This document shows, one piece after another, positions 1 to 64,000 of a stretch of DNA of 64,000 nucleotides. How positions within the stretch are numbered: the first letter of the stretch is position 1; the number at the start of each line of letters is the position of its first letter. The stretch is from a virus (taxonomy: Duplodnaviria; Caudoviricetes). The notes below the pieces were generated by a model. It had not been told where the DNA came from. It made no database searches and saw nothing but the letters and a program-made list of their open reading frames with translations. The position numbers and the translations under genes are program-made. The stretch is taken from IMG/VR virus record IMGVR_UViG_3300027255_000165; one strand, written 5' to 3'.

Positions 1-1
1 G

Positions 2-1117
2 AAGTTCTTCGTATAGTCTTTTACCGTGTTCAATTCTATGGAATAGCACAAGTGAGTTGTTTGGAATCTTAGCGATTACTTTACTAATAAAGTTTAATCT
101 TCCAGGTGATTGTATAATGTAGTTTTGTTCAAGCTGAAATACGTCTTTATTTTCGTATCTGTTTGTTGACAATTCCATAAACGCCTTACGTGCTGTTTCT
201 GGTGCGTAATTCATTTCAATTACTTTCACATTACACTTTGCAATATGACCTTCATCTTGTAAAAAAGCGGCCTTAACCTCAGTGATAAGAGGTCCAGTAT
301 GTGACATTAAGGTTAAACGATCTAGTGTGTTATCCTTTGGAATAGTACCTGATAAACCAAACCTATAGGTCGCGTTTTCACACTTCTGTAGAATGGTTTT
401 GATTGAGGCTGATTTGGCCTTGTGCGTTTCATCGACAATCACACAATCAAACTGTTCAAAGAAGTCTTTTCCCTTTTTAACTAGCGATTGATATGTTCCT
501 ATAACAATGTTTCTAGAGTCTTTAATCTTTTGACCAGCATAAACTTGCTGAATCATCATTTGAATTCTATTCTCGTAATTGTATTCTCCAAAGTCCTCAG
601 TTGCTTGAACAACCAGGGATACGTTAGGTACGATAAACAAAATCTTTTTTGCCTTTTGTTTCTCTAGCATATATGCAACTGCCATGAAAGAAATCATTGT
701 CTTACCGGCTGATGTAGCAAGCTCAGATAGAGAGCGTCTGAATTTTAGAATGTTAAATGCGGCTTCTATTTGATAGTCCCTTGGAGTCATTTCTGATCTT
801 TCAAAAAACTCAAGAGACCATTCTTCGAATCCTTCTGATGTTATGTCTCTGTCAAACAGCCGAGTAATGCCATTGATCTTAAGCTCATAGTTGTAGCTCT
901 TACAGATCTTCATCACTTCTTGCCATAAACCGGAAGGAATCCACTTATCGTCTTTTACATACGAGATGTAACCGTCCCAAACACCCCTTTTAACTAGGGG
1001 GTTGAAACGCCAACCCTCGATTCGACGAGTCATCGATATGTTCAACTGCTCAAGTTCAAGATCAGTTGCCTGATCAATTCTTAAGAACTGAGCGTTGTCA
1101 GTTAAAGTTAGCTCCAC
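2..1117 (-). CDS. uvsW: UvsW-like SF2 DNA helicase (3' end runs off the window; GTG start)
   Basis: Manual translation, absent from ORF track: VELTLTDNAQFLRID...WDGYI; TPRDYQ (Q motif), ATSAGKT (Walker A), VIVDETHKA (DExH), FGLSGT; next to UvsY-like gene as in T4. Confidence 0.85.
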   Translation of the reverse strand, partial: MELTLTDNAQFLRIDQATDLELEQLNISMTRRIEGWRFNPLVKRGVWDGYISYVKDDKWIPSGLWQEVMKICKSYNYELKINGITRLFDRDITSEGFEEWSLEFFERSEMTPRDYQIEAAFNILKFRRSLSELATSAGKTMISFMAVAYMLEKQKAKKILFIVPNVSLVVQATEDFGEYNYENRIQMMIQQVYAGQKIKDSRNIVIGTYQSLVKKGKDFFEQFDCVIVDETHKAKSASIKTILQKCENATYRFGLSGTIPKDNTLDRLTLMSHTGPLITEVKAAFLQDEGHIAKCNVKVIEMNYAPETARKAFMELSTNRYENKDVFQLEQNYIIQSPGRLNFISKVIAKIPNNSLVLFHRIEHGKRLYEEL

Positions 1118-1146
1118 TCATTGGTTGAGCATTTTTATTCTCGCAA

Positions 1147-1575
1147 TTACAGACCGTTCAACTGTAATTTATTGCGAACGGCCCAACTCATATTGTCTAG
1201 AGTCTTAACCGATTCACGCATGAAATCCATCTGTGTTTCTAATAGGGATAGAATCATGCTCTCATCTGACATATCGGCTTTTAAGAACGATTCCCTTTGT
1301 TTGTCAGTGAGTTTATAATCATATTCGTAATACTTGATGAAAGACTCTTTATAAGTCTTTGACAGTTTACGTTCCTGTTCCTTGATCTTGATGTTCAGTT
1401 GTGCTATCTGTTCAATGATGATTTGGCGATAAGATGGAATTGTCACCATTGCATCATTTAAGTCATCAACATTCTTAAAGGCCTTTGCAAGCTCTCTAAT
1501 CTTTGAAGTCCATTCTGATCGCTGATTTCCAAGGTACTGATCAACTTGTACTATTTTGTTTTTCTCTACTTGCAT
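1147..1575 (-). CDS. UvsY-like recombination mediator (putative)
   Basis: 142 aa helical protein adjacent to uvsW; C-terminal FMRESVKTLDNMSWAVRN resembles the UvsY C-terminus. Confidence 0.5.
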   Translation of the reverse strand: MQVEKNKIVQVDQYLGNQRSEWTSKIRELAKAFKNVDDLNDAMVTIPSYRQIIIEQIAQLNIKIKEQERKLSKTYKESFIKYYEYDYKLTDKQRESFLKADMSDESMILSLLETQMDFMRESVKTLDNMSWAVRNKLQLNGL

Positions 1576-1584
1576 TGGTTACAT

Positions 1585-1794
1585 TTAAAAAAGTTGACCT
1601 TTGTTGTTTTTCAACGGGGTCCATGGATTTGCAGTTAACTTCTTTTTCATCTTTGGCGTGCTAAATTCTAATCCTACCTCGCTAAATGAAATATCGATTT
1701 GATCGAAATCAATCAACGCTTTCATGTTTTTGCGACCATCGTGGTCTTCGTGAAACTGGTCAAGTTCCTTTTCCATCCAATCAAAACTAATCAT
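1585..1794 (-). CDS. hypothetical protein
   Basis: 69 aa ORF, overlaps primase stop by 4 nt. Confidence 0.55.
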   Translation of the reverse strand: MISFDWMEKELDQFHEDHDGRKNMKALIDFDQIDISFSEVGLEFSTPKMKKKLTANPWTPLKNNKGQLF

Positions 1795-2873
1795 ACGTAC
1801 AAGGCATCTAAACGTGAATCTGTAAAATACTGATTGATTTTGCTTAGAGGTGAGGTGTTCTTAATTTCAAAACACTTCTTAACCAGATCGTTTAAATCCT
1901 TTATACTATCTGAATATATATTCATTTTCGTATCGTCTAGGAATTTAGACCACATGAAAACCTGTTTACCCTTCTTTAGTTTCTCTAACATCTTCTTTTT
2001 ACCCGTTTCGTCATTATCAAACATGTAACGGATTGTTGGAATCTCGTCTAGCTCGGTAGTTGAACGACCAGCCGTTGCAAGAGCAATCGAATTGCTCATA
2101 AACTTTGCGTCAAGAGGTCCTTCAAACACTGTTACTGGACGACCCATATCAGCGTACATTAGACCAAACAGAGTTGATAGTTTATTAACGGCAATGACAT
2201 CATCTCCTTCAACTGGAAATGGACGATTCATTTCTTCATACAATTTTTCAAGATCATACGTCAAATACTTTGATCGTGCATTCTTGCCTAATTGACGACT
2301 TTGACAACTTAAGATTTTGCCGTCAGGTGTCTTGTTTAGAATCCACAATCTTTTGCCCATATCTGAAAAAAGAAAGTCATCGATGTGACGATGTAACAAT
2401 CTTCCTCTTAGATAGAACCATGCAAAATCGCCAGGTTGAATAGATTTGGCCTTAAAGAAGGCCTTGAAATCCTGTACGGGTATTGCAAGTTTTATTGCAT
2501 TATTATAAACCGAATGCTGAAGAGTTTGAATGTCTTTAACGTCAATCTTCTTTTCCCTAATGTATTCGATGATTTGAACTGTTTCATCAGTTGAACCTGC
2601 TCGTAAACCATGATCCTTTAAGAATGTATTCAGATCAGTGTGATGACTACAATTATAACAGTGAAACTGAAGAGTATCCCAAAAAAGATTACCTCTCTTT
2701 TTGGTATGATCCTCTGTGGAATCCCCACAATAAGGACATGCCAGGTTCAAACGACCTGACATTTCCTTAATCATTTGTTTGGGAGAGGCAGAGTGGTTTT
2801 CTACAACCACCTGCTTCACCAAACTTCTGATTTTTTGCTTTAAATCTTCTGATAAATTAGATGTCGAGGTCAT
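1791..2873 (-). CDS. DNA primase, T4 gp61-like
   Basis: Zn-binding CPYCGDS...HCYNC; TOPRIM VFEGPLDA and MFDND; KDLND. Confidence 0.85.
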   Translation of the reverse strand: MTSTSNLSEDLKQKIRSLVKQVVVENHSASPKQMIKEMSGRLNLACPYCGDSTEDHTKKRGNLFWDTLQFHCYNCSHHTDLNTFLKDHGLRAGSTDETVQIIEYIREKKIDVKDIQTLQHSVYNNAIKLAIPVQDFKAFFKAKSIQPGDFAWFYLRGRLLHRHIDDFLFSDMGKRLWILNKTPDGKILSCQSRQLGKNARSKYLTYDLEKLYEEMNRPFPVEGDDVIAVNKLSTLFGLMYADMGRPVTVFEGPLDAKFMSNSIALATAGRSTTELDEIPTIRYMFDNDETGKKKMLEKLKKGKQVFMWSKFLDDTKMNIYSDSIKDLNDLVKKCFEIKNTSPLSKINQYFTDSRLDALYV

Positions 2874-3780
2874 TCAAGAATGATTCCAAGTCATCATCAT
2901 CGCTCACCTTAGCAGTGCTTCCTGCTGGTTCTGAAGATACATTATCCAAGTCGAACGCAGCTTCTACTTCAGGAGTATATGCTTTCTTTGCAACGGGAGC
3001 TGATTTTGAAGTCACAGCTGTCATTGCTTCGCTTGGGTTAACGTATTGACCAAGTACTGAATTTACAAAGTCACGTGTTTGATCGTCCCATACTTTGTAT
3101 TCATATACTTCTAGCTTTGGAGCCTTATCCAATTCAGTCTTGATGGATGCCATCGCTTCCTTGGTACGTTCAGCTGCTTTACCATCTACGATAACTGCAG
3201 ATCGAGAAGAAGAGAACTTAGACTTATCATAGTTGTTGTACTCGCCTTGGCGTGTAATAATCAACTCGAAGTTCTTACCTTCAAACAAGTCAAATACTTG
3301 AGTTGACTCGCCGAATGAAGGCTTCAATTCCTCATCAATCTTTTCTTTGATCTTGTAACCAAATTTGAAGATCATGTATTGACCTTCTAGCTCAGGACGT
3401 TGTGGATCCTTGATGATTTTAATGAGCGAATAGTACTGCTCACGGCGCTTTAGCTTTTCAGACATCTTGCGATCAACGGCTGAGTCTGATTTGCGAAGGC
3501 GAAAGAATGCATCCTGAATTGGACACTTTTCACCGACTGATGCAGGTGAATCGATCAAACGACCAGTGCCAGAGGCGTCAGTCATCCAATGGACATACTT
3601 GCGAACCAGTGATTTACGTGGGTTTTCAGGGTTTGGTACGAAGCGAATAAGTGCTTTGTAAGTACCGTCTTTACCGTCATCTGCGGTAGGTTTGTAGATA
3701 ACCTCTTCTCGTGTGTTTGAGGCTGTCTCGTGTGTGTCTACGTCTGAGACACTCAGATTAAAAATGTCAAAATCTGCCAT
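2857..3780 (-). CDS. single-stranded DNA-binding protein, T4 gp32-like
   Basis: ALIRFVP, CPI, IIKDPQRPELEGQYMIFKFGYKI match the gp32 pattern; acidic C-tail DDDDLESFLNDLDI. Confidence 0.9.
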   Translation of the reverse strand: MADFDIFNLSVSDVDTHETASNTREEVIYKPTADDGKDGTYKALIRFVPNPENPRKSLVRKYVHWMTDASGTGRLIDSPASVGEKCPIQDAFFRLRKSDSAVDRKMSEKLKRREQYYSLIKIIKDPQRPELEGQYMIFKFGYKIKEKIDEELKPSFGESTQVFDLFEGKNFELIITRQGEYNNYDKSKFSSSRSAVIVDGKAAERTKEAMASIKTELDKAPKLEVYEYKVWDDQTRDFVNSVLGQYVNPSEAMTAVTSKSAPVAKKAYTPEVEAAFDLDNVSSEPAGSTAKVSDDDDLESFLNDLDI

Positions 3781-3889
3781 GTTTCCTTTAAAAATTGTTA
3801 AACTTAAATTATCCCGTTAATGTGTCTTTTAGAGAAACTTTAACAATACTTATATCTACAAACCTAAGTTTGTTTCATAAGCATAGAAA

Positions 3890-4075
3890 TTACTTACTCC
3901 CGTTTGTCTCGTGTACCGTACCGTCAGGTGCATGATATCCCGTGTCGCTAATCTTGACATAACCTGTCTTAGCTATGAAGGCTTCTGCTTCATCTTGTGT
4001 GATTAGCTTATAATTGAGCATGCTGTCGACTATGTATAGCAGACGAAAGAACTCTACGGAAGTTAGTGTTTTCAT
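3890..4075 (-). CDS. hypothetical protein
   Basis: 61 aa ORF, GATATATA motif 4 nt upstream. Confidence 0.55.
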   Translation of the reverse strand: MKTLTSVEFFRLLYIVDSMLNYKLITQDEAEAFIAKTGYVKISDTGYHAPDGTVHETNGSK

Positions 4076-4079
4076 ATTC

Positions 4080-4087
4080 TATATATC
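4080..4087 (-). promoter_or_regulatory. putative late promoter GATATATA
   Basis: Motif 4 nt before ATG 4075. Confidence 0.55.
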
Positions 4088-4182
4088 CCGCCCGTAGAGA
4101 TTTGTTTACACCAAACTTATTATCTGATTATATTTAATGGTCTCTGAAACAATCGGGCCCAGGAAGCATAGAAGGATTGGTT

Positions 4183-4818
4183 CTAATCCTGGGTTGAAGG
4201 TTGCAACGACAGTAAATACATTAAGAGGAAGGCAGCGTCAACCAAGTCATCTAAAGGTTTCACTAGTTTTTTCTCATCACGAAAGGGTTGACAAAAAGAA
4301 TGAAATTCAGAGGACTGAAAGGAGTCACTGTCAACAAATGCTTTCCACATCGCTTCTTTGTTCATGTTACCTTTGCCAGCAAACTTCTTGATTGCGGTTG
4401 GAGCAATAACGTCAAGGTCTTCAACGATTAAGGTTTCAATCAATTTACATTTAAGGATTGATGCAGCTGCTTGAAGATCCAGTAGTGAATTGGTACCAAA
4501 TCTAGAAGTACCATAAGAAGCACCCTCAAAATAAATCCTGTAAGGTTTAGATGGATCAGTGTGCTCAATGATCATTGCCATTAGATTTTCGGCAATGTTA
4601 ATATGTCGATTAACTCTAGTGAGTTCGTGTTTAGAAATATCAGGTTCGTCTTGAAAAACAAGACTAACGTCCGATAGCTTGGCCATCTCTTGTTGAGCGG
4701 CTTTATCCTTCTTTGTAGATTTTGTAGAATTTAGGTATGAAATCCAATGAGGTTTCCCATCCTTTAAAACACAAACACCTGGAGAATTAATAGAAAAGTC
4801 GATTCCGACGTAGTTCAT
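4183..4818 (-). CDS. RuvC-like (RNase H fold) nuclease / Holliday junction resolvase
   Basis: N-terminal YVGIDFS, central FEG, AIKKFAGKGNMNK, C-terminal DDLVDA. Confidence 0.75.
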   Translation of the reverse strand: MNYVGIDFSINSPGVCVLKDGKPHWISYLNSTKSTKKDKAAQQEMAKLSDVSLVFQDEPDISKHELTRVNRHINIAENLMAMIIEHTDPSKPYRIYFEGASYGTSRFGTNSLLDLQAAASILKCKLIETLIVEDLDVIAPTAIKKFAGKGNMNKEAMWKAFVDSDSFQSSEFHSFCQPFRDEKKLVKPLDDLVDAAFLLMYLLSLQPSTQD

Positions 4819-5189
4819 TAGAACATGTTTTTACCAAGACTTGCACCTAGAGCGGCGCCGACAAGTCTTGAAGTTAATAGATCGTACATCAAGCCCTTTT
4901 CAATACCAAGCGTCTTAGCCAGAAGTTTACCAACAGATTTACCAAGTGCAAAACCAGTTAGACCTCCTAAAATAGAACCCAGAACACCTTCATTCGTAAG
5001 TTCAACGTTAAACTTATCGATATCGTACGTACCGTCTTCGTTTTTATATTCAGCAAGAAATGCGTCAACAGCTGCGTCAACTCTTTCTTCGAGTTCGTCA
5101 GTCCATTCAGATTGCAATGACTCGTTAAGGGCATTCAATTCTGCCTCTGTAACGTTCTGTGCTTCAAGATATTCGATAAAAGTTCTCAT
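4818..5189 (-). CDS. glycine-zipper protein, putative internal virion protein
   Basis: N-terminal MRTFIEYLEA; C-terminal hydrophobic GVLGSILGGLTGFALG glycine zipper; AATATATA motif upstream. Confidence 0.5.
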   Translation of the reverse strand: MRTFIEYLEAQNVTEAELNALNESLQSEWTDELEERVDAAVDAFLAEYKNEDGTYDIDKFNVELTNEGVLGSILGGLTGFALGKSVGKLLAKTLGIEKGLMYDLLTSRLVGAALGASLGKNMF

Positions 5190-5193
5190 ACTC

Positions 5194-5201
5194 TATATAT
5201 T
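5194..5201 (-). promoter_or_regulatory. putative late promoter AATATATA
   Basis: Motif 4 nt before ATG 5189. Confidence 0.55.
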
Positions 5202-5751
5202 AGTCTAATTCGTTAATCAAATTAAATTTGTTATAATAGAACCCACAATCAAACGTAGTGAATTCAGCAACATTCTGACTCATGTTTAATGATAGCTCAT
5301 TGATACTGTTGTAAATTGGCTTCTCAAAAACGGCGCTCATCACATGAAGACCCTCCGAATCTAGGATCTGAAGTTTCAAATCGTCAGTATAAGATTCTTT
5401 ATTGTCACGGTTATAATAGTACAATAGAGTGTCCGTCATAATCCAATAATTAATGAAACCATCAAGGAGTTGCATAGTTACAGTGAACTGCCTTGTGACT
5501 AGATTTTGAATTGGAATCAAACCACGCTTATAAGTAACGGTACCATCGTTAGGTGATTGTTCAACTGGATCGAAGGTTACACCTGGAATTGATATGCCTT
5601 GAATTGCATAGTTAATGTAATCAATAGGTTCAGTGATCAAGTTACCTGGCATCCTATTCAAATAAGGACGGTACTTATCAGCCACCTCCTTAGGAATGAA
5701 GTTTCTTGGAAACTTAAAGTTGTATAAATTACTACGTGAATTTAAGATCAT
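5200..5751 (-). CDS. tail tube-like / baseplate protein (gp19/gp54 fold, putative)
   Basis: QGISIPGVTF...FTVTMQLLDGFINYWIM...AEFTTFDCGFYY pattern typical of tube-fold proteins; structural context. Confidence 0.5.
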   Translation of the reverse strand: MILNSRSNLYNFKFPRNFIPKEVADKYRPYLNRMPGNLITEPIDYINYAIQGISIPGVTFDPVEQSPNDGTVTYKRGLIPIQNLVTRQFTVTMQLLDGFINYWIMTDTLLYYYNRDNKESYTDDLKLQILDSEGLHVMSAVFEKPIYNSINELSLNMSQNVAEFTTFDCGFYYNKFNLINELD

Positions 5752-7769
5752 ATCACACTGTAAGTTCCGTGGTGAACTAATGTTTTAGTGCTACCATTCA
5801 TAATAGAAATGGTGTATGTTACCGGGGCAGTTGATGCATTCTGCAACGACTTAGCAGTGGTAGCCTGATCTTGAGTTACTTTAAACATTACTTCTCCTTG
5901 GCTCAAATCAACATCATCATAATTCATTTGATTTTCTATAGTTGCTCCAGAAATATCTAGAATAACTTTATCAGCACCTTCAAGCGAGATTGCAATCAAA
6001 CTATCTCCATCCTTCTTAGCAATTTTGAATTTGATGAAGTTATCGTATGGACTAAGCATGAGATTTGATTGACCATCTGCGAAATAAGTTATTTCTGAAG
6101 AGTCAATAACTTCATTATCTATTATAGTGACGTTAGTTGAACCCGTAACGATGTTCATTCTTTCAATAAATGTTGGAACGAATCTAACTTGTGTTTGAGG
6201 AAGAGCGTTTAAATTAGATGAAATCTCTCTACTTTCCAATACGTTTGGTAGAGTATTATAAATCTTGAACAATCTATTTGAGGAAGGTAGGTTAACCTTT
6301 CTTAGTGATTTGCCATACTTTCCAATCTCATAAGATGTGAATGAAGCTCTCTTAACAATTTGAGAATTATTCTTTTCATTATAAATTCTCAAAGTGTAGT
6401 CAATATTATATGCTACAGCATTAGAAGAGTTCTGAATTACTGGTCTAAATGGAATTGACTGATCAAAGTTTTCTGCTTGAACAATTGACATCTCATACGT
6501 CTTATCAAAGAAAGATGCAATCTGCTCATAAACTGAAATGTCATGGAAAACAGTGATGTCATCTCCTTGAGTTTGAATTCTACCATTAATGTAATTATCA
6601 AACTCAACAATTGAACCGTTAATTGCACCGTACATTTCAAAGTAATCTCCATCAGAAGCTGGTTGTAGTACTGCCGTTATATTAGCATACTCATCTTCTC
6701 TAGAAAGAGTTAGAGTTACTTCTTCGCCCGTGTTAATGTAATCGAATCCTGTTGAAGTTTCAAATGAATCGATTAACTTATATGTAATCTCATAGTTAGC
6801 TGTAGGATCTACTGCATCAGCCCCAGTTCCAAAGAACCAATTCGCAAAACCAGGATCCATATTAACTAGTGATGGAATCTTAACCTCAATGAACTTTGAG
6901 TAAAGTGTTTCACCAATAATAAATGGCTTTGGGTTTTGAATCTCAAATGAAGATGAATTCAAATAAACGATTGAAGTAAAATATGATCTAACTCCAGAAA
7001 CTCTAGGCGCTGCAACTTGGAAAAGGAAACCCTGATACCCTCTGGCAGCGAATGAATAACCCGATTTAAGGTGAAGTCTTACTGTATCGTATGTAATTGT
7101 ATTAGATGGAATATCTACTGCATCTGCTTGGTCAATAGTGGTTGAATCATCACCTGTCCAATCAACGTTATTATCAATGTAATTGTTAGTTGAATCTAGT
7201 AAAGCGTATTTTGAACCAGCTGTATCTGCCGAAACTGCTTGGTATCTTTCAACTTGACCAACTCCGGTTTTAATATCATTACCTGTTTCCTCATCGGCCG
7301 TTGCGTACAAAGGATTTGCGGTATTTTGAACAGTGATTTTACCACCGATGAAATCATCGTATGTGTATTGATAGATTCCATTCACAGTTGGCGTGAATGT
7401 TAGAACTGAACCTAAAAGAATGGCTGAACCGCCACCTGAAATAGTGAATAGCGTAGGATCTGCTAATGTTGCTAGGTTAAACTTATACGTCTTACCATTT
7501 TCGAGCGTTAATGGTCTAGCTGCGAAGTTTTCAACTAATACATAAGCACCTGATGTCGTAATATCAAAGTTAACAACATTAGAACCTAACTCGTGAATCA
7601 AATGACGAGTACCTGATATAGAAGTAGTAGTATTTAATGCCTTAACATGAGAACCATTATCATCAATTTCAATCTGATAGTTCGCAATAGTGGCGACAGT
7701 TTGATCGTGATAAATGAACTCTAATAGAACATCCTGATCTAATCTAGCGTATTTTGATGATTGTGCCAT
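5748..7769 (-). CDS. virion structural protein (tail/baseplate region)
   Basis: 673 aa beta-rich (S/T/N/G) ORF in the structural block. Confidence 0.5.
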   Translation of the reverse strand: MAQSSKYARLDQDVLLEFIYHDQTVATIANYQIEIDDNGSHVKALNTTTSISGTRHLIHELGSNVVNFDITTSGAYVLVENFAARPLTLENGKTYKFNLATLADPTLFTISGGGSAILLGSVLTFTPTVNGIYQYTYDDFIGGKITVQNTANPLYATADEETGNDIKTGVGQVERYQAVSADTAGSKYALLDSTNNYIDNNVDWTGDDSTTIDQADAVDIPSNTITYDTVRLHLKSGYSFAARGYQGFLFQVAAPRVSGVRSYFTSIVYLNSSSFEIQNPKPFIIGETLYSKFIEVKIPSLVNMDPGFANWFFGTGADAVDPTANYEITYKLIDSFETSTGFDYINTGEEVTLTLSREDEYANITAVLQPASDGDYFEMYGAINGSIVEFDNYINGRIQTQGDDITVFHDISVYEQIASFFDKTYEMSIVQAENFDQSIPFRPVIQNSSNAVAYNIDYTLRIYNEKNNSQIVKRASFTSYEIGKYGKSLRKVNLPSSNRLFKIYNTLPNVLESREISSNLNALPQTQVRFVPTFIERMNIVTGSTNVTIIDNEVIDSSEITYFADGQSNLMLSPYDNFIKFKIAKKDGDSLIAISLEGADKVILDISGATIENQMNYDDVDLSQGEVMFKVTQDQATTAKSLQNASTAPVTYTISIMNGSTKTLVHHGTYSVI

Positions 7770-7785
7770 TTACTTTTTAATTTCT

Positions 7786-8547
7786 TTAGAACTGTAGCCA
7801 TTTAGGTGACCAGCCCAACATAATACCAACGGTTGGAGTTACTGCAAGTCCAGTGGTACCGTTAGGAACAACTCCTAATCCGATTCCTGCACTTATGTTC
7901 CATCTACTTTTCTTTTGGTATGTATTCAAATCTTTATTTACAAGTTCAATTCCTTGAATATCGAAATTGTCAAATGGATATTTTGTAGCAAGCTTTAGAG
8001 ACTTAACGCCTTTAATATCTTCAACGGCCATCCATAATCTGATGCTTTGGTCAAGTGTGATAGTACCATTGACGGTTGAATCTTGAATCTTTCCAGTTAC
8101 TTTTATATTTCTATAACTTCCATCTCCATAGTCCTGATTATCAGATAAGATAAATGTTGAATCTGGCATTAGAGTTCCGTTAGCTAAAATACTATCTTTA
8201 TCTCTTAATTCAGCTCTCAATAAAGAGTTAACATTCTTAAGATTTCTATTAAGGCTTAAAGATGAAACATAATCCTTGGTTAGCTTTGCATTAGCATTCT
8301 TTAATCCTTCAGCTGAGATTTGATAAGTTTTGATTTCAGCCTCCAAGAATCCTTTTCTATTCTTATAAACTTCAACAGTATCGTTAGCTGCTGCAATGTT
8401 AGCGTTAGACGCGTTTAATTCAACTGTGATTTCATCAATCTTTTGATTAAGCGTAGCGTTGCGGCTGCATTGTCCAAGCAGAAGAAGAACAACAATCACC
8501 AATCCGATGAAAGTTAAATTGTCTCTATTAAAGTCAAACTTAATCAT
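7786..8547 (-). CDS. membrane-anchored coiled-coil protein, spanin candidate
   Basis: N-terminal TM segment ending LLLLGQC, coiled coil, C-terminal amphipathic beta-hairpin ending in F. Confidence 0.4.
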   Translation of the reverse strand: MIKFDFNRDNLTFIGLVIVVLLLLGQCSRNATLNQKIDEITVELNASNANIAAANDTVEVYKNRKGFLEAEIKTYQISAEGLKNANAKLTKDYVSSLSLNRNLKNVNSLLRAELRDKDSILANGTLMPDSTFILSDNQDYGDGSYRNIKVTGKIQDSTVNGTITLDQSIRLWMAVEDIKGVKSLKLATKYPFDNFDIQGIELVNKDLNTYQKKSRWNISAGIGLGVVPNGTTGLAVTPTVGIMLGWSPKWLQF

Positions 8548-8552
8548 CTTAA

Positions 8553-9869
8553 TTATCCTCCTACTGGTCCTCCGCCTAAAGAACCTGTGTAATATTGTAG
8601 GTTTGCGTTTCCAAGATAGATCATGAAACCCACTACTGCAGATCTCGGTGAAATGTCGTTATTTGCTGCCACTGAAGTTCCAGAAGTACTTGTCTGTAAT
8701 TGCCCATCTGATGAAGAAACATAAGGAACATATTTACTAGTTGTACCGGTTGCTACTTGAGCGTATTGATAACCGGATCCATTGGCAACGTTATTAATGC
8801 TGTGATTGTGTTGACCCGTTGTAATAGATTTAGTCTGTAGATTATCAACGTCATTGGTGCCAAAATATCCAGCAACTGATGTATTAGATGCAATACCTGA
8901 TCCAACTGCTGCCGAATTAACGTCAGTTGAAACGCCTGCAAATGAAAGTGGAGATCCAACGTAACCAATTGGATAACGCTCTCTCATATCTGGTGTCTCA
9001 AAAGAGGTTGAACCAGTCACCCATGTTTTACCATAACAATAGTACCAACCTTCCCATGAACCGGTTCCTCTACCTACATAGTCATAATCGCCAACAGCGG
9101 GGTATGTACCAGTCCAGTTAACATTAGAATCTAATACAAATTTAGATACCATTACAATAGTACCAATCGGAACCGCGGTGGTTAAAGTAGCCCATGAAGC
9201 ATTACCTGAAGCGTCAGATTTCAAATATCTGTTAGCCGCAGCACCTGAAGTTATCTTAAGGCTAGAATTTAATACTATTGCAGAATCAAACGTAGACGTT
9301 ACAGCTCCTAAATTAACCTTGTTAACGCCACCTGACTTCAGAATTAGGTTTTCGCCATTAAATGTATAAATGTAGTCACCAGAACCTAGAGGTGATTTGT
9401 TGAAATTCAAAGTGAAATTGCCACCAGATTGACGAGACTCTACATCAACATAATAGGCTGAACCCATGTCTGCTAATCTCAAAGAGCCTGAAAGTCTACT
9501 ATATAGTTTCAAAGGAACTTCATCTCCTAAATCTTCTGGAGAATCACCTGGCACAGTAAGGCTACCCAATATTATTGCAGCAGGAGAACCGTGTAATGCA
9601 TCTGAAACCGGAGATAATGAATAATAATCACTACTGTATTCTTCTCTAACAAAATAATCCGTTGCCGTTCCAGGTTCACCTTTAATACCTTGGGAACCAG
9701 TGTCACCTTTTTCACCTTTAGCACCCTGTGGACCCACGTCACCTTTAGAACCGGTTAAGCCGATTGGGCCACCACCGTTTGCAACGATCTGGTCAAAGTT
9801 GTAATTAATCTTGTCCAGCTGGATGTTAGATGAATCTCCACTGAAAAGTTCTTTAATATTAATAGCCAT
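8553..9869 (-). CDS. tail fibre protein with collagen-like repeats and tail-collar domain
   Basis: About 11 Gly-X-Y triplets (GPIGLTGSKGDVGPQGAKGEKGDTGSQGIKGEPG); collar motifs PIGTIVM, GWYYCYG, TPDMRERYPIG. Confidence 0.75.
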   Translation of the reverse strand: MAINIKELFSGDSSNIQLDKINYNFDQIVANGGGPIGLTGSKGDVGPQGAKGEKGDTGSQGIKGEPGTATDYFVREEYSSDYYSLSPVSDALHGSPAAIILGSLTVPGDSPEDLGDEVPLKLYSRLSGSLRLADMGSAYYVDVESRQSGGNFTLNFNKSPLGSGDYIYTFNGENLILKSGGVNKVNLGAVTSTFDSAIVLNSSLKITSGAAANRYLKSDASGNASWATLTTAVPIGTIVMVSKFVLDSNVNWTGTYPAVGDYDYVGRGTGSWEGWYYCYGKTWVTGSTSFETPDMRERYPIGYVGSPLSFAGVSTDVNSAAVGSGIASNTSVAGYFGTNDVDNLQTKSITTGQHNHSINNVANGSGYQYAQVATGTTSKYVPYVSSSDGQLQTSTSGTSVAANNDISPRSAVVGFMIYLGNANLQYYTGSLGGGPVGG

Positions 9870-9870
9870 T

Positions 9871-12800
9871 TTAGCTGCTTATTTTTACGTATACGTAGAA
9901 CTGGTGTCTAAACCCAGGCCTTTTGTTATATATTAGTCTCACATTCAGAGGATGGTTAGGATCATACTCAACCCTAAAACTCTTTTCTTCTGGAATGTTA
10001 GTGTCTAAAATCTGTTGTAAAGAATCTGCACTTAATAGTTCAGATTGATTAATTGTCTTAGAAGGATTATTCCACAGTCTGACCTGTTCAATACCCATCA
10101 ACTTCAATAGGTTAACCTCGATGTATTCTTTAATATCATCGTTTAAGGTACTTTTATCACCGTAAGATTGTGCAACATCAACGTATTTTAGAAGACTTCT
10201 ACCTGCACCGTCAAGTGTTAGAATTTCTGTAACACGGTTTTTTAAGTACAGGTCAATCCATACGTTTGATGAATCTTCCCACATTACAACGTCACCGTTA
10301 TAATTGTTTAGTCTTTTGATATTCTGTAACTCTTCAAAGGCATTACCTCTTCTAATAGCATTAAAAGAAGTTAGGTCATAAGAGTCTTTAGGTAGGTTCA
10401 GGGTTGATGCTAGGAATGAACTCTCTTCGTATGCAGATAGAGTACCAAATACAAACTGTCTTGAAGACTGAGTGTCGTTGTTAACATAAAATCCATCTTC
10501 CCATGAAGATCTGAATACGTTAAAGTCTCTTTTATCAATTGCAACCTCGTTAATTAGAGGATACGCTGGAGCACCATCACCCGATTGAGATAGTTTCAAA
10601 ATACCATCGGCCTTGTCAGGATTTATTTTGTGGAAATAATAGTCCTTGATCAAACCATAATAGTCACTTCCTAGGTTAGCGTAAGAACCAAATGCAATAC
10701 CTAAACGGTTAAATCTGTCGTAAACTAATTTTTGTCTTTCGTCAGATGTTGTTGTAAGGGTTTGATTTAGTTTGTGATTCTTATAAATGTCAGTGAACCA
10801 CGCCACCTTTCTCATCAGGGGACTGTAATCTCCTCCCATTCTTAGAAGGTTAACGTTAACTGGTGTAGATAGTTCGGTGTTAATGTATCCAACCAATCCG
10901 CTCGAAACCTTGTAACTCTTAGGTTTGTTTGGGTCTGCTTCAACTCTTAACTTAGACTTCTTAACGAAATCATTACCGTCTTCAATGTTAATGATAAAAC
11001 GATTAGGTAGAATTGAACCGTCTTCTTCAACTGTGATGTATTCAATTCTTTCAGTGTCGTTCACATTTACCAGACCAGAAATGTAATTGATACCCGCCGC
11101 TTCAAAGGTAGATGTCGCTAGGTTATAACCACCCTGTAGGTATTGATAAGTAATAGAAGACGAAGTAACAATTGAAGATAGTGAAAGTTCAATTGAACTC
11201 GTTATATCAAAAATGGTACCCGTAGAACTTGTTTCAACAACAATTCTATTATCTCCTAGTACGTCAACCACTTGTAGATTAAACGTATAACCGGCGTAAA
11301 CAAATTGAATTTCGCCATAACCTCCACTAGGCCCAACTTGAATTTCACGATTGAAGAAGGTACCCTCTCCATAAACAGTTGTGTTTGTACCTGTAGTTTG
11401 TGCTGTTTCCCAATCTAAATACCCAGAAACGTTTGAAGATACGTAGGTGGTAGGCGATGCATTAATAAAGTGATTAACCTCATATAACATCTTATGATTA
11501 ACATAGGTTAATAGTTCGTCCGAAGAATTAATCTCAACATAGAACGTAACATTTTTCCACTTCTTGTTTTGAATAACCTTATATGAAACGGAATCTTCTG
11601 ATTGTTGACCGTTATAATTTAAGACTGCAGAAAACTTATATCCGTTAAAGTCAGAATTCGTTAATAGATTTCTCGGGTTAGTCTCAGTAAATTCTTTACG
11701 TGAGTAAAACTTAATCTTTAGACCACGGAACATAGTTTCCGCTGGTGAAATAGAAGTACCCTTAATGACACTAGACCACTTTTTTGATAGAACTGTTGGA
11801 ACCCAATCACTATTAATCTGAATACCTTCATACGTAAACAGTCTGTCAAACCAATTATCGTTAACATCTTGTAGATTAGACGCAGTTAGATTGATTGTTT
11901 CGTCAGGTTGTAAGTAACTGTAAAAACTTCTAATCACATTTCCCATTCCCGCTTGGGTTTGTGGAACACTAGTGTATTGTGGGTATTTGTAAAGATAGAA
12001 CCATTCGTGAGTCATTGACTGTGGAACTCTTCCAGTGACTGTGATGTCAGGCGAAAAGTTGGTTTTTCCAAATGATTCAGACGTTGATAGGAAATAAGGT
12101 TTGTCCTTAGAGTTAACCGAATCTTTATAGACCCACTTATTAATGGTAGGTACAACTCTCGATAGTGTTGAAGTTGAAGTCAGGTAGTTCTCTTTTAATC
12201 TATCGTATTCAGAGTTAATGTTAACTACACCACTTCCAAACGCCGTTACTGCATTATTAATACCCTCTAATTGTTTAAAATAAGTTGGATACGTTGTCGC
12301 AGTATAGGTCAGTGAATCGTTAAAGTGAACGGGATTAACTTGTGTATCGTAATCTTCGTACTGTAATTCTTTTGGATCGTTATTATCGGTTGAATTAAAG
12401 TTAAAATCAAAGTCCACAAAATCAAACATTTCAAACTTACCCCAGTCAATATATGAATCTACGTATAGATTAAATGATGTATCAAATAAGAGTTCAGGTC
12501 GTGTCTTTGACGCTGATAAACAAACGCGATATAAATTAGAGTAGTAAGGATCTTTAACAATGTCAATGATCTTATAGAAATCACCAGTCTTAACCCTGAT
12601 GTAAGTGTTAGTGTCAATATCTCCAACCTCAGTCTCGCTAATCAAGAACCCAATACCTGAGTTTGAACCACCGATCGGATAGTAAACGTTCCAATCTGTG
12701 TAAACAGAATTGTCAAGTCCTAGTTTCTTGGTTACGTTATCAAACTCACCAACCTCAATCTCAAATGGATCTAAGGCATTAGTTGAGTGTGAACCAAAGA

Positions 12801-14286
12801 ACGATCTGTATAGTCTGTTACCAATTGAGTTGTGTTCAATAATCAGAGATGAACCGTTTCTCGTAACTCTAAGTGGATTATCTTGAATGTTATTGATCGC
12901 TTGTAGAATAGAATGTGCAATCTGTTGAAGAGTACCCTGATTCGAGAACCTTTGACCCTGAACTCCACCTGCGGGTATTGAACCGTCTGCAGTAATTGTA
13001 AAGTAGTTCTCGTCTCCGATGGTGTTCCACTCTCCTTTGTTTGCGATGACCCATCTTTCACCATTCAGTGGAATGTCAATCACGTTCAACTTAATAAAGT
13101 CCTTTAAGGCGGGCACTGCACCTTCAACTTGCAGGGTCTCTGGTTTCTGTATCTTACCGGTCACCTGGGTGTCATCTGACATTCCCGCTACCTTCAGTTC
13201 TAGTGATCCAGTACTGGTGTTCAAAACATTATAGAACACTCCTCTGTTCTTGACCCACTGTAAGACAGGAAACCCTAAATCGTCATTAGGTAACATTGAA
13301 ATTGGAGTCAATGAAGTACCGGTTAGATCATATTCGGTTTCAACAGTTGACGCTAGAACTTTTAAGATACCTTTACGAATTGAACCCGCTTGGAACTTAC
13401 CTTCAGTATGTGCCTTAACGTAAAATCCAACATAACGATGTACGTCATAAGGTCTTGCACTTGCATCATCAAAGATGAACTCTAGGTTTAGAAGGTTTGC
13501 GCAAACCATTGTGTTGCGTTTGAAACCCTCGGTGATGTATTGATTATTTAATATTTCTTGACGATCGGTGACCGCAAAATCTTCAAAGATGTATTCTCCC
13601 TTAGATGTGAAACCGCCTTTAACTAGGTCAATACCATTCCAAGATGTTTTCTCATCTTTCTCAAACGATACCGTTAATGGAGAAGATGGAAACTTAGGGT
13701 CATTGATGTAGGTGTTAATGTAATCACCTAATTTTGAACCTTGTCTTAGGTCAAATGTTTTGATCAACTCAGCGTTGTTCAACATCTGCATCACTCGACT
13801 GTTGATACCGTCGTACGTGTCAGTTAATCCAACCTGGGATACTGGTTCGTTAATTCTATAAATGACAAAGTATTCGGGTAGATCAGTGTCTAACCAAATC
13901 GGAGCAAAGAATCTGATGTTATCTTCATATAACTTTGAGTCATTTAGCCTACTACCATACTGGTATTGTTCCTCGTACTGTTTGTTATAATCCCTGAAAA
14001 CGGACATATTTGAGTCCCTGTTCCAAACTTCATATACTTTATCAAGTGGAGTATTCTTGTAAAACTGCGCAAGGTCATACGCATAGTTACCTTTTGAATC
14101 CAACGGAAACTTTTTGTACCTCTGATTAGAGAGTACTCTGTTTGCGTCGATACTGTCAAGGTATAGTTCCCCGTCAGAATCTACAACCAACTTCACATTA
14201 GAAGTCAGGTGTGGATTCGTTCTTAAAACGACCTGTGATTTGTTTTCGACTGAATTCGAATTTACGTCAAAGTTAATGCTAGCCAT
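9871..14286 (-). CDS. large virion structural protein (baseplate/tail, putative)
   Basis: 1471 aa ORF preceded by GATATATA motif in the structural block. Confidence 0.5.
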   Translation of the reverse strand: MASINFDVNSNSVENKSQVVLRTNPHLTSNVKLVVDSDGELYLDSIDANRVLSNQRYKKFPLDSKGNYAYDLAQFYKNTPLDKVYEVWNRDSNMSVFRDYNKQYEEQYQYGSRLNDSKLYEDNIRFFAPIWLDTDLPEYFVIYRINEPVSQVGLTDTYDGINSRVMQMLNNAELIKTFDLRQGSKLGDYINTYINDPKFPSSPLTVSFEKDEKTSWNGIDLVKGGFTSKGEYIFEDFAVTDRQEILNNQYITEGFKRNTMVCANLLNLEFIFDDASARPYDVHRYVGFYVKAHTEGKFQAGSIRKGILKVLASTVETEYDLTGTSLTPISMLPNDDLGFPVLQWVKNRGVFYNVLNTSTGSLELKVAGMSDDTQVTGKIQKPETLQVEGAVPALKDFIKLNVIDIPLNGERWVIANKGEWNTIGDENYFTITADGSIPAGGVQGQRFSNQGTLQQIAHSILQAINNIQDNPLRVTRNGSSLIIEHNSIGNRLYRSFFGSHSTNALDPFEIEVGEFDNVTKKLGLDNSVYTDWNVYYPIGGSNSGIGFLISETEVGDIDTNTYIRVKTGDFYKIIDIVKDPYYSNLYRVCLSASKTRPELLFDTSFNLYVDSYIDWGKFEMFDFVDFDFNFNSTDNNDPKELQYEDYDTQVNPVHFNDSLTYTATTYPTYFKQLEGINNAVTAFGSGVVNINSEYDRLKENYLTSTSTLSRVVPTINKWVYKDSVNSKDKPYFLSTSESFGKTNFSPDITVTGRVPQSMTHEWFYLYKYPQYTSVPQTQAGMGNVIRSFYSYLQPDETINLTASNLQDVNDNWFDRLFTYEGIQINSDWVPTVLSKKWSSVIKGTSISPAETMFRGLKIKFYSRKEFTETNPRNLLTNSDFNGYKFSAVLNYNGQQSEDSVSYKVIQNKKWKNVTFYVEINSSDELLTYVNHKMLYEVNHFINASPTTYVSSNVSGYLDWETAQTTGTNTTVYGEGTFFNREIQVGPSGGYGEIQFVYAGYTFNLQVVDVLGDNRIVVETSSTGTIFDITSSIELSLSSIVTSSSITYQYLQGGYNLATSTFEAAGINYISGLVNVNDTERIEYITVEEDGSILPNRFIINIEDGNDFVKKSKLRVEADPNKPKSYKVSSGLVGYINTELSTPVNVNLLRMGGDYSPLMRKVAWFTDIYKNHKLNQTLTTTSDERQKLVYDRFNRLGIAFGSYANLGSDYYGLIKDYYFHKINPDKADGILKLSQSGDGAPAYPLINEVAIDKRDFNVFRSSWEDGFYVNNDTQSSRQFVFGTLSAYEESSFLASTLNLPKDSYDLTSFNAIRRGNAFEELQNIKRLNNYNGDVVMWEDSSNVWIDLYLKNRVTEILTLDGAGRSLLKYVDVAQSYGDKSTLNDDIKEYIEVNLLKLMGIEQVRLWNNPSKTINQSELLSADSLQQILDTNIPEEKSFRVEYDPNHPLNVRLIYNKRPGFRHQFYVYVKISS

Positions 14287-14318
14287 TAAACTGTTAATAT
14301 GTTATTAAGCGCTTGAGG

Positions 14319-14326
14319 TATATATC
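14319..14326 (-). promoter_or_regulatory. putative late promoter GATATATA
   Basis: Intergenic, upstream of the 1471-aa structural gene. Confidence 0.6.
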
Positions 14327-14346
14327 AACCACCTAATAACACCAGC

Positions 14347-17300
14347 TTAGGCCTTATACTTGGCGAATACCTCTAAGTCGATGTGGAACTCGTTAGATTG
14401 AGAATCAAAAATGTCAATACCAATTCTCTTAGAGTAACTAATGTTACTCAATGACGTAGAAGAAATACCACCAACATGTCCACTTGCTGAATCCGAAGTA
14501 CCGGCATAGTCAGTCATTCTGTACTGGAAGATAATGTCAACCGATACTGAAGAATTACCTGAAATTTCTCTAACACCTTGGTTATTATCTGCATCAACAG
14601 ATAGTGATGAAATCGATAGAGGAGACATGAATAAGTATGCACCGCATGATTTTCCACCCAATAGGTATTGATCATTAGGTTCAAACGACATTTTTACTGT
14701 TCTAGACAAAATAGAATCGTAATAAAACGCAGTCTGTTGATTGCCATTTAATTCATTGGCTCTCTTAGTTGAGGTCTTAGACTGGACAAATCTACCGTTT
14801 CCGTATACTGCGTTCGTACCTGTCCATGAAGAACCTGCCAATTCAGGGTGATTGATGTGGAGGAATAAACCGCTGTCATAGTTAGATGACAGGCCAGCTC
14901 CTACAATGTCAATGCTTGATGGAACTCCAGCAAGATCGTATGTACCGTCAAATACATAACCGGATCCTGAAAGACCGTTATCGGTCTTAAGTTGATTTAC
15001 GTTAGTTAGCTCGTACTCATAATCTATTTGCGAAGAATTATAAGTTGATGTCCATGTTGGATCGATGTCATCGGTTGCATATAGGATTGCGTCAGCCGAA
15101 ACATTCTTGTATCTAGAATAAACGTATTGCCCTCTTAGTTGTGCAGATTGATATGGTGAATCATTAAAGTATGATAAGTTAGTGTCAACGCCACTCATGT
15201 TTTGGTACTGAGTAGGTACCAAATCGTATTTGCCATTGTTAGTGTAAAAACTATCACTAGCAATTTCAGTAGCTGGCGTAGTACCAGGACTAACACCGAA
15301 ACCATTATACGTTAAAGGATCTGTACCCGAGTTAAATGTTGGAAGGGCTCTGTTACCTATTAATCTTGAAATAAGTTCAAGTTTTGTAGCTTTACTATTT
15401 TCAAGAATTAACTTGAACGTCTTAGTAACAATGTGACCTTTTTTAATTTGAAGATCTTTAATTTCATCGGTGTAATATCCTGCAAATACCTGAGTAACTG
15501 CATTGTTTTGAATAACCTGTGAAGCTCCATCCTCGAATTCAAGTCTAATAGATAGTTCGCCTTTAACTCCTTCAATTTGTGCTTTTAAAGAATCAATTTC
15601 CTGTTGCATTGCAATCAACTTATCCATTAATGAAATTGGAGATTGTTCTGGGCTTAGGAAGCCTGACGCAATTGAAGAAGCTTCATGTGAATAGTATTTT
15701 TCATTGACCTGGAAAGAGTCTGCGATGTGAGTGTAGAATCCTTTAGATTCCAACTCATCCATCATTCTAACTAATGCAATCTCTTGAGTACTAGTATCGA
15801 CAATAGTAGTTACAGCTTGAGATGCTTGTGTTCCAGTTGGAAATTCAATTCTAGTTACGTCTGACCAATCAGACTCTACAGGATTTGCAGGCCATCCAGC
15901 CTCAGAAACAGACTTAATTCTAACTTCAACAACTTCACCCTCTTGAATAGCAATATCAAGCTGATTGATGTTAATTGCTTGACCGTCTTCAACGTTCTCA
16001 AGATCCCAATAGTATTTACCAGTTGTTTCGTCCTTGACTCTTTTTCTAACAGGCGTTAGAATTTCGTTCCAGTTTGAAAACACAGCGGTCTTATTCTTAT
16101 CCCTGTCTGAGAATTCAATCTGAGAAACCGCAGATGGGTTTCCATCAGTTGAAAGGTATCTGTACTGTACTTTAAATTGTACAATCTCTTGTGGCATTGT
16201 TTCAGCCGCAAGTTTAGCAGTAGGAATAGACCAGAAACCTCTAACTCTGTATTTAGGAGTAATGGACTTAACTGAAGAAGAATTAGAAGTAGCAACAATT
16301 TCATTAACCAAAGAAGTATACAATTTAGATTCTGCAGATCTTTGGTTTAGGGCTGTAGCTAGTTCATTCTTTTCTCTATCTTTAGCAACGAGAGTTGGAT
16401 ACTTAGAAGTGGAAAGTTTTGATCTTCTTGAAGAAATATCATCATCAAGTCTTTTAATGTTTTCTTCAGCAGCAACCTTGTTGGAATTCAATTTTTTAAT
16501 CTTATTGAATGCATCGTTCTCAGTTAGATGTGTATTAATCTGAACGACTTTGAAGTTATTAGCTTCTAGAGTTGGTGCATCAGGTGTAACACCGAGTGTT
16601 GCTGGAGGAATAGAATCGTCCTTAAGAGCTTTGATCATTTGACCAAAGTCAGCAACTTCTTTCTTATAATATTGTGAAAGAGTTTGAACCTGACCATTTG
16701 GTAAAGTGATTAGCAAATCGTTAGTATAGAACGCAGCACCTGGTGACCATGTCTCAGCTTCTAAATTTGAATCTGGATCAACAGGCTTAATGAATACTAT
16801 AACTCTTTCATCAAAACCAACGTTAATGTCAATAGCATTATACGCTTCTTTGTTCTTGTAAATCTTTAACTGAGCAGCTCCAACCAAAATAGGCTCGTAA
16901 CCTTCAATTAATAGAAGTTCTGCTTCAAGAGTATCAGAGCTTAGAGCAACTACTCTATACTTTGTCGAGGCGCTGCCTGAGTTAACTAATAACTCATCTC
17001 CAACCTTAAGAAGTTCAGTATCGTTTAGATTCTTATTAGAATCAGAATATGTAAACTTGTTAAGAGAGTAAAGCTTAACGCTCTTAGTAATAGATACACC
17101 GTCAACTACTACGTTTCTTTGAATAGTACGAACTTTAGATACGTCAAATGCACCAAAGTATTGTGTTGATCTAACTGGAGCATCAATAACCTCTTCGTCA
17201 ACGTTGTAAGCAACGTTATTTGTTTCAAGTAGAGAAACAAGGCTGTTAATTTCTAGGGCGTCTGAACCTTTAACGGTCTGATCAAACCACTCCGCTGAAG

Positions 17301-17781
17301 CAGGGGCTTGAGAGTCGATCAAATATCTTTTAATTTTGATCTTTTCGGTATCCGCTGGAACCTGACCCGCTACGTCTAACTTAATAGTAAGAAGTGGATT
17401 TAAGAAAGATTCAAAGAAATAGTTTGACTTGGTAGAAAATTCAGTAGGAACCGCAACGGTTGAAACTGCTTTTGCAGGTGTCTTAAGCTTAGACTTTTGA
17501 ATCTGTCTAAACGTACCGTCTTTCATTCTAACGGCAGCATCTCCTTGACCCAACCCTGAAAGTGATTTCATGTTAGTATCAAGTCTTTCAATTTCACGCT
17601 TTAGATAACCAAATGCAGGAACTTGAACCGTCTTAAGAGCTCCATTCTCATCGAATAAATCGATAGTAACCGTCTGCTTATCGGTTGTGATCGCTTCGGA
17701 AATCTTCTCATAAGTTTCCAAAGAGTTCTGGTTCATTTCCAGAAACTGTCTAATGATTTGCGAAATGCTGTTATTTGCCAT
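14347..17781 (-). CDS. large virion structural protein with coiled-coil segments
   Basis: 1144 aa ORF in the structural block. Confidence 0.5.
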   Translation of the reverse strand: MANNSISQIIRQFLEMNQNSLETYEKISEAITTDKQTVTIDLFDENGALKTVQVPAFGYLKREIERLDTNMKSLSGLGQGDAAVRMKDGTFRQIQKSKLKTPAKAVSTVAVPTEFSTKSNYFFESFLNPLLTIKLDVAGQVPADTEKIKIKRYLIDSQAPASAEWFDQTVKGSDALEINSLVSLLETNNVAYNVDEEVIDAPVRSTQYFGAFDVSKVRTIQRNVVVDGVSITKSVKLYSLNKFTYSDSNKNLNDTELLKVGDELLVNSGSASTKYRVVALSSDTLEAELLLIEGYEPILVGAAQLKIYKNKEAYNAIDINVGFDERVIVFIKPVDPDSNLEAETWSPGAAFYTNDLLITLPNGQVQTLSQYYKKEVADFGQMIKALKDDSIPPATLGVTPDAPTLEANNFKVVQINTHLTENDAFNKIKKLNSNKVAAEENIKRLDDDISSRRSKLSTSKYPTLVAKDREKNELATALNQRSAESKLYTSLVNEIVATSNSSSVKSITPKYRVRGFWSIPTAKLAAETMPQEIVQFKVQYRYLSTDGNPSAVSQIEFSDRDKNKTAVFSNWNEILTPVRKRVKDETTGKYYWDLENVEDGQAININQLDIAIQEGEVVEVRIKSVSEAGWPANPVESDWSDVTRIEFPTGTQASQAVTTIVDTSTQEIALVRMMDELESKGFYTHIADSFQVNEKYYSHEASSIASGFLSPEQSPISLMDKLIAMQQEIDSLKAQIEGVKGELSIRLEFEDGASQVIQNNAVTQVFAGYYTDEIKDLQIKKGHIVTKTFKLILENSKATKLELISRLIGNRALPTFNSGTDPLTYNGFGVSPGTTPATEIASDSFYTNNGKYDLVPTQYQNMSGVDTNLSYFNDSPYQSAQLRGQYVYSRYKNVSADAILYATDDIDPTWTSTYNSSQIDYEYELTNVNQLKTDNGLSGSGYVFDGTYDLAGVPSSIDIVGAGLSSNYDSGLFLHINHPELAGSSWTGTNAVYGNGRFVQSKTSTKRANELNGNQQTAFYYDSILSRTVKMSFEPNDQYLLGGKSCGAYLFMSPLSISSLSVDADNNQGVREISGNSSVSVDIIFQYRMTDYAGTSDSASGHVGGISSTSLSNISYSKRIGIDIFDSQSNEFHIDLEVFAKYKA

Positions 17782-17782
17782 C

Positions 17783-19669
17783 TTATCTTAGGACGTCTGT
17801 TACAAACGTTAGGTTTACTTTATCAGTGCACACCAGTTCAATGTAAGGTTTCTTGCTGATTAAACTGCCATAGGCAACTTGAGCAACTTGTTCCCAATTA
17901 CCTGAGATCTTGGTGTAGAAGTTTATGTTATTACCATCCATTTCAATGTTAGAATTGAAAGCAAGCTTTACAACTTGTCCATCGTTCCAACCTGAAAGAG
18001 TTGTATCAATGTATATATTGACATCATTATCGGCAGCTCCAGAGGAAGTTGTCACTCTTAGCATATTTGAGAATGGTTTTAGTCTGCAATATAAACCGTA
18101 TGTCGTCGCATCAGATGGATCGTATGTAGATATTTTAGTTCCCATTACGCTAGCTAAATTGCTCCATTGAAAAGCCTGAAGAAGTTGGTAACCATTGTTA
18201 GAGTTAATAACTTTAATCTTATTAGGGGTCGACTTATCGATGGCCATTCCGTTACCGGCTGCAATTACGTCAGTGTTATACTGAACCTCGGTCGGAATAG
18301 TACCGTCTACAATGTGATTAATTCTTCTATTGATTTCAGTAATCATGTTCAATAGAGATGCTTCATCTGCATAATTCAAAGATGCATTTTCAACCTGTTG
18401 TTGAAGTGAAGCAATTTGAGCTGACATTTCTTGAGCATCTTCAGAAGAAAGAACCATGTTTTCCATGGTATCCAATCTTCTAACAATACCCGCATATCTG
18501 TCATTAGCCTGAAGAAGTAACTTAGTTGCATTCTCTAGGACAGATGTGGTGTCAAAGAATAGGTCCATTGAGAACGTTGTAAAGTCGTTGATTGAGTTCT
18601 CAACGCCAACGTTATCAAGTGATGTGTTGTATTTGATGTTAAGCTTTAGAGAATAAGCATTACCATTCAAACCGGTAACGGAATTTGGCTTATACTTATT
18701 TAGTTCTCTGATCTTACCATCTTTAAAGTTATCGAGCAAAAGAATACCATAGAGATTTGTTGCTCTATTGGCAGGATTTGATTGCGAATACAGATCGTAA
18801 TAAACTAGAACGGCGTTGAATTGGAAGTTACCACCTCTTTGAGAGAAATCATGAAGTGTATTAATTGAAGAGTTAACATTTACTGCATAGTAATTTTGCT
18901 CTTCCCAATCAATTCCAACAGCCGGCAATGTGTTAGTATTAACGTCGTATTCTGTTGATGCATCGTGCAAAGCGTTGATGCTAAACGCTGTCTCAGGGTG
19001 AGACGTTCTACCATTAATCAGACCGTTGCTGTGAGGATACACTGTAAGACTTGTGGTGTTATATGTTCCATCTTTCAATAGAACTGTTGGTGTGTAACCA
19101 ACAGATGTAGGAACGTTAATAAACACCTCTTGGTAAGTGTTAGCCGCGTAATTCTTATCGTTAATTACGTCTACAGTACCAAGATATTTAATGATTCTAG
19201 TGTAATCTGTACCTGTTCCGGAAGCAGTGTCTTCTTCAATGTATCTTGCGATAGTTGAGATTGCTTCTGACGCAGTAGCAGTTCTAATTCTAATTGCACC
19301 AACGGCAGAAAGAAACTTAAAGAAAATCTTTTCTGCGTCTGATTGATAGATTGTTGGATCAAAATCATCATCGTTTCTGATGATTTCTTCTAGGTTCAAC
19401 GCGTAGTTTTGAAAAGCTTCAGACCAGCTTTGATTGTCATTTGCCGATGGTGTCCATGATCCAGCACCTTCATACAGATTAGTGTAATCGATGGTGTTTA
19501 GGCCATTAACTGGAGCTGTTACATCTGGAAGATCTAACAATGCATAGTGTGAGAATTCAAATTTTAAATCAGGATCACCCTGTGCTCTGGTTAAATCCCT
19601 AGCCGCAGAAGCAAATGCAAACATTGTTCCGCCTTGTTCTTGAACCGTTCTTACTAATGGTGTTGCCAT
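17783..19669 (-). CDS. virion structural protein
   Basis: 628 aa ORF, coiled coil near residues 400-450, tightly packed with neighbours. Confidence 0.5.
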   Translation of the reverse strand: MATPLVRTVQEQGGTMFAFASAARDLTRAQGDPDLKFEFSHYALLDLPDVTAPVNGLNTIDYTNLYEGAGSWTPSANDNQSWSEAFQNYALNLEEIIRNDDDFDPTIYQSDAEKIFFKFLSAVGAIRIRTATASEAISTIARYIEEDTASGTGTDYTRIIKYLGTVDVINDKNYAANTYQEVFINVPTSVGYTPTVLLKDGTYNTTSLTVYPHSNGLINGRTSHPETAFSINALHDASTEYDVNTNTLPAVGIDWEEQNYYAVNVNSSINTLHDFSQRGGNFQFNAVLVYYDLYSQSNPANRATNLYGILLLDNFKDGKIRELNKYKPNSVTGLNGNAYSLKLNIKYNTSLDNVGVENSINDFTTFSMDLFFDTTSVLENATKLLLQANDRYAGIVRRLDTMENMVLSSEDAQEMSAQIASLQQQVENASLNYADEASLLNMITEINRRINHIVDGTIPTEVQYNTDVIAAGNGMAIDKSTPNKIKVINSNNGYQLLQAFQWSNLASVMGTKISTYDPSDATTYGLYCRLKPFSNMLRVTTSSGAADNDVNIYIDTTLSGWNDGQVVKLAFNSNIEMDGNNINFYTKISGNWEQVAQVAYGSLISKKPYIELVCTDKVNLTFVTDVLR

Positions 19670-19689
19670 CTATCCTGATCTATTGATTA

Positions 19690-20244
19690 TTAAATTGTAA
19701 TTGTTGCGTTGAATGAAGATACAATGTACCACATTGTACCAACAAATCTTAGGGTTAGAGTACCGAACTCTGCAATTTCAACTGCAGCGGTTGGACCCGC
19801 GATGTTAGTGTTATCAATGTAAACTGTTCCACCGTCAGCCACTAACGTAATTTCTTGACCATTGTCTCCAATGTTTAGAGTTACGGGGTTTGCAGCTGTT
19901 GTAGAATCAATTACATAAATAGTACCAACAAATGAGTTAGCAGCAGGAAGCGCTGAAGCAGCTGTAACATCGTAAGAAACTGCGCCATTGAAAGAGATTG
20001 CTCCATCAACGTCAGTATCAGATGTTAGAGTGTTGCCTGTTGTGGCGAACTCAGCCGCATTGCCTGCATCAACTAATAGAGTTTCGACTCCAGCGTCAAT
20101 AACGCCAGTCAAGTTACCAGTTGAAGGGTCAAGCAACGTAGTTACCTGTGCCAATTCATCATTAATTGCAGTGAAATTGTCGTTCAAAGTTACTCTTGAC
20201 GCTGAAAGGCTGTCTGTACCTTGAATTGTTGTGATGATTGCCAT
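19690..20244 (-). CDS. virion structural protein (fibre/decoration-like)
   Basis: 184 aa T/A/G-rich beta protein. Confidence 0.45.
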   Translation of the reverse strand: MAIITTIQGTDSLSASRVTLNDNFTAINDELAQVTTLLDPSTGNLTGVIDAGVETLLVDAGNAAEFATTGNTLTSDTDVDGAISFNGAVSYDVTAASALPAANSFVGTIYVIDSTTAANPVTLNIGDNGQEITLVADGGTVYIDNTNIAGPTAAVEIAEFGTLTLRFVGTMWYIVSSFNATITI

Positions 20245-20259
20245 TTTGCTCGTTTATAT

Positions 20260-22959
20260 TTATTTAATTGTTAAAGCGTTTTTCACTAAAGTATTAGTGT
20301 TTCCATTAACATCAGTAACTTCGAGTTCAAGGGTGTAATCACCTTTGTCCTCGAAGAGATATGTTAACCACTTATTACTGTAGTATATATCAGACATCGA
20401 TGTACTGTTATTTCGTATCGTCCATCTGTATTTATTCTTTCCAGGCATCATTGATTTGTCTGCACTGAAAGTCATGTGAGTTAGTAGTTCAATTTCAGCA
20501 TATGCTTCTGCAATCTGAATATCATTGAATGTTGGATTATATGGCGTGTAATTAACTTTACCAGTAATTGTTACTGAACCAACCGAAGCTACCGCTTCAT
20601 ACACATCTTCAAAATCGTATCTATTAGAATAATCCTTGCCGACCGCTAAAATGTATTTACAATAATCAATACCATTGGAAATTATTCCATCACCATCAAC
20701 GTCTTTAAATACAGGATTATATGTAAATTTAGATAGAATTGGATCAGTCGATGCGTTCAAATCATTTGCAGCTGATTGCCATGCTGGAATATCGGTAGGA
20801 TCAGTCAAATCAACTGTAAATACATAAGTGCTATATTCGTACTGGTATGTCTGATAGTTAAAGTGTTCAATAGTAAATGAAGAACCTGGATCAGCATTTT
20901 CAATTTTGAATGACGCAGTTAGGTCAGAACCGACTCTAGTTGCATCCCACCATGTGTGTTTACCGTCATTCCATTCATGTTTTCTAAGGTTTCTCCAGAA
21001 GTATGGACCTGGGGTTTCACCAAACCCGGTGGTTGATGAAGTGTCAACGTATCTTCTAACAGTTGAGAAGTTAACGCCTTGACTGTCATCGTTAACATAG
21101 TTCGCTCTATCTAAAGTCAAGTACAGTGTACCAATTTCTTGGTCAACAGTGTCGTTGTTTTGTTGTGGGAAACCCCATGAACCTCCTGCAACACCCCACT
21201 TAAAGTTTGAAGATTGCCAATCATAGTACTCTCTGTCCATCCACCTGTACATGCCGTAAATCTCAAGTGACTTCATCTTAGCATGAATAGAGTTAGGATA
21301 TGTCTCATTAGATACATGGTTGAATAGATTAGTGTGTTCAATCTTAACATCATAAGATCCTTCATAAGGTAGAGCAATCGCTACCTTTAACATATCTGCA
21401 GTTTCACCTGTTAAAACCTGTGACCAACCCTTAGGACCTGTAATTGTCCAAGTCGTTTCATACACATCTCTCTTCCACCAGTTGTTCCAAGTCAGGTAAG
21501 TTACTGCGTCAGCATCAATCCAAGTGAACTCAGCGTCTTCCCATGTATCAGGGAAGGACTTACACTCCAACTGAACCGGAGCTCCCACTGGAATATCTTC
21601 AAAAGATTCTTGGAACGTTGATCTATTTAATTCGTAGTAATTGGTATAGAAGTCTTCAGTATCAGAATATAGGGCTGACATATCAACATCTGACAGTGAT
21701 GAAAAGTCTTGTGTTTTACCAGTGTAAAGATCTGAAACCAATCTCAAATCCTCAATAAAAGGTTCTGTCTGGTGAATCTCAATCTTTGGGTCAACACCCG
21801 CTACGATAGTATCGATTGGATTCTGATTGTTCCAAATGTTGGTATTATATGAATAGAAGAAGTCCGCTTCACCAATGATGTCAATGATCTTGGCATTCAG
21901 TGGAAGGTACTCTCTTTGTAGTTTGTTCTTAAGACCGTATAACTTGATTAGAACTTCGTCAGCGGTGAAGTCAAAAACTTCATCAACCTGTGGAGTGTCC
22001 CACTGATCAAAGTTACCGTTAGGTGTGTTCAACTTATAGTACAGTCCAAAACGTGAAGTCTTTTTGTATGAAGATGAAGGTAGTTGAATACCCTTTAGTT
22101 TGTTAGATACGTAAGAACCTTTTGACGAAGATGGAATTTCAAACGCCTTTAGTTTACCAAACATTGGTGATCTATCGTCAACCACCAACCAATACTCCTT
22201 TAGTGTTAGATTGTTATATCCAAAGAATTTAATAGCGTTAATCAGCGCCTTATATGTACCAATGAACGGTTTAATGTTTGATAGTTCAAGTAGAAGTTCC
22301 TTTCTCTTACGGTTTAAGAGTTTCCAGTCAGTACCGACCTCGTTAATGTCATGATCTTTGAATAGGAATTGATCCGCAGTTGAAAGTGTTGCGCCAAAGT
22401 TTGAAAGTAGAACACCCAGTCTTTCGTCCTCTCCAACTGTTTCACCGTAAAAGTGGATGATAGCGACCACGTGGTCGTCAATAGTGTCAATCAAATATAG
22501 GTCTCTACGATGTGAATCATCGCGTTCTGAGTTCAGAGCGACGTTAACCTGTAAAGCGTCTTTAGCGTATGAAGTTCCAAGGGTGTGAATACCTGATGAA
22601 GTTGAAACCGCAACTGAGTTTGGTTGAGGATCTAAGATCTGAGAAGTTAGAGTTTCAACGTAAGGATCACCATCAACCAACTTAACACCAACCAAATTAA
22701 TGTCCTTTGAAGACTGATACCAATCTCTCCACTCCAACTTAAATTGAGAACCAATGTTAGACCCGACTGGTTTAACCAATACAGAAGCGCCAAGGGAGTT
22801 GTACGCCTCTTCTAGGATGAACAGGGACACTGACTCATATAATCCAGTAGATACCTCATCCATGTGAATGTATCCCTCAAACACTTCTGATGTGCTGTCG
22901 TATTCCAACTGCACTTCATAGTTTGTACCATTAAAGAATCTTAGTCCTGAGTATCTCAT
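20260..22959 (-). CDS. baseplate wedge-associated protein with PKD/Ig-like segments (putative)
   Basis: KPFIGTYKALINAIKFFGY segment; C-terminal FEDKGDYTLELEVTDVNGNTN PKD-like motif; next to gp6-like gene. Confidence 0.5.
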   Translation of the reverse strand: MRYSGLRFFNGTNYEVQLEYDSTSEVFEGYIHMDEVSTGLYESVSLFILEEAYNSLGASVLVKPVGSNIGSQFKLEWRDWYQSSKDINLVGVKLVDGDPYVETLTSQILDPQPNSVAVSTSSGIHTLGTSYAKDALQVNVALNSERDDSHRRDLYLIDTIDDHVVAIIHFYGETVGEDERLGVLLSNFGATLSTADQFLFKDHDINEVGTDWKLLNRKRKELLLELSNIKPFIGTYKALINAIKFFGYNNLTLKEYWLVVDDRSPMFGKLKAFEIPSSSKGSYVSNKLKGIQLPSSSYKKTSRFGLYYKLNTPNGNFDQWDTPQVDEVFDFTADEVLIKLYGLKNKLQREYLPLNAKIIDIIGEADFFYSYNTNIWNNQNPIDTIVAGVDPKIEIHQTEPFIEDLRLVSDLYTGKTQDFSSLSDVDMSALYSDTEDFYTNYYELNRSTFQESFEDIPVGAPVQLECKSFPDTWEDAEFTWIDADAVTYLTWNNWWKRDVYETTWTITGPKGWSQVLTGETADMLKVAIALPYEGSYDVKIEHTNLFNHVSNETYPNSIHAKMKSLEIYGMYRWMDREYYDWQSSNFKWGVAGGSWGFPQQNNDTVDQEIGTLYLTLDRANYVNDDSQGVNFSTVRRYVDTSSTTGFGETPGPYFWRNLRKHEWNDGKHTWWDATRVGSDLTASFKIENADPGSSFTIEHFNYQTYQYEYSTYVFTVDLTDPTDIPAWQSAANDLNASTDPILSKFTYNPVFKDVDGDGIISNGIDYCKYILAVGKDYSNRYDFEDVYEAVASVGSVTITGKVNYTPYNPTFNDIQIAEAYAEIELLTHMTFSADKSMMPGKNKYRWTIRNNSTSMSDIYYSNKWLTYLFEDKGDYTLELEVTDVNGNTNTLVKNALTIK

Positions 22960-23231
22960 TACTTAACTTTCAAATAATCTTTTGGCATTGCAAATGCCTT
23001 AAACAGTTTTAGTTGTGTTACCGCTCTTGTTGAAGTAACAAACATGTCTTGAATGAACTCAATGAAATCTTTCATTGTTTCCTTTCTTTGAATGTGAGGT
23101 GATAGACCCTTGGTCATAAGGTCGTATGAATAGTCCCTACCTTCATTCAGTTTATAATCGTTGGCACTCTTGGTTATGTTATACTTTTTACCAAGCTTGT
23201 ACTTATAAAGGTCTTTGTATAGATCGCTCAT
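22959..23231 (-). CDS. hypothetical baseplate-region protein
   Basis: 90 aa ORF coupled by stop/start overlaps on both sides. Confidence 0.55.
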   Translation of the reverse strand: MSDLYKDLYKYKLGKKYNITKSANDYKLNEGRDYSYDLMTKGLSPHIQRKETMKDFIEFIQDMFVTSTRAVTQLKLFKAFAMPKDYLKVK

Positions 23232-25060
23232 TAGATTGACTTTCTATTTGCTGCCTGAATTTGAGTGAAGACAGTTCTTGGAATTGGTTTAGCAAAGCTT
23301 ACTGAAAGCGCAGCTGCTTCTCCAATCTTAGCATCATCGGCAATTGTTGAACCTGTTCTATCAGCCCATCCACCTCTAAACATCGCAACGTCTTCTTTAC
23401 TCAGTGCAATATCTCCAAATTCATCTAGACCAGTGATAGACATTCTAACGTCAGCTGGAATTCCATCAGTGGCATTAAAGGTAATAGTGTTTGAAGTTAC
23501 AGTTTTCTTAAAGAATAGAATTCTGTTCTTACCATTGCCAACATCTTCTAGAACGGGGGTTTGTGGAGTGATAGTTGTCTGTGTTACTGTGTATGATCCT
23601 GTTCTTAGAGCGTCTTCTTCTGACTTAGATAGAAACTGAACGTTAACTGAGTCAATGCCATCGACTCCTTCTAGAAGGGCGACAATGTCAGACTTAGGCA
23701 ATCTATCTCTTCTAGTGATAGACATTAAATACGTTGAAATCTTTCTTCTGATTTCAGCTAGAAGTTGAATTTCGTCAAATCCTTCAAAGTGACGAACCCA
23801 AATGTTCATAGCATACATTTTTGGCTTTGGATCAACGAATGAGATCTCAGTCGTTACCATCTGCTTACCTGATAACTCAATTGCTTCTCTAATGCCCTCA
23901 AGTTCAGATTGTGTAAAAAAGAATTCTTCGGTTGGAACGGAGAAATAATCTTGATTTGACTTTAGTTTTGACTTAACGTCAGGGAGAAGGAAAAGATAGA
24001 TGATATTATCGTCATCTAAATATTGATCATCAGTCTGTGAATATGCATCAACATAAGAGAACATATTGTATCTTGCTAGGAAGTGTTCGTAATTGTCTGG
24101 AGTTGCAAGTACAAATGACTTAGATGTAAGAGGCGCAATTAGTTTTGTAAATTCAATTGATTCAGGATCTGCTCCCATTTTAGGAGAGGCGGTACTTCTG
24201 ATTTCCAATAGATTATTAAGGTCGTATTCATTTCCTAATGCATCATATCCTGGATCAACAAACTTATATGAAATATCAGGTGAATCGCCCAGATTTCCAG
24301 ATCTGCCATTGGTTTTAATGTAATTAACTTCGATTACCGCACCGTTGTTAGGAATCTGTCCAAAGTTACCATTACCAAAGAATAAATCAATACCACCGGT
24401 GATACCAGTCTTAATAACTACTCCCTTTGTAGAAGCGTTCATGTCATATAGAGATTCATATACTGTCCATTTCTCACCATTAACTGCAACGTCGACAATA
24501 TCGTGGGCTGTAACACCTCCGGTTTGAATGTTAAAAGTTTGAAAAGGTTCACCTGACCCTGTGACATTCTGTGCTTGGGTTTCACCCTGAACGACAGGAA
24601 CTTTAATATATCCTGCTAGGCCTTTTGAAATGCTAATTAAATCGGTCGAAGATCTTAATAAGTAAATTAAAGAGTTGTTATTAGATCTAATCTGAGAATT
24701 GGAATTAATATAAAGGGTATTTCCTGCAATTTCAGATTGCATACCCGGCTTCCATGTTATTTCAATCTCTCCCATCGCAGCAAATCCTCTAGTAGGATCA
24801 TGGCCAGCCAATCTAGCTAGTCCATAGATGGATTCAGGCTGTTGAGCCGTGATAATGTTTTGTTCAACAGTCGCGTCTTCAATGTAATAGAAGATCATGT
24901 TAGTAAGCTCTGACGCTACTTTAACCATCTGAGAAAACGGAGATGCAGTTGTGAAAATGCTTTCAGCATTACCGTAAACCCTGCTCAAATAGGTTCTAAC
25001 GTCCTGTTGAATCTGTGTAACTGCAACTCTAGCAGTGTCAAGAAAATTGAATTGGGCCAT
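23231..25060 (-). CDS. baseplate wedge subunit, T4 gp6-like
   Basis: EQNIITAQQPESIYGLARLAGHDP, FFGNGNFGQIP, GADPESIEFTK, TPDNYE match gp6/baseplate-J features. Confidence 0.8.
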   Translation of the reverse strand: MAQFNFLDTARVAVTQIQQDVRTYLSRVYGNAESIFTTASPFSQMVKVASELTNMIFYYIEDATVEQNIITAQQPESIYGLARLAGHDPTRGFAAMGEIEITWKPGMQSEIAGNTLYINSNSQIRSNNNSLIYLLRSSTDLISISKGLAGYIKVPVVQGETQAQNVTGSGEPFQTFNIQTGGVTAHDIVDVAVNGEKWTVYESLYDMNASTKGVVIKTGITGGIDLFFGNGNFGQIPNNGAVIEVNYIKTNGRSGNLGDSPDISYKFVDPGYDALGNEYDLNNLLEIRSTASPKMGADPESIEFTKLIAPLTSKSFVLATPDNYEHFLARYNMFSYVDAYSQTDDQYLDDDNIIYLFLLPDVKSKLKSNQDYFSVPTEEFFFTQSELEGIREAIELSGKQMVTTEISFVDPKPKMYAMNIWVRHFEGFDEIQLLAEIRRKISTYLMSITRRDRLPKSDIVALLEGVDGIDSVNVQFLSKSEEDALRTGSYTVTQTTITPQTPVLEDVGNGKNRILFFKKTVTSNTITFNATDGIPADVRMSITGLDEFGDIALSKEDVAMFRGGWADRTGSTIADDAKIGEAAALSVSFAKPIPRTVFTQIQAANRKSI

Positions 25061-25072
25061 GTCAGACGTTTA

Positions 25073-25429
25073 TTAGTTTACATACACTTGAACTTGATAC
25101 TTCGAGTTAAGTGTAATGTTTATTTCTGCAATATCTCTAACGGTTCCCTTATAAAAAGAAACATTAGTCGATACTCTATATTTTCCAGCCAGTGGTACAT
25201 ATCTTTGAATTTGATCCTCAATGGTTGAAGTAACCATACTCTCATTGTAATTAAGAGTGTATATCAAATCTTCAAGATTTGCTCCAAAATCTGGTTCGCC
25301 AAGAACATCACCTTTTCTAGTGAACAGAATAGTTTCAATCTGCGTGATGACCTTTGAGATCTCACTCTCAGAATGAACCTTATATGGATCGTAGTTTGGA
25401 TCTCCTTCTGCTCTTACGTAAAATTCCAT
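25073..25429 (-). CDS. baseplate wedge protein, gp25-like
   Basis: IETILFTRKGDVLGEPDFGANLEDL (GPW/gp25 motif). Confidence 0.8.
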   Translation of the reverse strand: MEFYVRAEGDPNYDPYKVHSESEISKVITQIETILFTRKGDVLGEPDFGANLEDLIYTLNYNESMVTSTIEDQIQRYVPLAGKYRVSTNVSFYKGTVRDIAEINITLNSKYQVQVYVN

Positions 25430-25438
25430 GGCTATCTT

Positions 25439-25446
25439 TATATATC
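25439..25446 (-). promoter_or_regulatory. putative late promoter GATATATA
   Basis: Intergenic, upstream of gp25-like gene. Confidence 0.6.
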
Positions 25447-25449
25447 ACA

Positions 25450-26286
25450 TTACGAGTGCATCATCCAGTCGGTGCCCTCATCATTTTTGATTTCTTCAAT
25501 CACTTTATCTAATTCATCCTGCCCCATTGACTGAATAATGTCAGCGTTAATCGTAATGCCACCTGGAAGATTGTAACCAAAAATAGCTAATTTCTGACCT
25601 AGTGAAATCATAACCTTTGCGGCCACGTATCTGAAGAAGATTTCATCTGCAAATAATGCACAGTCTGGAAGAGTTTCGTAAATCTCTAGAACGACGGGTT
25701 TAGTTGGTGTTTGACCTGTAAATTTCAATTCATGTGTCTGCTGTGAATAGTGGAAAGACAATGGGTTTTCAAGAATCTGACGAGCCATGTCAAAGAAAGA
25801 TTCGTTAATTACAAAGTACTGTAAGTTTTCTGCACCTGCAACAATTGATGCACCACCTGAATAAAGAGAACCAAACAGTGCTCTTTGAACGTCAAAGTCA
25901 CCTGTTGTGAAAGTGATAGCAGAACCTGCACCGTATCTTGAACCAATTTCAGCAACGGCATAAACAGCATACACTTCGTTTCCTCCTGTTGCAGGATTCT
26001 CTTTAGGTAGTGTTAATGATCTACGTCTTCTGAAGTGATCAGTGTCAAACACCTCAACTGGAATGTACAAGAAGTTCTCAGTCACTGAGTACTCATACGT
26101 TTTGTAAAACCACTTCTTTGCACGCTTAATGATGTTATACACCTCCGACTTAGGTAGGTTCATAGGAATCATACATGCACCTGTAACATGACTTCCGATT
26201 TCGTCAATGAAATCGTTTAGGCAATTAGAATCGTAATCTGGTGGGGTGGTTAGATTGTCTAAATCACCAATAAAAATATCACCCAT
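25450..26286 (-). CDS. neck protein, T4 gp13-like (putative)
   Basis: IIKRAKKWF near the N-terminus and C-terminal KFGYNLPGGITINA-like motif (IFGYNLPGGITINAD) resembling gp13. Confidence 0.65.
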   Translation of the reverse strand: MGDIFIGDLDNLTTPPDYDSNCLNDFIDEIGSHVTGACMIPMNLPKSEVYNIIKRAKKWFYKTYEYSVTENFLYIPVEVFDTDHFRRRRSLTLPKENPATGGNEVYAVYAVAEIGSRYGAGSAITFTTGDFDVQRALFGSLYSGGASIVAGAENLQYFVINESFFDMARQILENPLSFHYSQQTHELKFTGQTPTKPVVLEIYETLPDCALFADEIFFRYVAAKVMISLGQKLAIFGYNLPGGITINADIIQSMGQDELDKVIEEIKNDEGTDWMMHS

Positions 26287-26290
26287 TTCT

Positions 26291-27583
26291 TTAGTTTATT
26301 TTTTTAGAGTTTATCACCTCGGTCTTATCAAACTTGGCGAACTTCTCGCTATATTTACCCTCTCTAAAAATACCACCCGACATAGTACCTTTAAAAACAC
26401 TGTCGGTTCCAAATACATAGCAGTTATTTAGAGTGCAACTGTTATGAGTGTAGCATGATTGAACCTTTGACCCATCAACCTGAGTCGACTGGTAAAGATT
26501 ACTTCGCTGAATATCAGATCCATTAATTTGGCATCTGTAAAAATCGCTTAAGATTGCTTCGCCTCTAAACTTGCAATCTACGAATTCATAACCCTCCAAA
26601 CCATGGGCTCCTAAGAAAACACCATCTTTAACCTGAACCCTTGAACGATCAGTGTCGTAGTTAATATGACCCTCTGACATTCCACCCTCTGAAATAAGTT
26701 TTACAACTTGGGTTTTAATGTTAGACCAGAACATGTCAATAGTTTCACCGTGGTTCTGAAGATCAAGAGTAAAATCAATCTTTTGAAAATTCTTAAAGTT
26801 ACGATGATCCTTGTAAAGGTCGTAAATCTTTTTCATGTTTGACATGATTCTTCTTAACTCAAGGCGATTAAGCTCTGTTAAATCAGGATTCTTACATGTG
26901 TTCCAGAGTTGAATTAGAAAACTGTCAAGTAAATGAAGAATTGTTGAAGTCTTCTTTTCATAATCTTTACCGCCCAGGTATCTAAATTCTAGGTACCCTT
27001 TCTCCTGTTTTAAGAAGTTAACACCATAATACTTGGTGTCTGGATATTTAAACTGCATTTTAGAGATGTGATTTTCATCAAAGTTAAACAGCTCATTCTT
27101 AGGCAGAACGTACTTGATTGACTTGGCGTAAACAAGATCTCTACGTTCAGGAAAGTGTTTATACACCTGTTCTTCTTTAAAGTCCAAGATGAACTTTAAA
27201 GTGTTCATGTGAGTGATAAAGTTTGAACCCACAATCTTTTTGTCAAACGATACATTAAGGTGAATACCCGCTCTATCAGTAGTGTGACCGTTTTCCGAGA
27301 TCCAATGTAACATCTTAATGATGATCAGTCTGGCATCAGGATACGGCAATGCACCAGTCACCATCTCAATGAGACCGGCACCACCTGACATATCAGGCTC
27401 CAACTTAAACACCTTATCGGACGGTTGAAAATCTGAGTGAGCCTTTTCTTCTACCTGAATCTTACGACCCAGATATTCACCGACCATCTCAGCTGTTTTT
27501 TCAACACTGTGATTCGAGTAAAACTCAAATTCAATGCCGCAAAATGAATGAAGGAGTATATCCTTGTTTGCTTCGTTTAACAT
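26291..27583 (-). CDS. putative amidoligase (COOH-NH2 ligase) with C-terminal beta-helix-like repeats
   Basis: CGIEFEF, IEMVTG, AGIHLNVSF, KYYGVN, YLEFRYLGG motifs. Confidence 0.7.
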   Translation of the reverse strand: MLNEANKDILLHSFCGIEFEFYSNHSVEKTAEMVGEYLGRKIQVEEKAHSDFQPSDKVFKLEPDMSGGAGLIEMVTGALPYPDARLIIIKMLHWISENGHTTDRAGIHLNVSFDKKIVGSNFITHMNTLKFILDFKEEQVYKHFPERRDLVYAKSIKYVLPKNELFNFDENHISKMQFKYPDTKYYGVNFLKQEKGYLEFRYLGGKDYEKKTSTILHLLDSFLIQLWNTCKNPDLTELNRLELRRIMSNMKKIYDLYKDHRNFKNFQKIDFTLDLQNHGETIDMFWSNIKTQVVKLISEGGMSEGHINYDTDRSRVQVKDGVFLGAHGLEGYEFVDCKFRGEAILSDFYRCQINGSDIQRSNLYQSTQVDGSKVQSCYTHNSCTLNNCYVFGTDSVFKGTMSGGIFREGKYSEKFAKFDKTEVINSKKIN

Positions 27584-27612
27584 GCAGTAGACACTATCTT
27601 ACTATTTAAGTT

Positions 27613-27620
27613 TATATATC
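27613..27620 (-). promoter_or_regulatory. putative late promoter GATATATA
   Basis: Intergenic, upstream of amidoligase/neck genes. Confidence 0.6.
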
Positions 27621-27645
27621 TACCGCACCGGGTAGCGGTTTAGAC

Positions 27646-27677
27646 ACAAGCTCAGTTACCGAAATAACTGAGCTTGT
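27646..27677 (-). terminator. strong hairpin after S1 gene (13-bp perfect stem)
   Basis: acaagctcagtta-ccgaaa-taactgagcttgt; no U-tract on the minus strand, so terminator function is uncertain. Confidence 0.5.
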
Positions 27678-27708
27678 AACTAAGTAGTAATTAAGTAGTA
27701 ACTAAGAA

Positions 27709-29055
27709 TTATGCACCGATAACTCTCAAGAATACTTTCTTGGTATCTTCATCAACCTTAGTAACCTCTACTACAATTTCCTGACCCTTTTGGAAAGTGT
27801 CTCTCAATACTGTACCTTCTGGGAACTCAGAGATGTGTGCCATACCTACCACTGAACCGTGAACGGCGATGAATAAACCGTAATCTTTAATTGATCTGAT
27901 GGTAGCGTTTTCAACCAGCGTCGGTAACTTTAAACCTTTAGTGAATTCTTCCCATGAGTTATCAACCTTCATCTCAGACTTTTCCTTTTGAGTCAAGATG
28001 ATCTTTTCGTTACTGACAATTTCTTTGATTTTGAAGGTAACTTCATCACCAGGATTTACAGTACCATTTTTGTGAGAATTGAATAACTCAGGTGATAGGT
28101 CATTAACGTGAATCATACCCGTCAAACATGTATTAAATTCAACGAATACACCGTATTTTGCAGTACCTGTTACGTTACCTTTAATTTCAGAATCGATATT
28201 AGCTTGTAGGTTTTCAATTTCTCTAGGAATCATTGCCTGTAAGTATTTTCGGTGAGAAACCACGATTGTACCTCTCTTAGACGAGAATGAATCAGGTACC
28301 ACGTACATCTGAGCACCGACAATTGAACTAAAGTCATGCAGTTTATTAATACCCGCAAGTGAACCGGGCATAAAACATTGGATACCTTGAACGAGTACAA
28401 GGTAACCTCCACCCGGGATCATCTCTTTAATAGTACCTAGGTATGCTGTATCTCCATCGTCAGCTGCTTGTCTAAGTTCTGCAAACACCTTTTGTTTAGT
28501 TCCTTCAGTGATAGAAGCAACTGCGTATTCTCTAACGTCAGTTTTATCACTTAAAACTTTTACAGCAACTTCGTCTCCAGGTCTAACGTCTGCAATAACG
28601 TCTCTATCTTCTCTTGACAAATCAATGTACAACATTTCACGATAATTAATATCGACTGTTGCCCATTTTTCACTCATCGAGTGGATTCTTCCAACTTCAA
28701 CAGCACCTACGGTTAATTCAGAGATACCGTCGTCAAATTGAACGGTAGACAATAAATTATACATTTCTTGAGCATAAGGCTCGTGACAGTACACCACGTC
28801 TTTGTGGGAACCTGTCTTAATCTTAGTGTTGGGTTTGAGTTTTCGGTTGTAATAAGACTCGTATCTGTCCCAATCAAATTCTCCAGTTGGAGTTAAGAAT
28901 TCGTCTGTAGATGAATCAAATTCATCAAGGTTGACTTCTACCTCTTCTTTTTCAACTTCAGTTACCTCTACTTTAATTTGTTTTTTGTTAGAGTTTTCTT
29001 GAAGTCTTCTTCGCTTTTGAGTACCATTATTGGTACCGTTGTTTTGATTTGTCAT
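27709..29055 (-). CDS. rpsA: ribosomal protein S1 homologue (4 S1 domains)
   Basis: S1 repeats incl. CFMPGSL...GTIVVSHRK, KYGVFVEF...GMIHVNDLS, DYGLFIAV...GMAHISEF...VTKVDEDTKKVFL. Confidence 0.85.
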   Translation of the reverse strand: MTNQNNGTNNGTQKRRRLQENSNKKQIKVEVTEVEKEEVEVNLDEFDSSTDEFLTPTGEFDWDRYESYYNRKLKPNTKIKTGSHKDVVYCHEPYAQEMYNLLSTVQFDDGISELTVGAVEVGRIHSMSEKWATVDINYREMLYIDLSREDRDVIADVRPGDEVAVKVLSDKTDVREYAVASITEGTKQKVFAELRQAADDGDTAYLGTIKEMIPGGGYLVLVQGIQCFMPGSLAGINKLHDFSSIVGAQMYVVPDSFSSKRGTIVVSHRKYLQAMIPREIENLQANIDSEIKGNVTGTAKYGVFVEFNTCLTGMIHVNDLSPELFNSHKNGTVNPGDEVTFKIKEIVSNEKIILTQKEKSEMKVDNSWEEFTKGLKLPTLVENATIRSIKDYGLFIAVHGSVVGMAHISEFPEGTVLRDTFQKGQEIVVEVTKVDEDTKKVFLRVIGA

Positions 29056-29095
29056 TTATGTTTAATTTAAAGGTGTAAAATACTAATTATATAAC

Positions 29096-29560
29096 TCACT
29101 TCTTTTTATAGCGGTCGTCTCCCTTGACAATAGCACCTGCAACAGCCCTATCAACTGCTTTTCCAAGCGCTTGCATAAGAGTTAGTGTGAGAGCATGGGA
29201 TAAATTTGCTACGTTATTAATACCGTCGGCTTTTGCCTTTTCATTCGCGGCTTGAATGTCGGGATTATTGTCTTTGGTTTTCGTCTTTTTAATCGTATCC
29301 ATGCCGAAGGCAGATGAAATAGCCTTGTACCAATCGAGAGGAGCGTCGCCGTAGATAGGGTTGGCCTTTAGTTGTTCCCTATACAATTTATCTCTGTCAG
29401 TGGTCTTTTTAGGATTAGGTTGTGATCCGCCTCCTTTTTGGCCGCCTCCACCGCCTCCACCGCCAGTATTTGCAGCGTTATCGGTGTTCATGTTATTGCC
29501 ACCGCCGCCATCGGTTGCATTTCCGACTCCCGTGTTGTTTGTATCTTTACCGTCAGCCAT
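29096..29560 (-). CDS. hypothetical protein with poly-Gly N-terminal region
   Basis: 154 aa, GGGGGGGGQKGGG tract. Confidence 0.55.
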   Translation of the reverse strand: MADGKDTNNTGVGNATDGGGGNNMNTDNAANTGGGGGGGGQKGGGSQPNPKKTTDRDKLYREQLKANPIYGDAPLDWYKAISSAFGMDTIKKTKTKDNNPDIQAANEKAKADGINNVANLSHALTLTLMQALGKAVDRAVAGAIVKGDDRYKKK

Positions 29561-29561
29561 C

Positions 29562-30314
29562 TTAGTTAACTTTTACCTTTGTTGATTTGGTAGGTGGAAT
29601 CTTAGCAGCAATAACGGGAATTGAAGAAGTCAAATTCGTAGCCGCAGTTGCAGCTGCTGTAGCAGCGGTCCCCAACGGCACTGCAAGCGGAGCAGCACTC
29701 AAAATAGGAAGTGAGGCTGCCGCAACACCTGCCGATGCGAGAGCTGTCATGTTTGTTGATAGATTGGTTAGATCAATTGCTAGCTTTTGCAACGTGTTCT
29801 TAATTTCGTTAAGGGCATCTTCATTTTTATCACCTAACACGGCAGGTTCTTCTGAACCTCCACCCATTCCAACGAGATGCAATAGATCAGCGGCCTGAAA
29901 TAGGCCTTCACCGGCTGAACCAATCAACTTAACACCCTCTGATGAGTTCCAATACAGTTGCATTCTCGATGGGTCATAGAAAAGTGAGACCACTCCCATT
30001 GCACCATTCGCAGATACCATGTCTGAAACTTCTTGACGTGCCTTAGCCTGAAAGAAATAAACTGGAGTGTATAAGTTTCCGTTATCAAATCTAACAGAAA
30101 CAATGTCACCTACGGCTGGAACCGCAAATTGACCATGTGAATCATTAGAACCGCAAAGGGCCCATGGAAGATCTTCATCAGGAATTAGATCAAACTTACC
30201 AAAAATGCGTATCCTACAACGGCCCTGATTTGATGGATCTTCGTTATTAACGATTTCTCCTAACCAGTGCGAATCTCTTAAATTATCTTGAAAAAGCTCT
30301 TTAATAGAGTCCAT
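29562..30314 (-). CDS. baseplate central spike protein, gp5/VgrG OB-fold (no lysozyme domain)
   Basis: EIVNNEDPSNQGRCRIRIFG, LPWA, FAVPAVGDIVSVRFDNGNLYTPVY. Confidence 0.8.
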   Translation of the reverse strand: MDSIKELFQDNLRDSHWLGEIVNNEDPSNQGRCRIRIFGKFDLIPDEDLPWALCGSNDSHGQFAVPAVGDIVSVRFDNGNLYTPVYFFQAKARQEVSDMVSANGAMGVVSLFYDPSRMQLYWNSSEGVKLIGSAGEGLFQAADLLHLVGMGGGSEEPAVLGDKNEDALNEIKNTLQKLAIDLTNLSTNMTALASAGVAAASLPILSAAPLAVPLGTAATAAATAATNLTSSIPVIAAKIPPTKSTKVKVN

Positions 30315-31495
30315 TATTCGTAGTTGTTTCCAAGGTTAGACTTCGTGTTAGCTGCTTCGTTTAGATTATTTATCATTGGAAATATGGAAGCAATCGAACC
30401 CTGTCTTAATGCCGCTCCGACGGTGGCACCTTCAGCTCCGAATATGTTTGTCACAATTGACTGTTTAAAGGAAGTTGCGGCATCTTTTGCAATGGCCTCA
30501 CTCTGTCCAAATATGTTATCTACAGCTCCTCCTAAACCGCCTGCATAGCTGTCAACTTGATTAATGGCCTGTTGATATGCCTGTTCAAGATCACTACCAT
30601 ATACGTTGACAGGCTTGCTAATAGCGTTTAGTGGATTATTCTCTCTAATAGCACCTGTTAAACTGTCAATTGCACTGTTAGTTATTTGACCAACGTCCTG
30701 CGACAATCTATCACCGACACCCTGGATTTTAGTTCTAGCGTCACTATCACTGCTTACGCCTAAATCACCTGTACTTTCTGTCATCAACCCCTGTAAATAT
30801 GAAGTTGCAGTTTTCTTAATAGTTTCGTAACTAATTTCAATCTTAGGTGAAGGGCTTTCAGGCGCTGCGTTGCTTAATGTTTCAAATGTTTCTTTAGCAG
30901 ACTTAATATTGAACTCGCAGAAATTAAATTCATACTGAAACAACGGCTTAAAGTCACCTGATATTTCAGCGTTCTTTGTTTCAGATCCAAGCAAACCCTT
31001 TTTGAATTCTGTGTTAATGTCTCTAATCTCAGAAACCATAATCCACATTCTAAATCCTCTAATATTCTTTGGTAGAACCTGGGTCCATGCTGCAAAATCA
31101 TAAACCGAATCCCTATATAAATCCATCAAACCAGAAATTGCAAGATTGATTGATTCATTGCAAGTGATAGTTAGTTTGGCCTCATCACCTCCCCAATAAG
31201 GCTCAGTCATGTTATAGTCTAAAACCCTTGTCATTCCATCTAATGAAACCCAATACCATGGCATTTCACGATTAATCAAGAGCATGGTATCAACAAATCT
31301 TTCAAGCTTATCGGCTCTTTCAGTTTCTTTATAATGCTCTCTTAGAGTTTTAACGGCAATATCTTTATTAAAAAGAGGAGACGTAGTATCAAATAAAATT
31401 GTAAAGCTCAAATACGTAGGATCTTGATAAGGGTTCTTTGAACTCTTACCTAGTAATCCTTTTCTAAATTGTATTTGATTTGTACCAGTTGCCAT
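30314..31495 (-). CDS. tail tube-fold baseplate protein (gp48/gp54-like, putative)
   Basis: LTITCNESINLAISGLMDLYR; FQYEFNFCEF; position next to gp5. Confidence 0.45.
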   Translation of the reverse strand: MATGTNQIQFRKGLLGKSSKNPYQDPTYLSFTILFDTTSPLFNKDIAVKTLREHYKETERADKLERFVDTMLLINREMPWYWVSLDGMTRVLDYNMTEPYWGGDEAKLTITCNESINLAISGLMDLYRDSVYDFAAWTQVLPKNIRGFRMWIMVSEIRDINTEFKKGLLGSETKNAEISGDFKPLFQYEFNFCEFNIKSAKETFETLSNAAPESPSPKIEISYETIKKTATSYLQGLMTESTGDLGVSSDSDARTKIQGVGDRLSQDVGQITNSAIDSLTGAIRENNPLNAISKPVNVYGSDLEQAYQQAINQVDSYAGGLGGAVDNIFGQSEAIAKDAATSFKQSIVTNIFGAEGATVGAALRQGSIASIFPMINNLNEAANTKSNLGNNYE

Positions 31496-31499
31496 ATCC

Positions 31500-31507
31500 T
31501 ATATATT
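31500..31507 (-). promoter_or_regulatory. putative late promoter AATATATA
   Basis: Motif 4 nt before ATG 31495. Confidence 0.55.
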
Positions 31508-33035
31508 AGTTTCCTGCAGGGGCTGTCATTTTCTCAACAACCTGTTGTCTAACTGGCCATTCTTTTCTAGATAAATGAAGAACCTGATTGATTCCATCTT
31601 CACCATTATACTTATATTCGATTCCCATGATAACGTAATATCCAGTTAGAAATTCATCGACTTTAAAAGCTTCCGCTTGATTATCGTCCTCAGTCTTGGT
31701 TTGATTCTTACCGGATTCCATCTGTTCTTGCTTCACTTCGAAACCAGCCTCTTCTGCCTTTTCATTTTCAGTATTAGCTACCGCGTTACTAGTGTTAGAG
31801 TAATTATAAATGGTAACTGGAATCTTCATGTATCGATACAACGCAGGGTTATTGGTTGACAACTCGACTATTAACTTCATCTTATCTAATTCAACCATAT
31901 TTTGAACATTATTAATAGATGAATAGGCATAGTTTAAATGAACGTTATCCGCAGAGTGTTGCATTCCAATGTACTTATGCTTGACAATAGTACCATATTC
32001 ATCTTCCTTTGAAGTTTGATTACCCTTTAAAGGTACTTCGTTGTCTTTAATCGTGGAACTAACTAAGGATTCAACATCAAACTCAAGAAGCTTTCCGCCC
32101 TCTTCATTCATATCAAAATACTGCAAGGTTCTCTTGTATCCATTTTCAAGAGCTACCTGAGTTGACATGTTAATTAGGTTATATGAGACAATGTGGGTTG
32201 CCGTACCTTCTACATTGTGGTGATTCGTTAAAATTAATTCAGCCTTGTTTTCAGCTGAACCTTCCTTTGGATCTTCTTTTCTTTCATCAAACAGGGTTGC
32301 TGAAATAAGTTCATCCATTTCAACTTCTTCTTCAGAATTGAAAACCTTTTGAACGTCAACAAAGTTTACGTAATAATATGGATCAATGGAATAGGTTTGA
32401 AAAGTTTCATCTGAAATGTAAGAGTGCAAAACAGTCTTATCTAATAATTCATACTTAGATTGAAATGCCGCAATTCTTACCATTTGATCGTCTGTTGCGT
32501 CTACATTAGTCGCAACCCCTAACTTCATATCTTTAGCGATTGAAATGACATGGTCATACGAGTTTCCTAAACCGTAACTTTTGCAACTGTCATTATAAAA
32601 TTCTGGAATCTTTGCAATTGCTCTTAGTTTGAACATTGCTCCTCCATCTTGTTTTTCAGCAGTAGTAACTGGAAGACCTGAGAATTCTAGAATATGAAAA
32701 TCCATTCTAATGTCTTTATACGTATCGTTAAAGTCCATTCTGATCTTTAAAGATAACACATCTCCATCCCTAGGAAACTGTGAAACCGTGAATATGTCCC
32801 TAGAGTCTTGAAGGGTTGCCGTTATTTCGGGGTATTTACCCAATAACTTCATCGAAAATCTATCAATCTCATTAGGTTGAAATACGTAATCATTCAACTT
32901 AATATATGGTTGCATTCCGCCCTGAAAAGCAGAATGGTGATCTCCACCCTTGGATTCAGCTTGATCTGGCATTTTGATGTCTTCAAGCTTAATGGTAGGT
33001 TCAGTAATCGTAAGTAAGTGACTATTTAGACCCAT
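31506..33035 (-). CDS. baseplate hub protein (gp27-like, putative)
   Basis: 509 aa; C-terminal EFLTGYYVIMGIEYKY...QVLHLSRKEW hub-like motif; between gp53-like and gp5-like genes. Confidence 0.55.
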   Translation of the reverse strand: MGLNSHLLTITEPTIKLEDIKMPDQAESKGGDHHSAFQGGMQPYIKLNDYVFQPNEIDRFSMKLLGKYPEITATLQDSRDIFTVSQFPRDGDVLSLKIRMDFNDTYKDIRMDFHILEFSGLPVTTAEKQDGGAMFKLRAIAKIPEFYNDSCKSYGLGNSYDHVISIAKDMKLGVATNVDATDDQMVRIAAFQSKYELLDKTVLHSYISDETFQTYSIDPYYYVNFVDVQKVFNSEEEVEMDELISATLFDERKEDPKEGSAENKAELILTNHHNVEGTATHIVSYNLINMSTQVALENGYKRTLQYFDMNEEGGKLLEFDVESLVSSTIKDNEVPLKGNQTSKEDEYGTIVKHKYIGMQHSADNVHLNYAYSSINNVQNMVELDKMKLIVELSTNNPALYRYMKIPVTIYNYSNTSNAVANTENEKAEEAGFEVKQEQMESGKNQTKTEDDNQAEAFKVDEFLTGYYVIMGIEYKYNGEDGINQVLHLSRKEWPVRQQVVEKMTAPAGN

Positions 33036-33538
33036 TATTCTGTGAAGTTTGTAGGATTAGCACTTCTGATTCCATCAACAATGCTGTAATTGCTATCACC
33101 GGTTTTGTGTCTGTTTGGTGGCAAGTTTTCTTTTGAACCGTTATCCAACTGTGCAGACTTTTGTTGTAGAAATTCTAGACGTTTAACATCTTTTTGTGTC
33201 ATTCTTCTTTGTGAAACAAACTTATCCTTAGCCGAAGAACCTGTCATTCTTGTAGGCTTAATAAACTTAACAAAGTCTGTAGTATAAAGAGGTATTTCGA
33301 TTTCATCACCAACGTTCATTGAGAAAGGATTTGAAATTCCATTCCACTTTAGAATTAAATCAGTCATTGAATCGTCTTTGTAGTATTTAAGAGCGATTAG
33401 ATCCGGACGACCCTCTTCCTCCTCAGATACTCTATGATTCTGAAAAACACTAGTGTCTTCTTTGAACACTAGAGTAGGTTCAGTCATAATGGCCTTTTCA
33501 GCCGTCACCTTCTTTCTATCTAACGTATTAAACTTCAT
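33035..33538 (-). CDS. baseplate wedge protein gp53-like (LysM-like)
   Basis: EGRPDLIALKYY...LILKWNGISNPFSMNVGDEIEIP. Confidence 0.75.
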   Translation of the reverse strand: MKFNTLDRKKVTAEKAIMTEPTLVFKEDTSVFQNHRVSEEEEGRPDLIALKYYKDDSMTDLILKWNGISNPFSMNVGDEIEIPLYTTDFVKFIKPTRMTGSSAKDKFVSQRRMTQKDVKRLEFLQQKSAQLDNGSKENLPPNRHKTGDSNYSIVDGIRSANPTNFTE

Positions 33539-35364
33539 TACCCTTGTGCCATTTTCTTCATGATGTCGTTAGGACCATCTTTCATATCCCTATTACCGTA
33601 TGCTGAAACCTCAACACCGCCTTCACCGGCATCAACTCCACCTTTAGGAGCAAGGTATAATCTACCTCTACCGCCGTTGAACATAGATTCAATGTCTGAC
33701 TTATCTCTTGGTCTAGCATGTTTGAGTTCAACTTCAACTTTTAATTGAGTTGGAAATCCATCGTATGAAAGTTCGCCACTGAACTGAAAGTCAGCTGATG
33801 CGCAATACAAATTACCAATAACTGCGATCGGATTAAGTGGGTTACCAACCGTTAAGTGATATTGACCGGTTGCATCACCGGTTAGAAGTGCATTTACAGC
33901 TTCACCTCCTTGAGGAGTGTTAAACATTTTCATTAGCGAACCTCCAATAAGGTTATTTCCAAGTTTAGATCCCATTAGACCGTTTTGAGAAATGTCAGAT
34001 GCAATGTTACCAATACCTTTCATCGCCGATCCCACCAAGCCGCTTAGGAAGCCACCAAAGTCACCGCTTTTGATTTTACTAATATCACCAAACGGTTTGT
34101 TGAACTTACCTCCACCTCCTCCGGTGTATCTTACAGCACCTCCCCAGAAGTTACCGTTATTATATGTTAGAACTAAAAGGTTAGCCATTAAATCAAGGAA
34201 AGCAACCCTAGGGTTAACTCCCTTAAGTTGTCTTAGGTCATACTCAAATACTAACTTAATATCTTGTGAAAAATCAAGACCTTGACCTCTAACCGCTACC
34301 TTTTTAATTACGTTGACAGGACCGAATACGTGATTAGGATAAGTTCCTTTAGTTGCGTCAAATCCACTTTTGGCGTTTGCAGTTTGAACAGCATTCATGC
34401 CGTTTGCAGCACCGTAAATTGAGCTAGCAAGACCACTTCCATTAATAAATCCACCTAACTTTCCTCCTCGGGCTCCGCCACCGCCATTAATTTCTTGAAG
34501 CTGTGACTCTACCTCAGTCCAAGTAGTGCTAACCTTAAACTTTAAAATGTCTTCAAGCTTGTTGCCCGCTGCTTCGCTCATCCAAGTCACGGCTCTTGCC
34601 AAATCCGGTGTAACTTTATCAAATGGTTGACCGCTTGCATCAAGAGACCTAATGTGAAGAATGTCATCTTCAACTGGCATTGGAAATCTTCTTAGGGTTA
34701 AAAGGTAATCGTTAGAAATCTTACCATAATACTTAGCAAGGGCAAAGTCTGCGTATTCATACCGATACGCCTTTCCGCCGGTGGCCTTTGTGTATTCAAT
34801 GATTTTGGTAGCAGTTGGGTTTCTTGACAATACATTTTCTGCATCTGTACCCGCAAATAGAGAGGGTTTATTATAGTACTCTGCTGCTGGAGAATCTGAA
34901 TGAAATGGAGTTCCTCTCCACTTTAAAAGGGACCAGGCGTTAAACAAAGACCAATAACCCTCTTCCCCTTCAATTGTAAACTTAGTAACTCCAGCTTCTT
35001 TCTTCTTATTCTTGCTCTCATCACCTTCAGCTCCCGCAGCTTGTGAAGCTGAATCAACTTCATACTTTTCGGAAGTAATTAAATTTGGACCATACATTGG
35101 TTCAAACGAGGCAACTTGAGGAGTGATAGTGTTCTCGTTAATTAGACCAACGGTTGGATTAACAACCGGAGGATTGTTTTTACCCTTACCAGAGAATAAG
35201 TTCTTCTTTTCTTTACCTCCTTTAGTTGAAACGTTCTGACCGGCTACTCTATCATATTGTGATTGTGCTTCTCTGGAAACACTATTCCAAAGGCCACTAC
35301 CCTGATTAGAAACGTTACTTACGTCTTTATTAAAAATCGAGCCTAAAGCGTCGCCAAAACCCAT
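33538..35364 (-). CDS. baseplate/tail tube initiator-like protein (putative)
   Basis: 608 aa; YHLTVGNPLNPIAVIGNLYC...GFPTQLKVEVELKHARPR; GATATATA upstream. Confidence 0.45.
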   Translation of the reverse strand: MGFGDALGSIFNKDVSNVSNQGSGLWNSVSREAQSQYDRVAGQNVSTKGGKEKKNLFSGKGKNNPPVVNPTVGLINENTITPQVASFEPMYGPNLITSEKYEVDSASQAAGAEGDESKNKKKEAGVTKFTIEGEEGYWSLFNAWSLLKWRGTPFHSDSPAAEYYNKPSLFAGTDAENVLSRNPTATKIIEYTKATGGKAYRYEYADFALAKYYGKISNDYLLTLRRFPMPVEDDILHIRSLDASGQPFDKVTPDLARAVTWMSEAAGNKLEDILKFKVSTTWTEVESQLQEINGGGGARGGKLGGFINGSGLASSIYGAANGMNAVQTANAKSGFDATKGTYPNHVFGPVNVIKKVAVRGQGLDFSQDIKLVFEYDLRQLKGVNPRVAFLDLMANLLVLTYNNGNFWGGAVRYTGGGGGKFNKPFGDISKIKSGDFGGFLSGLVGSAMKGIGNIASDISQNGLMGSKLGNNLIGGSLMKMFNTPQGGEAVNALLTGDATGQYHLTVGNPLNPIAVIGNLYCASADFQFSGELSYDGFPTQLKVEVELKHARPRDKSDIESMFNGGRGRLYLAPKGGVDAGEGGVEVSAYGNRDMKDGPNDIMKKMAQG

Positions 35365-35386
35365 ACCCTATTGTCTTATTTTAGGG

Positions 35387-35394
35387 TATATATC
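35387..35394 (-). promoter_or_regulatory. putative late promoter GATATATA
   Basis: Upstream of the baseplate block. Confidence 0.6.
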
Positions 35395-35986
35395 AATCAA
35401 TGCTATCCAGCTCTTCGAAGGTAGCCCGATGAATAATATCTTGAATCCAATTCTTTTTCTTTGGTTCCCTATCCTTTAAGAATCGTTTTAGAGCCATCTG
35501 GAAATCTTCTTTCGTATCAAAGTGATACTGTCCCTTTCTGTAGAAAGTTCTTGTCGACATTTCAAAGATGTCCTTGATTGATTTCTCGATCAAAAAGGAT
35601 TGAACGGTATTAAACAGTTCAATGACGTCGGCCTCTGATCTAACGCACATCATAGAGTCAACAACTACCGTATATCGATGCCAGTTTTCATCACTAGAGA
35701 TGTGAGATTCAAATTGATCGCATGTCGTAAAGTCAGATCTCTTAAATTTAAACCATGAGTCTTTACCTTTGAAGTCCTTTTGAAACTTACCCCAAAAAAA
35801 GTAGCGTTTTAAGAAGTTAATATCATCATAGAACTTGACGATTTTTAACTGATACTGTGGATTGTATTCATCCATCTTAACGTCATAGATGATACCCCTG
35901 ACCGGAAATAAGATATTAGGATTTGCCGCTGTGGAAATTAGAGCGTGACAGTATTCTCCTTTAGCAAATAATTTATGCTGAATCAT
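35393..35986 (-). CDS. hypothetical protein
   Basis: 197 aa ORF. Confidence 0.6.
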   Translation of the reverse strand: MIQHKLFAKGEYCHALISTAANPNILFPVRGIIYDVKMDEYNPQYQLKIVKFYDDINFLKRYFFWGKFQKDFKGKDSWFKFKRSDFTTCDQFESHISSDENWHRYTVVVDSMMCVRSEADVIELFNTVQSFLIEKSIKDIFEMSTRTFYRKGQYHFDTKEDFQMALKRFLKDREPKKKNWIQDIIHRATFEELDSID

Positions 35987-36393
35987 TTGTCAATGAATTT
36001 AACAACGTCAAAATTGCTCAATACTCCCTTTCTAGGATAGTCAGTCCTATTAATGATTACAAGCTTAGTACAAAATTTAGAATCTTCGGGTGATAGATCA
36101 TCAATAACACTAAACAGCCCAGCTGTCGTGTCTGCTGTTAAGTTCTTAAGCATGTAAATTAATCTAAATTCTTTAGCACCTTCTTCAAATGAAGATAACT
36201 TAGATTCAAGAAAAGATAAAAGATGAAGGCCGACTACCTTATCATTCGGTGGAGAACCATAAGGATCGGCCTTCATTAACTTATTAACAATATCTAGATA
36301 GTTAATGGTGGTCGCCCCTTCTCCGTTCAATCTGATATATTTATTGAACTCGGCTTTGTTGTTACACCAAATACATTCTAGTTTAATTATCAT
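35983..36393 (-). CDS. hypothetical protein
   Basis: 136 aa ORF, 4-nt overlaps with neighbours. Confidence 0.6.
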   Translation of the reverse strand: MIIKLECIWCNNKAEFNKYIRLNGEGATTINYLDIVNKLMKADPYGSPPNDKVVGLHLLSFLESKLSSFEEGAKEFRLIYMLKNLTADTTAGLFSVIDDLSPEDSKFCTKLVIINRTDYPRKGVLSNFDVVKFIDK

Positions 36394-36719
36394 TTCATGG
36401 TGGAAAGCGACTCTTTAAGTGAGTTTAATTCTATTTCAATCTCGGAGATTCTTCCTTCCAACTCTTCCTTCGAAGGTTCGAAGCTATCACCCCAGTCGCT
36501 AATAATTTTAATTTGATCAACCTGTTTAGAATTGCCAAGTTCAAGACCCATGTCCTCTGATAGCTCATATAGGAGATTCATTTTAGTAAGGACTACGTCA
36601 CCTGATTCGATGTCATATACAACCTTACTTTCAAATCTTTCACCAGCTGCGTTAATGTTATCATCTGACACGGTCTTAATAATACCGTTATCTGCAATTT
36701 CTAAAACGATTTTTTGCAT
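36390..36719 (-). CDS. hypothetical protein
   Basis: 109 aa, C-terminal coiled coil. Confidence 0.6.
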   Translation of the reverse strand: MQKIVLEIADNGIIKTVSDDNINAAGERFESKVVYDIESGDVVLTKMNLLYELSEDMGLELGNSKQVDQIKIISDWGDSFEPSKEELEGRISEIEIELNSLKESLSTMK

Positions 36720-36720
36720 C

Positions 36721-37080
36721 TTAGTTCATTTCAGCCGCTTCGCGTAGGATGCGTCTTTGTTCTTTCTTTTCTTTTCTACGCTCTTCAAGATCTTTGCTTT
36801 TAATAGCTCCAATTCTCCAAGCTTCTAGAAGCAATTCAACTTTAGCAGCTGAATAGCCCATTGACTCATATTGTTCTTTCATCGCAACCTCCTTTTGAGA
36901 AAGAAATTCATAAGTTGCCTTTTCATTTCTTTCAACGTTTTGTGCATGAAGCTGTTTACCTTCATTGTAGGTTTTATTATACCATAAAGTACCTACTTCG
37001 CTAAAACGTCCGTACATGTTTTTAATACGTAGCATTTTAGCCATTCTTAGTTGCCAGCGGCGTTCTTTTCTATTTGCCAT
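36721..37080 (-). CDS. hypothetical basic protein
   Basis: 119 aa, R/K-rich termini. Confidence 0.6.
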   Translation of the reverse strand: MANRKERRWQLRMAKMLRIKNMYGRFSEVGTLWYNKTYNEGKQLHAQNVERNEKATYEFLSQKEVAMKEQYESMGYSAAKVELLLEAWRIGAIKSKDLEERRKEKKEQRRILREAAEMN

Positions 37081-37088
37081 AAATTAAA

Positions 37089-37706
37089 TTAATTTGAGTA
37101 ATACTCGTTAAGGAAAGTTTCAATATGTTGTTTGACGTAGTCTTGTAGATTATTTATATCGATTTGTTCAAGAGCCACGTCAATAATTTCTTGATTCAAA
37201 TCTTCTTCCTCCATTCCTTCCGATAACATTGCATAGATTGCAGGGGTAGGAATGTTAATGTTCATGTTTACTGGAATTTGAACAACATTTTTCTTGCTCA
37301 TCTTTTGAATCATTTTACCCATCACTGAAACTTGTTTAGTTTGAACAGGGGGTTGAATGATTGATGCGTCTGTGCTGCTCGTTACAGTATTGTTAGTTTG
37401 ATCTTGAACAGGATCAGATTGTGGAGATGTAAATTGCAAAACATCTTGATTGTTTTCAATTTTTATCATGAATTCATTGATCAGGGATGGATTGATTCTT
37501 TTACCATTCGTAAAATAAGTCCACTTGGCATCTTTACGATCTTTATCAACGGTCCAGATTTCACCCATGTGATCACCTTTTATCCACTGATAATTAAGCT
37601 GTCCCTTTTTAATTACATTATCTTCCATAATAATTGATTCAGATATTATCATATCCTTCTTCGATTCTTTTAATAAAGCTTTCTTTAAGATTTTCAGAAC
37701 CTTCAT
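37089..37706 (-). CDS. hypothetical protein (true start probably 37652 or 37628)
   Basis: ORF track; the first 68 nt overlap the upstream gene. Confidence 0.55.
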   Translation of the reverse strand: MKVLKILKKALLKESKKDMIISESIIMEDNVIKKGQLNYQWIKGDHMGEIWTVDKDRKDAKWTYFTNGKRINPSLINEFMIKIENNQDVLQFTSPQSDPVQDQTNNTVTSSTDASIIQPPVQTKQVSVMGKMIQKMSKKNVVQIPVNMNINIPTPAIYAMLSEGMEEEDLNQEIIDVALEQIDINNLQDYVKQHIETFLNEYYSN

Positions 37707-37866
37707 AATACTCTTCTAAATAGTCATTTAGTAATTTAATAGATCTACTCGGACCAATTAGAGCATCGGCCTTAAGGTATCTTCTAACAAACGTTGAAGA
37801 ATCAAGCGTTAAGATCTGTTTTACTAACACATCATATTCTGGTACGTATACTTTATTAAATCCCAT
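37639..37866 (-). CDS. hypothetical protein
   Basis: 75 aa ORF coupled to dCMP deaminase. Confidence 0.5.
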   Translation of the reverse strand: MGFNKVYVPEYDVLVKQILTLDSSTFVRRYLKADALIGPSRSIKLLNDYLEEYYEGSENLKESFIKRIEEGYDNI

Positions 37867-38386
37867 CTTCTTGTCTATTTAATCTTATAACATCAACATG
37901 TGCTTTGTTTAAAAGCTGCAATCCCTCAATATCCCGATATTCTTCTGAATAAAATACTCTCTTAATACCAGATTGAATAATCAGCTTTGAACATTCAAAG
38001 CAAGGAGAAGTAGTTGTATAAAGATCTGCTCCCTCACTTGACATGGTTGACTTAGCAATTTTTGTTAAAGCGTTTGATTCTGCATGTAGAACTTCTCGTT
38101 TTGTGGTAGATTCAGTCTTAGTGCAACAATCATCAACACAGATAAATCCACTGTCTTCTAAATCATCTACGATTTCAGGAGAGGTTGAATAGCTTGCGCT
38201 GATTTTAATTTCTTGAATGTCTTCACATTGATTATCAAAACCCTTTGGGGTTCCATTATATCCAAATGAAACCAACTGGTTGTCTTTAACAATTACGCAT
38301 CCAACCTTACGTCTACTTGCGTAACTCAATTTTGCAAATTGGTACGCAACATCCATATAAACTTCATCAATTGATAACCTGGGCAT
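37856..38386 (-). CDS. dCMP deaminase
   Basis: KVGCVIV, GYNGTPKG, VLHAESNA, SPCFEC Zn-binding motifs. Confidence 0.93.
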   Translation of the reverse strand: MPRLSIDEVYMDVAYQFAKLSYASRRKVGCVIVKDNQLVSFGYNGTPKGFDNQCEDIQEIKISASYSTSPEIVDDLEDSGFICVDDCCTKTESTTKREVLHAESNALTKIAKSTMSSEGADLYTTTSPCFECSKLIIQSGIKRVFYSEEYRDIEGLQLLNKAHVDVIRLNRQEDGI

Positions 38387-38394
38387 AAAAATAA

Positions 38395-38421
38395 AGGTCT
38401 GAGTATATTATACCCAGACCT
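38395..38421 (-). terminator. intrinsic terminator after the acidic protein gene
   Basis: AGGTCTGGGTAT-AAT-ATACTCAGACCT followed by TTATTTTT on the minus strand. Confidence 0.65.
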
Positions 38422-38447
38422 CTATTAAAAGTTTATTATGAATTGAA

Positions 38448-39182
38448 TTAAGCTTGCTCTACTTCTTCGCCTTCTGAATCCCATGCTTCCATCATCTCAT
38501 CGATCTTCTTAGAGTAAGACTCTTTTAGACCATTACATGCAGCTTCATAAGCTTCTTGTGTGATGTCTTCTTTTGATTCTTTTAGGGCATTTGCGGCCAT
38601 CATTGCCATAAGAGCTGCATTTTCTTTTAAGTAAGATTCGATAGTGTGAGTATCGTGCATATCATTTTCCCAGACTTTAGCTTCAGACTTAACTTTTTCG
38701 TAAAGTTCTTTGACCATTTCTTCAACAGTTACTGGTGCTTCAGCCTCCTCAGACTCTTCGCCTTCTTCAGACTCTTCGCCTTCTTCAGACTCTTCCTCTT
38801 CAGGAGATTCTTCAGCTTCATGCTCTTCTTCGTCATCAGCGATCTGAGTTTCTACCTCGTCTTCGTTTTCTTCTTCAGACTCAGTAACCTCTTTAGCTCC
38901 TTCTTCACCTTCGTCTTCAGGTGCTTCTTGATCGCCTTCTTCTGTTTCTTTGTCGTCCTCTGAGTAAACCTCTTCAGTATCGGCATCCATGTCCTCTACC
39001 TCCTCGCCAGCTCCGTTATCTTCGTCGCCTTCTGGTACATCGGCCTCAGGTTGGTCTGCAGTAACTACTTCTTCACCTTCACCCTGTTCTTCAGGTTCAC
39101 CCATAGCTACGGTGTCCTTTTCGATCTCTTCTGCGCGATCTAAAGATTCAACGTATTCTTCAAATGTTTTAAGTTTTGCCAT
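38448..39182 (-). CDS. highly acidic protein, putative prohead core/internal head protein
   Basis: Very Glu/Asp-rich; N-terminal KLKTFEEYVES; GATATATA upstream. Confidence 0.5.
   Translation of the reverse strand: MAKLKTFEEYVESLDRAEEIEKDTVAMGEPEEQGEGEEVVTADQPEADVPEGDEDNGAGEEVEDMDADTEEVYSEDDKETEEGDQEAPEDEGEEGAKEVTESEEENEDEVETQIADDEEEHEAEESPEEEESEEGEESEEGEESEEAEAPVTVEEMVKELYEKVKSEAKVWENDMHDTHTIESYLKENAALMAMMAANALKESKEDITQEAYEAACNGLKESYSKKIDEMMEAWDSEGEEVEQA
38749..38795. repeat. 18-bp tandem repeat (about 2.6 copies) encoding EEGEES
   Basis: tcagactcttcgccttct twice plus a partial copy. Confidence 0.85.
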
Positions 39183-39211
39183 GATGTGTATGGTTTTATT
39201 TTGTTATTATC

Positions 39212-39219
39212 TATATATC
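39212..39219 (-). promoter_or_regulatory. putative late promoter GATATATA
   Basis: Upstream of the acidic protein. Confidence 0.6.
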
Positions 39220-39222
39220 AGA

Positions 39223-39624
39223 TTATTTTAGACTAAGTTTAATCTTATTAAATTGTTCGAATAGCACAATGTATTTCATAGATTCATTTGCTTCTTCTTT
39301 TTTAATTTGGTCCATCTTTTTCATAGCCCAATCAACTCCTTCATCTCCACCCCAAATTAACCAGGCAATATAGCCATTGTCTTTCCATGGTTCGTCCTTA
39401 TGTTCAGGTGCAATGGTTGAGTTTTTTCTATGACGATTGAACTGAGCCATTCTAGAAACTACATCCCTAGAAAGAGCTTCTCCTTTAGCTAGTTGATGGG
39501 CTCTCTGCCAACCAACTTCAGTTCCTCCTTTAACCTCATCTCTACCGTGCTTTTCCTTCCAAGCAATTGCTTTTTTAGCGTTTGCCTTGGCAGCTGCAGG
39601 ATAATCTTTATAAGTATCTGACAT
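39223..39624 (-). CDS. conserved phage protein (head-associated, putative)
   Basis: GTEVGWQRAHQLAKGE...SRMAQFNRH...GYIAWLIWGGDEG, a family I recall from phage morphogenesis regions. Confidence 0.5.
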   Translation of the reverse strand: MSDTYKDYPAAAKANAKKAIAWKEKHGRDEVKGGTEVGWQRAHQLAKGEALSRDVVSRMAQFNRHRKNSTIAPEHKDEPWKDNGYIAWLIWGGDEGVDWAMKKMDQIKKEEANESMKYIVLFEQFNKIKLSLK

Positions 39625-41193
39625 TTAATTAGAATAAGGTTTATATATGGTTTCTAGCCACGCTTGTAACTCTTTTGAGTCTTCCAGTTTGAATTCAGAC
39701 ATCACTTCTTTAACAAACGCTTTGAAGTTTTTGGCAGTTTTAGCCATGATGTCAATCTCACCCATTGAACCTTCATTCAAAGATTCAAATGCTCCAGCCA
39801 ATTCAGCGTCTTTATCTTTGCCCATTACAAACTCTTCAATCTCTTTCTCTAGTGCTTTCTTTCTAGAAGTAAGAGCCTTTAGGGCATTAAGCAATTCTAC
39901 TTTTTTATCGCCTTCGGCGGCTTTCCACTGGCCAACGACGCTTTGCATATTAGAAGTAACTTCTGTGTAGTCTTTCTGAATCTTGTTGATTGAACGCGCT
40001 TCGTCCAATTCAATGTATTCAACAGATTCGCTAACTTCAACAGGCGCAAGAATTGTAGCATCTCTAGCCTCATCGTATTCCATTTTGTACTTTTGGCCGT
40101 TGATCACGGTCTTATAATCTTTGTGAGTTTTATCCCACTCTTTCTTAGAGATCATCTTAGCGTTTGACTTAGCTTCATTAACTTTCTTCTTTAGATACTT
40201 ATTAGGTTCTCTAAGAATGAATTCTTGTGATTCACCGTCAACTCTAGCAATTACATCGCCATTTGATTTGATATCGGTAATTTCAACAGTCTTGTTTCCA
40301 TCGACGTGTTTCCATTCCCATTTGTCGCCGGCTTTGAATTTAGCTTCATTAACCACTGATTCAGCTAACATCATTTCAAGCTTGTTTCTCTTAGCAATAA
40401 GCTTTTGAATCTCATCTTCAATCTTGTTTAGCTTATCGCCATATTCATCGGCAATTGGACCACCTTCAACTTCAGCCTCTTCTTCCATGTCAATTAACAT
40501 TTGACCTCTATCAGAATAAAGATCTTTTAATTCTTGGCTAATGTACCATAGATCATCTTCAGCTTTTAGTCTCTGCTTACCATAAAGAGGTTTGCGCTTT
40601 GGTTTTGCCAATTCAGCTTCGCGCTTCATTTTAGCAGCTCTAAATGCGATTAGAACAGGATCGTTCATACCAGCTTCATTAACCTTGCCTTCAAAGAATT
40701 CTTCGTAATCAAAGTCCTGGGCCATAAGCACCAATGCCTTTGCAACTTTGTCAACCATTCTAGGTGGAACTTCTTTATAAGCCATTACAGTTTCCTTAGC
40801 ATCTTCAATCGACATAGATTGAAGCTCAAACGGCTCGTAATTGTTTAGAAGATCACCGAAAATATCATCCGCCATGTCTTCTTCTTTTTTACCTTCGGTA
40901 ACTACAGATTCTTTGACACCGTGTTTTTTCAACCACGTAGTCCAATCGCGATCATTCCAACGCAATCTATCCTTTGCTCCCAAATCCCAATAAGAATTGA
41001 AAACCTCAAATGAAAGATCCTGATCCCACCCGTGTGTAGATGACATGTGATCCGCAAAATCGGTCTCATCCATAAATTCCATTGAATTGGTTAAAACATC
41101 AATGATGTCGGCTAAACCAACCTTTTCATTAAGGACTGACTTATTATCAACCCATTCATTTAGACTAAATACTTTTTTCATGCTAGATTGCAT
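39625..41193 (-). CDS. putative internal head protein with repeated (V/L)xE motifs
   Basis: Repeated SVLNE, SVVTE, KVNE, SVVNE, SLNE; GATATATA upstream. Confidence 0.5.
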   Translation of the reverse strand: MQSSMKKVFSLNEWVDNKSVLNEKVGLADIIDVLTNSMEFMDETDFADHMSSTHGWDQDLSFEVFNSYWDLGAKDRLRWNDRDWTTWLKKHGVKESVVTEGKKEEDMADDIFGDLLNNYEPFELQSMSIEDAKETVMAYKEVPPRMVDKVAKALVLMAQDFDYEEFFEGKVNEAGMNDPVLIAFRAAKMKREAELAKPKRKPLYGKQRLKAEDDLWYISQELKDLYSDRGQMLIDMEEEAEVEGGPIADEYGDKLNKIEDEIQKLIAKRNKLEMMLAESVVNEAKFKAGDKWEWKHVDGNKTVEITDIKSNGDVIARVDGESQEFILREPNKYLKKKVNEAKSNAKMISKKEWDKTHKDYKTVINGQKYKMEYDEARDATILAPVEVSESVEYIELDEARSINKIQKDYTEVTSNMQSVVGQWKAAEGDKKVELLNALKALTSRKKALEKEIEEFVMGKDKDAELAGAFESLNEGSMGEIDIMAKTAKNFKAFVKEVMSEFKLEDSKELQAWLETIYKPYSN

Positions 41194-41209
41194 ATTTTTT
41201 GCTATTGAG

Positions 41210-41217
41210 TATATATC
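41210..41217 (-). promoter_or_regulatory. putative late promoter GATATATA
   Basis: Just downstream of a terminator, upstream of the 522-aa gene. Confidence 0.6.
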
Positions 41218-41221
41218 AAAC

Positions 41222-41249
41222 TAAAAAAGGGTTCCCATAGGGAACCCTT
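41222..41249 (-). terminator. intrinsic terminator ending the accessory gene run
   Basis: AAGGGTTCCC-TAT-GGGAACCCTT followed by a T-run on the minus strand. Confidence 0.8.
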
Positions 41250-41270
41250 ATGACCATCGCAAGGTATTAG

Positions 41271-41519
41271 TTATTGGGCAGGAGCACCTGTTACGCCACC
41301 GGTTGCCGGTTTATCTTCTACTACGTAACGCTTAAGGGTTTCTAATTTACCCTCAGCTGTTGATAACTTATCGATCAACTTATCCATTTCTTCTAGGATT
41401 TGTGGGTGTTCTCCAATGCCTGCTGAATTGAGGAGATAGACTTCTAGCGTGGCCAATGCGTCAAGCTTATCAGCTTCGTATCGAGCTATCAAAGCTTTGA
41501 TTTTCATAGTTGAACTCAT
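41271..41519 (-). CDS. conserved hypothetical phage protein
   Basis: LEVYLLNSAGIGEHPQILEEMDK, a family seen in T4-like marine phages. Confidence 0.6.
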   Translation of the reverse strand: MSSTMKIKALIARYEADKLDALATLEVYLLNSAGIGEHPQILEEMDKLIDKLSTAEGKLETLKRYVVEDKPATGGVTGAPAQ

Positions 41520-41522
41520 ATA

Positions 41523-41750
41523 TTATTTCTTAACACTGATATAGATGTTCATCAAGAATGTAATCACAAGAGTTTGATACAATGTGATGTGAGGCCATCC
41601 TGCGAAGATATTTACCATCTGCACCAACAAGTATGTCATACCCAATAGGATTAGTAGATACTGTGGATTTCGAAGAATGGTTCCAATTTCATTGATGATT
41701 TGAACTGCGCCTTTACCAAGCGACTTAAGGGTAGATAGTAGTTTATCCAT
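41523..41750 (-). CDS. small membrane protein
   Basis: Two hydrophobic segments. Confidence 0.55.
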   Translation of the reverse strand: MDKLLSTLKSLGKGAVQIINEIGTILRNPQYLLILLGMTYLLVQMVNIFAGWPHITLYQTLVITFLMNIYISVKK

Positions 41751-41776
41751 CTTTTTTTGTTTAAAGGTTATGGGGT

Positions 41777-42700
41777 TTATACCAATTCGGTTTGAAATTG
41801 TTTCACATACTGGAGTAAAGCCTTTTCTTTAGCTTTAGCTTCTAGTTCGATATCAAGATCGAGACCGTAATCATTAATGCGATCGTAAACATAATCAGCA
41901 TGTGCACGAATATTAGTTGAAGATTGATCTTCGTAGATCTTTTTACAAGACGAATAATGACATAGTTGCTTAATACCTTTAGGCCACGTGGTAGAAGCAA
42001 GCTTAAGGGCTTGTTCTTCGGGCATTGGGTCACTGTAACACCAGTGGTGATGATAGTCAAACGTAACCGGTGTGGCACCTGTCATTTGATGAATGTCAAC
42101 GAGATCCTGTACAGAATACTGTGCCGCTTTATCGTCGTTCTCAATTACTAATCGCGTTGAAGCACTTTCGGGTAGACGCTTGAAGTTATCGGCGAATCGG
42201 CATTTGGTGGCTTCCTTATCACCATAAGTACCACCGATGTGAATGTTAATGGCAGAAAACGGAGAGCGAGGTAAACACATTAGATCCATGATTTCTCCGT
42301 GCTGGCGCAAATCTTTAATAGCCTTAATAACGATAGCTTCGTTGGCAGATGCAATAACATTGAAAGGTCCAGGGTGGAAGGTTAAACGTTGACCTGATTG
42401 ACGGGCGATTTGACCAGCTTCCTGTAGTAATTCGCAAATCTTATCGTAATTAGGAAGATCTGTCAGTTCATACTCTGACATCCACGGAAACATATCGCTT
42501 GACATACGATACAGTTTGATACCTTTGATCTTATTCCATATTAGAATTTCAATCATATCGTTAAGGTTAGCCTCGGCCAATTCAGCAGCACCTGCAATGC
42601 CCTTTTGATCGAATGTCTTCTTAATCATCTTGCGACCAACGTACACGTTACGTTGTTCCTTCATGGTCATGTTAATGCAGCAATACCCGTAATCAGTCAT
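41777..42700 (-). CDS. uvsE: UV damage endonuclease
   Basis: GYCC, LYRMSSDMFP, RLTFHPGPF, INIHIGG, LVIENDD, FDYHHH, HADY, ELEAKAKE. Confidence 0.93.
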   Translation of the reverse strand: MTDYGYCCINMTMKEQRNVYVGRKMIKKTFDQKGIAGAAELAEANLNDMIEILIWNKIKGIKLYRMSSDMFPWMSEYELTDLPNYDKICELLQEAGQIARQSGQRLTFHPGPFNVIASANEAIVIKAIKDLRQHGEIMDLMCLPRSPFSAINIHIGGTYGDKEATKCRFADNFKRLPESASTRLVIENDDKAAQYSVQDLVDIHQMTGATPVTFDYHHHWCYSDPMPEEQALKLASTTWPKGIKQLCHYSSCKKIYEDQSSTNIRAHADYVYDRINDYGLDLDIELEAKAKEKALLQYVKQFQTELV

Positions 42701-42929
42701 TATATTTTATATCGTTTAATTTTGTAATGTTTATCATTCTACGTTCTACGTTAGCAGCTTCTTCGAGTGTGAAGACGTCTGTGTCTAAGAACATCATACC
42801 ATCCTTACATGATACATACACTTCGTCATCGATCACGTTGACCCCATCCACCGTGTGAATGGTTGAGTCATCGCTATAAACAATGTGAGACGTGTTTACA
42901 ATTCGATCGCAACGTTCAAGGATCGTCAT
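42693..42929 (-). CDS. hypothetical protein
   Basis: 78 aa coupled ORF. Confidence 0.5.
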   Translation of the reverse strand: MTILERCDRIVNTSHIVYSDDSTIHTVDGVNVIDDEVYVSCKDGMMFLDTDVFTLEEAANVERRMINITKLNDIKYND

Positions 42930-43339
42930 TAGTTCCAGTCTTTTTCGTAAGTATACCAGTGATCAGCTCCAGCACAATCTCGCAAAGCATCTTTAACGAG
43001 GTGAGTCATAGTTGCGCCTGTGAACATTTCAATTTGAGCGTTGATCCACATTTCAGAAAGTTCTTTGCTATTTTCAAATATATTCATTGCATAGACACCC
43101 AGTGCGTTGTAGATGCGATATGAAATAGTAGAATCATCCTTACACCTGTGACCGTATAGATAATCATTGCTTTGGTCTTGATTGGCCATTTCATAGACTA
43201 AATCTTCAAATGAGGTTGTCTTACGATAAACAGATACGTAAGTTTGAATTGCATTTTTGTTTTCTGTGCTAATGACAGATGAGCCATAGCCTGAACCGTT
43301 GCATTTGACTTCTGAGAGATTGAATGTAGGATTATTCAT
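42929..43339 (-). CDS. hypothetical protein
   Basis: 136 aa; N12-spacer promoter motif upstream. Confidence 0.6.
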   Translation of the reverse strand: MNNPTFNLSEVKCNGSGYGSSVISTENKNAIQTYVSVYRKTTSFEDLVYEMANQDQSNDYLYGHRCKDDSTISYRIYNALGVYAMNIFENSKELSEMWINAQIEMFTGATMTHLVKDALRDCAGADHWYTYEKDWN

Positions 43340-43366
43340 ATTTGTTAATTGGTTAACTTTACCTAG

Positions 43367-43398
43367 TAAATATAACTATAAAATCTGAGACTAAAAAA
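43367..43398 (-). promoter_or_regulatory. putative early promoter (N12 family)
   Basis: tagTCTC-N12-TATATTTA. Confidence 0.6.
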
Positions 43399-43615
43399 TC
43401 GGATTGTAACTTTTTTCAGTAATTTTTATCTTGAGTTTTTTTGAATAGTAGTCGATAAAACTTTCTCCAACACCAACCTCATCGATCAACCACTCATTTG
43501 GAATGATAGGCTTTCTCTTTTTAGAGTTAATAATGTCGTCAACGTTCACATCATCAAAAACCGCGATTTCAGGTTTAGCGTTTAGCCTTTTGCGATATAC
43601 AACTACAACTTTCAT
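43391..43615 (-). CDS. hypothetical protein
   Basis: 74 aa coupled ORF. Confidence 0.55.
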   Translation of the reverse strand: MKVVVVYRKRLNAKPEIAVFDDVNVDDIINSKKRKPIIPNEWLIDEVGVGESFIDYYSKKLKIKITEKSYNPIF

Positions 43616-44067
43616 TCTTCAATAGAATCAAAGAAATTCAACACTGCATCCCAGTTTGGAAACTCAGGCGTACCGAACTGAAGCAATTTACCTTTGAATT
43701 CTCCGGCACCATTCTTGGTACGATCGTCAATTAAGAAGTCACCCATTAGAAGATCCTTACGGTGAGAAAGAATTAATCGCTTGTGAGCAAACTTTCCAAG
43801 ATTACGTTGAACCCAGATACGCTTGTCCATCCATGCTTGAGAATTACTCCAGGGCGCAGTGGATAGAAAGAAGATTTCGTGCTTTTCAGCAAGCTTCTTA
43901 ACCGCTTCAATCGCACCTTTAATGGGAGGTGGATCAAGGAACAATTGCTTGTCTACGCTGGTTAACATTCCAATTTTTGCCAGGCCCTGTTGACCGTGGC
44001 GAGCAACAACGTGGGCCTCTAAATCGACCATCACGCCATCAAGATCTATGAAAATAGTTTTACTCAT
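43612..44067 (-). CDS. 5'(3')-deoxyribonucleotidase (HAD, NT5C-like)
   Basis: FIDLDGVM, FLSTAPW, KDLLMGDFLIDDR. Confidence 0.88.
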   Translation of the reverse strand: MSKTIFIDLDGVMVDLEAHVVARHGQQGLAKIGMLTSVDKQLFLDPPPIKGAIEAVKKLAEKHEIFFLSTAPWSNSQAWMDKRIWVQRNLGKFAHKRLILSHRKDLLMGDFLIDDRTKNGAGEFKGKLLQFGTPEFPNWDAVLNFFDSIEE

Positions 44068-44079
44068 TATGATTAAGGA

Positions 44080-44280
44080 TTATTTAGCTAATATAACAAA
44101 TTCCAGTGAATCTAGGAAATGTTTTTCAACTTTTTTTACAGCGCCTCCAACAATTTTTCTGGAGACATTAATTGGAACGACCCATACACTTGAATCGTTA
44201 GAGTGGATTGGAGTCCAGTGTTCTCCAGACCACTCATAAACTTTAAAGCATTGTGCTTTGTGAACTTTCTTTCGACCCAT
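44080..44280 (-). CDS. hypothetical protein
   Basis: 66 aa coupled ORF. Confidence 0.5.
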   Translation of the reverse strand: MGRKKVHKAQCFKVYEWSGEHWTPIHSNDSSVWVVPINVSRKIVGGAVKKVEKHFLDSLEFVILAK

Positions 44281-44282
44281 GA

Positions 44283-44756
44283 TTAGATCTCCTTAGTAAG
44301 TTCTTTAATACCATTAAGAGCCATATCCAACGTCAAGTTACCCTGATGATACTGTCGAATCTCATCATGAATGGCAGTCAACACACTGCGCTTTTCAAGC
44401 CATTCTGCATTCTTCTTTACAGTGTTACGATAATTCAGTACGGCTCGAGCAGCACAAGAAATGCGCTCATCATGTGACATCAACATAATACGCTCTTTAC
44501 ATTTGTATGTGCGCGATATACCAGTCGACCATGTATAAGTTTGATCAACCATACGAGTTGGATTCAACTGATAAATGGTCTCATCAGACAGTTTACCGTT
44601 TCTAAGACGTTTACGACCAAAGCTTCGACGAACATAACCATTTTCATAGAGGTTATAGTAAGTCTTAGTTTGTGGATCAAAATAACTGATAGTACCGTTA
44701 TCAGCTTGTCGTTGTGAAGTTACTTCAACGCACTTAAGTGTTTCTAGTTTGTTCAT
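44283..44756 (-). CDS. hypothetical protein
   Basis: 157 aa ORF. Confidence 0.6.
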   Translation of the reverse strand: MNKLETLKCVEVTSQRQADNGTISYFDPQTKTYYNLYENGYVRRSFGRKRLRNGKLSDETIYQLNPTRMVDQTYTWSTGISRTYKCKERIMLMSHDERISCAARAVLNYRNTVKKNAEWLEKRSVLTAIHDEIRQYHQGNLTLDMALNGIKELTKEI

Positions 44757-44758
44757 GA

Positions 44759-45136
44759 TTAAATATAGTAAGATTCTTCGCGATTAAAATTATTGATACG
44801 ATCTAAGTCAAGACCGGAGTTTCGCCAGCAGAAGCGTTCCATTGGCATACGATGACGTCGTCCATGATCTTTACCATATAGGTTATAAGGTTCTTCAACT
44901 GTCACCGAAGTTTCAGAGATCTGGATAATCTTACCAGTGTAATAAAGATTATAAGAGTCATAAACTACCGTATCGCCCATGTTAAAGGTGGAAGTTTGCT
45001 TGCCATCTTCGAAGATGGTGATACTCTTGTTACGATCTACTGCTACACTATACTTAGTGGGTTGAGCAGGATAAACTTTACCAAATCGCTTGAAAGACTT
45101 GGTGAAGACCGGTTGGATTTTGATTAACTCAATCAT
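44759..45136 (-). CDS. hypothetical protein
   Basis: 125 aa; promoter motif upstream. Confidence 0.6.
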   Translation of the reverse strand: MIELIKIQPVFTKSFKRFGKVYPAQPTKYSVAVDRNKSITIFEDGKQTSTFNMGDTVVYDSYNLYYTGKIIQISETSVTVEEPYNLYGKDHGRRHRMPMERFCWRNSGLDLDRINNFNREESYYI

Positions 45137-45164
45137 TGTTGTTATTAGTTATCTGATTACTTAG

Positions 45165-45196
45165 TAAATATAACAAATAAATTTGACCCGAGGAAA
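45165..45196 (-). promoter_or_regulatory. putative early promoter (N12 family)
   Basis: cgGGTC-N12-TATATTTA. Confidence 0.65.
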
Positions 45197-45466
45197 TTAT
45201 TCTGCACTTTTTTTGAAAAAACTTTCATGAAAGGTTGAAAACCGCTCTTTGGCCGAGAGAAAATCATTAGTTGTTTCATCACTGATGTTTCCTTCTTCCT
45301 CTTCAACTATGATTTCAAAGGTGGCAGACATTATAAAGTCAGCCTCATCAATGTCAATCGATTCTATGATTTGTGTGTATTCTTCATAGGGATAGCCAAG
45401 TCTATCAGCTATAATATCGTCAAAGAGATAGATGAGGGCATTCAACCCATTTTTAGACTTTTTCAT
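45197..45466 (-). CDS. hypothetical acidic protein
   Basis: ORF track 45197..45508; start moved to MKKSK to limit overlap. Confidence 0.5.
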   Translation of the reverse strand: MKKSKNGLNALIYLFDDIIADRLGYPYEEYTQIIESIDIDEADFIMSATFEIIVEEEEGNISDETTNDFLSAKERFSTFHESFFKKSAE

Positions 45467-45620
45467 TCTGACACGGTTTGCACATTGGTACATAGTAGTG
45501 ATCGTCATTCTGTTCTGCTGGAACCCATTTAAAGCTCTTGGTTAAAACCCAATCGAACTCCTTTTTACTGAATTCTTCTACACATTTATGACATAGGGTC
45601 TTTCTAACAATCTTCGCCAT
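45453..45620 (-). CDS. small Zn-finger protein (CxxC...CxxC)
   Basis: MAKIVRKTLCHKC...PMCKPC; internal ATG of ORF 45453..45704. Confidence 0.5.
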   Translation of the reverse strand: MAKIVRKTLCHKCVEEFSKKEFDWVLTKSFKWVPAEQNDDHYYVPMCKPCQNEKV

Positions 45621-45756
45621 TTTTCTTATGCTTTTGTTTGCGTGAGTATTTAGACATATCACCGTGATCTTTCTGAACCATCTTTCGACGAATGATCTGA
45701 GCAACGTGACGAGCCTTTAAACCGTTAAGTTTACTATGTTCTTCTTCGTTTTTCAT
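45604..45756 (-). CDS. small basic protein with an ArfA-like Y-x-R-K-x-K-H motif
   Basis: Manual translation (50 aa): MKNEEEHSKLNGLKARHVAQIIRRKMVQKDHGDMSKYSRKQKHKKNGEDC; TAATG coupling to upstream gene. Confidence 0.55.
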   Translation of the reverse strand: MKNEEEHSKLNGLKARHVAQIIRRKMVQKDHGDMSKYSRKQKHKKNGEDC

Positions 45757-46106
45757 TATACTAATTCTGCTTTCTTGGTTTTAATATGCTTACAATCTCC
45801 GCGTTGAAAATTAGAGGCCGGGCAAGTACACGACCATTCATTATCGTTAACCGCTACGTCATATACTACACCCGGCTTAGAACCATTAACTTTCCATTCT
45901 TTAGATTCAACGCTCTTAATAGGAATTGCATTACGATCTGAATGTCTAACCCATCCAGTTGTGTCAATTTTAATTTGATCCATTGACGTACCATAAGGAA
46001 CAGGATGCCAGCCTGGACAAACGAAAGTACCACTGATGGTTTCTATTACAGTGAACACTCCACCGTAAGTGTCGTGAGCAGGGAAGGTGTAGGATTGTTT
46101 TTCCAT
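45756..46106 (-). CDS. SWIM zinc-finger protein
   Basis: WSCTCPA...CKHI. Confidence 0.75.
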   Translation of the reverse strand: MEKQSYTFPAHDTYGGVFTVIETISGTFVCPGWHPVPYGTSMDQIKIDTTGWVRHSDRNAIPIKSVESKEWKVNGSKPGVVYDVAVNDNEWSCTCPASNFQRGDCKHIKTKKAELV

Positions 46107-46110
46107 ATAG

Positions 46111-46148
46111 TAAATATAACAAATATCCGCGACCTGGAAAAACTTTTT
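46111..46148 (-). promoter_or_regulatory. putative early promoter (N12 family)
   Basis: aaaagtttttccaGGTC-N12-TATATTTA. Confidence 0.7.
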
Positions 46149-46157
46149 GAAAACTTT

Positions 46158-46742
46158 TTACAAATGTTCTTTTAACCACAGGAGTGGCCATTCAGATGCC
46201 ATAGATCCATATACCTCACTTCTTTCTGGATGCCATTGAACAAGCAAGATCTTAGGACCGTATATAGCTTCAACAATCCCATCCCACGACCACATGATAG
46301 GACGTAAAGGTCTCGGTATTTTTAGGCAGTGTTGGTGGTGGCGAGAGTTGACTCGAAAGTGGTTGTGATCTTCGTCCCAAACCTCATGGTAGATACTCTT
46401 CTTTCGAGCTACGTTGTTTTCCATGATGAAGTCTCGTGAAGAGCTATGATTATCTTCAACCAATAGATCCTCAACGTCACCGCCGAAGTAAGCATTAACA
46501 ATCTGCATTCCTCTACATACTCCAAGAATTGGCCATCCATTCTCGAGAGCTTTATGGATTAGAGAGTACTCAAACACATCTCTTTCTGGATTCTTACCAA
46601 TATCAGCGCCGCCGGCCAAGATCAAAGGACCGTTAAGATCTTCTACGTTACGGAGTATTGTAATACTATGATCAGTCTTCGATAACCACGTGACGTAATA
46701 ACCTAATTCAGCTTCTGATTTTGGAGGTGCTAAATAAACCAC
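46158..46742 (-). CDS. class I glutamine amidotransferase (peptidase C26-like)
   Basis: LAGGADI, ILGVCRGMQ, VNSRHHQ, VQWHPE triad motifs. Confidence 0.88.
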   Translation of the reverse strand: MVYLAPPKSEAELGYYVTWLSKTDHSITILRNVEDLNGPLILAGGADIGKNPERDVFEYSLIHKALENGWPILGVCRGMQIVNAYFGGDVEDLLVEDNHSSSRDFIMENNVARKKSIYHEVWDEDHNHFRVNSRHHQHCLKIPRPLRPIMWSWDGIVEAIYGPKILLVQWHPERSEVYGSMASEWPLLWLKEHL

Positions 46743-47050
46743 TGCATCAAGTGTTTATAGACGAACATTGTACCTGTCCAAGTTCCAAGAGAAGCTCCAA
46801 TCACAAAGGCAATGTTTCCCTGTAGATTACCATGAGCCGCGCGCTGAATGTTAACCACTACGAATGACCAATACATTAACGCCGCGGCCAAGACCATAAC
46901 TCCACCGTCATTAGCGATAAAGACACTTACCACAGCTCCAAGAAAAGATTGGAAATAAGCCATCAACCCAGCTAACAATGTCTTTGACGGCGTTGTAGCG
47001 AGCAGATACTTATTAAACCACCTCTTTAGTTTCTTTGCTGATTTTGTCAT
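46730..47050 (-). CDS. membrane protein
   Basis: Three hydrophobic helices. Confidence 0.55.
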   Translation of the reverse strand: MTKSAKKLKRWFNKYLLATTPSKTLLAGLMAYFQSFLGAVVSVFIANDGGVMVLAAALMYWSFVVVNIQRAAHGNLQGNIAFVIGASLGTWTGTMFVYKHLMQWFI

Positions 47051-48351
47051 TAGAAGTTTCGAGCTTCTTCGTAAACTGCCTTAACGACAGGGAAGCGAAG
47101 ACTAAATTCTCCGTGTTGATTTTGTGTTTCTTCGAAGTATTGAACGGTGATAGTCTTACCGACGATCAATTCAGGGTGAGCGTAATAGTGTCGACGTTCT
47201 TCAAGCGAGAAGCCACTTCCAACCTTAACTTGACAACCGCGATGTTCAATGAAAACGTGACTCATAACCTCTTCCTCAACTTCCTGGCCGCCAACGATTA
47301 CTCGGTGAATCTTGTTCTCAACTCCGGTTACTATATACTCTTGGTCTGAAAATGATTTAACCTTTAGGATGTCTTGACTGCGCTTACCTTTATAGGTGTC
47401 GTTTTTGCGCAACATTAATCCTTCCCATCCGTTGTTCTTTGCTATTTCGTTCATCGTTTCAAATCCTTCATCGTCATAGATTTGAATTTGCGCAAGGTGT
47501 TCAACGATATCGCTGTCAATGAAGTCAAACATTTCAAGTGTATCTGCATCTCGCATCCAGAAGGTGCGGTCGCCGGTTCCATTATGAAACTCATCATGTG
47601 TAAGAGTGTCAAATACAAAATACTTAGGAGTACTAATAGTATGGTTCTTGCGTTTAATCTGTTTGATAATACCCTGAAAGTCTTCATTACCTTCTTCGTC
47701 GACAAGACAAACTTCACCATCAAGAACCCTATTCCAGAGCATTGGATTCTGTTTGATTTCAATAGCCAATCGACCTAGGGTTTCAAACTCATTTCCTGCA
47801 CGTGAATAGAACTTTGCATCTCCATTGCGGTCAACAATTCCAATACAACGAACCCCGTCAAGTTTACGACTAACGTACCAAGTATCTTCCCAATCCACCT
47901 TCTTCGCGGTCTTCTCATTATAAGCTTCCGCTAATGCAACTGAGAAAGTAGGAATCAAACCAGGTACAATCTTGTTAATCATTTGCGTCGTTGAACGAGT
48001 CTTAAGGTTTCGGTCGATGATGGACCAGATGATGTCTTCAAATTGAGGATACTTCCTAACAAATGCATTAACCCTTGCAATAGCATTGTGCCCAGAAATA
48101 ACACGATCATTAAGATCGTCAAGAAGGTCAAAAAGATTGTAGTAAGTGTCTGCAGAAACCAGGTCGCTGCGCTTTTTACAGTTTTTAGAAGTAACATAGT
48201 ACTGTTTAAATGGATCATAAGTGTAACGAAGGACTCGCATCACTTCAGTGTCATTCTTATACGCTTCAATAGCGTTAAGTTTATCAACGTTAGAGTTAGA
48301 CGAGTTCGACAACTCGATGAAAGACTGAAGGTTTTGAAATGTTTCGATCAT
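47050..48351 (-). CDS. ATP-dependent DNA ligase
   Basis: RKLDGVRC (motif I), LDGE, GWEGLMLR, ILKVK, VGSGF, LRFPV. Confidence 0.93.
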   Translation of the reverse strand: MIETFQNLQSFIELSNSSNSNVDKLNAIEAYKNDTEVMRVLRYTYDPFKQYYVTSKNCKKRSDLVSADTYYNLFDLLDDLNDRVISGHNAIARVNAFVRKYPQFEDIIWSIIDRNLKTRSTTQMINKIVPGLIPTFSVALAEAYNEKTAKKVDWEDTWYVSRKLDGVRCIGIVDRNGDAKFYSRAGNEFETLGRLAIEIKQNPMLWNRVLDGEVCLVDEEGNEDFQGIIKQIKRKNHTISTPKYFVFDTLTHDEFHNGTGDRTFWMRDADTLEMFDFIDSDIVEHLAQIQIYDDEGFETMNEIAKNNGWEGLMLRKNDTYKGKRSQDILKVKSFSDQEYIVTGVENKIHRVIVGGQEVEEEVMSHVFIEHRGCQVKVGSGFSLEERRHYYAHPELIVGKTITVQYFEETQNQHGEFSLRFPVVKAVYEEARNF

Positions 48352-48381
48352 AATATCTGATTAAGTTAATCTGTTATAGGG

Positions 48382-48417
48382 TAAATATAATCAATTCCCA
48401 CGACCTAGAAAAACTTT
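48382..48417 (-). promoter_or_regulatory. putative early promoter (N12 family)
   Basis: aaagtttttctaGGTC-N12-TATATTTA. Confidence 0.7.
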
Positions 48418-48424
48418 ATGAAAA

Positions 48425-48886
48425 TTAAAATAGGGCCCGCTCTTTCTCTTTCCCAAACTGATAGTGATACGTTAAAGCATCGTGATGTACGATGTTTCGA
48501 TTGACAATCTCTAAAATTTCAGCAGTTGGATTAGGACCCGCGAGTCTTGCTCTACATTCATTAACATTGTCTTTCATGAACTCAACGCCGTATGTAGTGG
48601 ATAGAGCTTGTTCAAGTGTACAACCTGAACGTTTCATCTTACGAATGACAACCTCTGAAAGAAATTGACCGTCTCCGCATGAGTTATCTAAGAATGTCTT
48701 AGTTGGGTCTGAGAATATTGTAGGATCTTGCTCTTCAAGCTTATCAAGCATTTCTTGAACTAAGGGCGTAGGTGTGAATACTTCAGCAGTCTGTTTAACT
48801 CTGAGCTTGTCACGGTCAATACCTGACATGTATTCTCTATTACGAGCATGTTGAATGTATAAATTAAGCATGCTTATGATTCTCAA
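48425..48886 (-). CDS. N6/N4 DNA methyltransferase, SAM-binding half (motifs X, I-III)
   Basis: TAEVFTP, FLDNSCGDGQFL, YGVEF, HHDAL; no NPPY motif. Confidence 0.75.
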   Translation of the reverse strand: MRIISMLNLYIQHARNREYMSGIDRDKLRVKQTAEVFTPTPLVQEMLDKLEEQDPTIFSDPTKTFLDNSCGDGQFLSEVVIRKMKRSGCTLEQALSTTYGVEFMKDNVNECRARLAGPNPTAEILEIVNRNIVHHDALTYHYQFGKEKERALF

Positions 48887-50111
48887 CTGTATTTTTAATT
48901 AAATTAATTTCACCTTCAGAAAATTCAAAGAATTCGAAAATAGCTTTGTCTGATTGCATTAAACTAGAATCAATCATGGGTACATATGGATATGCACTAT
49001 CCAGGTGTTGATCCATATTGTATGTAATAATCAAATACTTAACAAAAAATGTTGAAGTCACATAATATAAAAATGCATTTGCTTTTTCAACTGAATTAAA
49101 TGGAATACCAGCCTTTAAGTTACCCGCCTTTTTACCGCCTCGTGATTCAGATCTTAAAGGTTTTTTAGAAACAAAATTATTAAGACTATTGATAAAATTA
49201 TATCGATTTTCAAATTTCCTAGTAATTCCATCAGTAAATGTAGTAGACAAATATCCAGTTCCTCCCATCCAATTCAATGAAACATAGTGCGATTCTTCTA
49301 CATTATTATTAATTACATCACTAATAAAACTAGATACTTTGTTTTTAATTTTGGTCTCTATTGATTTAATTAAAGTATAAGATCCAATATGGTTAACATC
49401 TCGTGGATCATTAACTATATAAGATTCATTTATTTTATCAAATCTATTAAATTCAATTTTAGATGATGTTTTGGTCTTATCAATGTGCGTTATAGCAATA
49501 GGATAATAGGTTCCCTTTTCAGTTGGAAAAAGATCTTGAAAATTATAAAAGTCAAATGAAACAAAATGAGTACCGATCTTTTCTTTTAGCTTTGAATCGG
49601 TCTTAAAGTTAGAGTTTTCTCGTAAGTGTAACAACCAGTTAGTCGGATGTACAAAAATCATTTTACCATCTTCTTTCAAAAGATCATATCCATTATCTAG
49701 GAAATCTAAATGCATACGCTTTTTATATGGAGGATTACCCAAAACTACATCAAAGTGCTTAGCGTATGCTTTCATAATAGTTTTATTTTTATTGAACTTA
49801 GATTCAAAGATTGTCTTAAACCCCGATTTAATAAGTTCATTATTTTTGAATGAACTATTATTATACACTGTAATTTGAGATTGTTTCAAACCAATCTTAA
49901 GTAATGCTGCGGCAATTTCAACGTTGTACATTACAAGAACTTTACAATTATGGATGTTTTTAATCTTAGACAACTTTTTAATTATTTTTTGTACAGTTGC
50001 ATCACATGTATAGGTGCCTTGAAGATCATCTGCTATTCCATTAACATAATTAAACTTGCCAAAAATATCAGACATATAATCTTCTACTTTGAATTTTTGA
50101 TACGTTTTCAT
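48864..50111 (-). CDS. DNA methyltransferase catalytic half plus putative target recognition domain
   Basis: DVVLGNPPY, FIFVHP-like MIFVHP; no intact motif I. Confidence 0.75.
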   Translation of the reverse strand: MKTYQKFKVEDYMSDIFGKFNYVNGIADDLQGTYTCDATVQKIIKKLSKIKNIHNCKVLVMYNVEIAAALLKIGLKQSQITVYNNSSFKNNELIKSGFKTIFESKFNKNKTIMKAYAKHFDVVLGNPPYKKRMHLDFLDNGYDLLKEDGKMIFVHPTNWLLHLRENSNFKTDSKLKEKIGTHFVSFDFYNFQDLFPTEKGTYYPIAITHIDKTKTSSKIEFNRFDKINESYIVNDPRDVNHIGSYTLIKSIETKIKNKVSSFISDVINNNVEESHYVSLNWMGGTGYLSTTFTDGITRKFENRYNFINSLNNFVSKKPLRSESRGGKKAGNLKAGIPFNSVEKANAFLYYVTSTFFVKYLIITYNMDQHLDSAYPYVPMIDSSLMQSDKAIFEFFEFSEGEINLIKNTVENHKHA

Positions 50112-50143
50112 TTGCTTTATCTTTTAATTATACTACTAATATA
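50107..50143. repeat. 37-nt direct repeat, copy 1 (copy 2 at 51734-51770)
   Basis: ttcatttgctttatcttttaattatactactaatata identical in both copies. Confidence 0.9.
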
Positions 50144-50168
50144 CAAAATAAAAATGACCTGGAAAAAT
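50137..50168 (-). promoter_or_regulatory. putative early promoter (N12 family)
   Basis: tttttccaGGTC-N12-TATATTAG. Confidence 0.7.
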
Positions 50169-50193
50169 CTAAACTAAAACTTTTTGCAATTAT

Positions 50194-51738
50194 TTATGCA
50201 ATAAGTCCAAAGATGAGATCTACCGTTGACATCTCTTTCAAAAGCATAGCATTCTCTTCGTCTTCAATCTGAGCAATCATTTCATCAAGTGGTTCAGCAG
50301 CTGTAGGAATTGAACGTTTCAACTCGTTAAAAGCATCCAATCCTTTTTTTGTAGGAATACCATTGCCGGAACCGCTTGTAATTACATCCTCAGCTGGATT
50401 AAAACCAGTACTACGAAGATGATTAATCAAATACATGGTGTGCATTGCGTCTTCTTCATTATCTGTTGAAAGAATTGGAACAATTACCCACGCATATGGT
50501 TTGATCATTTGCTTAAGCGACTCTATATTCTTTGGATCAATGATTCCGTCCTCGTGAATAGCTTTGCGATCCATGCCGATTAGACGTGCAGCGCGGCCTA
50601 GTGTTTGCATAAACTTACTTTGACCCATACCGCGCAAAAACAATACGCCTGTAATTCCAGGAACATCAATGCCCTCGCTAAGAATGTCATAATGGATAAT
50701 GATCATTCTAGAGTTTTTGTTTGCACCATCTTCTTTTAATGCTTTTAAGAAATCTTGGCGAGTTACACGAACACCATTAATCCAATTATCTACCTCAATA
50801 TTTGATGCAACTGCATAAACATTTACACCCATTGCAATAGCCCTTAACATTTCAGGAGATTCAATGAGTTTCTTAATGTCTCCAGTACCGTTTGAAGCTA
50901 CTAGCATTTTTGGTTGCACCATACCTAATTCATACGCATGTTGCTTAAATGATTCACTAACAATCATACCCAATGAATCGGTAATTGATTGCATAGTATA
51001 ATCTTTTTTACCTTGGATATTAGTCACAAAGTGCATACGTGGACGTAACATCAAACCCAAATCAATGGCTTCGCGGGGAGTTAAGGTATAGATTGACTTA
51101 CCATAAATTGATTCGTTATTCATTCCACGGCCATCTGAGTTTCGTGTATGTTTTGCAGTGGCTGTAAAAAAGTATTTACGTTGTGCTGGGCGCTTTGCAA
51201 TTTCATGAAATTGATTAGATACAAGATACTGTGCTTCGTCATTTATCATGACTGAGATCTTTCCCTTTCGATTATTGATTACATTAAAAAGACGATCTGA
51301 TGAGTGGTATGTAGATACAAAAATTACAGGTACTCCACGTTTTTTACAACTCTTAAGTTTGTTTTCGATGTCCTCTGTTTTAGTCGTAGATTCTATCAAA
51401 CTAAAGGGGAAGTTTGAAGGAGAACTCATACGGATTTCATCAAGCTCATCTTGTGAAGGGGCTGCTCCTGAATGGATCATCATGTATTCTGCCTCAACTG
51501 AAGTATTGTGCATAAATTTGTAAACTTCAGTCAAAAGCTGGTATGAAAGCATAATTCGGGGTGCATTGATTAAGTGGGCAGAGAATCCTGGATTTTTAGC
51601 GATATGATCGGCGATTACAGCTGCGGCCACTACCGTTTTACCAGTACCAGTCGGCATTAGTATTTGGCCAAGTTTATTAGTTTGACACTGATAAAATGCT
51701 TCTTTCTGATGAGGATAGAGTTCAATTACGTTGTTCAT
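50194..51738 (-). CDS. SF2 helicase/ATPase of restriction-modification (Res/Type ISP-like) type
   Basis: MPTGTGKT, NDEAQ, FTAT, LSEGIDVP, QTLGRAAR. Confidence 0.8.
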   Translation of the reverse strand: MNNVIELYPHQKEAFYQCQTNKLGQILMPTGTGKTVVAAAVIADHIAKNPGFSAHLINAPRIMLSYQLLTEVYKFMHNTSVEAEYMMIHSGAAPSQDELDEIRMSSPSNFPFSLIESTTKTEDIENKLKSCKKRGVPVIFVSTYHSSDRLFNVINNRKGKISVMINDEAQYLVSNQFHEIAKRPAQRKYFFTATAKHTRNSDGRGMNNESIYGKSIYTLTPREAIDLGLMLRPRMHFVTNIQGKKDYTMQSITDSLGMIVSESFKQHAYELGMVQPKMLVASNGTGDIKKLIESPEMLRAIAMGVNVYAVASNIEVDNWINGVRVTRQDFLKALKEDGANKNSRMIIIHYDILSEGIDVPGITGVLFLRGMGQSKFMQTLGRAARLIGMDRKAIHEDGIIDPKNIESLKQMIKPYAWVIVPILSTDNEEDAMHTMYLINHLRSTGFNPAEDVITSGSGNGIPTKKGLDAFNELKRSIPTAAEPLDEMIAQIEDEENAMLLKEMSTVDLIFGLIA

Positions 51739-51763
51739 TTGCTTTATCTTTTAATTATACTAC

Positions 51764-51797
51764 TAATATAACAAAAAAAACTGACATGGTAAAATTT
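51764..51797 (-). promoter_or_regulatory. putative early promoter (N12 family)
   Basis: ttttaccaTGTC-N12-TATATTAG. Confidence 0.65.
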
Positions 51798-52424
51798 TTA
51801 TGAAACTTTTTTCAAATTATTTTCTGCAATGATATTATCGACAATATCATTCATAGACTTCCAAAACCCAAGATTACCATCAACATACTGTCGAATTTCA
51901 TCTCGACCAAATACTTTTACAAAACCACGATATTTGACAGTTTCAGTATACCAGTGAAGTCCCTTTGCGCTAGTAAAAATAAAAAGAGTTGGAGACACTT
52001 TATTTCTAATGTAATCTATACGTTCAATTGCACCCCATTTTTCAACAGGCCATGCAGATTCTGCAACAAATGAATCTAATCCATCTTTAGCAGTTAAAAG
52101 TTGAGTTGCATCAGACCGATATTTAATTTGAAAAGCACAGTGCTTGAGATCCATATTAATTCCGTATGCATCAACACCATTATCATTACCCTTAATTGGA
52201 TGGTATTCATGAACTCCTAATGTTGGATTATCTTTGAAATGCTTAAAAAATAATTCTGCAAAAAATTCAAATCCGTCCCCAACGAATTGATCCCGTGGAT
52301 ACCGGTCGATATCTAATTCGGCTTGTTTTCCTAAACGAGAACAAAACGTGCTAAATTTAGTTACGTCCTTAAAAAGACCTTTAAGATCTGCTTTATCATT
52401 TTTAAAATGGTGTTCTATTTTCAT
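51798..52424 (-). CDS. Mrr-like PD-(D/E)xK endonuclease
   Basis: GDGFEFFAE...DNGVDAYG...AFQIKY. Confidence 0.65.
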   Translation of the reverse strand: MKIEHHFKNDKADLKGLFKDVTKFSTFCSRLGKQAELDIDRYPRDQFVGDGFEFFAELFFKHFKDNPTLGVHEYHPIKGNDNGVDAYGINMDLKHCAFQIKYRSDATQLLTAKDGLDSFVAESAWPVEKWGAIERIDYIRNKVSPTLFIFTSAKGLHWYTETVKYRGFVKVFGRDEIRQYVDGNLGFWKSMNDIVDNIIAENNLKKVS

Positions 52425-52452
52425 TTTGTTGTATTGGTTAACTTTATAAGGT

Positions 52453-52487
52453 TAATATACAACAAAAACTTGACCCGAAAAAACTTT
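52453..52487 (-). promoter_or_regulatory. putative early promoter (N12 family)
   Basis: aaagttttttcgGGTC-N12-TATATTAA. Confidence 0.7.
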
Positions 52488-53079
52488 ATGTTAAAAATTC
52501 TAAAACTTTTTCATGAAGTCCACTCTGTTTGATTCCCTCATAGGAACGAGGGGTCCAAACGAAGTTGGTCAGGCCCGGTTTGTCGTCAGACCCGTCGTTC
52601 GCGCTGAACTGTTCTCCTAAGAAACCAACGCTCATGTTCAGATCATCGATCGCAACCCAATGGGTGATTTCAGGATGTTCATCAATCCAATGCTGAATTT
52701 CCATACTGCGTTCAAGTTCTAAGTCCGCCCTGAATCTCAAACTGGACCATTCTCGTGGAAACAAGTCCTCGAACATTCCAGTCGTTGAGATTGGACGCTT
52801 ACAGATTCCCTGAGATTCGTAGTAGTCACCTAGTTCCTCTAACGTAGCGTGAAACCTCCAATCAGAAGATACAACAATCTCCGCCCCTGATTCAGTTAAT
52901 ATCTGATTCAGGATCTCAATTGCCTTCTTGTCAAAGTTATCAAAACGATACTTTAAGGGAATCTCGCGTGAACTCATTGATAGTTTCATTCCTCCCCACT
53001 TCTGACGCTTCTTTAGGCGTGAACCCCAGTTACTTGCGAGACAAATAACACCGTCGTTGTCTAAGAATATGACTTTCAT
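52486..53079 (-). CDS. HAD-family phosphatase-like protein (HAD_SAK_2-like)
   Basis: IFLDNDGV, IVVSSDWR, WVAIDD. Confidence 0.75.
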   Translation of the reverse strand: MKVIFLDNDGVICLASNWGSRLKKRQKWGGMKLSMSSREIPLKYRFDNFDKKAIEILNQILTESGAEIVVSSDWRFHATLEELGDYYESQGICKRPISTTGMFEDLFPREWSSLRFRADLELERSMEIQHWIDEHPEITHWVAIDDLNMSVGFLGEQFSANDGSDDKPGLTNFVWTPRSYEGIKQSGLHEKVLEFLT

Positions 53080-53118
53080 AAATTATTATACCACAAACCT
53101 ACAAAAAGTTTATGACAT

Positions 53119-53151
53119 AAAAAATCCGGTACCACCTAAGTAATACCGGAT
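53119..53151 (-). terminator. intrinsic terminator downstream of clpP
   Basis: ATCCGGTA-(12 nt)-TACCGGAT followed by TTTTT. Confidence 0.7.
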
Positions 53152-53250
53152 TCGAACTGTGTAGAGCGGTTTGATATAACTCAAACTATACACTCTATAT
53201 ATTAAATTGTTCTCTCGTAAAAGAGTATCATTTAGAACAATAGTATCTTA

Positions 53251-53922
53251 TTATCTTACTCCTTGAATAACTTCATCAATGATGCCATACTTCATCGCTT
53301 CTTCTGACGTCAACCAGAAATCACGTGTTGCGTCCTTCATTACTTGTGAAGGTTTCTTACCACAGTACTTACCTAGAAGTTCAAACAATTCAAGGTTAAT
53401 CTTCTTCCATTCTACCCAATCAACTTCTGCATCTTGGATATTACCTCTGAATCCGCCAGAAGATTGGTGCAGCATGGTTCTAGAGTGTTTTAGGGATGAT
53501 CTCTTACCCTTTGTTCCTGCACCAAGTAGTACTGATCCCATTGACGCCGCCATCCCTGTGTTAATGGTTCTAATGTCAGACTTAATCCATTCCATCACAT
53601 CCACCATTGATAGACCTGACTTAACTGATCCGCCTGGAGAATCGATGTGCATAGTGATGTCGTCCTTAGATACGTTATCAAGGAACATTAGCTGCGCCTG
53701 TACAACTGTTGACATATTGTCGTTAACTCCACCTGCAACCCATAGGATACGATCTCTCATCAATCGTGAGAAGATGTCCATTTGAGTAACTCGCATCTCA
53801 CGCTCCTCAAGGATGTAAGGCGTCATTGATGATTCAACCTGAGATTGATAGTAGTCAAATTTTGATGAGCTGACGTTGTGATCGCTCATTGCGTATTTCT
53901 TAAACTCTTTACCGTAGTTCAT
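53251..53922 (-). CDS. clpP: ATP-dependent Clp protease proteolytic subunit
   Basis: MDIFSRLMRDRI, IDSPGGSV, AASMG (Ser), MLHQ (His), RDFWL (Asp); N-terminal MNYGKEFKKYA resembles flavobacterial ClpP; start moved from 53934. Confidence 0.95.
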   Translation of the reverse strand: MNYGKEFKKYAMSDHNVSSSKFDYYQSQVESSMTPYILEEREMRVTQMDIFSRLMRDRILWVAGGVNDNMSTVVQAQLMFLDNVSKDDITMHIDSPGGSVKSGLSMVDVMEWIKSDIRTINTGMAASMGSVLLGAGTKGKRSSLKHSRTMLHQSSGGFRGNIQDAEVDWVEWKKINLELFELLGKYCGKKPSQVMKDATRDFWLTSEEAMKYGIIDEVIQGVR

Positions 53923-54271
53923 TTTTCTTTTCAATTATTTCGTACATTTGTTTGATTAGGTCGCAAGTTTCGTATTCTTCAATCGTTACGAAATAGTCGT
54001 TCGCCTTATCCAGTGCTTTATTATATCCATCTTCTTCGACCTGCATTTCATATTCAACACCTTCTTCATCGATTAGAATTGCGACTGGAAGCACTTGTCT
54101 GTCTCCTTCGAGACGTGACAGAATATGATCAACTATACGCCGAAAGAAATCATCGTGATTTGATTGGAGTGTTAGTTCTAAGTCAGTGACCGAAGTTGCG
54201 GAGTCAACGCGAATACGAGGTACTCCATCATCTTCGAAATCAAAGTCAAAATCTTCAAAATCTTCAAACAT
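53909..54271 (-). CDS. acidic protein with a C-terminal UVR-like helix pair
   Basis: ALDKANDYFVTIEEYETCDLIKQ. Confidence 0.5.
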   Translation of the reverse strand: MFEDFEDFDFDFEDDGVPRIRVDSATSVTDLELTLQSNHDDFFRRIVDHILSRLEGDRQVLPVAILIDEEGVEYEMQVEEDGYNKALDKANDYFVTIEEYETCDLIKQMYEIIEKKNELR

Positions 54272-55151
54272 TTTCTACTTCGCTTGAGGTTAACATGTAT
54301 TGGGTAATCATATCACGATAGTCATTCATCTTAGAATCAGAACCAACTAGGCGATTAACTGAATTAATGAACATCATACCCTTTGAGGTGAGGTGATAGT
54401 TACCATCTTTATCATACACGAAGAAAGGTTCTGTTAGTTCCATTCGGTATGGACGACGCAAATCTAGATCTTCGTTTAAGATAGAATCCGCAAGTGAGAA
54501 ATGTTGTTCGTAATAGTGGATGTTATCCGCACAATGATGATAGGTACCCAACCGAAGATCAGTGTAGGTGTCTTTTAACCACAAGTACATATGTTGGTGA
54601 ACAAAGGCGAAGAACGGTGCATCATAGGTCAAACCGTAGAAGATGTCGTTTGAACGCATTTGAACTTTCATATTCAGTTTGTTATTACGAATCCAGAAGT
54701 TGAGGTACATCGTACACACGAAGTCTTTGTTACCTTCGAACTGAAACTTAGGTTGGTTCAAGAAGGCGATCGCTTGACGAGTGTTCTGATCTTTTAAAAG
54801 AGAATCACGAACCCACTTTAACTGATCACCAAACAAGAGGTTACCATAGTTAGAGTTGATCTCATTGGTTCCAGGATTGGTGATACCTTTCCAGAAACCT
54901 GAGAACTGATTTATGTAGTCAATGTTACAATCGCGGTTTAGGTACCATGCAAGTTCACCAGCGAAATACTTGAAGTTGAACTTACGAGATTCAAAGTCAG
55001 CGAAAGCGTTGGTTGGGTCAATGTTAACTTGACCCAACGTGAGTTCACGAACTTTAAGATCACGTGGTTGAGATTCAGATCCACCTGCATTAATCAATGC
55101 AATTAGATCTTGAAACTGTGTACTGAATGAACGGTCTTTATAGATTATCAT
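54264..55151 (-). CDS. thymidylate synthase-family enzyme, dCMP hydroxymethylase-like
   Basis: EINSNYG, DFVCT, MRSNDIFYGLTYD with Asp at the specificity position; start moved to MIIYKD (55151). Confidence 0.75.
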   Translation of the reverse strand: MIIYKDRSFSTQFQDLIALINAGGSESQPRDLKVRELTLGQVNIDPTNAFADFESRKFNFKYFAGELAWYLNRDCNIDYINQFSGFWKGITNPGTNEINSNYGNLLFGDQLKWVRDSLLKDQNTRQAIAFLNQPKFQFEGNKDFVCTMYLNFWIRNNKLNMKVQMRSNDIFYGLTYDAPFFAFVHQHMYLWLKDTYTDLRLGTYHHCADNIHYYEQHFSLADSILNEDLDLRRPYRMELTEPFFVYDKDGNYHLTSKGMMFINSVNRLVGSDSKMNDYRDMITQYMLTSSEVENV

Positions 55152-55179
55152 AATTAGAAACTCTGTTACTATTATACTC

Positions 55180-57186
55180 TTAACGTAACGAAAGTTTCTG
55201 ATCATTTTTGGTGTAGGTGATAGTGTACACCTTTTCACCTGCTACGATTTCACCATCCAGGATACCATCCGCAAGAATGTCTTCAACGTACTTTTGAATT
55301 GCACGCTTTAGAGGACGTGCACCGTATGCAGGGTCATATCCTTCTTTGACTAGGAAGTCTTTCGCTTGTTTAGTGAACTTCAATCGAATGTCTTGTTCAA
55401 ACATGCGTTCACATAAGTCTAGGAGTTCGATGTCAACAATCTTCATCATGTGTTCGTCTGTCAACTGGTCGAATAGAACGATATCGTCTAGGCGATTCAA
55501 GAACTCAGGAGTAAACTTATTCTTAAGTTCCTTCTTAATGATGCCTTCCATCTGTGCTTTCTCAGTTGCAACATTCGAACGACTAGTAAATCCAATACCT
55601 CCTCCAAATTCAGCTGCTTTCTTAGCACCTACGTTCGATGTCATAACAATGATGGTATTAGTAAAGTCAACAGTGCGACCGAGAGAGTCGGTCAAGCGTC
55701 CATCATCAAGAACTTGAAGAAGAACGTTAAAAGTATCAGGGTGTGCCTTTTCAACCTCGTCAAATAGTATGACAGAATAAGGCTTACGACGAACTGCTTC
55801 GGTTAATTGACCGCCGTCTTCGTGGCCAATATATCCTGGAGGCGCTCCAGTCAATCGAGATACATTGAACTTTTCTTGGTATTCAGACATATCAATTCGA
55901 ATCATAGCATCCTCGGAGCCAAACATGTATTCAGTCAGTGCCTTTACAGTCTCAGTCTTACCAACTCCTGTTGGACCCAAGAACATGAATGAACCGATCG
56001 GCTTCTTGTGAGAAGATACTCCAACGCGTGAACGTTTAATAACCTTTGCAAGAGCATCAACTGCATCATCTTGGCCGATGATCTTTTTCTTTAACCCTTC
56101 ACCAAGCAGACGAATCATTTTGCTTTCATCACCTGAAAGGCGTGACAATGGAATGCCTGTTTGTTGAGATAGAGTTTCGGCAATAACCTCGGCGTCAACT
56201 TCTTTGCGATCTTCTTTTAAAGATTGCTCCCATTCTTTGATTGACTTTTCAAGATCTTTGCGCTTATTCATTTCCTGATCTCGGAACTGTGCAGCTTTTT
56301 CATAATCCTGCTGTGATACACTTTCAAGCTTATCCTGCTTTAATAGTTCGGCTTCTTTCTCCATCTTTTTAATAGAAGTAGGAACCTTAATTTCTTGAAG
56401 GTGAATCTTAGCACCTGCTTCATCCATCAAATCGATAGCCTTGTCTGGGAGTTCACGAGAAGTGATATATCTGTCAGACAATTTGACACAAGCTTCAATA
56501 GCTTCGGGAGTGTACTGGACAACGTGATGATCCTCATACTTATCCTTAATTCTTTCTAGGATTTGAATCGTATCCTCGATCGAAGGTGCATCAATGAATA
56601 CTTCTTGAAATCTACGCGTCAATGCACCATCATCCTCAATGTTTTCACGGTACTCATCTAATGTAGTAGCACCAATACACTGGACTTGTCCTCTTGCAAG
56701 GGCAGGCTTTAAAATGTTTGAAGCATCTAAAGAACCACTTACACCGCCCGCACCCACTATCGTGTGAATTTCATCAACGAAGACGATAATGTTAGGATTA
56801 GCCTTTAGCTCATCAACTATATTCTTCATTCTTTCTTCAAATTCACCACGGTATTTGGTACCCGCAACGATGATAGTCATGTTCAAAGAAACTAATCGTT
56901 TTCCGATCAAAGTTCTTGCAACCTTTCCTTCTACGATTCTCTGTGCAATGGCTTCAACAACTGCAGTTTTACCAACACCTGGATCTCCAAGGATGATTGG
57001 GTTATTTTTCTTGCGACGAGCAAGAATTTGACAAATTCTCAAGATCTCAGCATCTCTGCCAATGATTGGATCTAATTTGCCCTCCTTGGCCATTAGGGTG
57101 AGATCTTCACCGAACTGATCTAGGTATGGAGTTGAACCGGCCTTCTTAGGACCTCGTCTTGATTCGTTTGGATCTTCAAATGCCAT
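55180..57186 (-). CDS. clpC: ClpC-type AAA+ unfoldase lacking the N-terminal domain
   Basis: Two AAA modules (GDPGVGKT/FVDEIH; GPTGVGKT/FDEVEK), pore loops KYRG and GYIG, UVR-type M-domain DYEKAAQFRD, IGF loop. Confidence 0.9.
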   Translation of the reverse strand: MAFEDPNESRRGPKKAGSTPYLDQFGEDLTLMAKEGKLDPIIGRDAEILRICQILARRKKNNPIILGDPGVGKTAVVEAIAQRIVEGKVARTLIGKRLVSLNMTIIVAGTKYRGEFEERMKNIVDELKANPNIIVFVDEIHTIVGAGGVSGSLDASNILKPALARGQVQCIGATTLDEYRENIEDDGALTRRFQEVFIDAPSIEDTIQILERIKDKYEDHHVVQYTPEAIEACVKLSDRYITSRELPDKAIDLMDEAGAKIHLQEIKVPTSIKKMEKEAELLKQDKLESVSQQDYEKAAQFRDQEMNKRKDLEKSIKEWEQSLKEDRKEVDAEVIAETLSQQTGIPLSRLSGDESKMIRLLGEGLKKKIIGQDDAVDALAKVIKRSRVGVSSHKKPIGSFMFLGPTGVGKTETVKALTEYMFGSEDAMIRIDMSEYQEKFNVSRLTGAPPGYIGHEDGGQLTEAVRRKPYSVILFDEVEKAHPDTFNVLLQVLDDGRLTDSLGRTVDFTNTIIVMTSNVGAKKAAEFGGGIGFTSRSNVATEKAQMEGIIKKELKNKFTPEFLNRLDDIVLFDQLTDEHMMKIVDIELLDLCERMFEQDIRLKFTKQAKDFLVKEGYDPAYGARPLKRAIQKYVEDILADGILDGEIVAGEKVYTITYTKNDQKLSLR

Positions 57187-57237
57187 ATTTGTTTGGAATA
57201 GTTTTCGAGATATTTATACTGCTTTGGCGTAAATAGT

Positions 57238-57693
57238 TTACTTAACGATGTTATCTGCAGCGCTGATAGCGGGTAAGATATTAGGTTTAATCCTGGCTTT
57301 GATGCCAAGCGATTCAACGTATCCTTTTGCAGCTTGAACTAATTTGTTAGAACGGGTGGTTGGATCGGCGTTAAGATCTAAATCTATATTATCAACAATT
57401 ATGCCATTCTGTTGAAGGTGAAGAGCAACTTCAACAGAGCGTTCAACTTCACCCCATAAGCGAGCCCAAAAATCAAAGATTCTCGGAAAGGTTTCACGCT
57501 TATATAGGACGTGACAACCTGTATTACCAATGTGAAGAACGACGGTCGTTGCGTAAATGGTATTATCACCCTTATTTTGACTATCGCATCCTATATAAAG
57601 CTGGACGTTATCTTTACCCACGCTTTTAACATAAGTCCGGACGTAGTCTGCAATCTCGATTTCACTGCGATCAGTTAAGCGCTTAAAGTTCAT
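57238..57693 (-). CDS. RNase H-like protein (DUF458-type)
   Basis: LYIGCDSQ, TTVVLH, EVERS, DLDLN. Confidence 0.7.
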   Translation of the reverse strand: MNFKRLTDRSEIEIADYVRTYVKSVGKDNVQLYIGCDSQNKGDNTIYATTVVLHIGNTGCHVLYKRETFPRIFDFWARLWGEVERSVEVALHLQQNGIIVDNIDLDLNADPTTRSNKLVQAAKGYVESLGIKARIKPNILPAISAADNIVK

Positions 57694-57742
57694 ATAGTTA
57701 TTTATTTTGCCTTAATCGAGGTACTCAAAAAAGAGTATCTTA

Positions 57743-58423
57743 TTAGAAATTAGGTGAACCTTCTTTGGTGTACTTGTTAAAGTATTCTAGAATTTTATCA
57801 CGTGCTTCAACTGCACTGTCAACTACTCGAAAAAGATCCAAGTCTTTCTCGCTTACTCGACCTGAGGAAACAAGAGTTTCTTTGATCCAATCTATTAGAC
57901 CTCCCCAGAACTCTTTACCAACTAAAACAATAGGATACTTTATGTTATGGCCGGTTTGAACCAGTGTTAGAGCTTCAAACAATTCATCTAACGTACCTAA
58001 ACCTCCAGGGAATATAACGAATCCTTGTGAGTATTTAAGGAACATTACTTTACGTGTGAAGAAATAACGGTTCTCTACCCCATAGTCAACATACTTATTC
58101 ATGCCAGATTCAAATGGTAATTCAATACCAATACCAATTGATTTGGCATCCACTGTTTGAGCACCGTGATTTGCGGCAGCCATAATTCCTGGTCCACCGC
58201 CTGTGATGATTCCAAATCCTTCCGCTCCCATTAGCACTCCAAATTGCTTGGCTTCTTCGTACCATTTAGATCCCACCGATGTTCGAGCCGAACCGAATAC
58301 GGATACACAGGGTACGTCTAATTCATTAAAGGTATCAAATCCTTTGGTGAATTCACTTTGAATTCGAAGAATTTGCCAAGCATCAGTGGCTTTGTCATGT
58401 TTGTTCCAAGATGGATTATCCAT
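57743..58423 (-). CDS. LOG-family nucleotide phosphoribohydrolase (TIGR00730-like)
   Basis: VFGSART, TGGGPGIM, YFFTRK, PGGLGTLDE. Confidence 0.9.
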   Translation of the reverse strand: MDNPSWNKHDKATDAWQILRIQSEFTKGFDTFNELDVPCVSVFGSARTSVGSKWYEEAKQFGVLMGAEGFGIITGGGPGIMAAANHGAQTVDAKSIGIGIELPFESGMNKYVDYGVENRYFFTRKVMFLKYSQGFVIFPGGLGTLDELFEALTLVQTGHNIKYPIVLVGKEFWGGLIDWIKETLVSSGRVSEKDLDLFRVVDSAVEARDKILEYFNKYTKEGSPNF

Positions 58424-58475
58424 AGAGTAGAATTTAATTTAACTCTAGTTATATCACACGAAACCATTTTGTTTA

Positions 58476-58515
58476 TAAAGAAGAATGGGTCAACCTCTTC
58501 GAGATTGACCCATTC
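58476..58515 (-). terminator. intrinsic terminator downstream of the sugar kinase
   Basis: GAATGGGTCAA...TTGACCCATTC 11-bp stem followed by TTCTTTAT. Confidence 0.7.
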
Positions 58516-58605
58516 ATAGAGTGAACAAAATCATTGTAGTCTTTCAACCACTCTTAACACAAATTCAATTTATATATCCACTCTTTTGATTAACTTATCA
58601 CAGTA

Positions 58606-59361
58606 CTATTTTGGAACAGCCACTCCACGCTTGGTGACAACCATACCTGCCATCTCATTTCCATATCTAATGGCTTCTGAAGTATCTCCAGTCTCAACAA
58701 ACTTAAGAGTGAAGGCTGCCACAAACGTATCTCCTGCTCCACTGACGTCGATTGTTTCCTGTGGATTTTCAGAAGGATACGATTTACCATTATGATAAAC
58801 GCCTTTAGCGCCCAGGGTTACAATGAATTTCTCAGGATAAAGTGCCACTAGTTTCTTATTGTACTCGGCCTCTCCCTCGTTCAATTTAATAAATGTGAAA
58901 GCGTCAACTACTTCAACCGAAAGTTTCTTTTTGCTGTCTAACACTGATACGTGAGAATCCTTAGCAATCTTACAGATTGTCTTAATATCCATAAAGCCTT
59001 TATCATAATCGCTTACGATCGTAGCATCTGCATCATGTAAAAAGTCAACCACTTGATCTGGCATATCTTCAAAAACTAGAGGACTGATCTGTCCTTCACC
59101 TTCGTCTAATCGAACGAACATGTGATTAGACTTCTTTTCGATGAATCGAGTCTTTGTGATCTCTTCGTCCTGCCAAACGTGAAGAACCCGTGCATCTTCA
59201 TTCATCGCGTGAAGGTTTTCAACCACGTTACCGGCCATCCCTGGATTTTCAATCGTCTCTATAGGATTTAATACGGGTACAGGTGCTTCAGGACTTAATC
59301 TCTTAATCTCTGAATACACGAATCTGTCGGTGCATAGCTCACCGAATACTGCTACTTGCAT
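58606..59361 (-). CDS. HldE/RfaE domain I-like sugar-phosphate kinase (PfkB)
   Basis: RLSPEAPVPV, SDYDKG, TLGAKG, DVSGAGDTF. Confidence 0.88.
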   Translation of the reverse strand: MQVAVFGELCTDRFVYSEIKRLSPEAPVPVLNPIETIENPGMAGNVVENLHAMNEDARVLHVWQDEEITKTRFIEKKSNHMFVRLDEGEGQISPLVFEDMPDQVVDFLHDADATIVSDYDKGFMDIKTICKIAKDSHVSVLDSKKKLSVEVVDAFTFIKLNEGEAEYNKKLVALYPEKFIVTLGAKGVYHNGKSYPSENPQETIDVSGAGDTFVAAFTLKFVETGDTSEAIRYGNEMAGMVVTKRGVAVPK

Positions 59362-59803
59362 GGTTTATGATGTTTGTTGATGAATATCCTTCAATGCGGT
59401 CAAAGAAGACGAGCTTACCTGCATACTCTGATCCTATTACTCTCTTATTCTTATAATCAGATCCAACGATCATGACACTGGGCTTCCAATCTTTGATACA
59501 TTCAATTAACGTTTCATCACTATCGAATCCAACAACTGAATGAACGGCCTTAAGGTTAGAGATTACATAGGTTCGATCCTCCCAATTATTAACTGGTCTA
59601 TCTTCGCCTTTCAATTCTTTAACTCGACTATCTAAATCGATACCTACACGAACGTCGCCATATTGTGCCGCGAAGTTCATGAGTTCAACGTGTCCTCGAT
59701 GAATGACATCAAACGTGCCATTAACCCAAACACGAGGACGATTGGAACTCTTATTAGAATTCCAATCCTCGTCATTTAATCTCTTTAGAATGTCTTTGTT
59801 CAT
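59339..59803 (-). CDS. HldE/RfaE domain II-like sugar nucleotidyltransferase
   Basis: NGTFDVIHRGH (HxGH), KELKGEDRPVN, GSDY, YSST; start moved from 59827. Confidence 0.88.
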   Translation of the reverse strand: MNKDILKRLNDEDWNSNKSSNRPRVWVNGTFDVIHRGHVELMNFAAQYGDVRVGIDLDSRVKELKGEDRPVNNWEDRTYVISNLKAVHSVVGFDSDETLIECIKDWKPSVMIVGSDYKNKRVIGSEYAGKLVFFDRIEGYSSTNIINHASSSIR

Positions 59804-60189
59804 TTGGTTTGAGAATCTCCACGCCAAACTCGGTAAGAATCCGAATCGAAGTGTTGAGTAGATACTTCAAACACGGTACCATCTGTCAGGGCCTCCAATT
59901 GGTGAGGCTGACCAGGAAACTGACGAACTGAATCACCTACACGAAGCTTTTGTTCGTGAACTTCAGCGGTCTCAGTATCGATCCAACGATACAGGAATTC
60001 ACCTTCTTCTACATACCATGTCTCGTCTTTGATCATGTGGTAGTGCATAGAGAACATGCAACCCTTCTTAAAGACCAATAGCTTTCCACAGTACAGCTCA
60101 TTATTCACGAAGATAACTTCGTGACCCCATCCCTTTGGGACGTTACAACCTTCGCATTCAAGTGCGTTGATTACCTTTGGTTTTTCCAT
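59800..60189 (-). CDS. cupin, sugar isomerase-like
   Basis: KGWGHE, SMHYHMIKDETW, GQPHQL. Confidence 0.75.
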   Translation of the reverse strand: MEKPKVINALECEGCNVPKGWGHEVIFVNNELYCGKLLVFKKGCMFSMHYHMIKDETWYVEEGEFLYRWIDTETAEVHEQKLRVGDSVRQFPGQPHQLEALTDGTVFEVSTQHFDSDSYRVWRGDSQTK

Positions 60190-60446
60190 TACTTAAGAGT
60201 CATTTGAGTACATTTAGAACATAAAACGGCGGTTGAATCCATGTCAATCTTAACCCATTCTCCGCATGGCTCCTCACCTTCATAGTAATCGGCCCATCTC
60301 GATTGGGATAGATCTGAATTCATACAGATCATCATTTTTGATTTTGGATCATTAGCACAGGGCTTTGTCTTCCAATCTGTTTTGTTTTTAGCCATTATAT
60401 TTCTTTTATTATCAGGTGTTATATGAACGTACGTCATATTGTTCAC
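60189..60446 (-). CDS. Cys-rich hypothetical protein
   Basis: Several Cys incl. LCSKC. Confidence 0.5.
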   Translation of the reverse strand: MNNMTYVHITPDNKRNIMAKNKTDWKTKPCANDPKSKMMICMNSDLSQSRWADYYEGEEPCGEWVKIDMDSTAVLCSKCTQMTLK

Positions 60447-60697
60447 ATGTTAGTTCTTTCAATCTCGTCCCAGAATCCACGGACTATCTTAAAGACCAAC
60501 CAGGCGCTAGCAGTTAAGTCAGCTGCAATGATGCCAACAGCCCACCAGAATGACGGTCCTCCAAAAATCATTGATAAAATGACGCCGACTACCGCGGCAA
60601 CTCCAATCGACATAGTCAATGCGCCAATCATGCCAAAGATGATGGCAAGGTCAAGGAGTTGATTCTTTAGTTTGGTCTTCATAGGTATTATACTCAC
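60443..60697 (-). CDS. two-TM membrane protein
   Basis: Two long hydrophobic helices. Confidence 0.6.
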   Translation of the reverse strand: MSIIPMKTKLKNQLLDLAIIFGMIGALTMSIGVAAVVGVILSMIFGGPSFWWAVGIIAADLTASAWLVFKIVRGFWDEIERTNM

Positions 60698-60743
60698 GAT
60701 CTACTATTAGTTTCAGAAGTGTCTGATACTTCCCTCTAAGTCC

Positions 60744-60958
60744 TTCGGAAAAAATGAAAAAATGAAAAAAAGAAAAAAATGATTTTGTGAAAAACATAAA
60801 ATCATAAAATTAAAAAAAGAGAAAAACGCATTTTTCCAAGTGTCAAAGAATCAGAGCTACTCTGCCTTCTAATCTTCCAAGTAGAGGGAAAATTCCAAAT
60901 CAGTTCGGAAAAAAATGAAAAAACATAAAATTAAAAAATTAAAAAAACACATTTTTTC
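60744..60958. repeat. A-tract-rich imperfect direct repeats
   Basis: ttcggaaaaaa(a)tgaaaaaa...cataaaattaaaaaa...catttttt at about 60744-60835 and 60904-60958. Confidence 0.75.
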
Positions 60959-61028
60959 TATCCATCGAACTGCTACTTCGACCCATTTTTCGTATAGTGT
61001 TCTAGGACCTGTTGGTCCTTTAAGGCCC

Positions 61029-61358
61029 TTACAGTCTCGTAACGGGTTCCATCCAGTACCGGTCAATCTCGTGGCGGCCCGCAACCCAGCAGTGACCTGG
61101 CAGTCGTGACATATAAGCGGTCGGGTTTTGTACCGAGTCGTATAGTTGAACCCAGCCATCGTCCTGAGCCTGTGCGATGATCCAGCCCTTGCCAAGGTAT
61201 GACAGTTGGTTAGAGGCTCGATTACTTAGATCCCTGTTAGCAAACTTAACACTTGTTTCATAAGACTTCTCTAATTCCTGTAAGAATTGATAGACATCAT
61301 AAGGACCGATAGAGGTCGGCCCGCTCTGAGTAGTGTGATCGTGTAGTGGTTTAGTCAT
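61029..61358 (-). CDS. hypothetical protein
   Basis: 109 aa ORF, GATATAAT upstream; lies in an atypical region. Confidence 0.4.
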   Translation of the reverse strand: MTKPLHDHTTQSGPTSIGPYDVYQFLQELEKSYETSVKFANRDLSNRASNQLSYLGKGWIIAQAQDDGWVQLYDSVQNPTAYMSRLPGHCWVAGRHEIDRYWMEPVTRL

Positions 61359-61842
61359 GGGGTATCTTATTATATCGGCCGCCCACTATTGGGTACCAAG
61401 GTATTATAGTGTTAAGAGCTTCACTGTTTCAGGACGTGGTAGCGGGACGTCCTTCCAGGACCCCGGGGTTTTCGAGGCCCAGGGTACATTCGGCGGGCCG
61501 GTCCGCTCTGACGGTATCGGAGGTCTATTAGTCTTGTAAGGGTATACAGGTCGGCTCGTGGTAGTAGTGGATTCGTGTAGTATTATACTACCTCTAAGGC
61601 CAGGCTAAGGTCTCTTTTTTTGGGGTAGTGGAAGGGGCGGTCCGCTCTGAGGGCTCTAAGACCCGAAGGGTCGGGCCACGTGGGGTGGGACCAGGAGTTC
61701 TCACGCGGGGAACTGTATAGTGACCTATAGGACATTGTTGTCTTATAGTTGTATTATTACTACCTGTTTCTTTTGATTGAAGACATGCCCTCTGGTCCTG
61801 CCCTGAGACCCTCACACGAGACTCGCGTTCTTAATTTCCGCG

Positions 61843-61974
61843 TTAGTCTTCGATGACGGCGTAGGTCGAGGTCTCAGGCTGAGCTGCTAGGTGGCGCGCT
61901 AGGGCTTCGAGTGTGCCTTCGTACTGGTAGGTGGCTCCGGAGGCGGTGGTGATTTGGAAGAGTTGTGTGTCCAT
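61843..61974 (-). CDS. small hypothetical protein (43 aa)
   Basis: Manual translation MDTQLFQITTASGATYQYEGTLEALARHLAAQPETSTYAVIED; below the ORF track cutoff. Confidence 0.45.
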   Translation of the reverse strand: MDTQLFQITTASGATYQYEGTLEALARHLAAQPETSTYAVIED

Positions 61975-61985
61975 GTGTCTGGGGT

Positions 61986-62174
61986 TTATTTAATGAATTT
62001 CTTGGTTAGGTAGCCTAGGGTAAAGATACCCATGTACTTTAAGACTAGTAGGGGTTGGGTGAACATGACTAGTAGGGCTTTACAGCCTAGGGCTATAACT
62101 AGCGGTAGGACCAGGGTACCTAGGGCTAGGATGGCTATGGTGGCTAGGGCGGTGTAGAGGAGTTCTTTTGTCAT
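61986..62174 (-). CDS. small hydrophobic membrane protein
   Basis: 62 aa, two TM segments; promoter motif upstream. Confidence 0.55.
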   Translation of the reverse strand: MTKELLYTALATIAILALGTLVLPLVIALGCKALLVMFTQPLLVLKYMGIFTLGYLTKKFIK

Positions 62175-62197
62175 GGCTGTTGTTTAACTTATAGGGT

Positions 62198-62234
62198 TAA
62201 TATACTAAATTCCGGCGACCCGGTAAAACTTTTT
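62198..62234 (-). promoter_or_regulatory. putative early promoter (N12 family)
   Basis: aaaagttttaccgGGTC-N12-TATATTAA. Confidence 0.7.
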
Positions 62235-62242
62235 TAGGGTTT

Positions 62243-62665
62243 TTATTGGGCCACTGGGGTGTTCATGACATAGGCTTTCGAGGCCCAGCTGGCTGTGTTA
62301 CATGCCCTGTACTGTTGCCAGTTATAGAGATCAGTGTTGGAGAACAAGGAGTTAATGGTACCTACGGTTAAGTCAGCCAGGACGACTTCGTCGATCAGGT
62401 GAATCTTCTTACCTTGACGGGCAAATACAGTAAGGAAATGGTCACTACCGTCAAGCTGTACCTGTACTGTCTGTAGTGCACCTTTCTTAAATCCACTGAT
62501 CAAGCGCTCAGGGTTGCTATTATACCATTTAAGGTCAAAGTCGCGGCCATCTGAAATAGTCATAAAACCAGCACGTGACTTGGAGATGAAGCGAACACCA
62601 GTAATCTGGCGGCCTTTAATGAAATCTACAGTGTAGATGTTGGTGACGTTAATGAGGTTTTCCAT
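62243..62665 (-). CDS. hypothetical protein
   Basis: 140 aa; promoter motif upstream. Confidence 0.6.
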   Translation of the reverse strand: MENLINVTNIYTVDFIKGRQITGVRFISKSRAGFMTISDGRDFDLKWYNSNPERLISGFKKGALQTVQVQLDGSDHFLTVFARQGKKIHLIDEVVLADLTVGTINSLFSNTDLYNWQQYRACNTASWASKAYVMNTPVAQ

Positions 62666-62696
62666 GTTTTTGTCTATTAGTTATCTGGTTACTAAG

Positions 62697-62733
62697 TAAA
62701 TATAACCAAAAAAACTGAGATAAAAAAACTTTT
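62697..62733 (-). promoter_or_regulatory. putative early promoter (N12 family), divergent pair
   Basis: aaaagtttttttaTCTC-N12-TATATTTA. Confidence 0.65.
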
Positions 62734-62836
62734 GGCCAACTTTTTTTCTGAAACCTTCTTACGAGTACGGGTATAATAGTATATAGTAGGTTCACCTGTG
62801 GCCCCAGTAGTGAAAATAATTTGAAAAAAGTTTGCT

Positions 62837-62873
62837 AAAAGTTTTTCTGGGTCGCCGGAATTGGTTATATTTA
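62837..62873 (+). promoter_or_regulatory. putative early promoter (N12 family), divergent pair
   Basis: aaaagtttttctgGGTC-N12-TATATTTA. Confidence 0.7.
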
Positions 62874-62899
62874 TAGAGTAAAGTTAACCAATTAGCAAT

Positions 62900-63106
62900 A
62901 TGATTCTGATCCACGATTACAACGAGAGCCCTAAGAGCAGCAAGTACCCTAATGGCTACCAGCCCAAGATTGATTACTGGCAGTATAAAGCTAACGCTGC
63001 TATTAACCGCATTGATATTGAAGGTGCCCGGTTTGCACTTGACAAGTTAGAATACTTTGTGGGCCGTCAAGCCCTGGTTAATCAGCGTTTATCTAATCTT
63101 TATTAA
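62900..63106 (+). CDS. hypothetical protein
   Basis: First plus-strand gene; promoter motif upstream. Confidence 0.6.
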   Translation: MILIHDYNESPKSSKYPNGYQPKIDYWQYKANAAINRIDIEGARFALDKLEYFVGRQALVNQRLSNLY

Positions 63107-63107
63107 T

Positions 63108-63305
63108 ATGGCACTACAGAAGAAAGAATACCTTTACGGCTTCATTGGTGGAGGCTGGAACAGTGAATTGGCTAAGACTAAGCGAGGTGCTATTGCCCAA
63201 GCCAAGAAACGTTGGGCTGATAGTCCTGACCTGGTGATTGACAAAGCTTCTTTCCGGGTTAGTACTCCTCGTGACTACCAAAATTTAATGTCACTTTTTT
63301 ACTAA
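63108..63305 (+). CDS. hypothetical protein
   Basis: MALQKKEY start at 63108 within ORF 63057..63305. Confidence 0.55.
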   Translation: MALQKKEYLYGFIGGGWNSELAKTKRGAIAQAKKRWADSPDLVIDKASFRVSTPRDYQNLMSLFY

Positions 63306-63341
63306 AAAGTTTTACCAGGTCAAATTTTTGTTGTATATTAG
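63304..63341 (+). promoter_or_regulatory. putative early promoter (N12 family)
   Basis: aaaagttttaccaGGTC-N12-TATATTAG. Confidence 0.7.
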
Positions 63342-63366
63342 TACTATAATTAAAAGATCAAGCACT

Positions 63367-63585
63367 ATGAAACCTTTCAAAGACACTAAAGTATTCCAGA
63401 TCATCAAAGAGCGATGGGCTGGTAAAGATATGGAGACCTACTTCATTGAAAAGAACAAAGAGTTTATTGAGAGATTAAAGAATGAAGTTGCTTATCAAGC
63501 ACCAGATCACTTAACAGAGAAAGAAGAGAAGATCACATATTGTGGTATCTGCGGTGGTGATGCTTCACACTGTGATGGATGTTAA
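63367..63585 (+). CDS. hypothetical protein with a C-terminal Cys cluster
   Basis: MKPFK start; YCGICGGDASHCDGC. Confidence 0.55.
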   Translation: MKPFKDTKVFQIIKERWAGKDMETYFIEKNKEFIERLKNEVAYQAPDHLTEKEEKITYCGICGGDASHCDGC

Positions 63586-63603
63586 TAACTTTTTGCTAAA
63601 AAG

Positions 63604-63646
63604 TTTGACCCGGATTTTACCGGGTCAAATTTTTGTTGTATATTTA
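63604..63646 (+). promoter_or_regulatory. putative early promoter (N12 family) within a 10-bp inverted repeat
   Basis: tttgacccgg-atttta-ccgggtcaaa, then TATATTTA 12 nt after GGTC. Confidence 0.65.
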
Positions 63647-63672
63647 TAATGTAATTAAAAAATAAAGCTATC

Positions 63673-63882
63673 ATGACACAGAACGAAGTAATGACCAAGC
63701 TGATTAAGCAACTCGAACAAACAATCATCAACCAAAAAGGCATGATGAGCCCTGACGAGTACGATGGTTTCAAGATCGGTATGGAAATGGCAATTGCAAT
63801 CGTCGAACAAGATGGTTACATTGAAGACGAGAAGGTTGAAGTTACTTATGTAGAAGGAGACTTGAACAACATTAACCTTTAA
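63673..63882 (+). CDS. hypothetical protein
   Basis: 69 aa; promoter motif upstream. Confidence 0.6.
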   Translation: MTQNEVMTKLIKQLEQTIINQKGMMSPDEYDGFKIGMEMAIAIVEQDGYIEDEKVEVTYVEGDLNNINL

Positions 63883-63894
63883 CACCAAAGAGAA

Positions 63895-64000
63895 ATGAAA
63901 AACAAAATGGCAAAATTTAAGAAAGGCGACCGAGTTCGCTACATTAGAGAAGTTGGAGATGATGGTGTCGTGTCTGGAAGTTTGGGTACTGTAGATGAAA
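63895..64000 (+). CDS. hypothetical protein, partial (KOW/SH3-like start)
   Basis: MKNKMAKFKKGDRVRYIREVGDDG runs off the window. Confidence 0.45.
   Translation, partial: MKNKMAKFKKGDRVRYIREVGDDGVVSGSLGTVDE

Follow-up and report, generated by a model that had tools for sequence, protein, structure and literature searches.

A predicted four-domain bS1 homologue in the baseplate module of a large uncultured marine phage

Phage and cellular relatives of the protein

S1 genes in huge phages that do without Shine-Dalgarno (SD) signals were described by Al-Shayeb et al. in 2020 (PMC7162821); the initial annotation of the present locus had likewise mentioned S1 genes in huge phages. [quoted passage not shown] In E. 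coli, bS1 contacts uS2 through Phe5, Gln7 and Phe9, and Lys43, in loop 2 of domain 1, has a role as well (PMC10123108). Bacteroidetes phages are also known to encode bS21 in their structural module and to express it together with that module (Chen et al. 2022, PMC9723584).

Here, we analyzed a 64-kb stretch of phage DNA (the window) that carries, at 27709..29055 on the minus strand, as are all features given below, a gene for a protein of 448 aa plus stop. Its product is predicted to be a four-domain, shortened bS1 homologue of a large uncultured marine phage, and can be regarded as a well-supported member of the kind of gene first described in 2020, with a function that is predicted only.

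The protein shares with the bS1 of Bacteroidia (Bacteroides P0409 and P0463; F. johnsoniae) an F-[DN]-W-x-x-[YF] helix, a second helix before domain 1 (D1), a D1-D2 module that carries a D2 signature and, in loop 2 of D1, a basic residue, the canonical S1 domains that follow, and an SD-less translation setting. It differs in having four domains rather than the six of Bacteroides bS1 (448 versus 598 aa, at ~23-28% identity), an 18-residue basic insertion and an extra disordered leader of ~53 aa, in falling below the curated rpsA cut-offs, and in being encoded within a phage baseplate module. Of the same protein family is the putative rpS1 of huge phages (Lak phages of Prevotella; LR756500-LR756504), which is 30-35% identical by tblastn, falls in one clade with the window protein, and is likewise a multi-S1-domain protein from an SD-less genome with a predicted Bacteroidota host range; the Lak-B5 copy has both N-terminal motifs described below (A and B). 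The Lak copy has three OB folds, however, motif A is missing in LR756500, LR756501 and LR756504, and the huge-phage gene mostly lies far from the gp6-like gene, whereas proteins of the window's subfamily (425-452 aa) have longer leaders and their gene keeps to one position within the baseplate module.

Three further systems can be compared. Phage bS21 is, like the protein studied here, a phage copy of a small-subunit initiation protein within a virion gene block, with a proposed late entry into host ribosomes that favours phage mRNAs (PMC9723584); the two proteins are unrelated, and co-expression of bS21 with structural genes has been seen in metatranscriptomes, whereas for the S1 such co-expression is a prediction. 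The S1 of low-GC Gram-positives (NF005208 / PRK06676 type) also has four S1 domains and a similar length, and positions 11-345 of the 391 in the NF005208-type model align collinearly with residues 109-443 of the phage protein, at 114 bits where the cut-off is 368, but the Bacteroidia-type N-terminal motif of the phage protein points elsewhere. Lastly, host S1 itself serves phages as a subunit of Q-beta replicase and as activator of T4 RegB; in phage biology, D1-D2 is thereby used as a platform for protein binding, but the host protein is borrowed there, whereas here the phage encodes a copy of its own.

Domain architecture and N-terminal anchor helices

The four S1/OB repeats claimed in the initial annotation are borne out by an AlphaFold2 model (pLDDT 85.6), which has four OB folds (~119-181, 205-267, 291-355 and 379-445) collinear with bS1 domains 1-4. 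The best Foldseek matches of the model are E. coli bS1 on the 30S subunit (9gut_B, E 2.5e-25), across D1-D4 the protein also aligns collinearly with E. coli bS1 chains from the PDB, and the structures of host S1 D1-D2 with Q-beta replicase (4q7j and 4r71) are among the structure and sequence matches. Profile matches are more distant: the Pfam S1 match (E 1.3e-20) covers two stretches only, D3 and D4, and TIGR00717 (NCBIfam rpsA) aligns collinearly (query 113-443 to model 15-340 of 516) at 121 bits, short of its curated family score of 577. All curated NCBIfam rpsA cut-offs are missed widely (121-130 bits, against 577 for TIGR00717 and 524-918 for NF004952-6). A search with the family alignment profile matched generic S1 domains only, and no PHROGs family, structural-protein families included, matched the protein.

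The domains are unequal in how plainly they resemble their cellular counterparts. D1 (residues 113-192, 28480..28719) is a divergent OB fold that by itself matches cellular D1 weakly and showed no significant similarity to any solved protein in a PDB search; Arg139 stands at the position of E. coli Lys43, and the equivalent residue is R or K in 61 of 71 relatives. D2 (residues 198-280, 28216..28464), delimited by BLASTP and by alignment to bS1 in the PDB, carries the signature GGY..V..GI.CFMPGSL, and in a BLASTP search its sole match in three cellular bS1 proteins was their D2 region (~140-204; E 3e-9 to 3e-7). Judged by sequence, it is orthologous to domain 2 of cellular bS1. D3 (residues 284-360, 27976..28206), which holds the best Pfam S1 stretch (286-355), and D4 (residues 374-448, 27712..27936) both have the features of canonical RNA-binding S1 domains, the similarity of D3 to cellular D3-D6 being roughly equal across them.

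The protein begins with a disordered, poorly conserved leader (residues 1-53, 28897..29055; pLDDT <50 at residues 1-14 and 21-48), missing from many relatives, which start at motif A. The initial annotation had called the N-terminal extension acidic, a description that fits residues 28-53 but not the first ~27, which are basic and N/Q-rich. Helix A follows (residues 59-69, 28849..28881; residues 62-69 in the AlphaFold2 model) with motif A, EFDWDRYE, at residues 59-66, and is the putative counterpart of the uS8-contact helix of Bacteroidia bS1. The motif aligns with IEDFNWDAYE at the N-terminus of Bacteroides bS1; in hhalign, motif A alone matches residues 9-22 of that protein (probability 86%, P 5e-6), and the N-terminus plus D1 aligns collinearly with its residues 8-114 (probability 97%, E 1e-10). 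The likeness of FDWDRYE to the Bacteroidota S1 N-terminus, noted in the initial annotation, is thus real by hhalign against Bacteroides bS1. Among 71 relatives, F60 is kept in 56 and W62 in 46; several distant relatives lack motif A, as do the three huge-phage copies named above.

The motif is rare among cellular proteins. F[DN]W occurs in one of 120 long cellular bS1 proteins, that one being from Bacteroides, and in none of 50 bS1 proteins from the phylum of a 'Cytophagia' MAG, which together with 60 genomes of its phylum has another bS1 N-terminus, EYSEEEY...LYxxTL, without FNW. These counts are to be read with their sampling: class Bacteroidia was absent from the results of one genome-contig scan with the cellular bS1 alignment, Bacteroides bS1 was obtained by a search limited to proteins longer than the phage family, and Flavobacteriia are represented by the F. 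johnsoniae motif, taken from PMC13000457. On these comparisons, the phage protein appears to possess the Bacteroidia-type N-terminal aromatic helix F-N-W-x-x-[FY].

Helices A and B are separated by a basic loop (KLKPNTKIKT...; residues 70-87, 28795..28848), a phage-family insertion that falls opposite a gap in Bacteroides bS1 (hhalign) and in which the Asn of LKxN is invariant in 18 aligned sequences. These 18 residues between the helices, unlike the host protein, are a point against the docking model described further on. Motif B (VYCHEPYAQEMYNLL) and helix B (residues 88-104, 28744..28794; helix at residues 95-104 in the AlphaFold2 model) are placed where bS1 has its uS2-binding N-terminal helix, with the spacing to D1 expected of it. 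YAQEMY occupies residues 94-99 (family consensus YAQE[LM]Y), with Y94, Q96 and Y99 kept in 50, 49 and 55 of the 71 relatives, and the register of helix B relative to E. coli Phe5/Phe9 is ambiguous. A PDB search with the N-terminus plus D1, or with the motif profile alone, returned nothing meaningful.

Genomic setting, expression signals and evolution

The initial annotation placed the gene downstream of gp5 in a baseplate operon, and a gp5-like gene for a baseplate hub/spike OB-domain protein (29562..30314; Pfam Phage_base_V, E 1.9e-6; phrog_430 and phrog_37871) does lie two genes upstream, with a Gly-rich 154-aa ORF between. Downstream are a gp25-like (25073..25429) and a gp6-like (23231..25060) baseplate wedge gene, both with Pfam and PHROGs matches. 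The gp6-like protein has its closest relatives in huge phages and Bacteroidota jumbo phages, and the structural genes are closest to those of huge phages and of Prevotella, Tenacibaculum, Chryseobacterium and Flavobacterium phages. A phage collection gave no match to 24 kb of the window in megablast, and the 64-kb window contains no tRNA genes. Every gene in the window is on one strand, with phage annotations, and the gene order around S1 recurs on many viral contigs at 37-100% identity. The S1 is a phage gene, not contamination. A baseplate module is an unusual location for a translation factor, which likewise counts against the docking model.

Conserved directly downstream is an amidoligase-like gene (26291..27583) whose product has a glutamine-synthetase-like fold and a C-terminal beta-helix; its adjacency to S1 is kept in two related loci whose S1 is 46% (L001) and 37% (L002) identical. 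The neighbour scores 0.97 with the viral 'Amidoligase' clusters of the atlas and is weakly similar in Foldseek to glutamine synthetase, YbdK and PafA (E 3e-3); Pfam and PDB sequence searches found nothing. No bS21 gene was found in the 17.9-kb nearest viral record, or in the window when its ORFs were simply screened for small size and basic charge.

The strong hairpin reported in the initial annotation is indeed present after the gene (27640..27683), 32 nt past the stop codon, with a 15-pair stem, a 4-nt loop and no U-tract; its core at 27646-27677 is a 13-bp stem without mismatches, a length that no other perfect hairpin in the 64 kb reaches, and the 128-nt spacer containing it folds with z = -5.3. 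For want of a T-run, it was missed by a terminator scan. Compensatory changes are seen in L004, and a different hairpin with a T7 run occupies the same place in L005; no hairpin follows S1 in L006-L009. On the other side of the gene, a promoter-like motif (GTTATATAAT) has its TATATA core at 29088..29093, 38 nt upstream of the start codon, with a similar motif upstream of S1 in L001 and L004-L006. TATATA sites in the window fall 8-60 nt upstream of a start codon in 10 of 25 cases, against 1.35 expected; plain ATATATA, with 17 occurrences where 12.5 are expected, shows no enrichment across the window, and only its position upstream of genes is enriched. The motif is common to S1 and structural genes, and two genes that have it possess almost no leader.

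The genome is SD-less, an SD core preceding 4 of 54 genes, and leaders are 40-56% A. The two indications of timing for S1 are its place in the virion module and the TATATA motif shared with structural genes, from which, with phage bS21 as a precedent (PMC9723584), we infer that it is probably expressed late. In four metatranscriptome libraries (estuary, salt marsh), the S1 gene and its downstream neighbour occur on short contigs of low depth; as DNA carry-over is possible, these do not demonstrate transcription, nor do they reveal transcript ends or timing.

Purifying selection on the gene is strong. In comparison with the homologue in L004, which is 87% identical, dN/dS is 0.067 for the whole gene; by part, it is 0.30 in the leader and 0.04-0.085 elsewhere (0.085 in the anchor region and 0.04-0.055 in the domains), with D3 and D4 lowest at 0.04. 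The family, abundant in marine, estuarine and other metagenomes, is represented by more than 120 clusters of proteins 405-452 aa long, and the contigs that carry them reach 166 kb. In a tree whose cellular bS1 sample contains no Firmicutes sequence, the phage proteins form one clade apart from all cellular bS1 (SH-aLRT 100) on one long branch, with no phage relative nested within the cellular sequences; this long separate branch makes a changed function possible. AU tests reject neither phage plus FCB-group (p 0.48) nor phage plus Bacteroides (p 0.43), p >0.05 showing no clade, and tree and tests together leave the origin of the family unplaced, including whether it derives from a six-domain ancestor.

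Docking on the ribosome and alternative roles

The uS2-binding surface of domains 1-2, whose absence the initial annotation would have taken to refute its reading, appears to be retained at the sequence level: the anchor helices, the basic residue at the Lys43 position and the D2 signature are all conserved. Complex prediction for the phage S1 with F. johnsoniae uS2 and uS8 scored 0.60 (runs 0.62, 0.60 and 0.59), a weak pass, against 0.00 for the best of three controls; runs had at least 80% of contacts in common, with partner pLDDT of at least 74. Among 80 solved complexes, 58 pass the mark, and among 110 mismatched pairs, 2 do; the passing scores at or below 0.60 belong to 7 of the 80 solved complexes and to both passing mismatches. 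Since bS1-uS2 complexes have already been solved, the pass may reflect likeness only. Docking on the host 30S at the bS1 site is nevertheless likely, because of the anchor helices, the D2 orthology, the basic Lys43-position residue, purifying selection, the conserved baseplate place and the SD-less genome.

We propose a model in which the phage makes a 'mini-bS1' that docks at the bS1 site and captures phage leaders, and put the probability of this reading as a whole at about 55%. The protein would consist of the disordered leader, a Bacteroidia-type helix-loop-helix anchor, D1-D2 as ribosome-binding domains, and two canonical RNA-binding S1 domains where the host has four. Helix A (FDWxxYE) would contact uS8, and helix B (YAQE[LM]Y) would contact uS2. 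During infection of a Bacteroidia host, the protein, probably produced along with the virion proteins at peak translation demand, would dock on the 30S platform, competing with or adding to loosely bound host bS1; D3 and D4 would then capture the unstructured, A-rich phage leaders, and translation might be biased toward phage mRNAs, as the initial annotation had suggested together with a replacement of host S1. As a speculation, the basic insertion that is conserved between the helices may provide additional contacts and so aid competition. Besides the insertion and the baseplate location, several findings weigh against the model: D1 by itself resembles no solved protein significantly, the register of helix B is ambiguous, the curated rpsA scores are far from reached, the phage proteins sit on a long branch of their own, motif A is missing in several distant relatives and three huge-phage copies, and the complex score is a weak pass.

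The same anchor evidence would serve a dominant-negative competitor that docks at the bS1 site and disables host mRNAs needing full-length bS1, as a form of host shut-off instead of a selection in favour of phage mRNAs. Its RNA-binding domains are two fewer than those of the six-domain host protein. Leaderless mRNAs in E. coli are not known to need S1, and the two almost leaderless genes with the putative late TATATA motif would suit this scheme. We consider it improbable: the S1 signatures of D3 and D4 are canonical and purifying selection is strongest in these two domains, an indication that RNA binding is important, and most phage genes have A-rich leaders of the type bound by bS1. Somewhat better placed, if still unlikely, is a role off the ribosome, in which the protein would protect mRNA, act as an RNA chaperone or assist a phage enzyme as its cofactor, much as host S1 does for Q-beta replicase and T4 RegB. 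The binding of Q-beta replicase by host S1 D1-D2 (4q7j and 4r71 being among our matches) is a precedent, the long separate branch, the loss of motif A in some relatives and a conserved neighbour without an assigned role are compatible with it, and Al-Shayeb et al. left the role 'on or off the ribosome' undecided (PMC7162821). It leaves unexplained, however, the purifying selection on a Bacteroidia-specific uS8-contact motif, a helix in the uS2 position and a basic Lys43-equivalent residue.

Two other accounts take the setting of the gene as their starting point. Were the protein made late with the baseplate, packaged and ejected, it could act at once on the ribosomes of the next host, in keeping with the conserved baseplate-module position, the promoter-like motif common to structural genes and a disordered, charged N-terminal leader. 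Yet it matches no structural-protein family, the leader is its least conserved part and is missing in many relatives, a long distance separates the homologue from the gp6-like gene in huge phages, Lak among them, and phage bS21 sits in a structural module without being structural (PMC9723584), all of which make a virion-carried protein very improbable. Mizuno et al. 2019 considered S1 ambiguous and left it aside, cautioning that viromes may contain cellular contamination; the corresponding explanation, a cellular rpsA fragment or an assembly chimera, has next to no chance of being right and was rejected on the more than 120 clusters, the contigs of up to 166 kb, the recurring gene order, the separate clade (SH-aLRT 100) and the one-strand phage genes.

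The docking model could extend to a two-part module, for which RimK, which modifies bS6, is a model of ligase action. The phage S1 would be docked on uS2 and uS8 beside bS6, bS18 and bS21, and the amidoligase-like neighbour would covalently modify a platform protein or S1 itself. We hold this extension to be a long shot; if true, it would give rise to ribosomes specific to the phage, in a lineage that normally keeps its anti-SD sequestered.

Phage-encoded ribosomal proteins blur the boundary between virus and cell, and this family retains apparent sequence counterparts of the uS8 and uS2 contacts of Bacteroidia bS1 (PMC13000457). A vague idea of ribosome hijacking is thereby narrowed to concrete residues (F60, W62, Y65, Y94, Q96, Y99 and R139), for which F. 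johnsoniae in vitro translation (PMC9976891) and cryo-EM (PMC13000457) systems already exist. If docking is true, it would reveal the way in which large phages that infect SD-less bacteria direct initiation.

A four-domain phage homologue of bS1

The phage S1 gene (27709..29055, minus strand) encodes a 448-residue protein whose Pfam S1 match (E 1.3e-20) covers the last two domains only. NCBIfam rpsA models run collinear with it (TIGR00717: residues 113-443 on model positions 15-340 of 516) at about one-fifth of their cut-off scores, and its four OB/S1 domains (D1-D4) align collinearly with the E. coli bS1 chains of ribosome structures. The AlphaFold2 model, built with 71 relatives as input (pLDDT 85.6, pTM 0.63), is disordered over residues 1-48, carries helices at 62-69 and 95-104, and continues into four OB folds; in Foldseek it matches 30S-bound E. 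coli bS1 best (E 2.5e-25). The ORF, domain matches, model, and a 15-pair hairpin after the gene bear out the initial annotation of a four-domain S1 near a gp5-like gene. Against three cellular bS1 proteins, D2 matches the D2 region alone, D1 matches cellular D1 weakly, and D3 and D4 are about as similar to one as to another of cellular D3-D6. The protein thus corresponds to the half of bS1 that binds the ribosome, followed by two RNA-binding domains of generic type.

The gene belongs to the phage and to a large family. Among 5.8 billion proteins searched, more than 120 clusters match it at 46-100% identity; their proteins are all 405-452 aa long and come from metagenomes, marine and other, on contigs of up to 166 kb. 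An exhaustive search reaches a wider four-domain set (360-430 aa, down to ~30% identity), and six-domain cellular bS1 come up only from ~E 1e-41; IMG/VR contains eight close relatives. The dN/dS against an 87%-identical homologue is 0.067 overall: 0.30 for residues 1-53, 0.085 for 54-112, 0.055 for D1-D2, and 0.04 for D3-D4.

A putative N-terminal anchor of Bacteroidia type

Two motifs common to the relatives precede D1. Motif A reads [DE]F[DN]W[DE]xYE (residues 59-66) and motif B VY[SC]xEPYAQE[LM]Y (residues 88-99). When the search was confined to proteins exceeding the phage family in length, 120 six-domain bS1 from many phyla came up, just one of which carries motif A; its N-terminus (...APIEDFNWDAYENGE...) is 98% identical to that of an NCBI-named 30S ribosomal protein S1 of Bacteroides sp. 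In profile comparisons, phage motif A aligns with residues 9-22 of Bacteroides bS1 (probability 86%, P 5e-6), and the phage N-terminus plus D1 is collinear with residues 8-114 (probability 97%, E 1e-10), which confirms the likeness to the Bacteroidota S1 N-terminus stated in the initial annotation. All 50 bS1 proteins compared from the phylum of a 'Cytophagia' MAG lack motif A. In a 2026 cryo-EM study (PMC13000457), residues 1-42 of Flavobacterium johnsoniae bS1 are reported to fold into a helix-loop-helix held stably on uS2 and uS8; its aromatic helix, FLANFNWHNF (residues 11-20), sits on uS8. Together with this structure, the motif search and profile alignments identify motif A as the putative equivalent of a ribosome contact specific to Bacteroidia.

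Motif B appears to be placed where the uS2-binding helix lies, and its Y-A-Q resembles F5-A6-Q7 of E. coli bS1 (E. coli bS1-uS2 contacts are given in PMC10123108), in an ambiguous register. Arg139 takes the place of Lys43 of E. coli bS1, a residue that reaches into the zinc pocket of uS2; of the 71 relatives, 61 have R or K there. Only the phage family has the conserved, basic insertion of 18 residues that separates the two helices. A complex prediction that paired the N-terminus and D1 of phage S1 with uS2 and uS8 of F. johnsoniae scored 0.60 (runs 0.62, 0.60, and 0.59; best control 0.00), with at least 80% of contacts common to the runs and a partner pLDDT of at least 74, which counts as weak support. 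Of 80 solved complexes, 58 pass the mark applied, as do 2 of 110 mismatched pairs; only seven of the 80, but both passing mismatches, do so at 0.60 or under. Because bS1-uS2 complexes are solved, the score may reflect likeness rather than binding.

Gene neighbourhood and expression signals

All genes of the window lie on one strand. The gp5-like hub gene is two genes upstream of S1, separated from it by a 154-aa ORF (29096-29560, minus strand) without a family match, whose N-terminal half is long, Gly/Asn-rich, and of low complexity. Downstream follow an unannotated 430-aa protein (26291-27583, minus strand) and then gp13-like, gp25-like, and gp6-like genes. This order, with a neighbour of about 419-435 aa, is conserved in relatives L001 and L002, whose S1 is 46% and 37% identical (neighbour gene at L001:11335-12639 and L002:1532-2788), so that the neighbour adjoins S1 down to 37% S1 identity. 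It falls in viral 'Amidoligase' clusters of Atlas (score 0.97; PF12224 on 14-19% of members), and its modest model (pLDDT 69), which ends C-terminally in a beta-helix, bears a weak resemblance to glutamine synthetase, YbdK, and PafA (E 3e-3). It is possibly a ligating partner of S1, acting on protein or metabolite. Elsewhere, a 668-aa Lon-like ATP-dependent protease (55180-57186, minus strand; phrog_4871, E 1.9e-245) is set among replication/nucleotide genes (thymidylate synthase, helicase, ATP-dependent DNA ligase), and a 244-aa protein (38448-39182, minus strand), preceded by a TGATATATA motif, is extremely acidic, with long Glu/Asp runs.

TATATA occurs at 25 sites in the window, 10 of them 8-60 nt upstream of a start codon against 1.35 expected; these lie ahead of the gp25-like and neighbour genes and, in the variant form GTTATATAAT, of S1 itself. 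A similar motif is conserved upstream of S1 in relatives. Many start codons of the virion module have the longer form [GT]ATATATA 10-38 nt ahead of them (5194-5200, 14319-14325, 25439-25445, 27613-27619, 31500-31506, 35387-35393, 39212-39218, and 41210-41216, among other minus-strand sites); it resembles the T4-type late promoter TATAAATA. The spacer after the S1 stop codon (fold z = -5.3) holds the 15-pair hairpin, whose 13 perfect pairs form the longest perfect hairpin in 64 kb. It is conserved with compensatory changes in the 87%-identical relative (L004), replaced by another hairpin and a T7 run in L005, and missing from L006-L009. With the TATATA motif upstream and this hairpin downstream, S1 may be its own transcription unit with a virion-type promoter. 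S1 gene fragments occur at low depth in metatranscriptome libraries and prove little. The region between the hairpin and the next gene (27584-27640, minus strand) contains another predicted stem as well as a conserved GATATATAAACTTAAATAGTAAGAT stretch, shared by L003, L004, and L006-L009. Genes 48864..50111 and 50194..51738 are preceded by the same 25 nt (GTAGTATAATTAAAAGATAAAGCAA; 50112-50136 and 51739-51763, minus strand), apparently a repeated promoter or leader of a type distinct from the TATATA motif.

A 4-mer Shine-Dalgarno core lies within -20 to -4 of 4 of the window's 54 genes, and leaders are 40-56% A and G-poor. This fits Bacteroidia-type initiation (PMC7797042), and F. johnsoniae bS1 stimulates initiation on mRNA lacking Shine-Dalgarno sites (PMC9976891). 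The initial interpretation is supported in part; a replacement of host S1 and a bias of ribosomes toward phage leaders would be inferred further steps. At genes 4818..5189 and 30314..31495, TATATA begins just 10 nt ahead of the ATG (5189-5200 and 31495-31506, minus strand), so their mRNAs may have almost no leader; these genes are of interest beside a phage S1 because leaderless mRNAs in E. coli do not need S1.

Origin and relation to known phage S1 genes

Phage S1 genes are already known as a kind, and the present copy is a further member: Al-Shayeb et al. 2020 (PMC7162821) reported rpS1 among huge-phage genes, noted that its bearers rarely have Shine-Dalgarno sites, and proposed that it acts in initiation 'on or off the ribosome'. 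Mizuno et al. 2019 set S1 aside as ambiguous. In Bacteroidetes phages, bS21 lies in the structural block and is expressed with it (Chen et al. 2022, PMC9723584). Among named phages, tblastn ranks the Al-Shayeb huge phages (LR756500-LR756504, LR745206) and Prevotella Lak phages closest, at 30-35% identity. The gp6-like wedge protein has its nearest relatives in the same phages and then in Tenacibaculum, Chryseobacterium, and Flavobacterium jumbo phages, which makes a member of Bacteroidota the most likely host. The Prevotella phage Lak-B5 homologue (L148, 2947-4074) carries both motifs (SFDWSPYDD..., VYSHESYAQDLY); with a long insertion in the D1 region and an end after the third OB fold, it is a three-domain variant.

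In a tree of 47 rows (25 cellular bS1 and 22 phage proteins, the Lak and LR7565xx copies among them), one long branch splits phage from cellular proteins (SH-aLRT 100), and Bacteroides bS1 groups with FCB-group sequences on the cellular side. AU tests reject neither a phage clade joined to the FCB group (p 0.48) nor one joined to Bacteroides alone (p 0.43), so the OB domains do not resolve the origin, and the N-terminal motif is the sole positive sign of a Bacteroidia source. Our literature search found no paper on a Bacteroidia-type anchor in phage S1. The chief gain is that residues of the putative anchor in phage S1 can now be named and put to the test.

Follow-up and report, generated by a model that had tools for sequence, protein, structure and literature searches.

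A gene with a thymidylate synthase (ThyA) fold in the phage record IMGVR_UViG_3300027255_000165 raises the question of which nucleotide its product acts on and what it makes of it. We analyzed the whole stretch of 64,000 nucleotides that carries the gene (hereafter, the window) together with related loci from 59 IMG/VR contigs, the longest of which measures 260 kb. A first-pass annotation had proposed an enzyme that uses dCMP and does not make dTMP, and had left 5-hydroxymethyl-, 5-methyl- and 5-hydroxy-dCMP open as its product.

The gene and its family

The open reading frame is intact on the minus strand, from an ATG at 55151 to a stop codon at 54264-54266 (Table 1). Its homologs are 279-302 aa long, including a 99%-identical protein of 295 aa (100% coverage), and the N-terminal MIIYK is conserved in at least 90% of them. 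Because of this agreement in length and the conserved N-terminus, we regard the 295-aa ORF as real, with translation starting at the ATG. A GTG at 55238 was rejected as an alternative start; the extension would run into the upstream Clp ATPase gene. This Clp ATPase gene lies on one side of it and a ClpP gene on the other; as a difference from T4, the gene is not located beside β-gt. The acidic 120-aa ORF that overlaps its end accompanies it in 43 of the 59 related loci and gave no Pfam or PHROG match. In one seawater metatranscriptome, RNA-library contigs covered the gene at 90-97% likeness, a level indicating that they come from relatives, and contigs of this kind cannot prove transcription; two other RNA runs covered only the Clp ATPase gene.

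Table 1. Positions in the window of the predicted hydroxymethylase gene, its diagnostic codons and genes discussed in the text
Feature	Position	Strand	Basis or remark
dCMP deaminase (T4 cd homolog), pyrimidine deoxynucleotide pathway	37856..38386	(-)	tblastn, PF00383
NT5C-type 5'-deoxynucleotidase-like gene	43612..44067	(-)	PF06941, 53.9 bits
Acidic 120-aa ORF	53909..54271	(-)	ATG overlaps hydroxymethylase stop (ATGTTTGA)
Predicted dCMP hydroxymethylase (5hm-dCMP synthase) gene	54264..55151	(-)	295 aa, ThyA fold
Codons Arg166-Ser167-Asn168-Asp169 through Asp177	54621..54656	(-)	alignment + published rules
Codons Asp143-Phe-Val-Cys146	54714..54725	(-)	alignment to E. coli ThyA
LOG-like nucleotide hydrolase gene (PF03641)	57743-58423		
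PfkB sugar kinase, cytidylyltransferase-like, cupin genes	58606..60189	(-)	candidate NDP-sugar module

The similarity to the ThyA family is not due to chance: the protein scored 59.7 bits for Pfam family PF00303, for which the cut-off is 24.3. When the PDB was searched with phmmer, the best match was the T4 dCMP hydroxymethylase gp42 (E = 6e-15), and the values for MilA, the CMP 5-hydroxymethylase of mildiomycin biosynthesis, and for E. coli ThyA were 6e-14 and 1.9e-5, respectively. The AlphaFold model had a mean pLDDT of 95.7, and its top ten Foldseek matches in the PDB were all MilA or T4 dCMP hydroxymethylase, with a probability of 1.00 to 1B49, 1B5D and 6A9A. The fold is common to the query and T4 gp42 (PDB 1B49, 1B5D, 1B5E and 6A9A). 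The best structural match was MilA (PDB 5JNH, 5B6D and 5B6E; E = 3e-18, TMq = 0.73-0.76), and these alignments reached into an additional domain at the C-terminus (residues ~228-292, about 65 aa). At 295 aa the query is longer than gp42 (246 aa), and the additional domain was well predicted in the model.

Database labels point to a divergent but genuine thymidylate synthase, a reading that we weighed together with a dUMP hydroxymethylase as an enzyme of uracil nucleotides. All source-given names among the listed homologs were 'thymidylate synthase', as were the labels of the top PHROG families matched by the query. In contrast, the query scored 20-48 bits against the NCBIfam thymidylate synthase equivalogs, far under their cut-offs of 108-427 bits (48 versus 327, for example). 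Together with the active-site residues and the separate thymidylate synthase genes described below, these scores make a uracil-nucleotide enzyme extremely unlikely.

In a FastTree phylogeny of 171 sequences, the query family formed a well-supported clade inside the radiation that carries the D143/D169/D177 signature. T4 gp42, RB69 gp48 and CP-51 were placed on very long branches, which makes the deep relationships in this tree unreliable, and our classification rests on active-site residues and not on the tree.

Active-site residues and the predicted product

The query was aligned using MAFFT in a set that took in E. coli ThyA (b2827, from NC_000913), whose numbering we use. In addition to the fold, the query shares with canonical ThyA the catalytic Cys as well as Glu58, Tyr94, Arg166, Ser167, Asp169, His207 and Tyr209; Cys146 is the catalytic nucleophile. 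It differs from ThyA in L143D, H147T, Q165M, N177D and the C-terminus, at 18-20% identity. The motifs cited in the first-pass annotation were recovered in the alignment: EINSNYG at residues 96-102, DFVCT at residues 143-147 instead of PCH (the E. coli string is APCH), and RSNDIFYGLTYD at residues 166-177, which places Asp where E. coli, with RSCDVFLGLPFN, has Asn177. The Asp177 codon, GAT at 54621-54623, is aligned with E. coli Asn177 and T4 Asp179. The likeness to T4 gp42 that the annotation had drawn also held, because gp42 reads DFMCT and has Asp in RSNDVVFGFRND.

The complete signature of the query is E58, W80, Y94, R126, D143, C146, T147, M165, R166, S167, N168, D169, G173, D177, H207 and Y209. 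It is that of T4 gp42 at 15 of the 16 compared positions, including Asp143, Cys146, Thr147, Met165, the RSND string and Asp177; the sole difference is R127Q (R127 is Gln in the query). This agreement is found in the nearest characterized enzyme, which is only about 25% identical to the query. Among 125 diverse homologs (27-79% identity), Asp143, Cys146, Arg166, Ser167 and Asp177 were invariant, and Asp169, Gly173 and Tyr209, all kept in the query, were retained in at least 90%.

Published work links N177D to dCMP as the substrate (PMC13326640), and Asp177 in place of Asn177 indicates a cytosine substrate for the predicted enzyme. The same residue stands against a uracil-substrate enzyme, since ThyA and the CP-51 dUMP hydroxymethylase homolog keep Asn: in the SPO1 gp29/CP-51 type, CP-51 gp100 combines D143 with N177, whereas the query has D143 and D177. 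A change of Leu143 to Asp or Glu correlates with hydroxymethyl and not methyl products, in methylating enzymes this position stays bulky and hydrophobic, and D169N was present in all tested 5-hydroxy-dCMP synthases (PMC13326640); for positions 143 and 169, the rules reflect correlations within a limited set of tested enzymes. Read by these rules, Asp143 for Leu143 indicates that the product would be hydroxymethylated rather than methylated, and the retained Asp169 argues against a 5-hydroxylation activity. For the sugar, Ser/Arg versus Ala/Lys distinguishes deoxyribose from ribose substrates (PMC5175136). The deoxyribose determinants Ser167 and Arg126' correspond in the query to Ser167 and Arg125, indicating that a deoxyribose substrate would be used. 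MilA, an enzyme of bacterial secondary metabolism, shares both Asp residues (equivalent positions 143 and 177), but its Ala176 and Lys133', the residues of the MilA/BcmA type, favor ribose.

Because Asp occupies the Leu143 position and Asp169 is retained, the products named in the first-pass annotation could be narrowed to 5-hydroxymethyl-dCMP; its 5-methyl and 5-hydroxy options were not supported. The gene thus very probably encodes a deoxycytidylate hydroxymethylase of the T4 gp42 type, with dCMP to 5-hydroxymethyl-dCMP as the activity predicted from the sequence and the model.

The 5-methyl option corresponds to a dCMP methyltransferase as inferred for Xanthomonas phage XP-12, which would produce 5-methyl-dCMP and DNA containing 5mC instead of 5hmC. 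The first-pass annotation had left room for such an enzyme, and Asp177 alone would fit it, since N177D converts ThyA to a dCMP methylase according to work cited in PMC8670742. However, the residue at the Leu143 position that is linked to hydroxymethyl products (PMC13326640) is Asp in the query and is invariant in the 125 homologs, H147T and Q165M are also as in T4 gp42, and relatives carry homologs of the T4 α- and β-glucosyltransferases, enzymes that need a hydroxyl acceptor. Judged by residue rules and by the genes of relatives, this alternative is improbable.

The 5-hydroxy option would be a synthase of the RB69 gp48/DLP3 gp80 type, whose chemistry depends on flavin and O2 and not on folate one-carbon transfer, and whose product would be glycosylated through an ether link. 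These enzymes belong to the same superfamily as the query and share with it N177D, with dCMP as the substrate, and an acidic side chain at position 143; their phages carry sugar-nucleotide and DNA glycosyltransferase genes (PMC13326640). Sugar-nucleotide genes also lie near the query gene, and the best cultured-phage matches include some Acinetobacter phages. On the other hand, the query is about 20% identical to these proteins and lacks their diagnostic D169N (RB69 gp48 has N169, V173 and F209), the Acinetobacter phage homolog MD-2021a keeps Asp169, and tblastn with RB69 gp48 found no significant match in the window. We therefore consider 5-hydroxy-dCMP synthesis very unlikely.

As a gp42-type hydroxymethylase, the protein would probably act as a homodimer, as in its family. 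Cys146 would attack C6 of dCMP, Asp177 would orient and protonate the cytosine ring, and the methylene of 5,10-methylene-tetrahydrofolate would be transferred to C5. Because the ThyA Leu143 site is occupied by Asp, the exocyclic methylene would then take water and not a hydride from the folate, giving 5-hydroxymethyl-dCMP and tetrahydrofolate.

Pathway genes in related contigs and in the window

The pathway context was read from 14 related large contigs, in which the hydroxymethylase is 45-71% identical to the query. The nearest record (G001) was an 18-kb fragment without the hydroxymethylase gene. The first-pass annotation had suggested looking for a separate thyA or thyX, and such genes were present: canonical ThyA (about 300 bits) in 5 of the 14 (G002, G003, G004, G009 and G011) and ThyX in one (G005), which argues against the query being a thymidylate synthase. 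It had suggested looking for a dCTPase as well, and a putative ORF for one was found. A gp56-like protein, 29% identical to T4 gp56 over 111 aa and without a Pfam match, is encoded in 10 of the 14 contigs, and its dCTPase activity is assumed.

Genes for sugar transfer adjoin this putative dCTPase gene. In G006, G007, G008 and G015, the gp56-like gene is immediately preceded by a full-length homolog of the T4 α-glucosyltransferase (PF11440, 64 bits) that is 25% identical to T4 α-gt, and a homolog of the T4 β-glucosyltransferase (PF09198) is upstream of it in G009 and G010. In some relatives, the slot before the putative dCTPase contains the β-glucosyltransferase homolog with an NDP-sugar dehydratase and a nucleotidyltransferase; in others it contains a UDP-galactopyranose mutase and a GT2. 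The gp56-like and T4-type DNA glucosyltransferase genes adjoin the DNA polymerase gene, and the T4-related context in relatives comprises gp32, gp41, split gp43, UvsX, cd, gp56 and the α/β-glucosyltransferase homologs.

The T4 gp1-type dNMP kinase (PF21448) had no match in any of five large relatives, among which G002 is complete, and a search for PF02223 kinases returned only sub-threshold P-loop matches. The only candidate kinases in G002 were two AAA_33 proteins. In a sister subgroup only, a gene for a different, 188-aa P-loop kinase overlaps with the beginning of the hydroxymethylase gene. When tblastn was run with T4 gp1, α-gt, β-gt, alc, denA, denB, frd and arn, none gave E < 1e-3 in the window or the complete G002. 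The relatives searched differ from T4 in that the gp1-type kinase, alc, denA and denB were not found.

Among about 40 ORFs of the window scanned with Pfam and PHROG, there was neither a glycosyltransferase nor a nucleotide kinase. The dCMP deaminase was recognized both by tblastn with T4 cd (31% identity, E = 2e-20) and by PF00383 (84 bits), and the NT5C-like gene possibly acts in the nucleotide pool. The PfkB kinase/nucleotidyltransferase/cupin module is 3.5 kb from the hydroxymethylase gene and is an accessory cassette, present in only 1-2 of the 59 related loci; a role in DNA glycosylation is conjecture. The LOG-family gene lies within the same conserved block as the hydroxymethylase gene in 33 of the 59 loci.

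This LOG-like gene brings up a role outside DNA, in which a small-molecule nucleotide hydroxymethylase of the MilA/MilB or BcmA kind would make a product that the LOG-like hydrolase cuts to the free base. Its presence in the conserved block, the structural match to MilA with the extra C-terminal domain in common, and the failure to recognize a dNMP kinase with PF21448 in the five large relatives are all consistent with such a role. However, Ser167 and Arg125 represent the deoxy state instead of MilA's Ala and Lys, the gp56-like and T4-type DNA glucosyltransferase genes of relatives are beside the DNA polymerase gene, and the kinase gene of the sister subgroup overlaps the hydroxymethylase start. 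The small-molecule role is accordingly most improbable.

For the gp42-type hydroxymethylase, the relatives suggest a pathway in which the gp56-like pyrophosphatase would clear dCTP and yield dCMP, and some kinase together with host NDP kinase would convert hm-dCMP into its triphosphate. From this, 5hmC would be incorporated by the phage polymerase in place of C, and a phage glycosyltransferase, its type differing between relatives, would decorate the 5hmC and shield the DNA from host nucleases. Canonical ThyA or ThyX would supply dTMP separately. The system is of a known kind, the T-even-style 5hmC pathway, here in an abundant and unstudied phage group. By analogy with the family and the relatives, cytosine in the phage DNA is probably replaced as in T4, and the 5hmC is probably glycosylated.

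Abundance and implications

The hydroxymethylase family is represented in marine metagenomes by more than 1200 close homologs, some of them from Tara Oceans. Pelagimyophage 'group C' has been reported with 'two different thymidylate synthases' (PMC7029224), but this group fits poorly: GC content is 38% here versus 30-35%, and the relatives reach 260 kb versus 132-164 kb.

A broader reading is that 5hmC in this uncultured marine T4-related lineage is the base on which an exchangeable DNA-glycosylation cassette acts, to which this phage would add its own PfkB kinase/nucleotidyltransferase/cupin module, and that some members, possibly including this phage, carry sugars undescribed in DNA. We offer this tentatively and think it rather unlikely; if true, galactofuranose or a sugar of the heptose type would be examples of what 5hmC might carry. 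New DNA sugars and DNA-modifying enzymes could be sought in the relatives at the variable glycosyltransferase slot.

If the gene is read as encoding a dCMP hydroxymethylase, cytosine is predicted to be fully substituted, and probably glycosylated, in a widespread group of large marine phages. If true, this would bear on the restriction and CRISPR resistance of these phages, on the recovery and sequencing of their DNA in viromes, and on which host defenses target them, such as type IV restriction or DNA glycosylases.

Active-site residues and predicted product

The first-pass annotation described the ORF at 54264-55151 as a thymidylate synthase homologue with a dCMP signature, likely to make 5-hydroxymethyl-, 5-methyl- or 5-hydroxy-dCMP. 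All the motifs that it quoted were found in the protein (EINSNYG at residues 96-102, DFVCT at 143-147 and RSNDIFYGLTYD at 166-177). E. coli thyA, T4 gene 42 and RB69 gene 48 were taken from annotated records and aligned with the query. The alignment confirmed the strings APCH and RSCDVFLGLPFN in E. coli ThyA and DFMCT and RSNDVVFGFRND in T4 gp42, and the last Asp of the query motif shared a column with E. coli Asn177 and T4 Asp179. By coincidence, query numbering equals E. coli numbering across the motif region.

Four published determinants could be read straight from the query sequence. According to passages in PMC8670742 (citing Liu and Santi 1992 and others) and PMC5175136, Asp in place of Asn177 makes enzymes of this family act on cytosine instead of uracil nucleotides, and the query carries Asp177. 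Hydroxymethylating enzymes have Asp or Glu at ThyA position 143 (PMC13326640, section 24), where the query carries Asp. D169N is present in every tested 5-hydroxy-dCMP synthase, flavin-dependent enzymes comprising RB69 gp48, DLP3 gp80 and nine others (PMC13326640, section 28); the query retains Asp169, Gly173 and Tyr209, whereas RB69 gp48 in the same alignment has Asn169, Val173 and Phe209. The ribose preference of MilA comes from Ala176 and Lys133′, which stand where deoxy-specific enzymes have Ser and Arg (PMC5175136); the query carries Ser167 and Arg125, the deoxy-specific state. At the 16 active-site positions compared, the query matched T4 gp42 save for Gln in place of R127. Asp143, Cys146, Arg166, Ser167 and Asp177 were invariant in 125 homologues (27-79% identity), with Asp169 in at least 90%, and the Asp143/Asp169/Asp177 triad occurred in 165 of 171 aligned sequences. 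Because of the published determinants and these conserved residues, we read the product, by sequence rules, as 5-hydroxymethyl-dCMP. This would narrow the three options of the first-pass annotation to one.

Pfam placed the query in the ThyA family (59.7 bits), and all NCBIfam thymidylate synthase equivalog models scored it far under their cut-offs (best, 48 bits versus 327). The top matches among all PDB sequences were T4 dCMP hydroxymethylase (E 6e-15) and the CMP hydroxymethylase MilA (6e-14); thymidylate synthases matched at 1.8e-10 or worse, E. coli ThyA at 1.9e-5. When an AlphaFold model based on 125 homologues (mean pLDDT 95.7, pTM 0.93) was compared with the PDB by Foldseek, the ten best matches were all MilA or T4 dCMP hydroxymethylase. 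The model confidently predicted an extra C-terminal domain at residues ~228-292, in which three helices follow a short beta-hairpin; T4 gp42 lacks this domain, and MilA alignments cover it in part. The query showed every sequence-level feature of a T4 gp42-type enzyme that we tested and is predicted to work like gp42. At ~25% identity to gp42 it is a distant member of that kind. It did not fit the definitions of ThyA, RB69-type 5-hydroxy-dCMP synthase, MilA or dUMP hydroxymethylase.

Gene neighbourhood in the window

The window comes from a T4-related phage and is made up of minus-strand genes running in one direction; the hydroxymethylase is the only ThyA-fold gene in its 64 kb. An in-frame GTG at 55238 would lengthen the ORF, but the added stretch would run into the Clp ATPase gene upstream, whose 3′ end lies 28 nt before the hydroxymethylase. 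Among the matches listed, homologues were 279-302 aa long, the N-terminus MIIYK was kept in at least 90%, and a 99%-identical one had 295 aa at 100% coverage. Next comes an acidic ORF with no family assigned, whose start overlaps the hydroxymethylase stop and which is predicted to be translationally coupled to the hydroxymethylase; clpP follows. This order was conserved in 43-47 of the 59 related IMG/VR loci, and in most of the 59 a PF04308 gene and the LOG-family gene belonged to the conserved block as well. MilB, the partner of MilA, is a nucleotide hydrolase as well. The LOG gene product could conceivably help clear a pyrimidine nucleotide. The PfkB, cytidylyltransferase-like and cupin genes could make an NDP-sugar. 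In the early-gene region, a class-I glutamine amidotransferase/peptidase C26-like gene (46158-46742) and an NT5C-type deoxynucleotidase-like gene (43612-44067) may have a role in nucleotide pool remodelling.

Features of the window and of related contigs (G numbers) and loci (L numbers); "slot" is the position immediately upstream of the gp56-like ORF
Feature	Location	Strand	Remarks
Hydroxymethylase ORF	ATG 55151 to stop 54264-54266	-	295 residues, uninterrupted
Phage Clp module	53251-57186	-	Two-AAA-domain Clp ATPase (668 aa), hydroxymethylase, acidic 120-aa ORF (predicted coupled), ClpP
LOG/SLOG-family gene	57743-58423		PF03641, nucleotide N-glycosidase family; co-conserved with block in 33/59 loci
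dCMP deaminase, T4 cd homologue	37856-38386
PfkB kinase, cytidylyltransferase-like and cupin genes	58606-60189		In just 1-2 related loci, therefore an accessory cassette
Compact cluster, sister subgroup	L044:5252-14375 (G003); also L036, L041, L043, L045, L046, L052		Surrounds hydroxymethylase
T4 alpha-GT homologue, full length	Slot in G006, G007, G008, G015		PF11440, 64 bits; 25% identity to T4 a-gt over 414 aa
T4 beta-GT homologue	Slot in G009		Overlaps start of gp56-like gene; beside NDP-sugar epimerase/dehydratase and nucleotidyltransferase
T4 beta-GT homologue	Slot in G010
Myo-inositol-1-phosphate synthase homologue (PF01658)	L091:1198-3839 (G010)		Adjoins beta-GT-like gene, upstream of gp56-like gene
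UDP-galactopyranose mutase (Glf) and GT2 with helical-repeat C-terminus	L064:11601-14399 (slot in G002)		In place of alpha-GT/beta-GT elsewhere
Canonical ThyA	Slot in G011

Pathway genes and sugar genes in relatives

Pathway context was drawn from 14 large related contigs, of which G002 is complete (256 kb, terminal repeats). G002 encodes homologues of T4 gp32, gp41, gp43 (split), UvsX, NrdA, cd and gp56, and the lineage is therefore T4-related. The first-pass annotation had suggested looking for a separate thyA or thyX and a dCTPase; relatives carried thyA or thyX and a putative dCTPase gene. A canonical ThyA (~300 bits) accompanied the divergent homologue in G002, G003, G004, G009 and G011, and ThyX was found in G005; contigs without a second ThyA/ThyX were only 35-59% complete. 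A gp56-like ORF, a putative dCTPase at 29% identity, was present in 10 of the 14 contigs and adjoined the N-terminal half of DNA polymerase wherever its neighbours were examined. Searches for a T4 gp1-type dNMP kinase in the window and in five large relatives including G002 gave no match; two AAA_33 kinases of G002 are only candidates for this step. Nor did the window or G002 show homologues of alc, denA or denB.

Two gene models were irregular. G004, at 71% identity the closest large relative, has its hydroxymethylase homologue split by a frameshift into two overlapping frames (G004:C1:12906-13427 and 13423-13617, together 12906-13617, in L051), which points to an error of assembly or to a pseudogene; a canonical ThyA lies 4 kb upstream. 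The canonical thyA of G002 is split over the record ends (G002:C1:6-524 and 255882-256442), as expected if a genome with circular permutation or terminal redundancy had been opened within the gene.

The genes immediately upstream of the gp56-like ORF differed among contigs. The Glf and GT2 pair of G002 resembles the route through UDP-galactofuranose that has been proposed in Rhizobium phage RL38JI (PMC13326640), and myo-inositol-1-phosphate synthase is unusual company for a DNA glycosyltransferase. The sister-subgroup cluster encodes a GT-B-like 464-aa protein, GT25, a C5 DNA methylase-like protein (PF00145), a DXD glycosyltransferase and a 188-aa P-loop kinase, whose gene precedes the hydroxymethylase and overlaps its start in seven loci including that of G003; a GT2 gene lies downstream. 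Together, the relatives' genes match those expected of a T-even 5hmC pathway in which the sugar step has diversified.

Occurrence and naming of the family

The family has >1200 close homologues, some from Tara Oceans, and the window DNA occurs in marine metagenome runs. The best cultured-phage matches (33-40% identical) were an uncultured 462-kb phage, Ralstonia phage RsoM2USA, Acinetobacter phages and Xanthomonas phage Xp15. Wherever a source named one of the listed homologues, the name was "thymidylate synthase", and the "two different thymidylate synthases" reported in one pelagimyophage group (PMC7029224) may reflect the same kind of misreading. Published work already links the Asp177 homologues that environmental phages often carry with modified cytosine (PMC8670742). 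The interest of the finding lies mainly in the abundance of the lineage and in its variable glycosylation slot.
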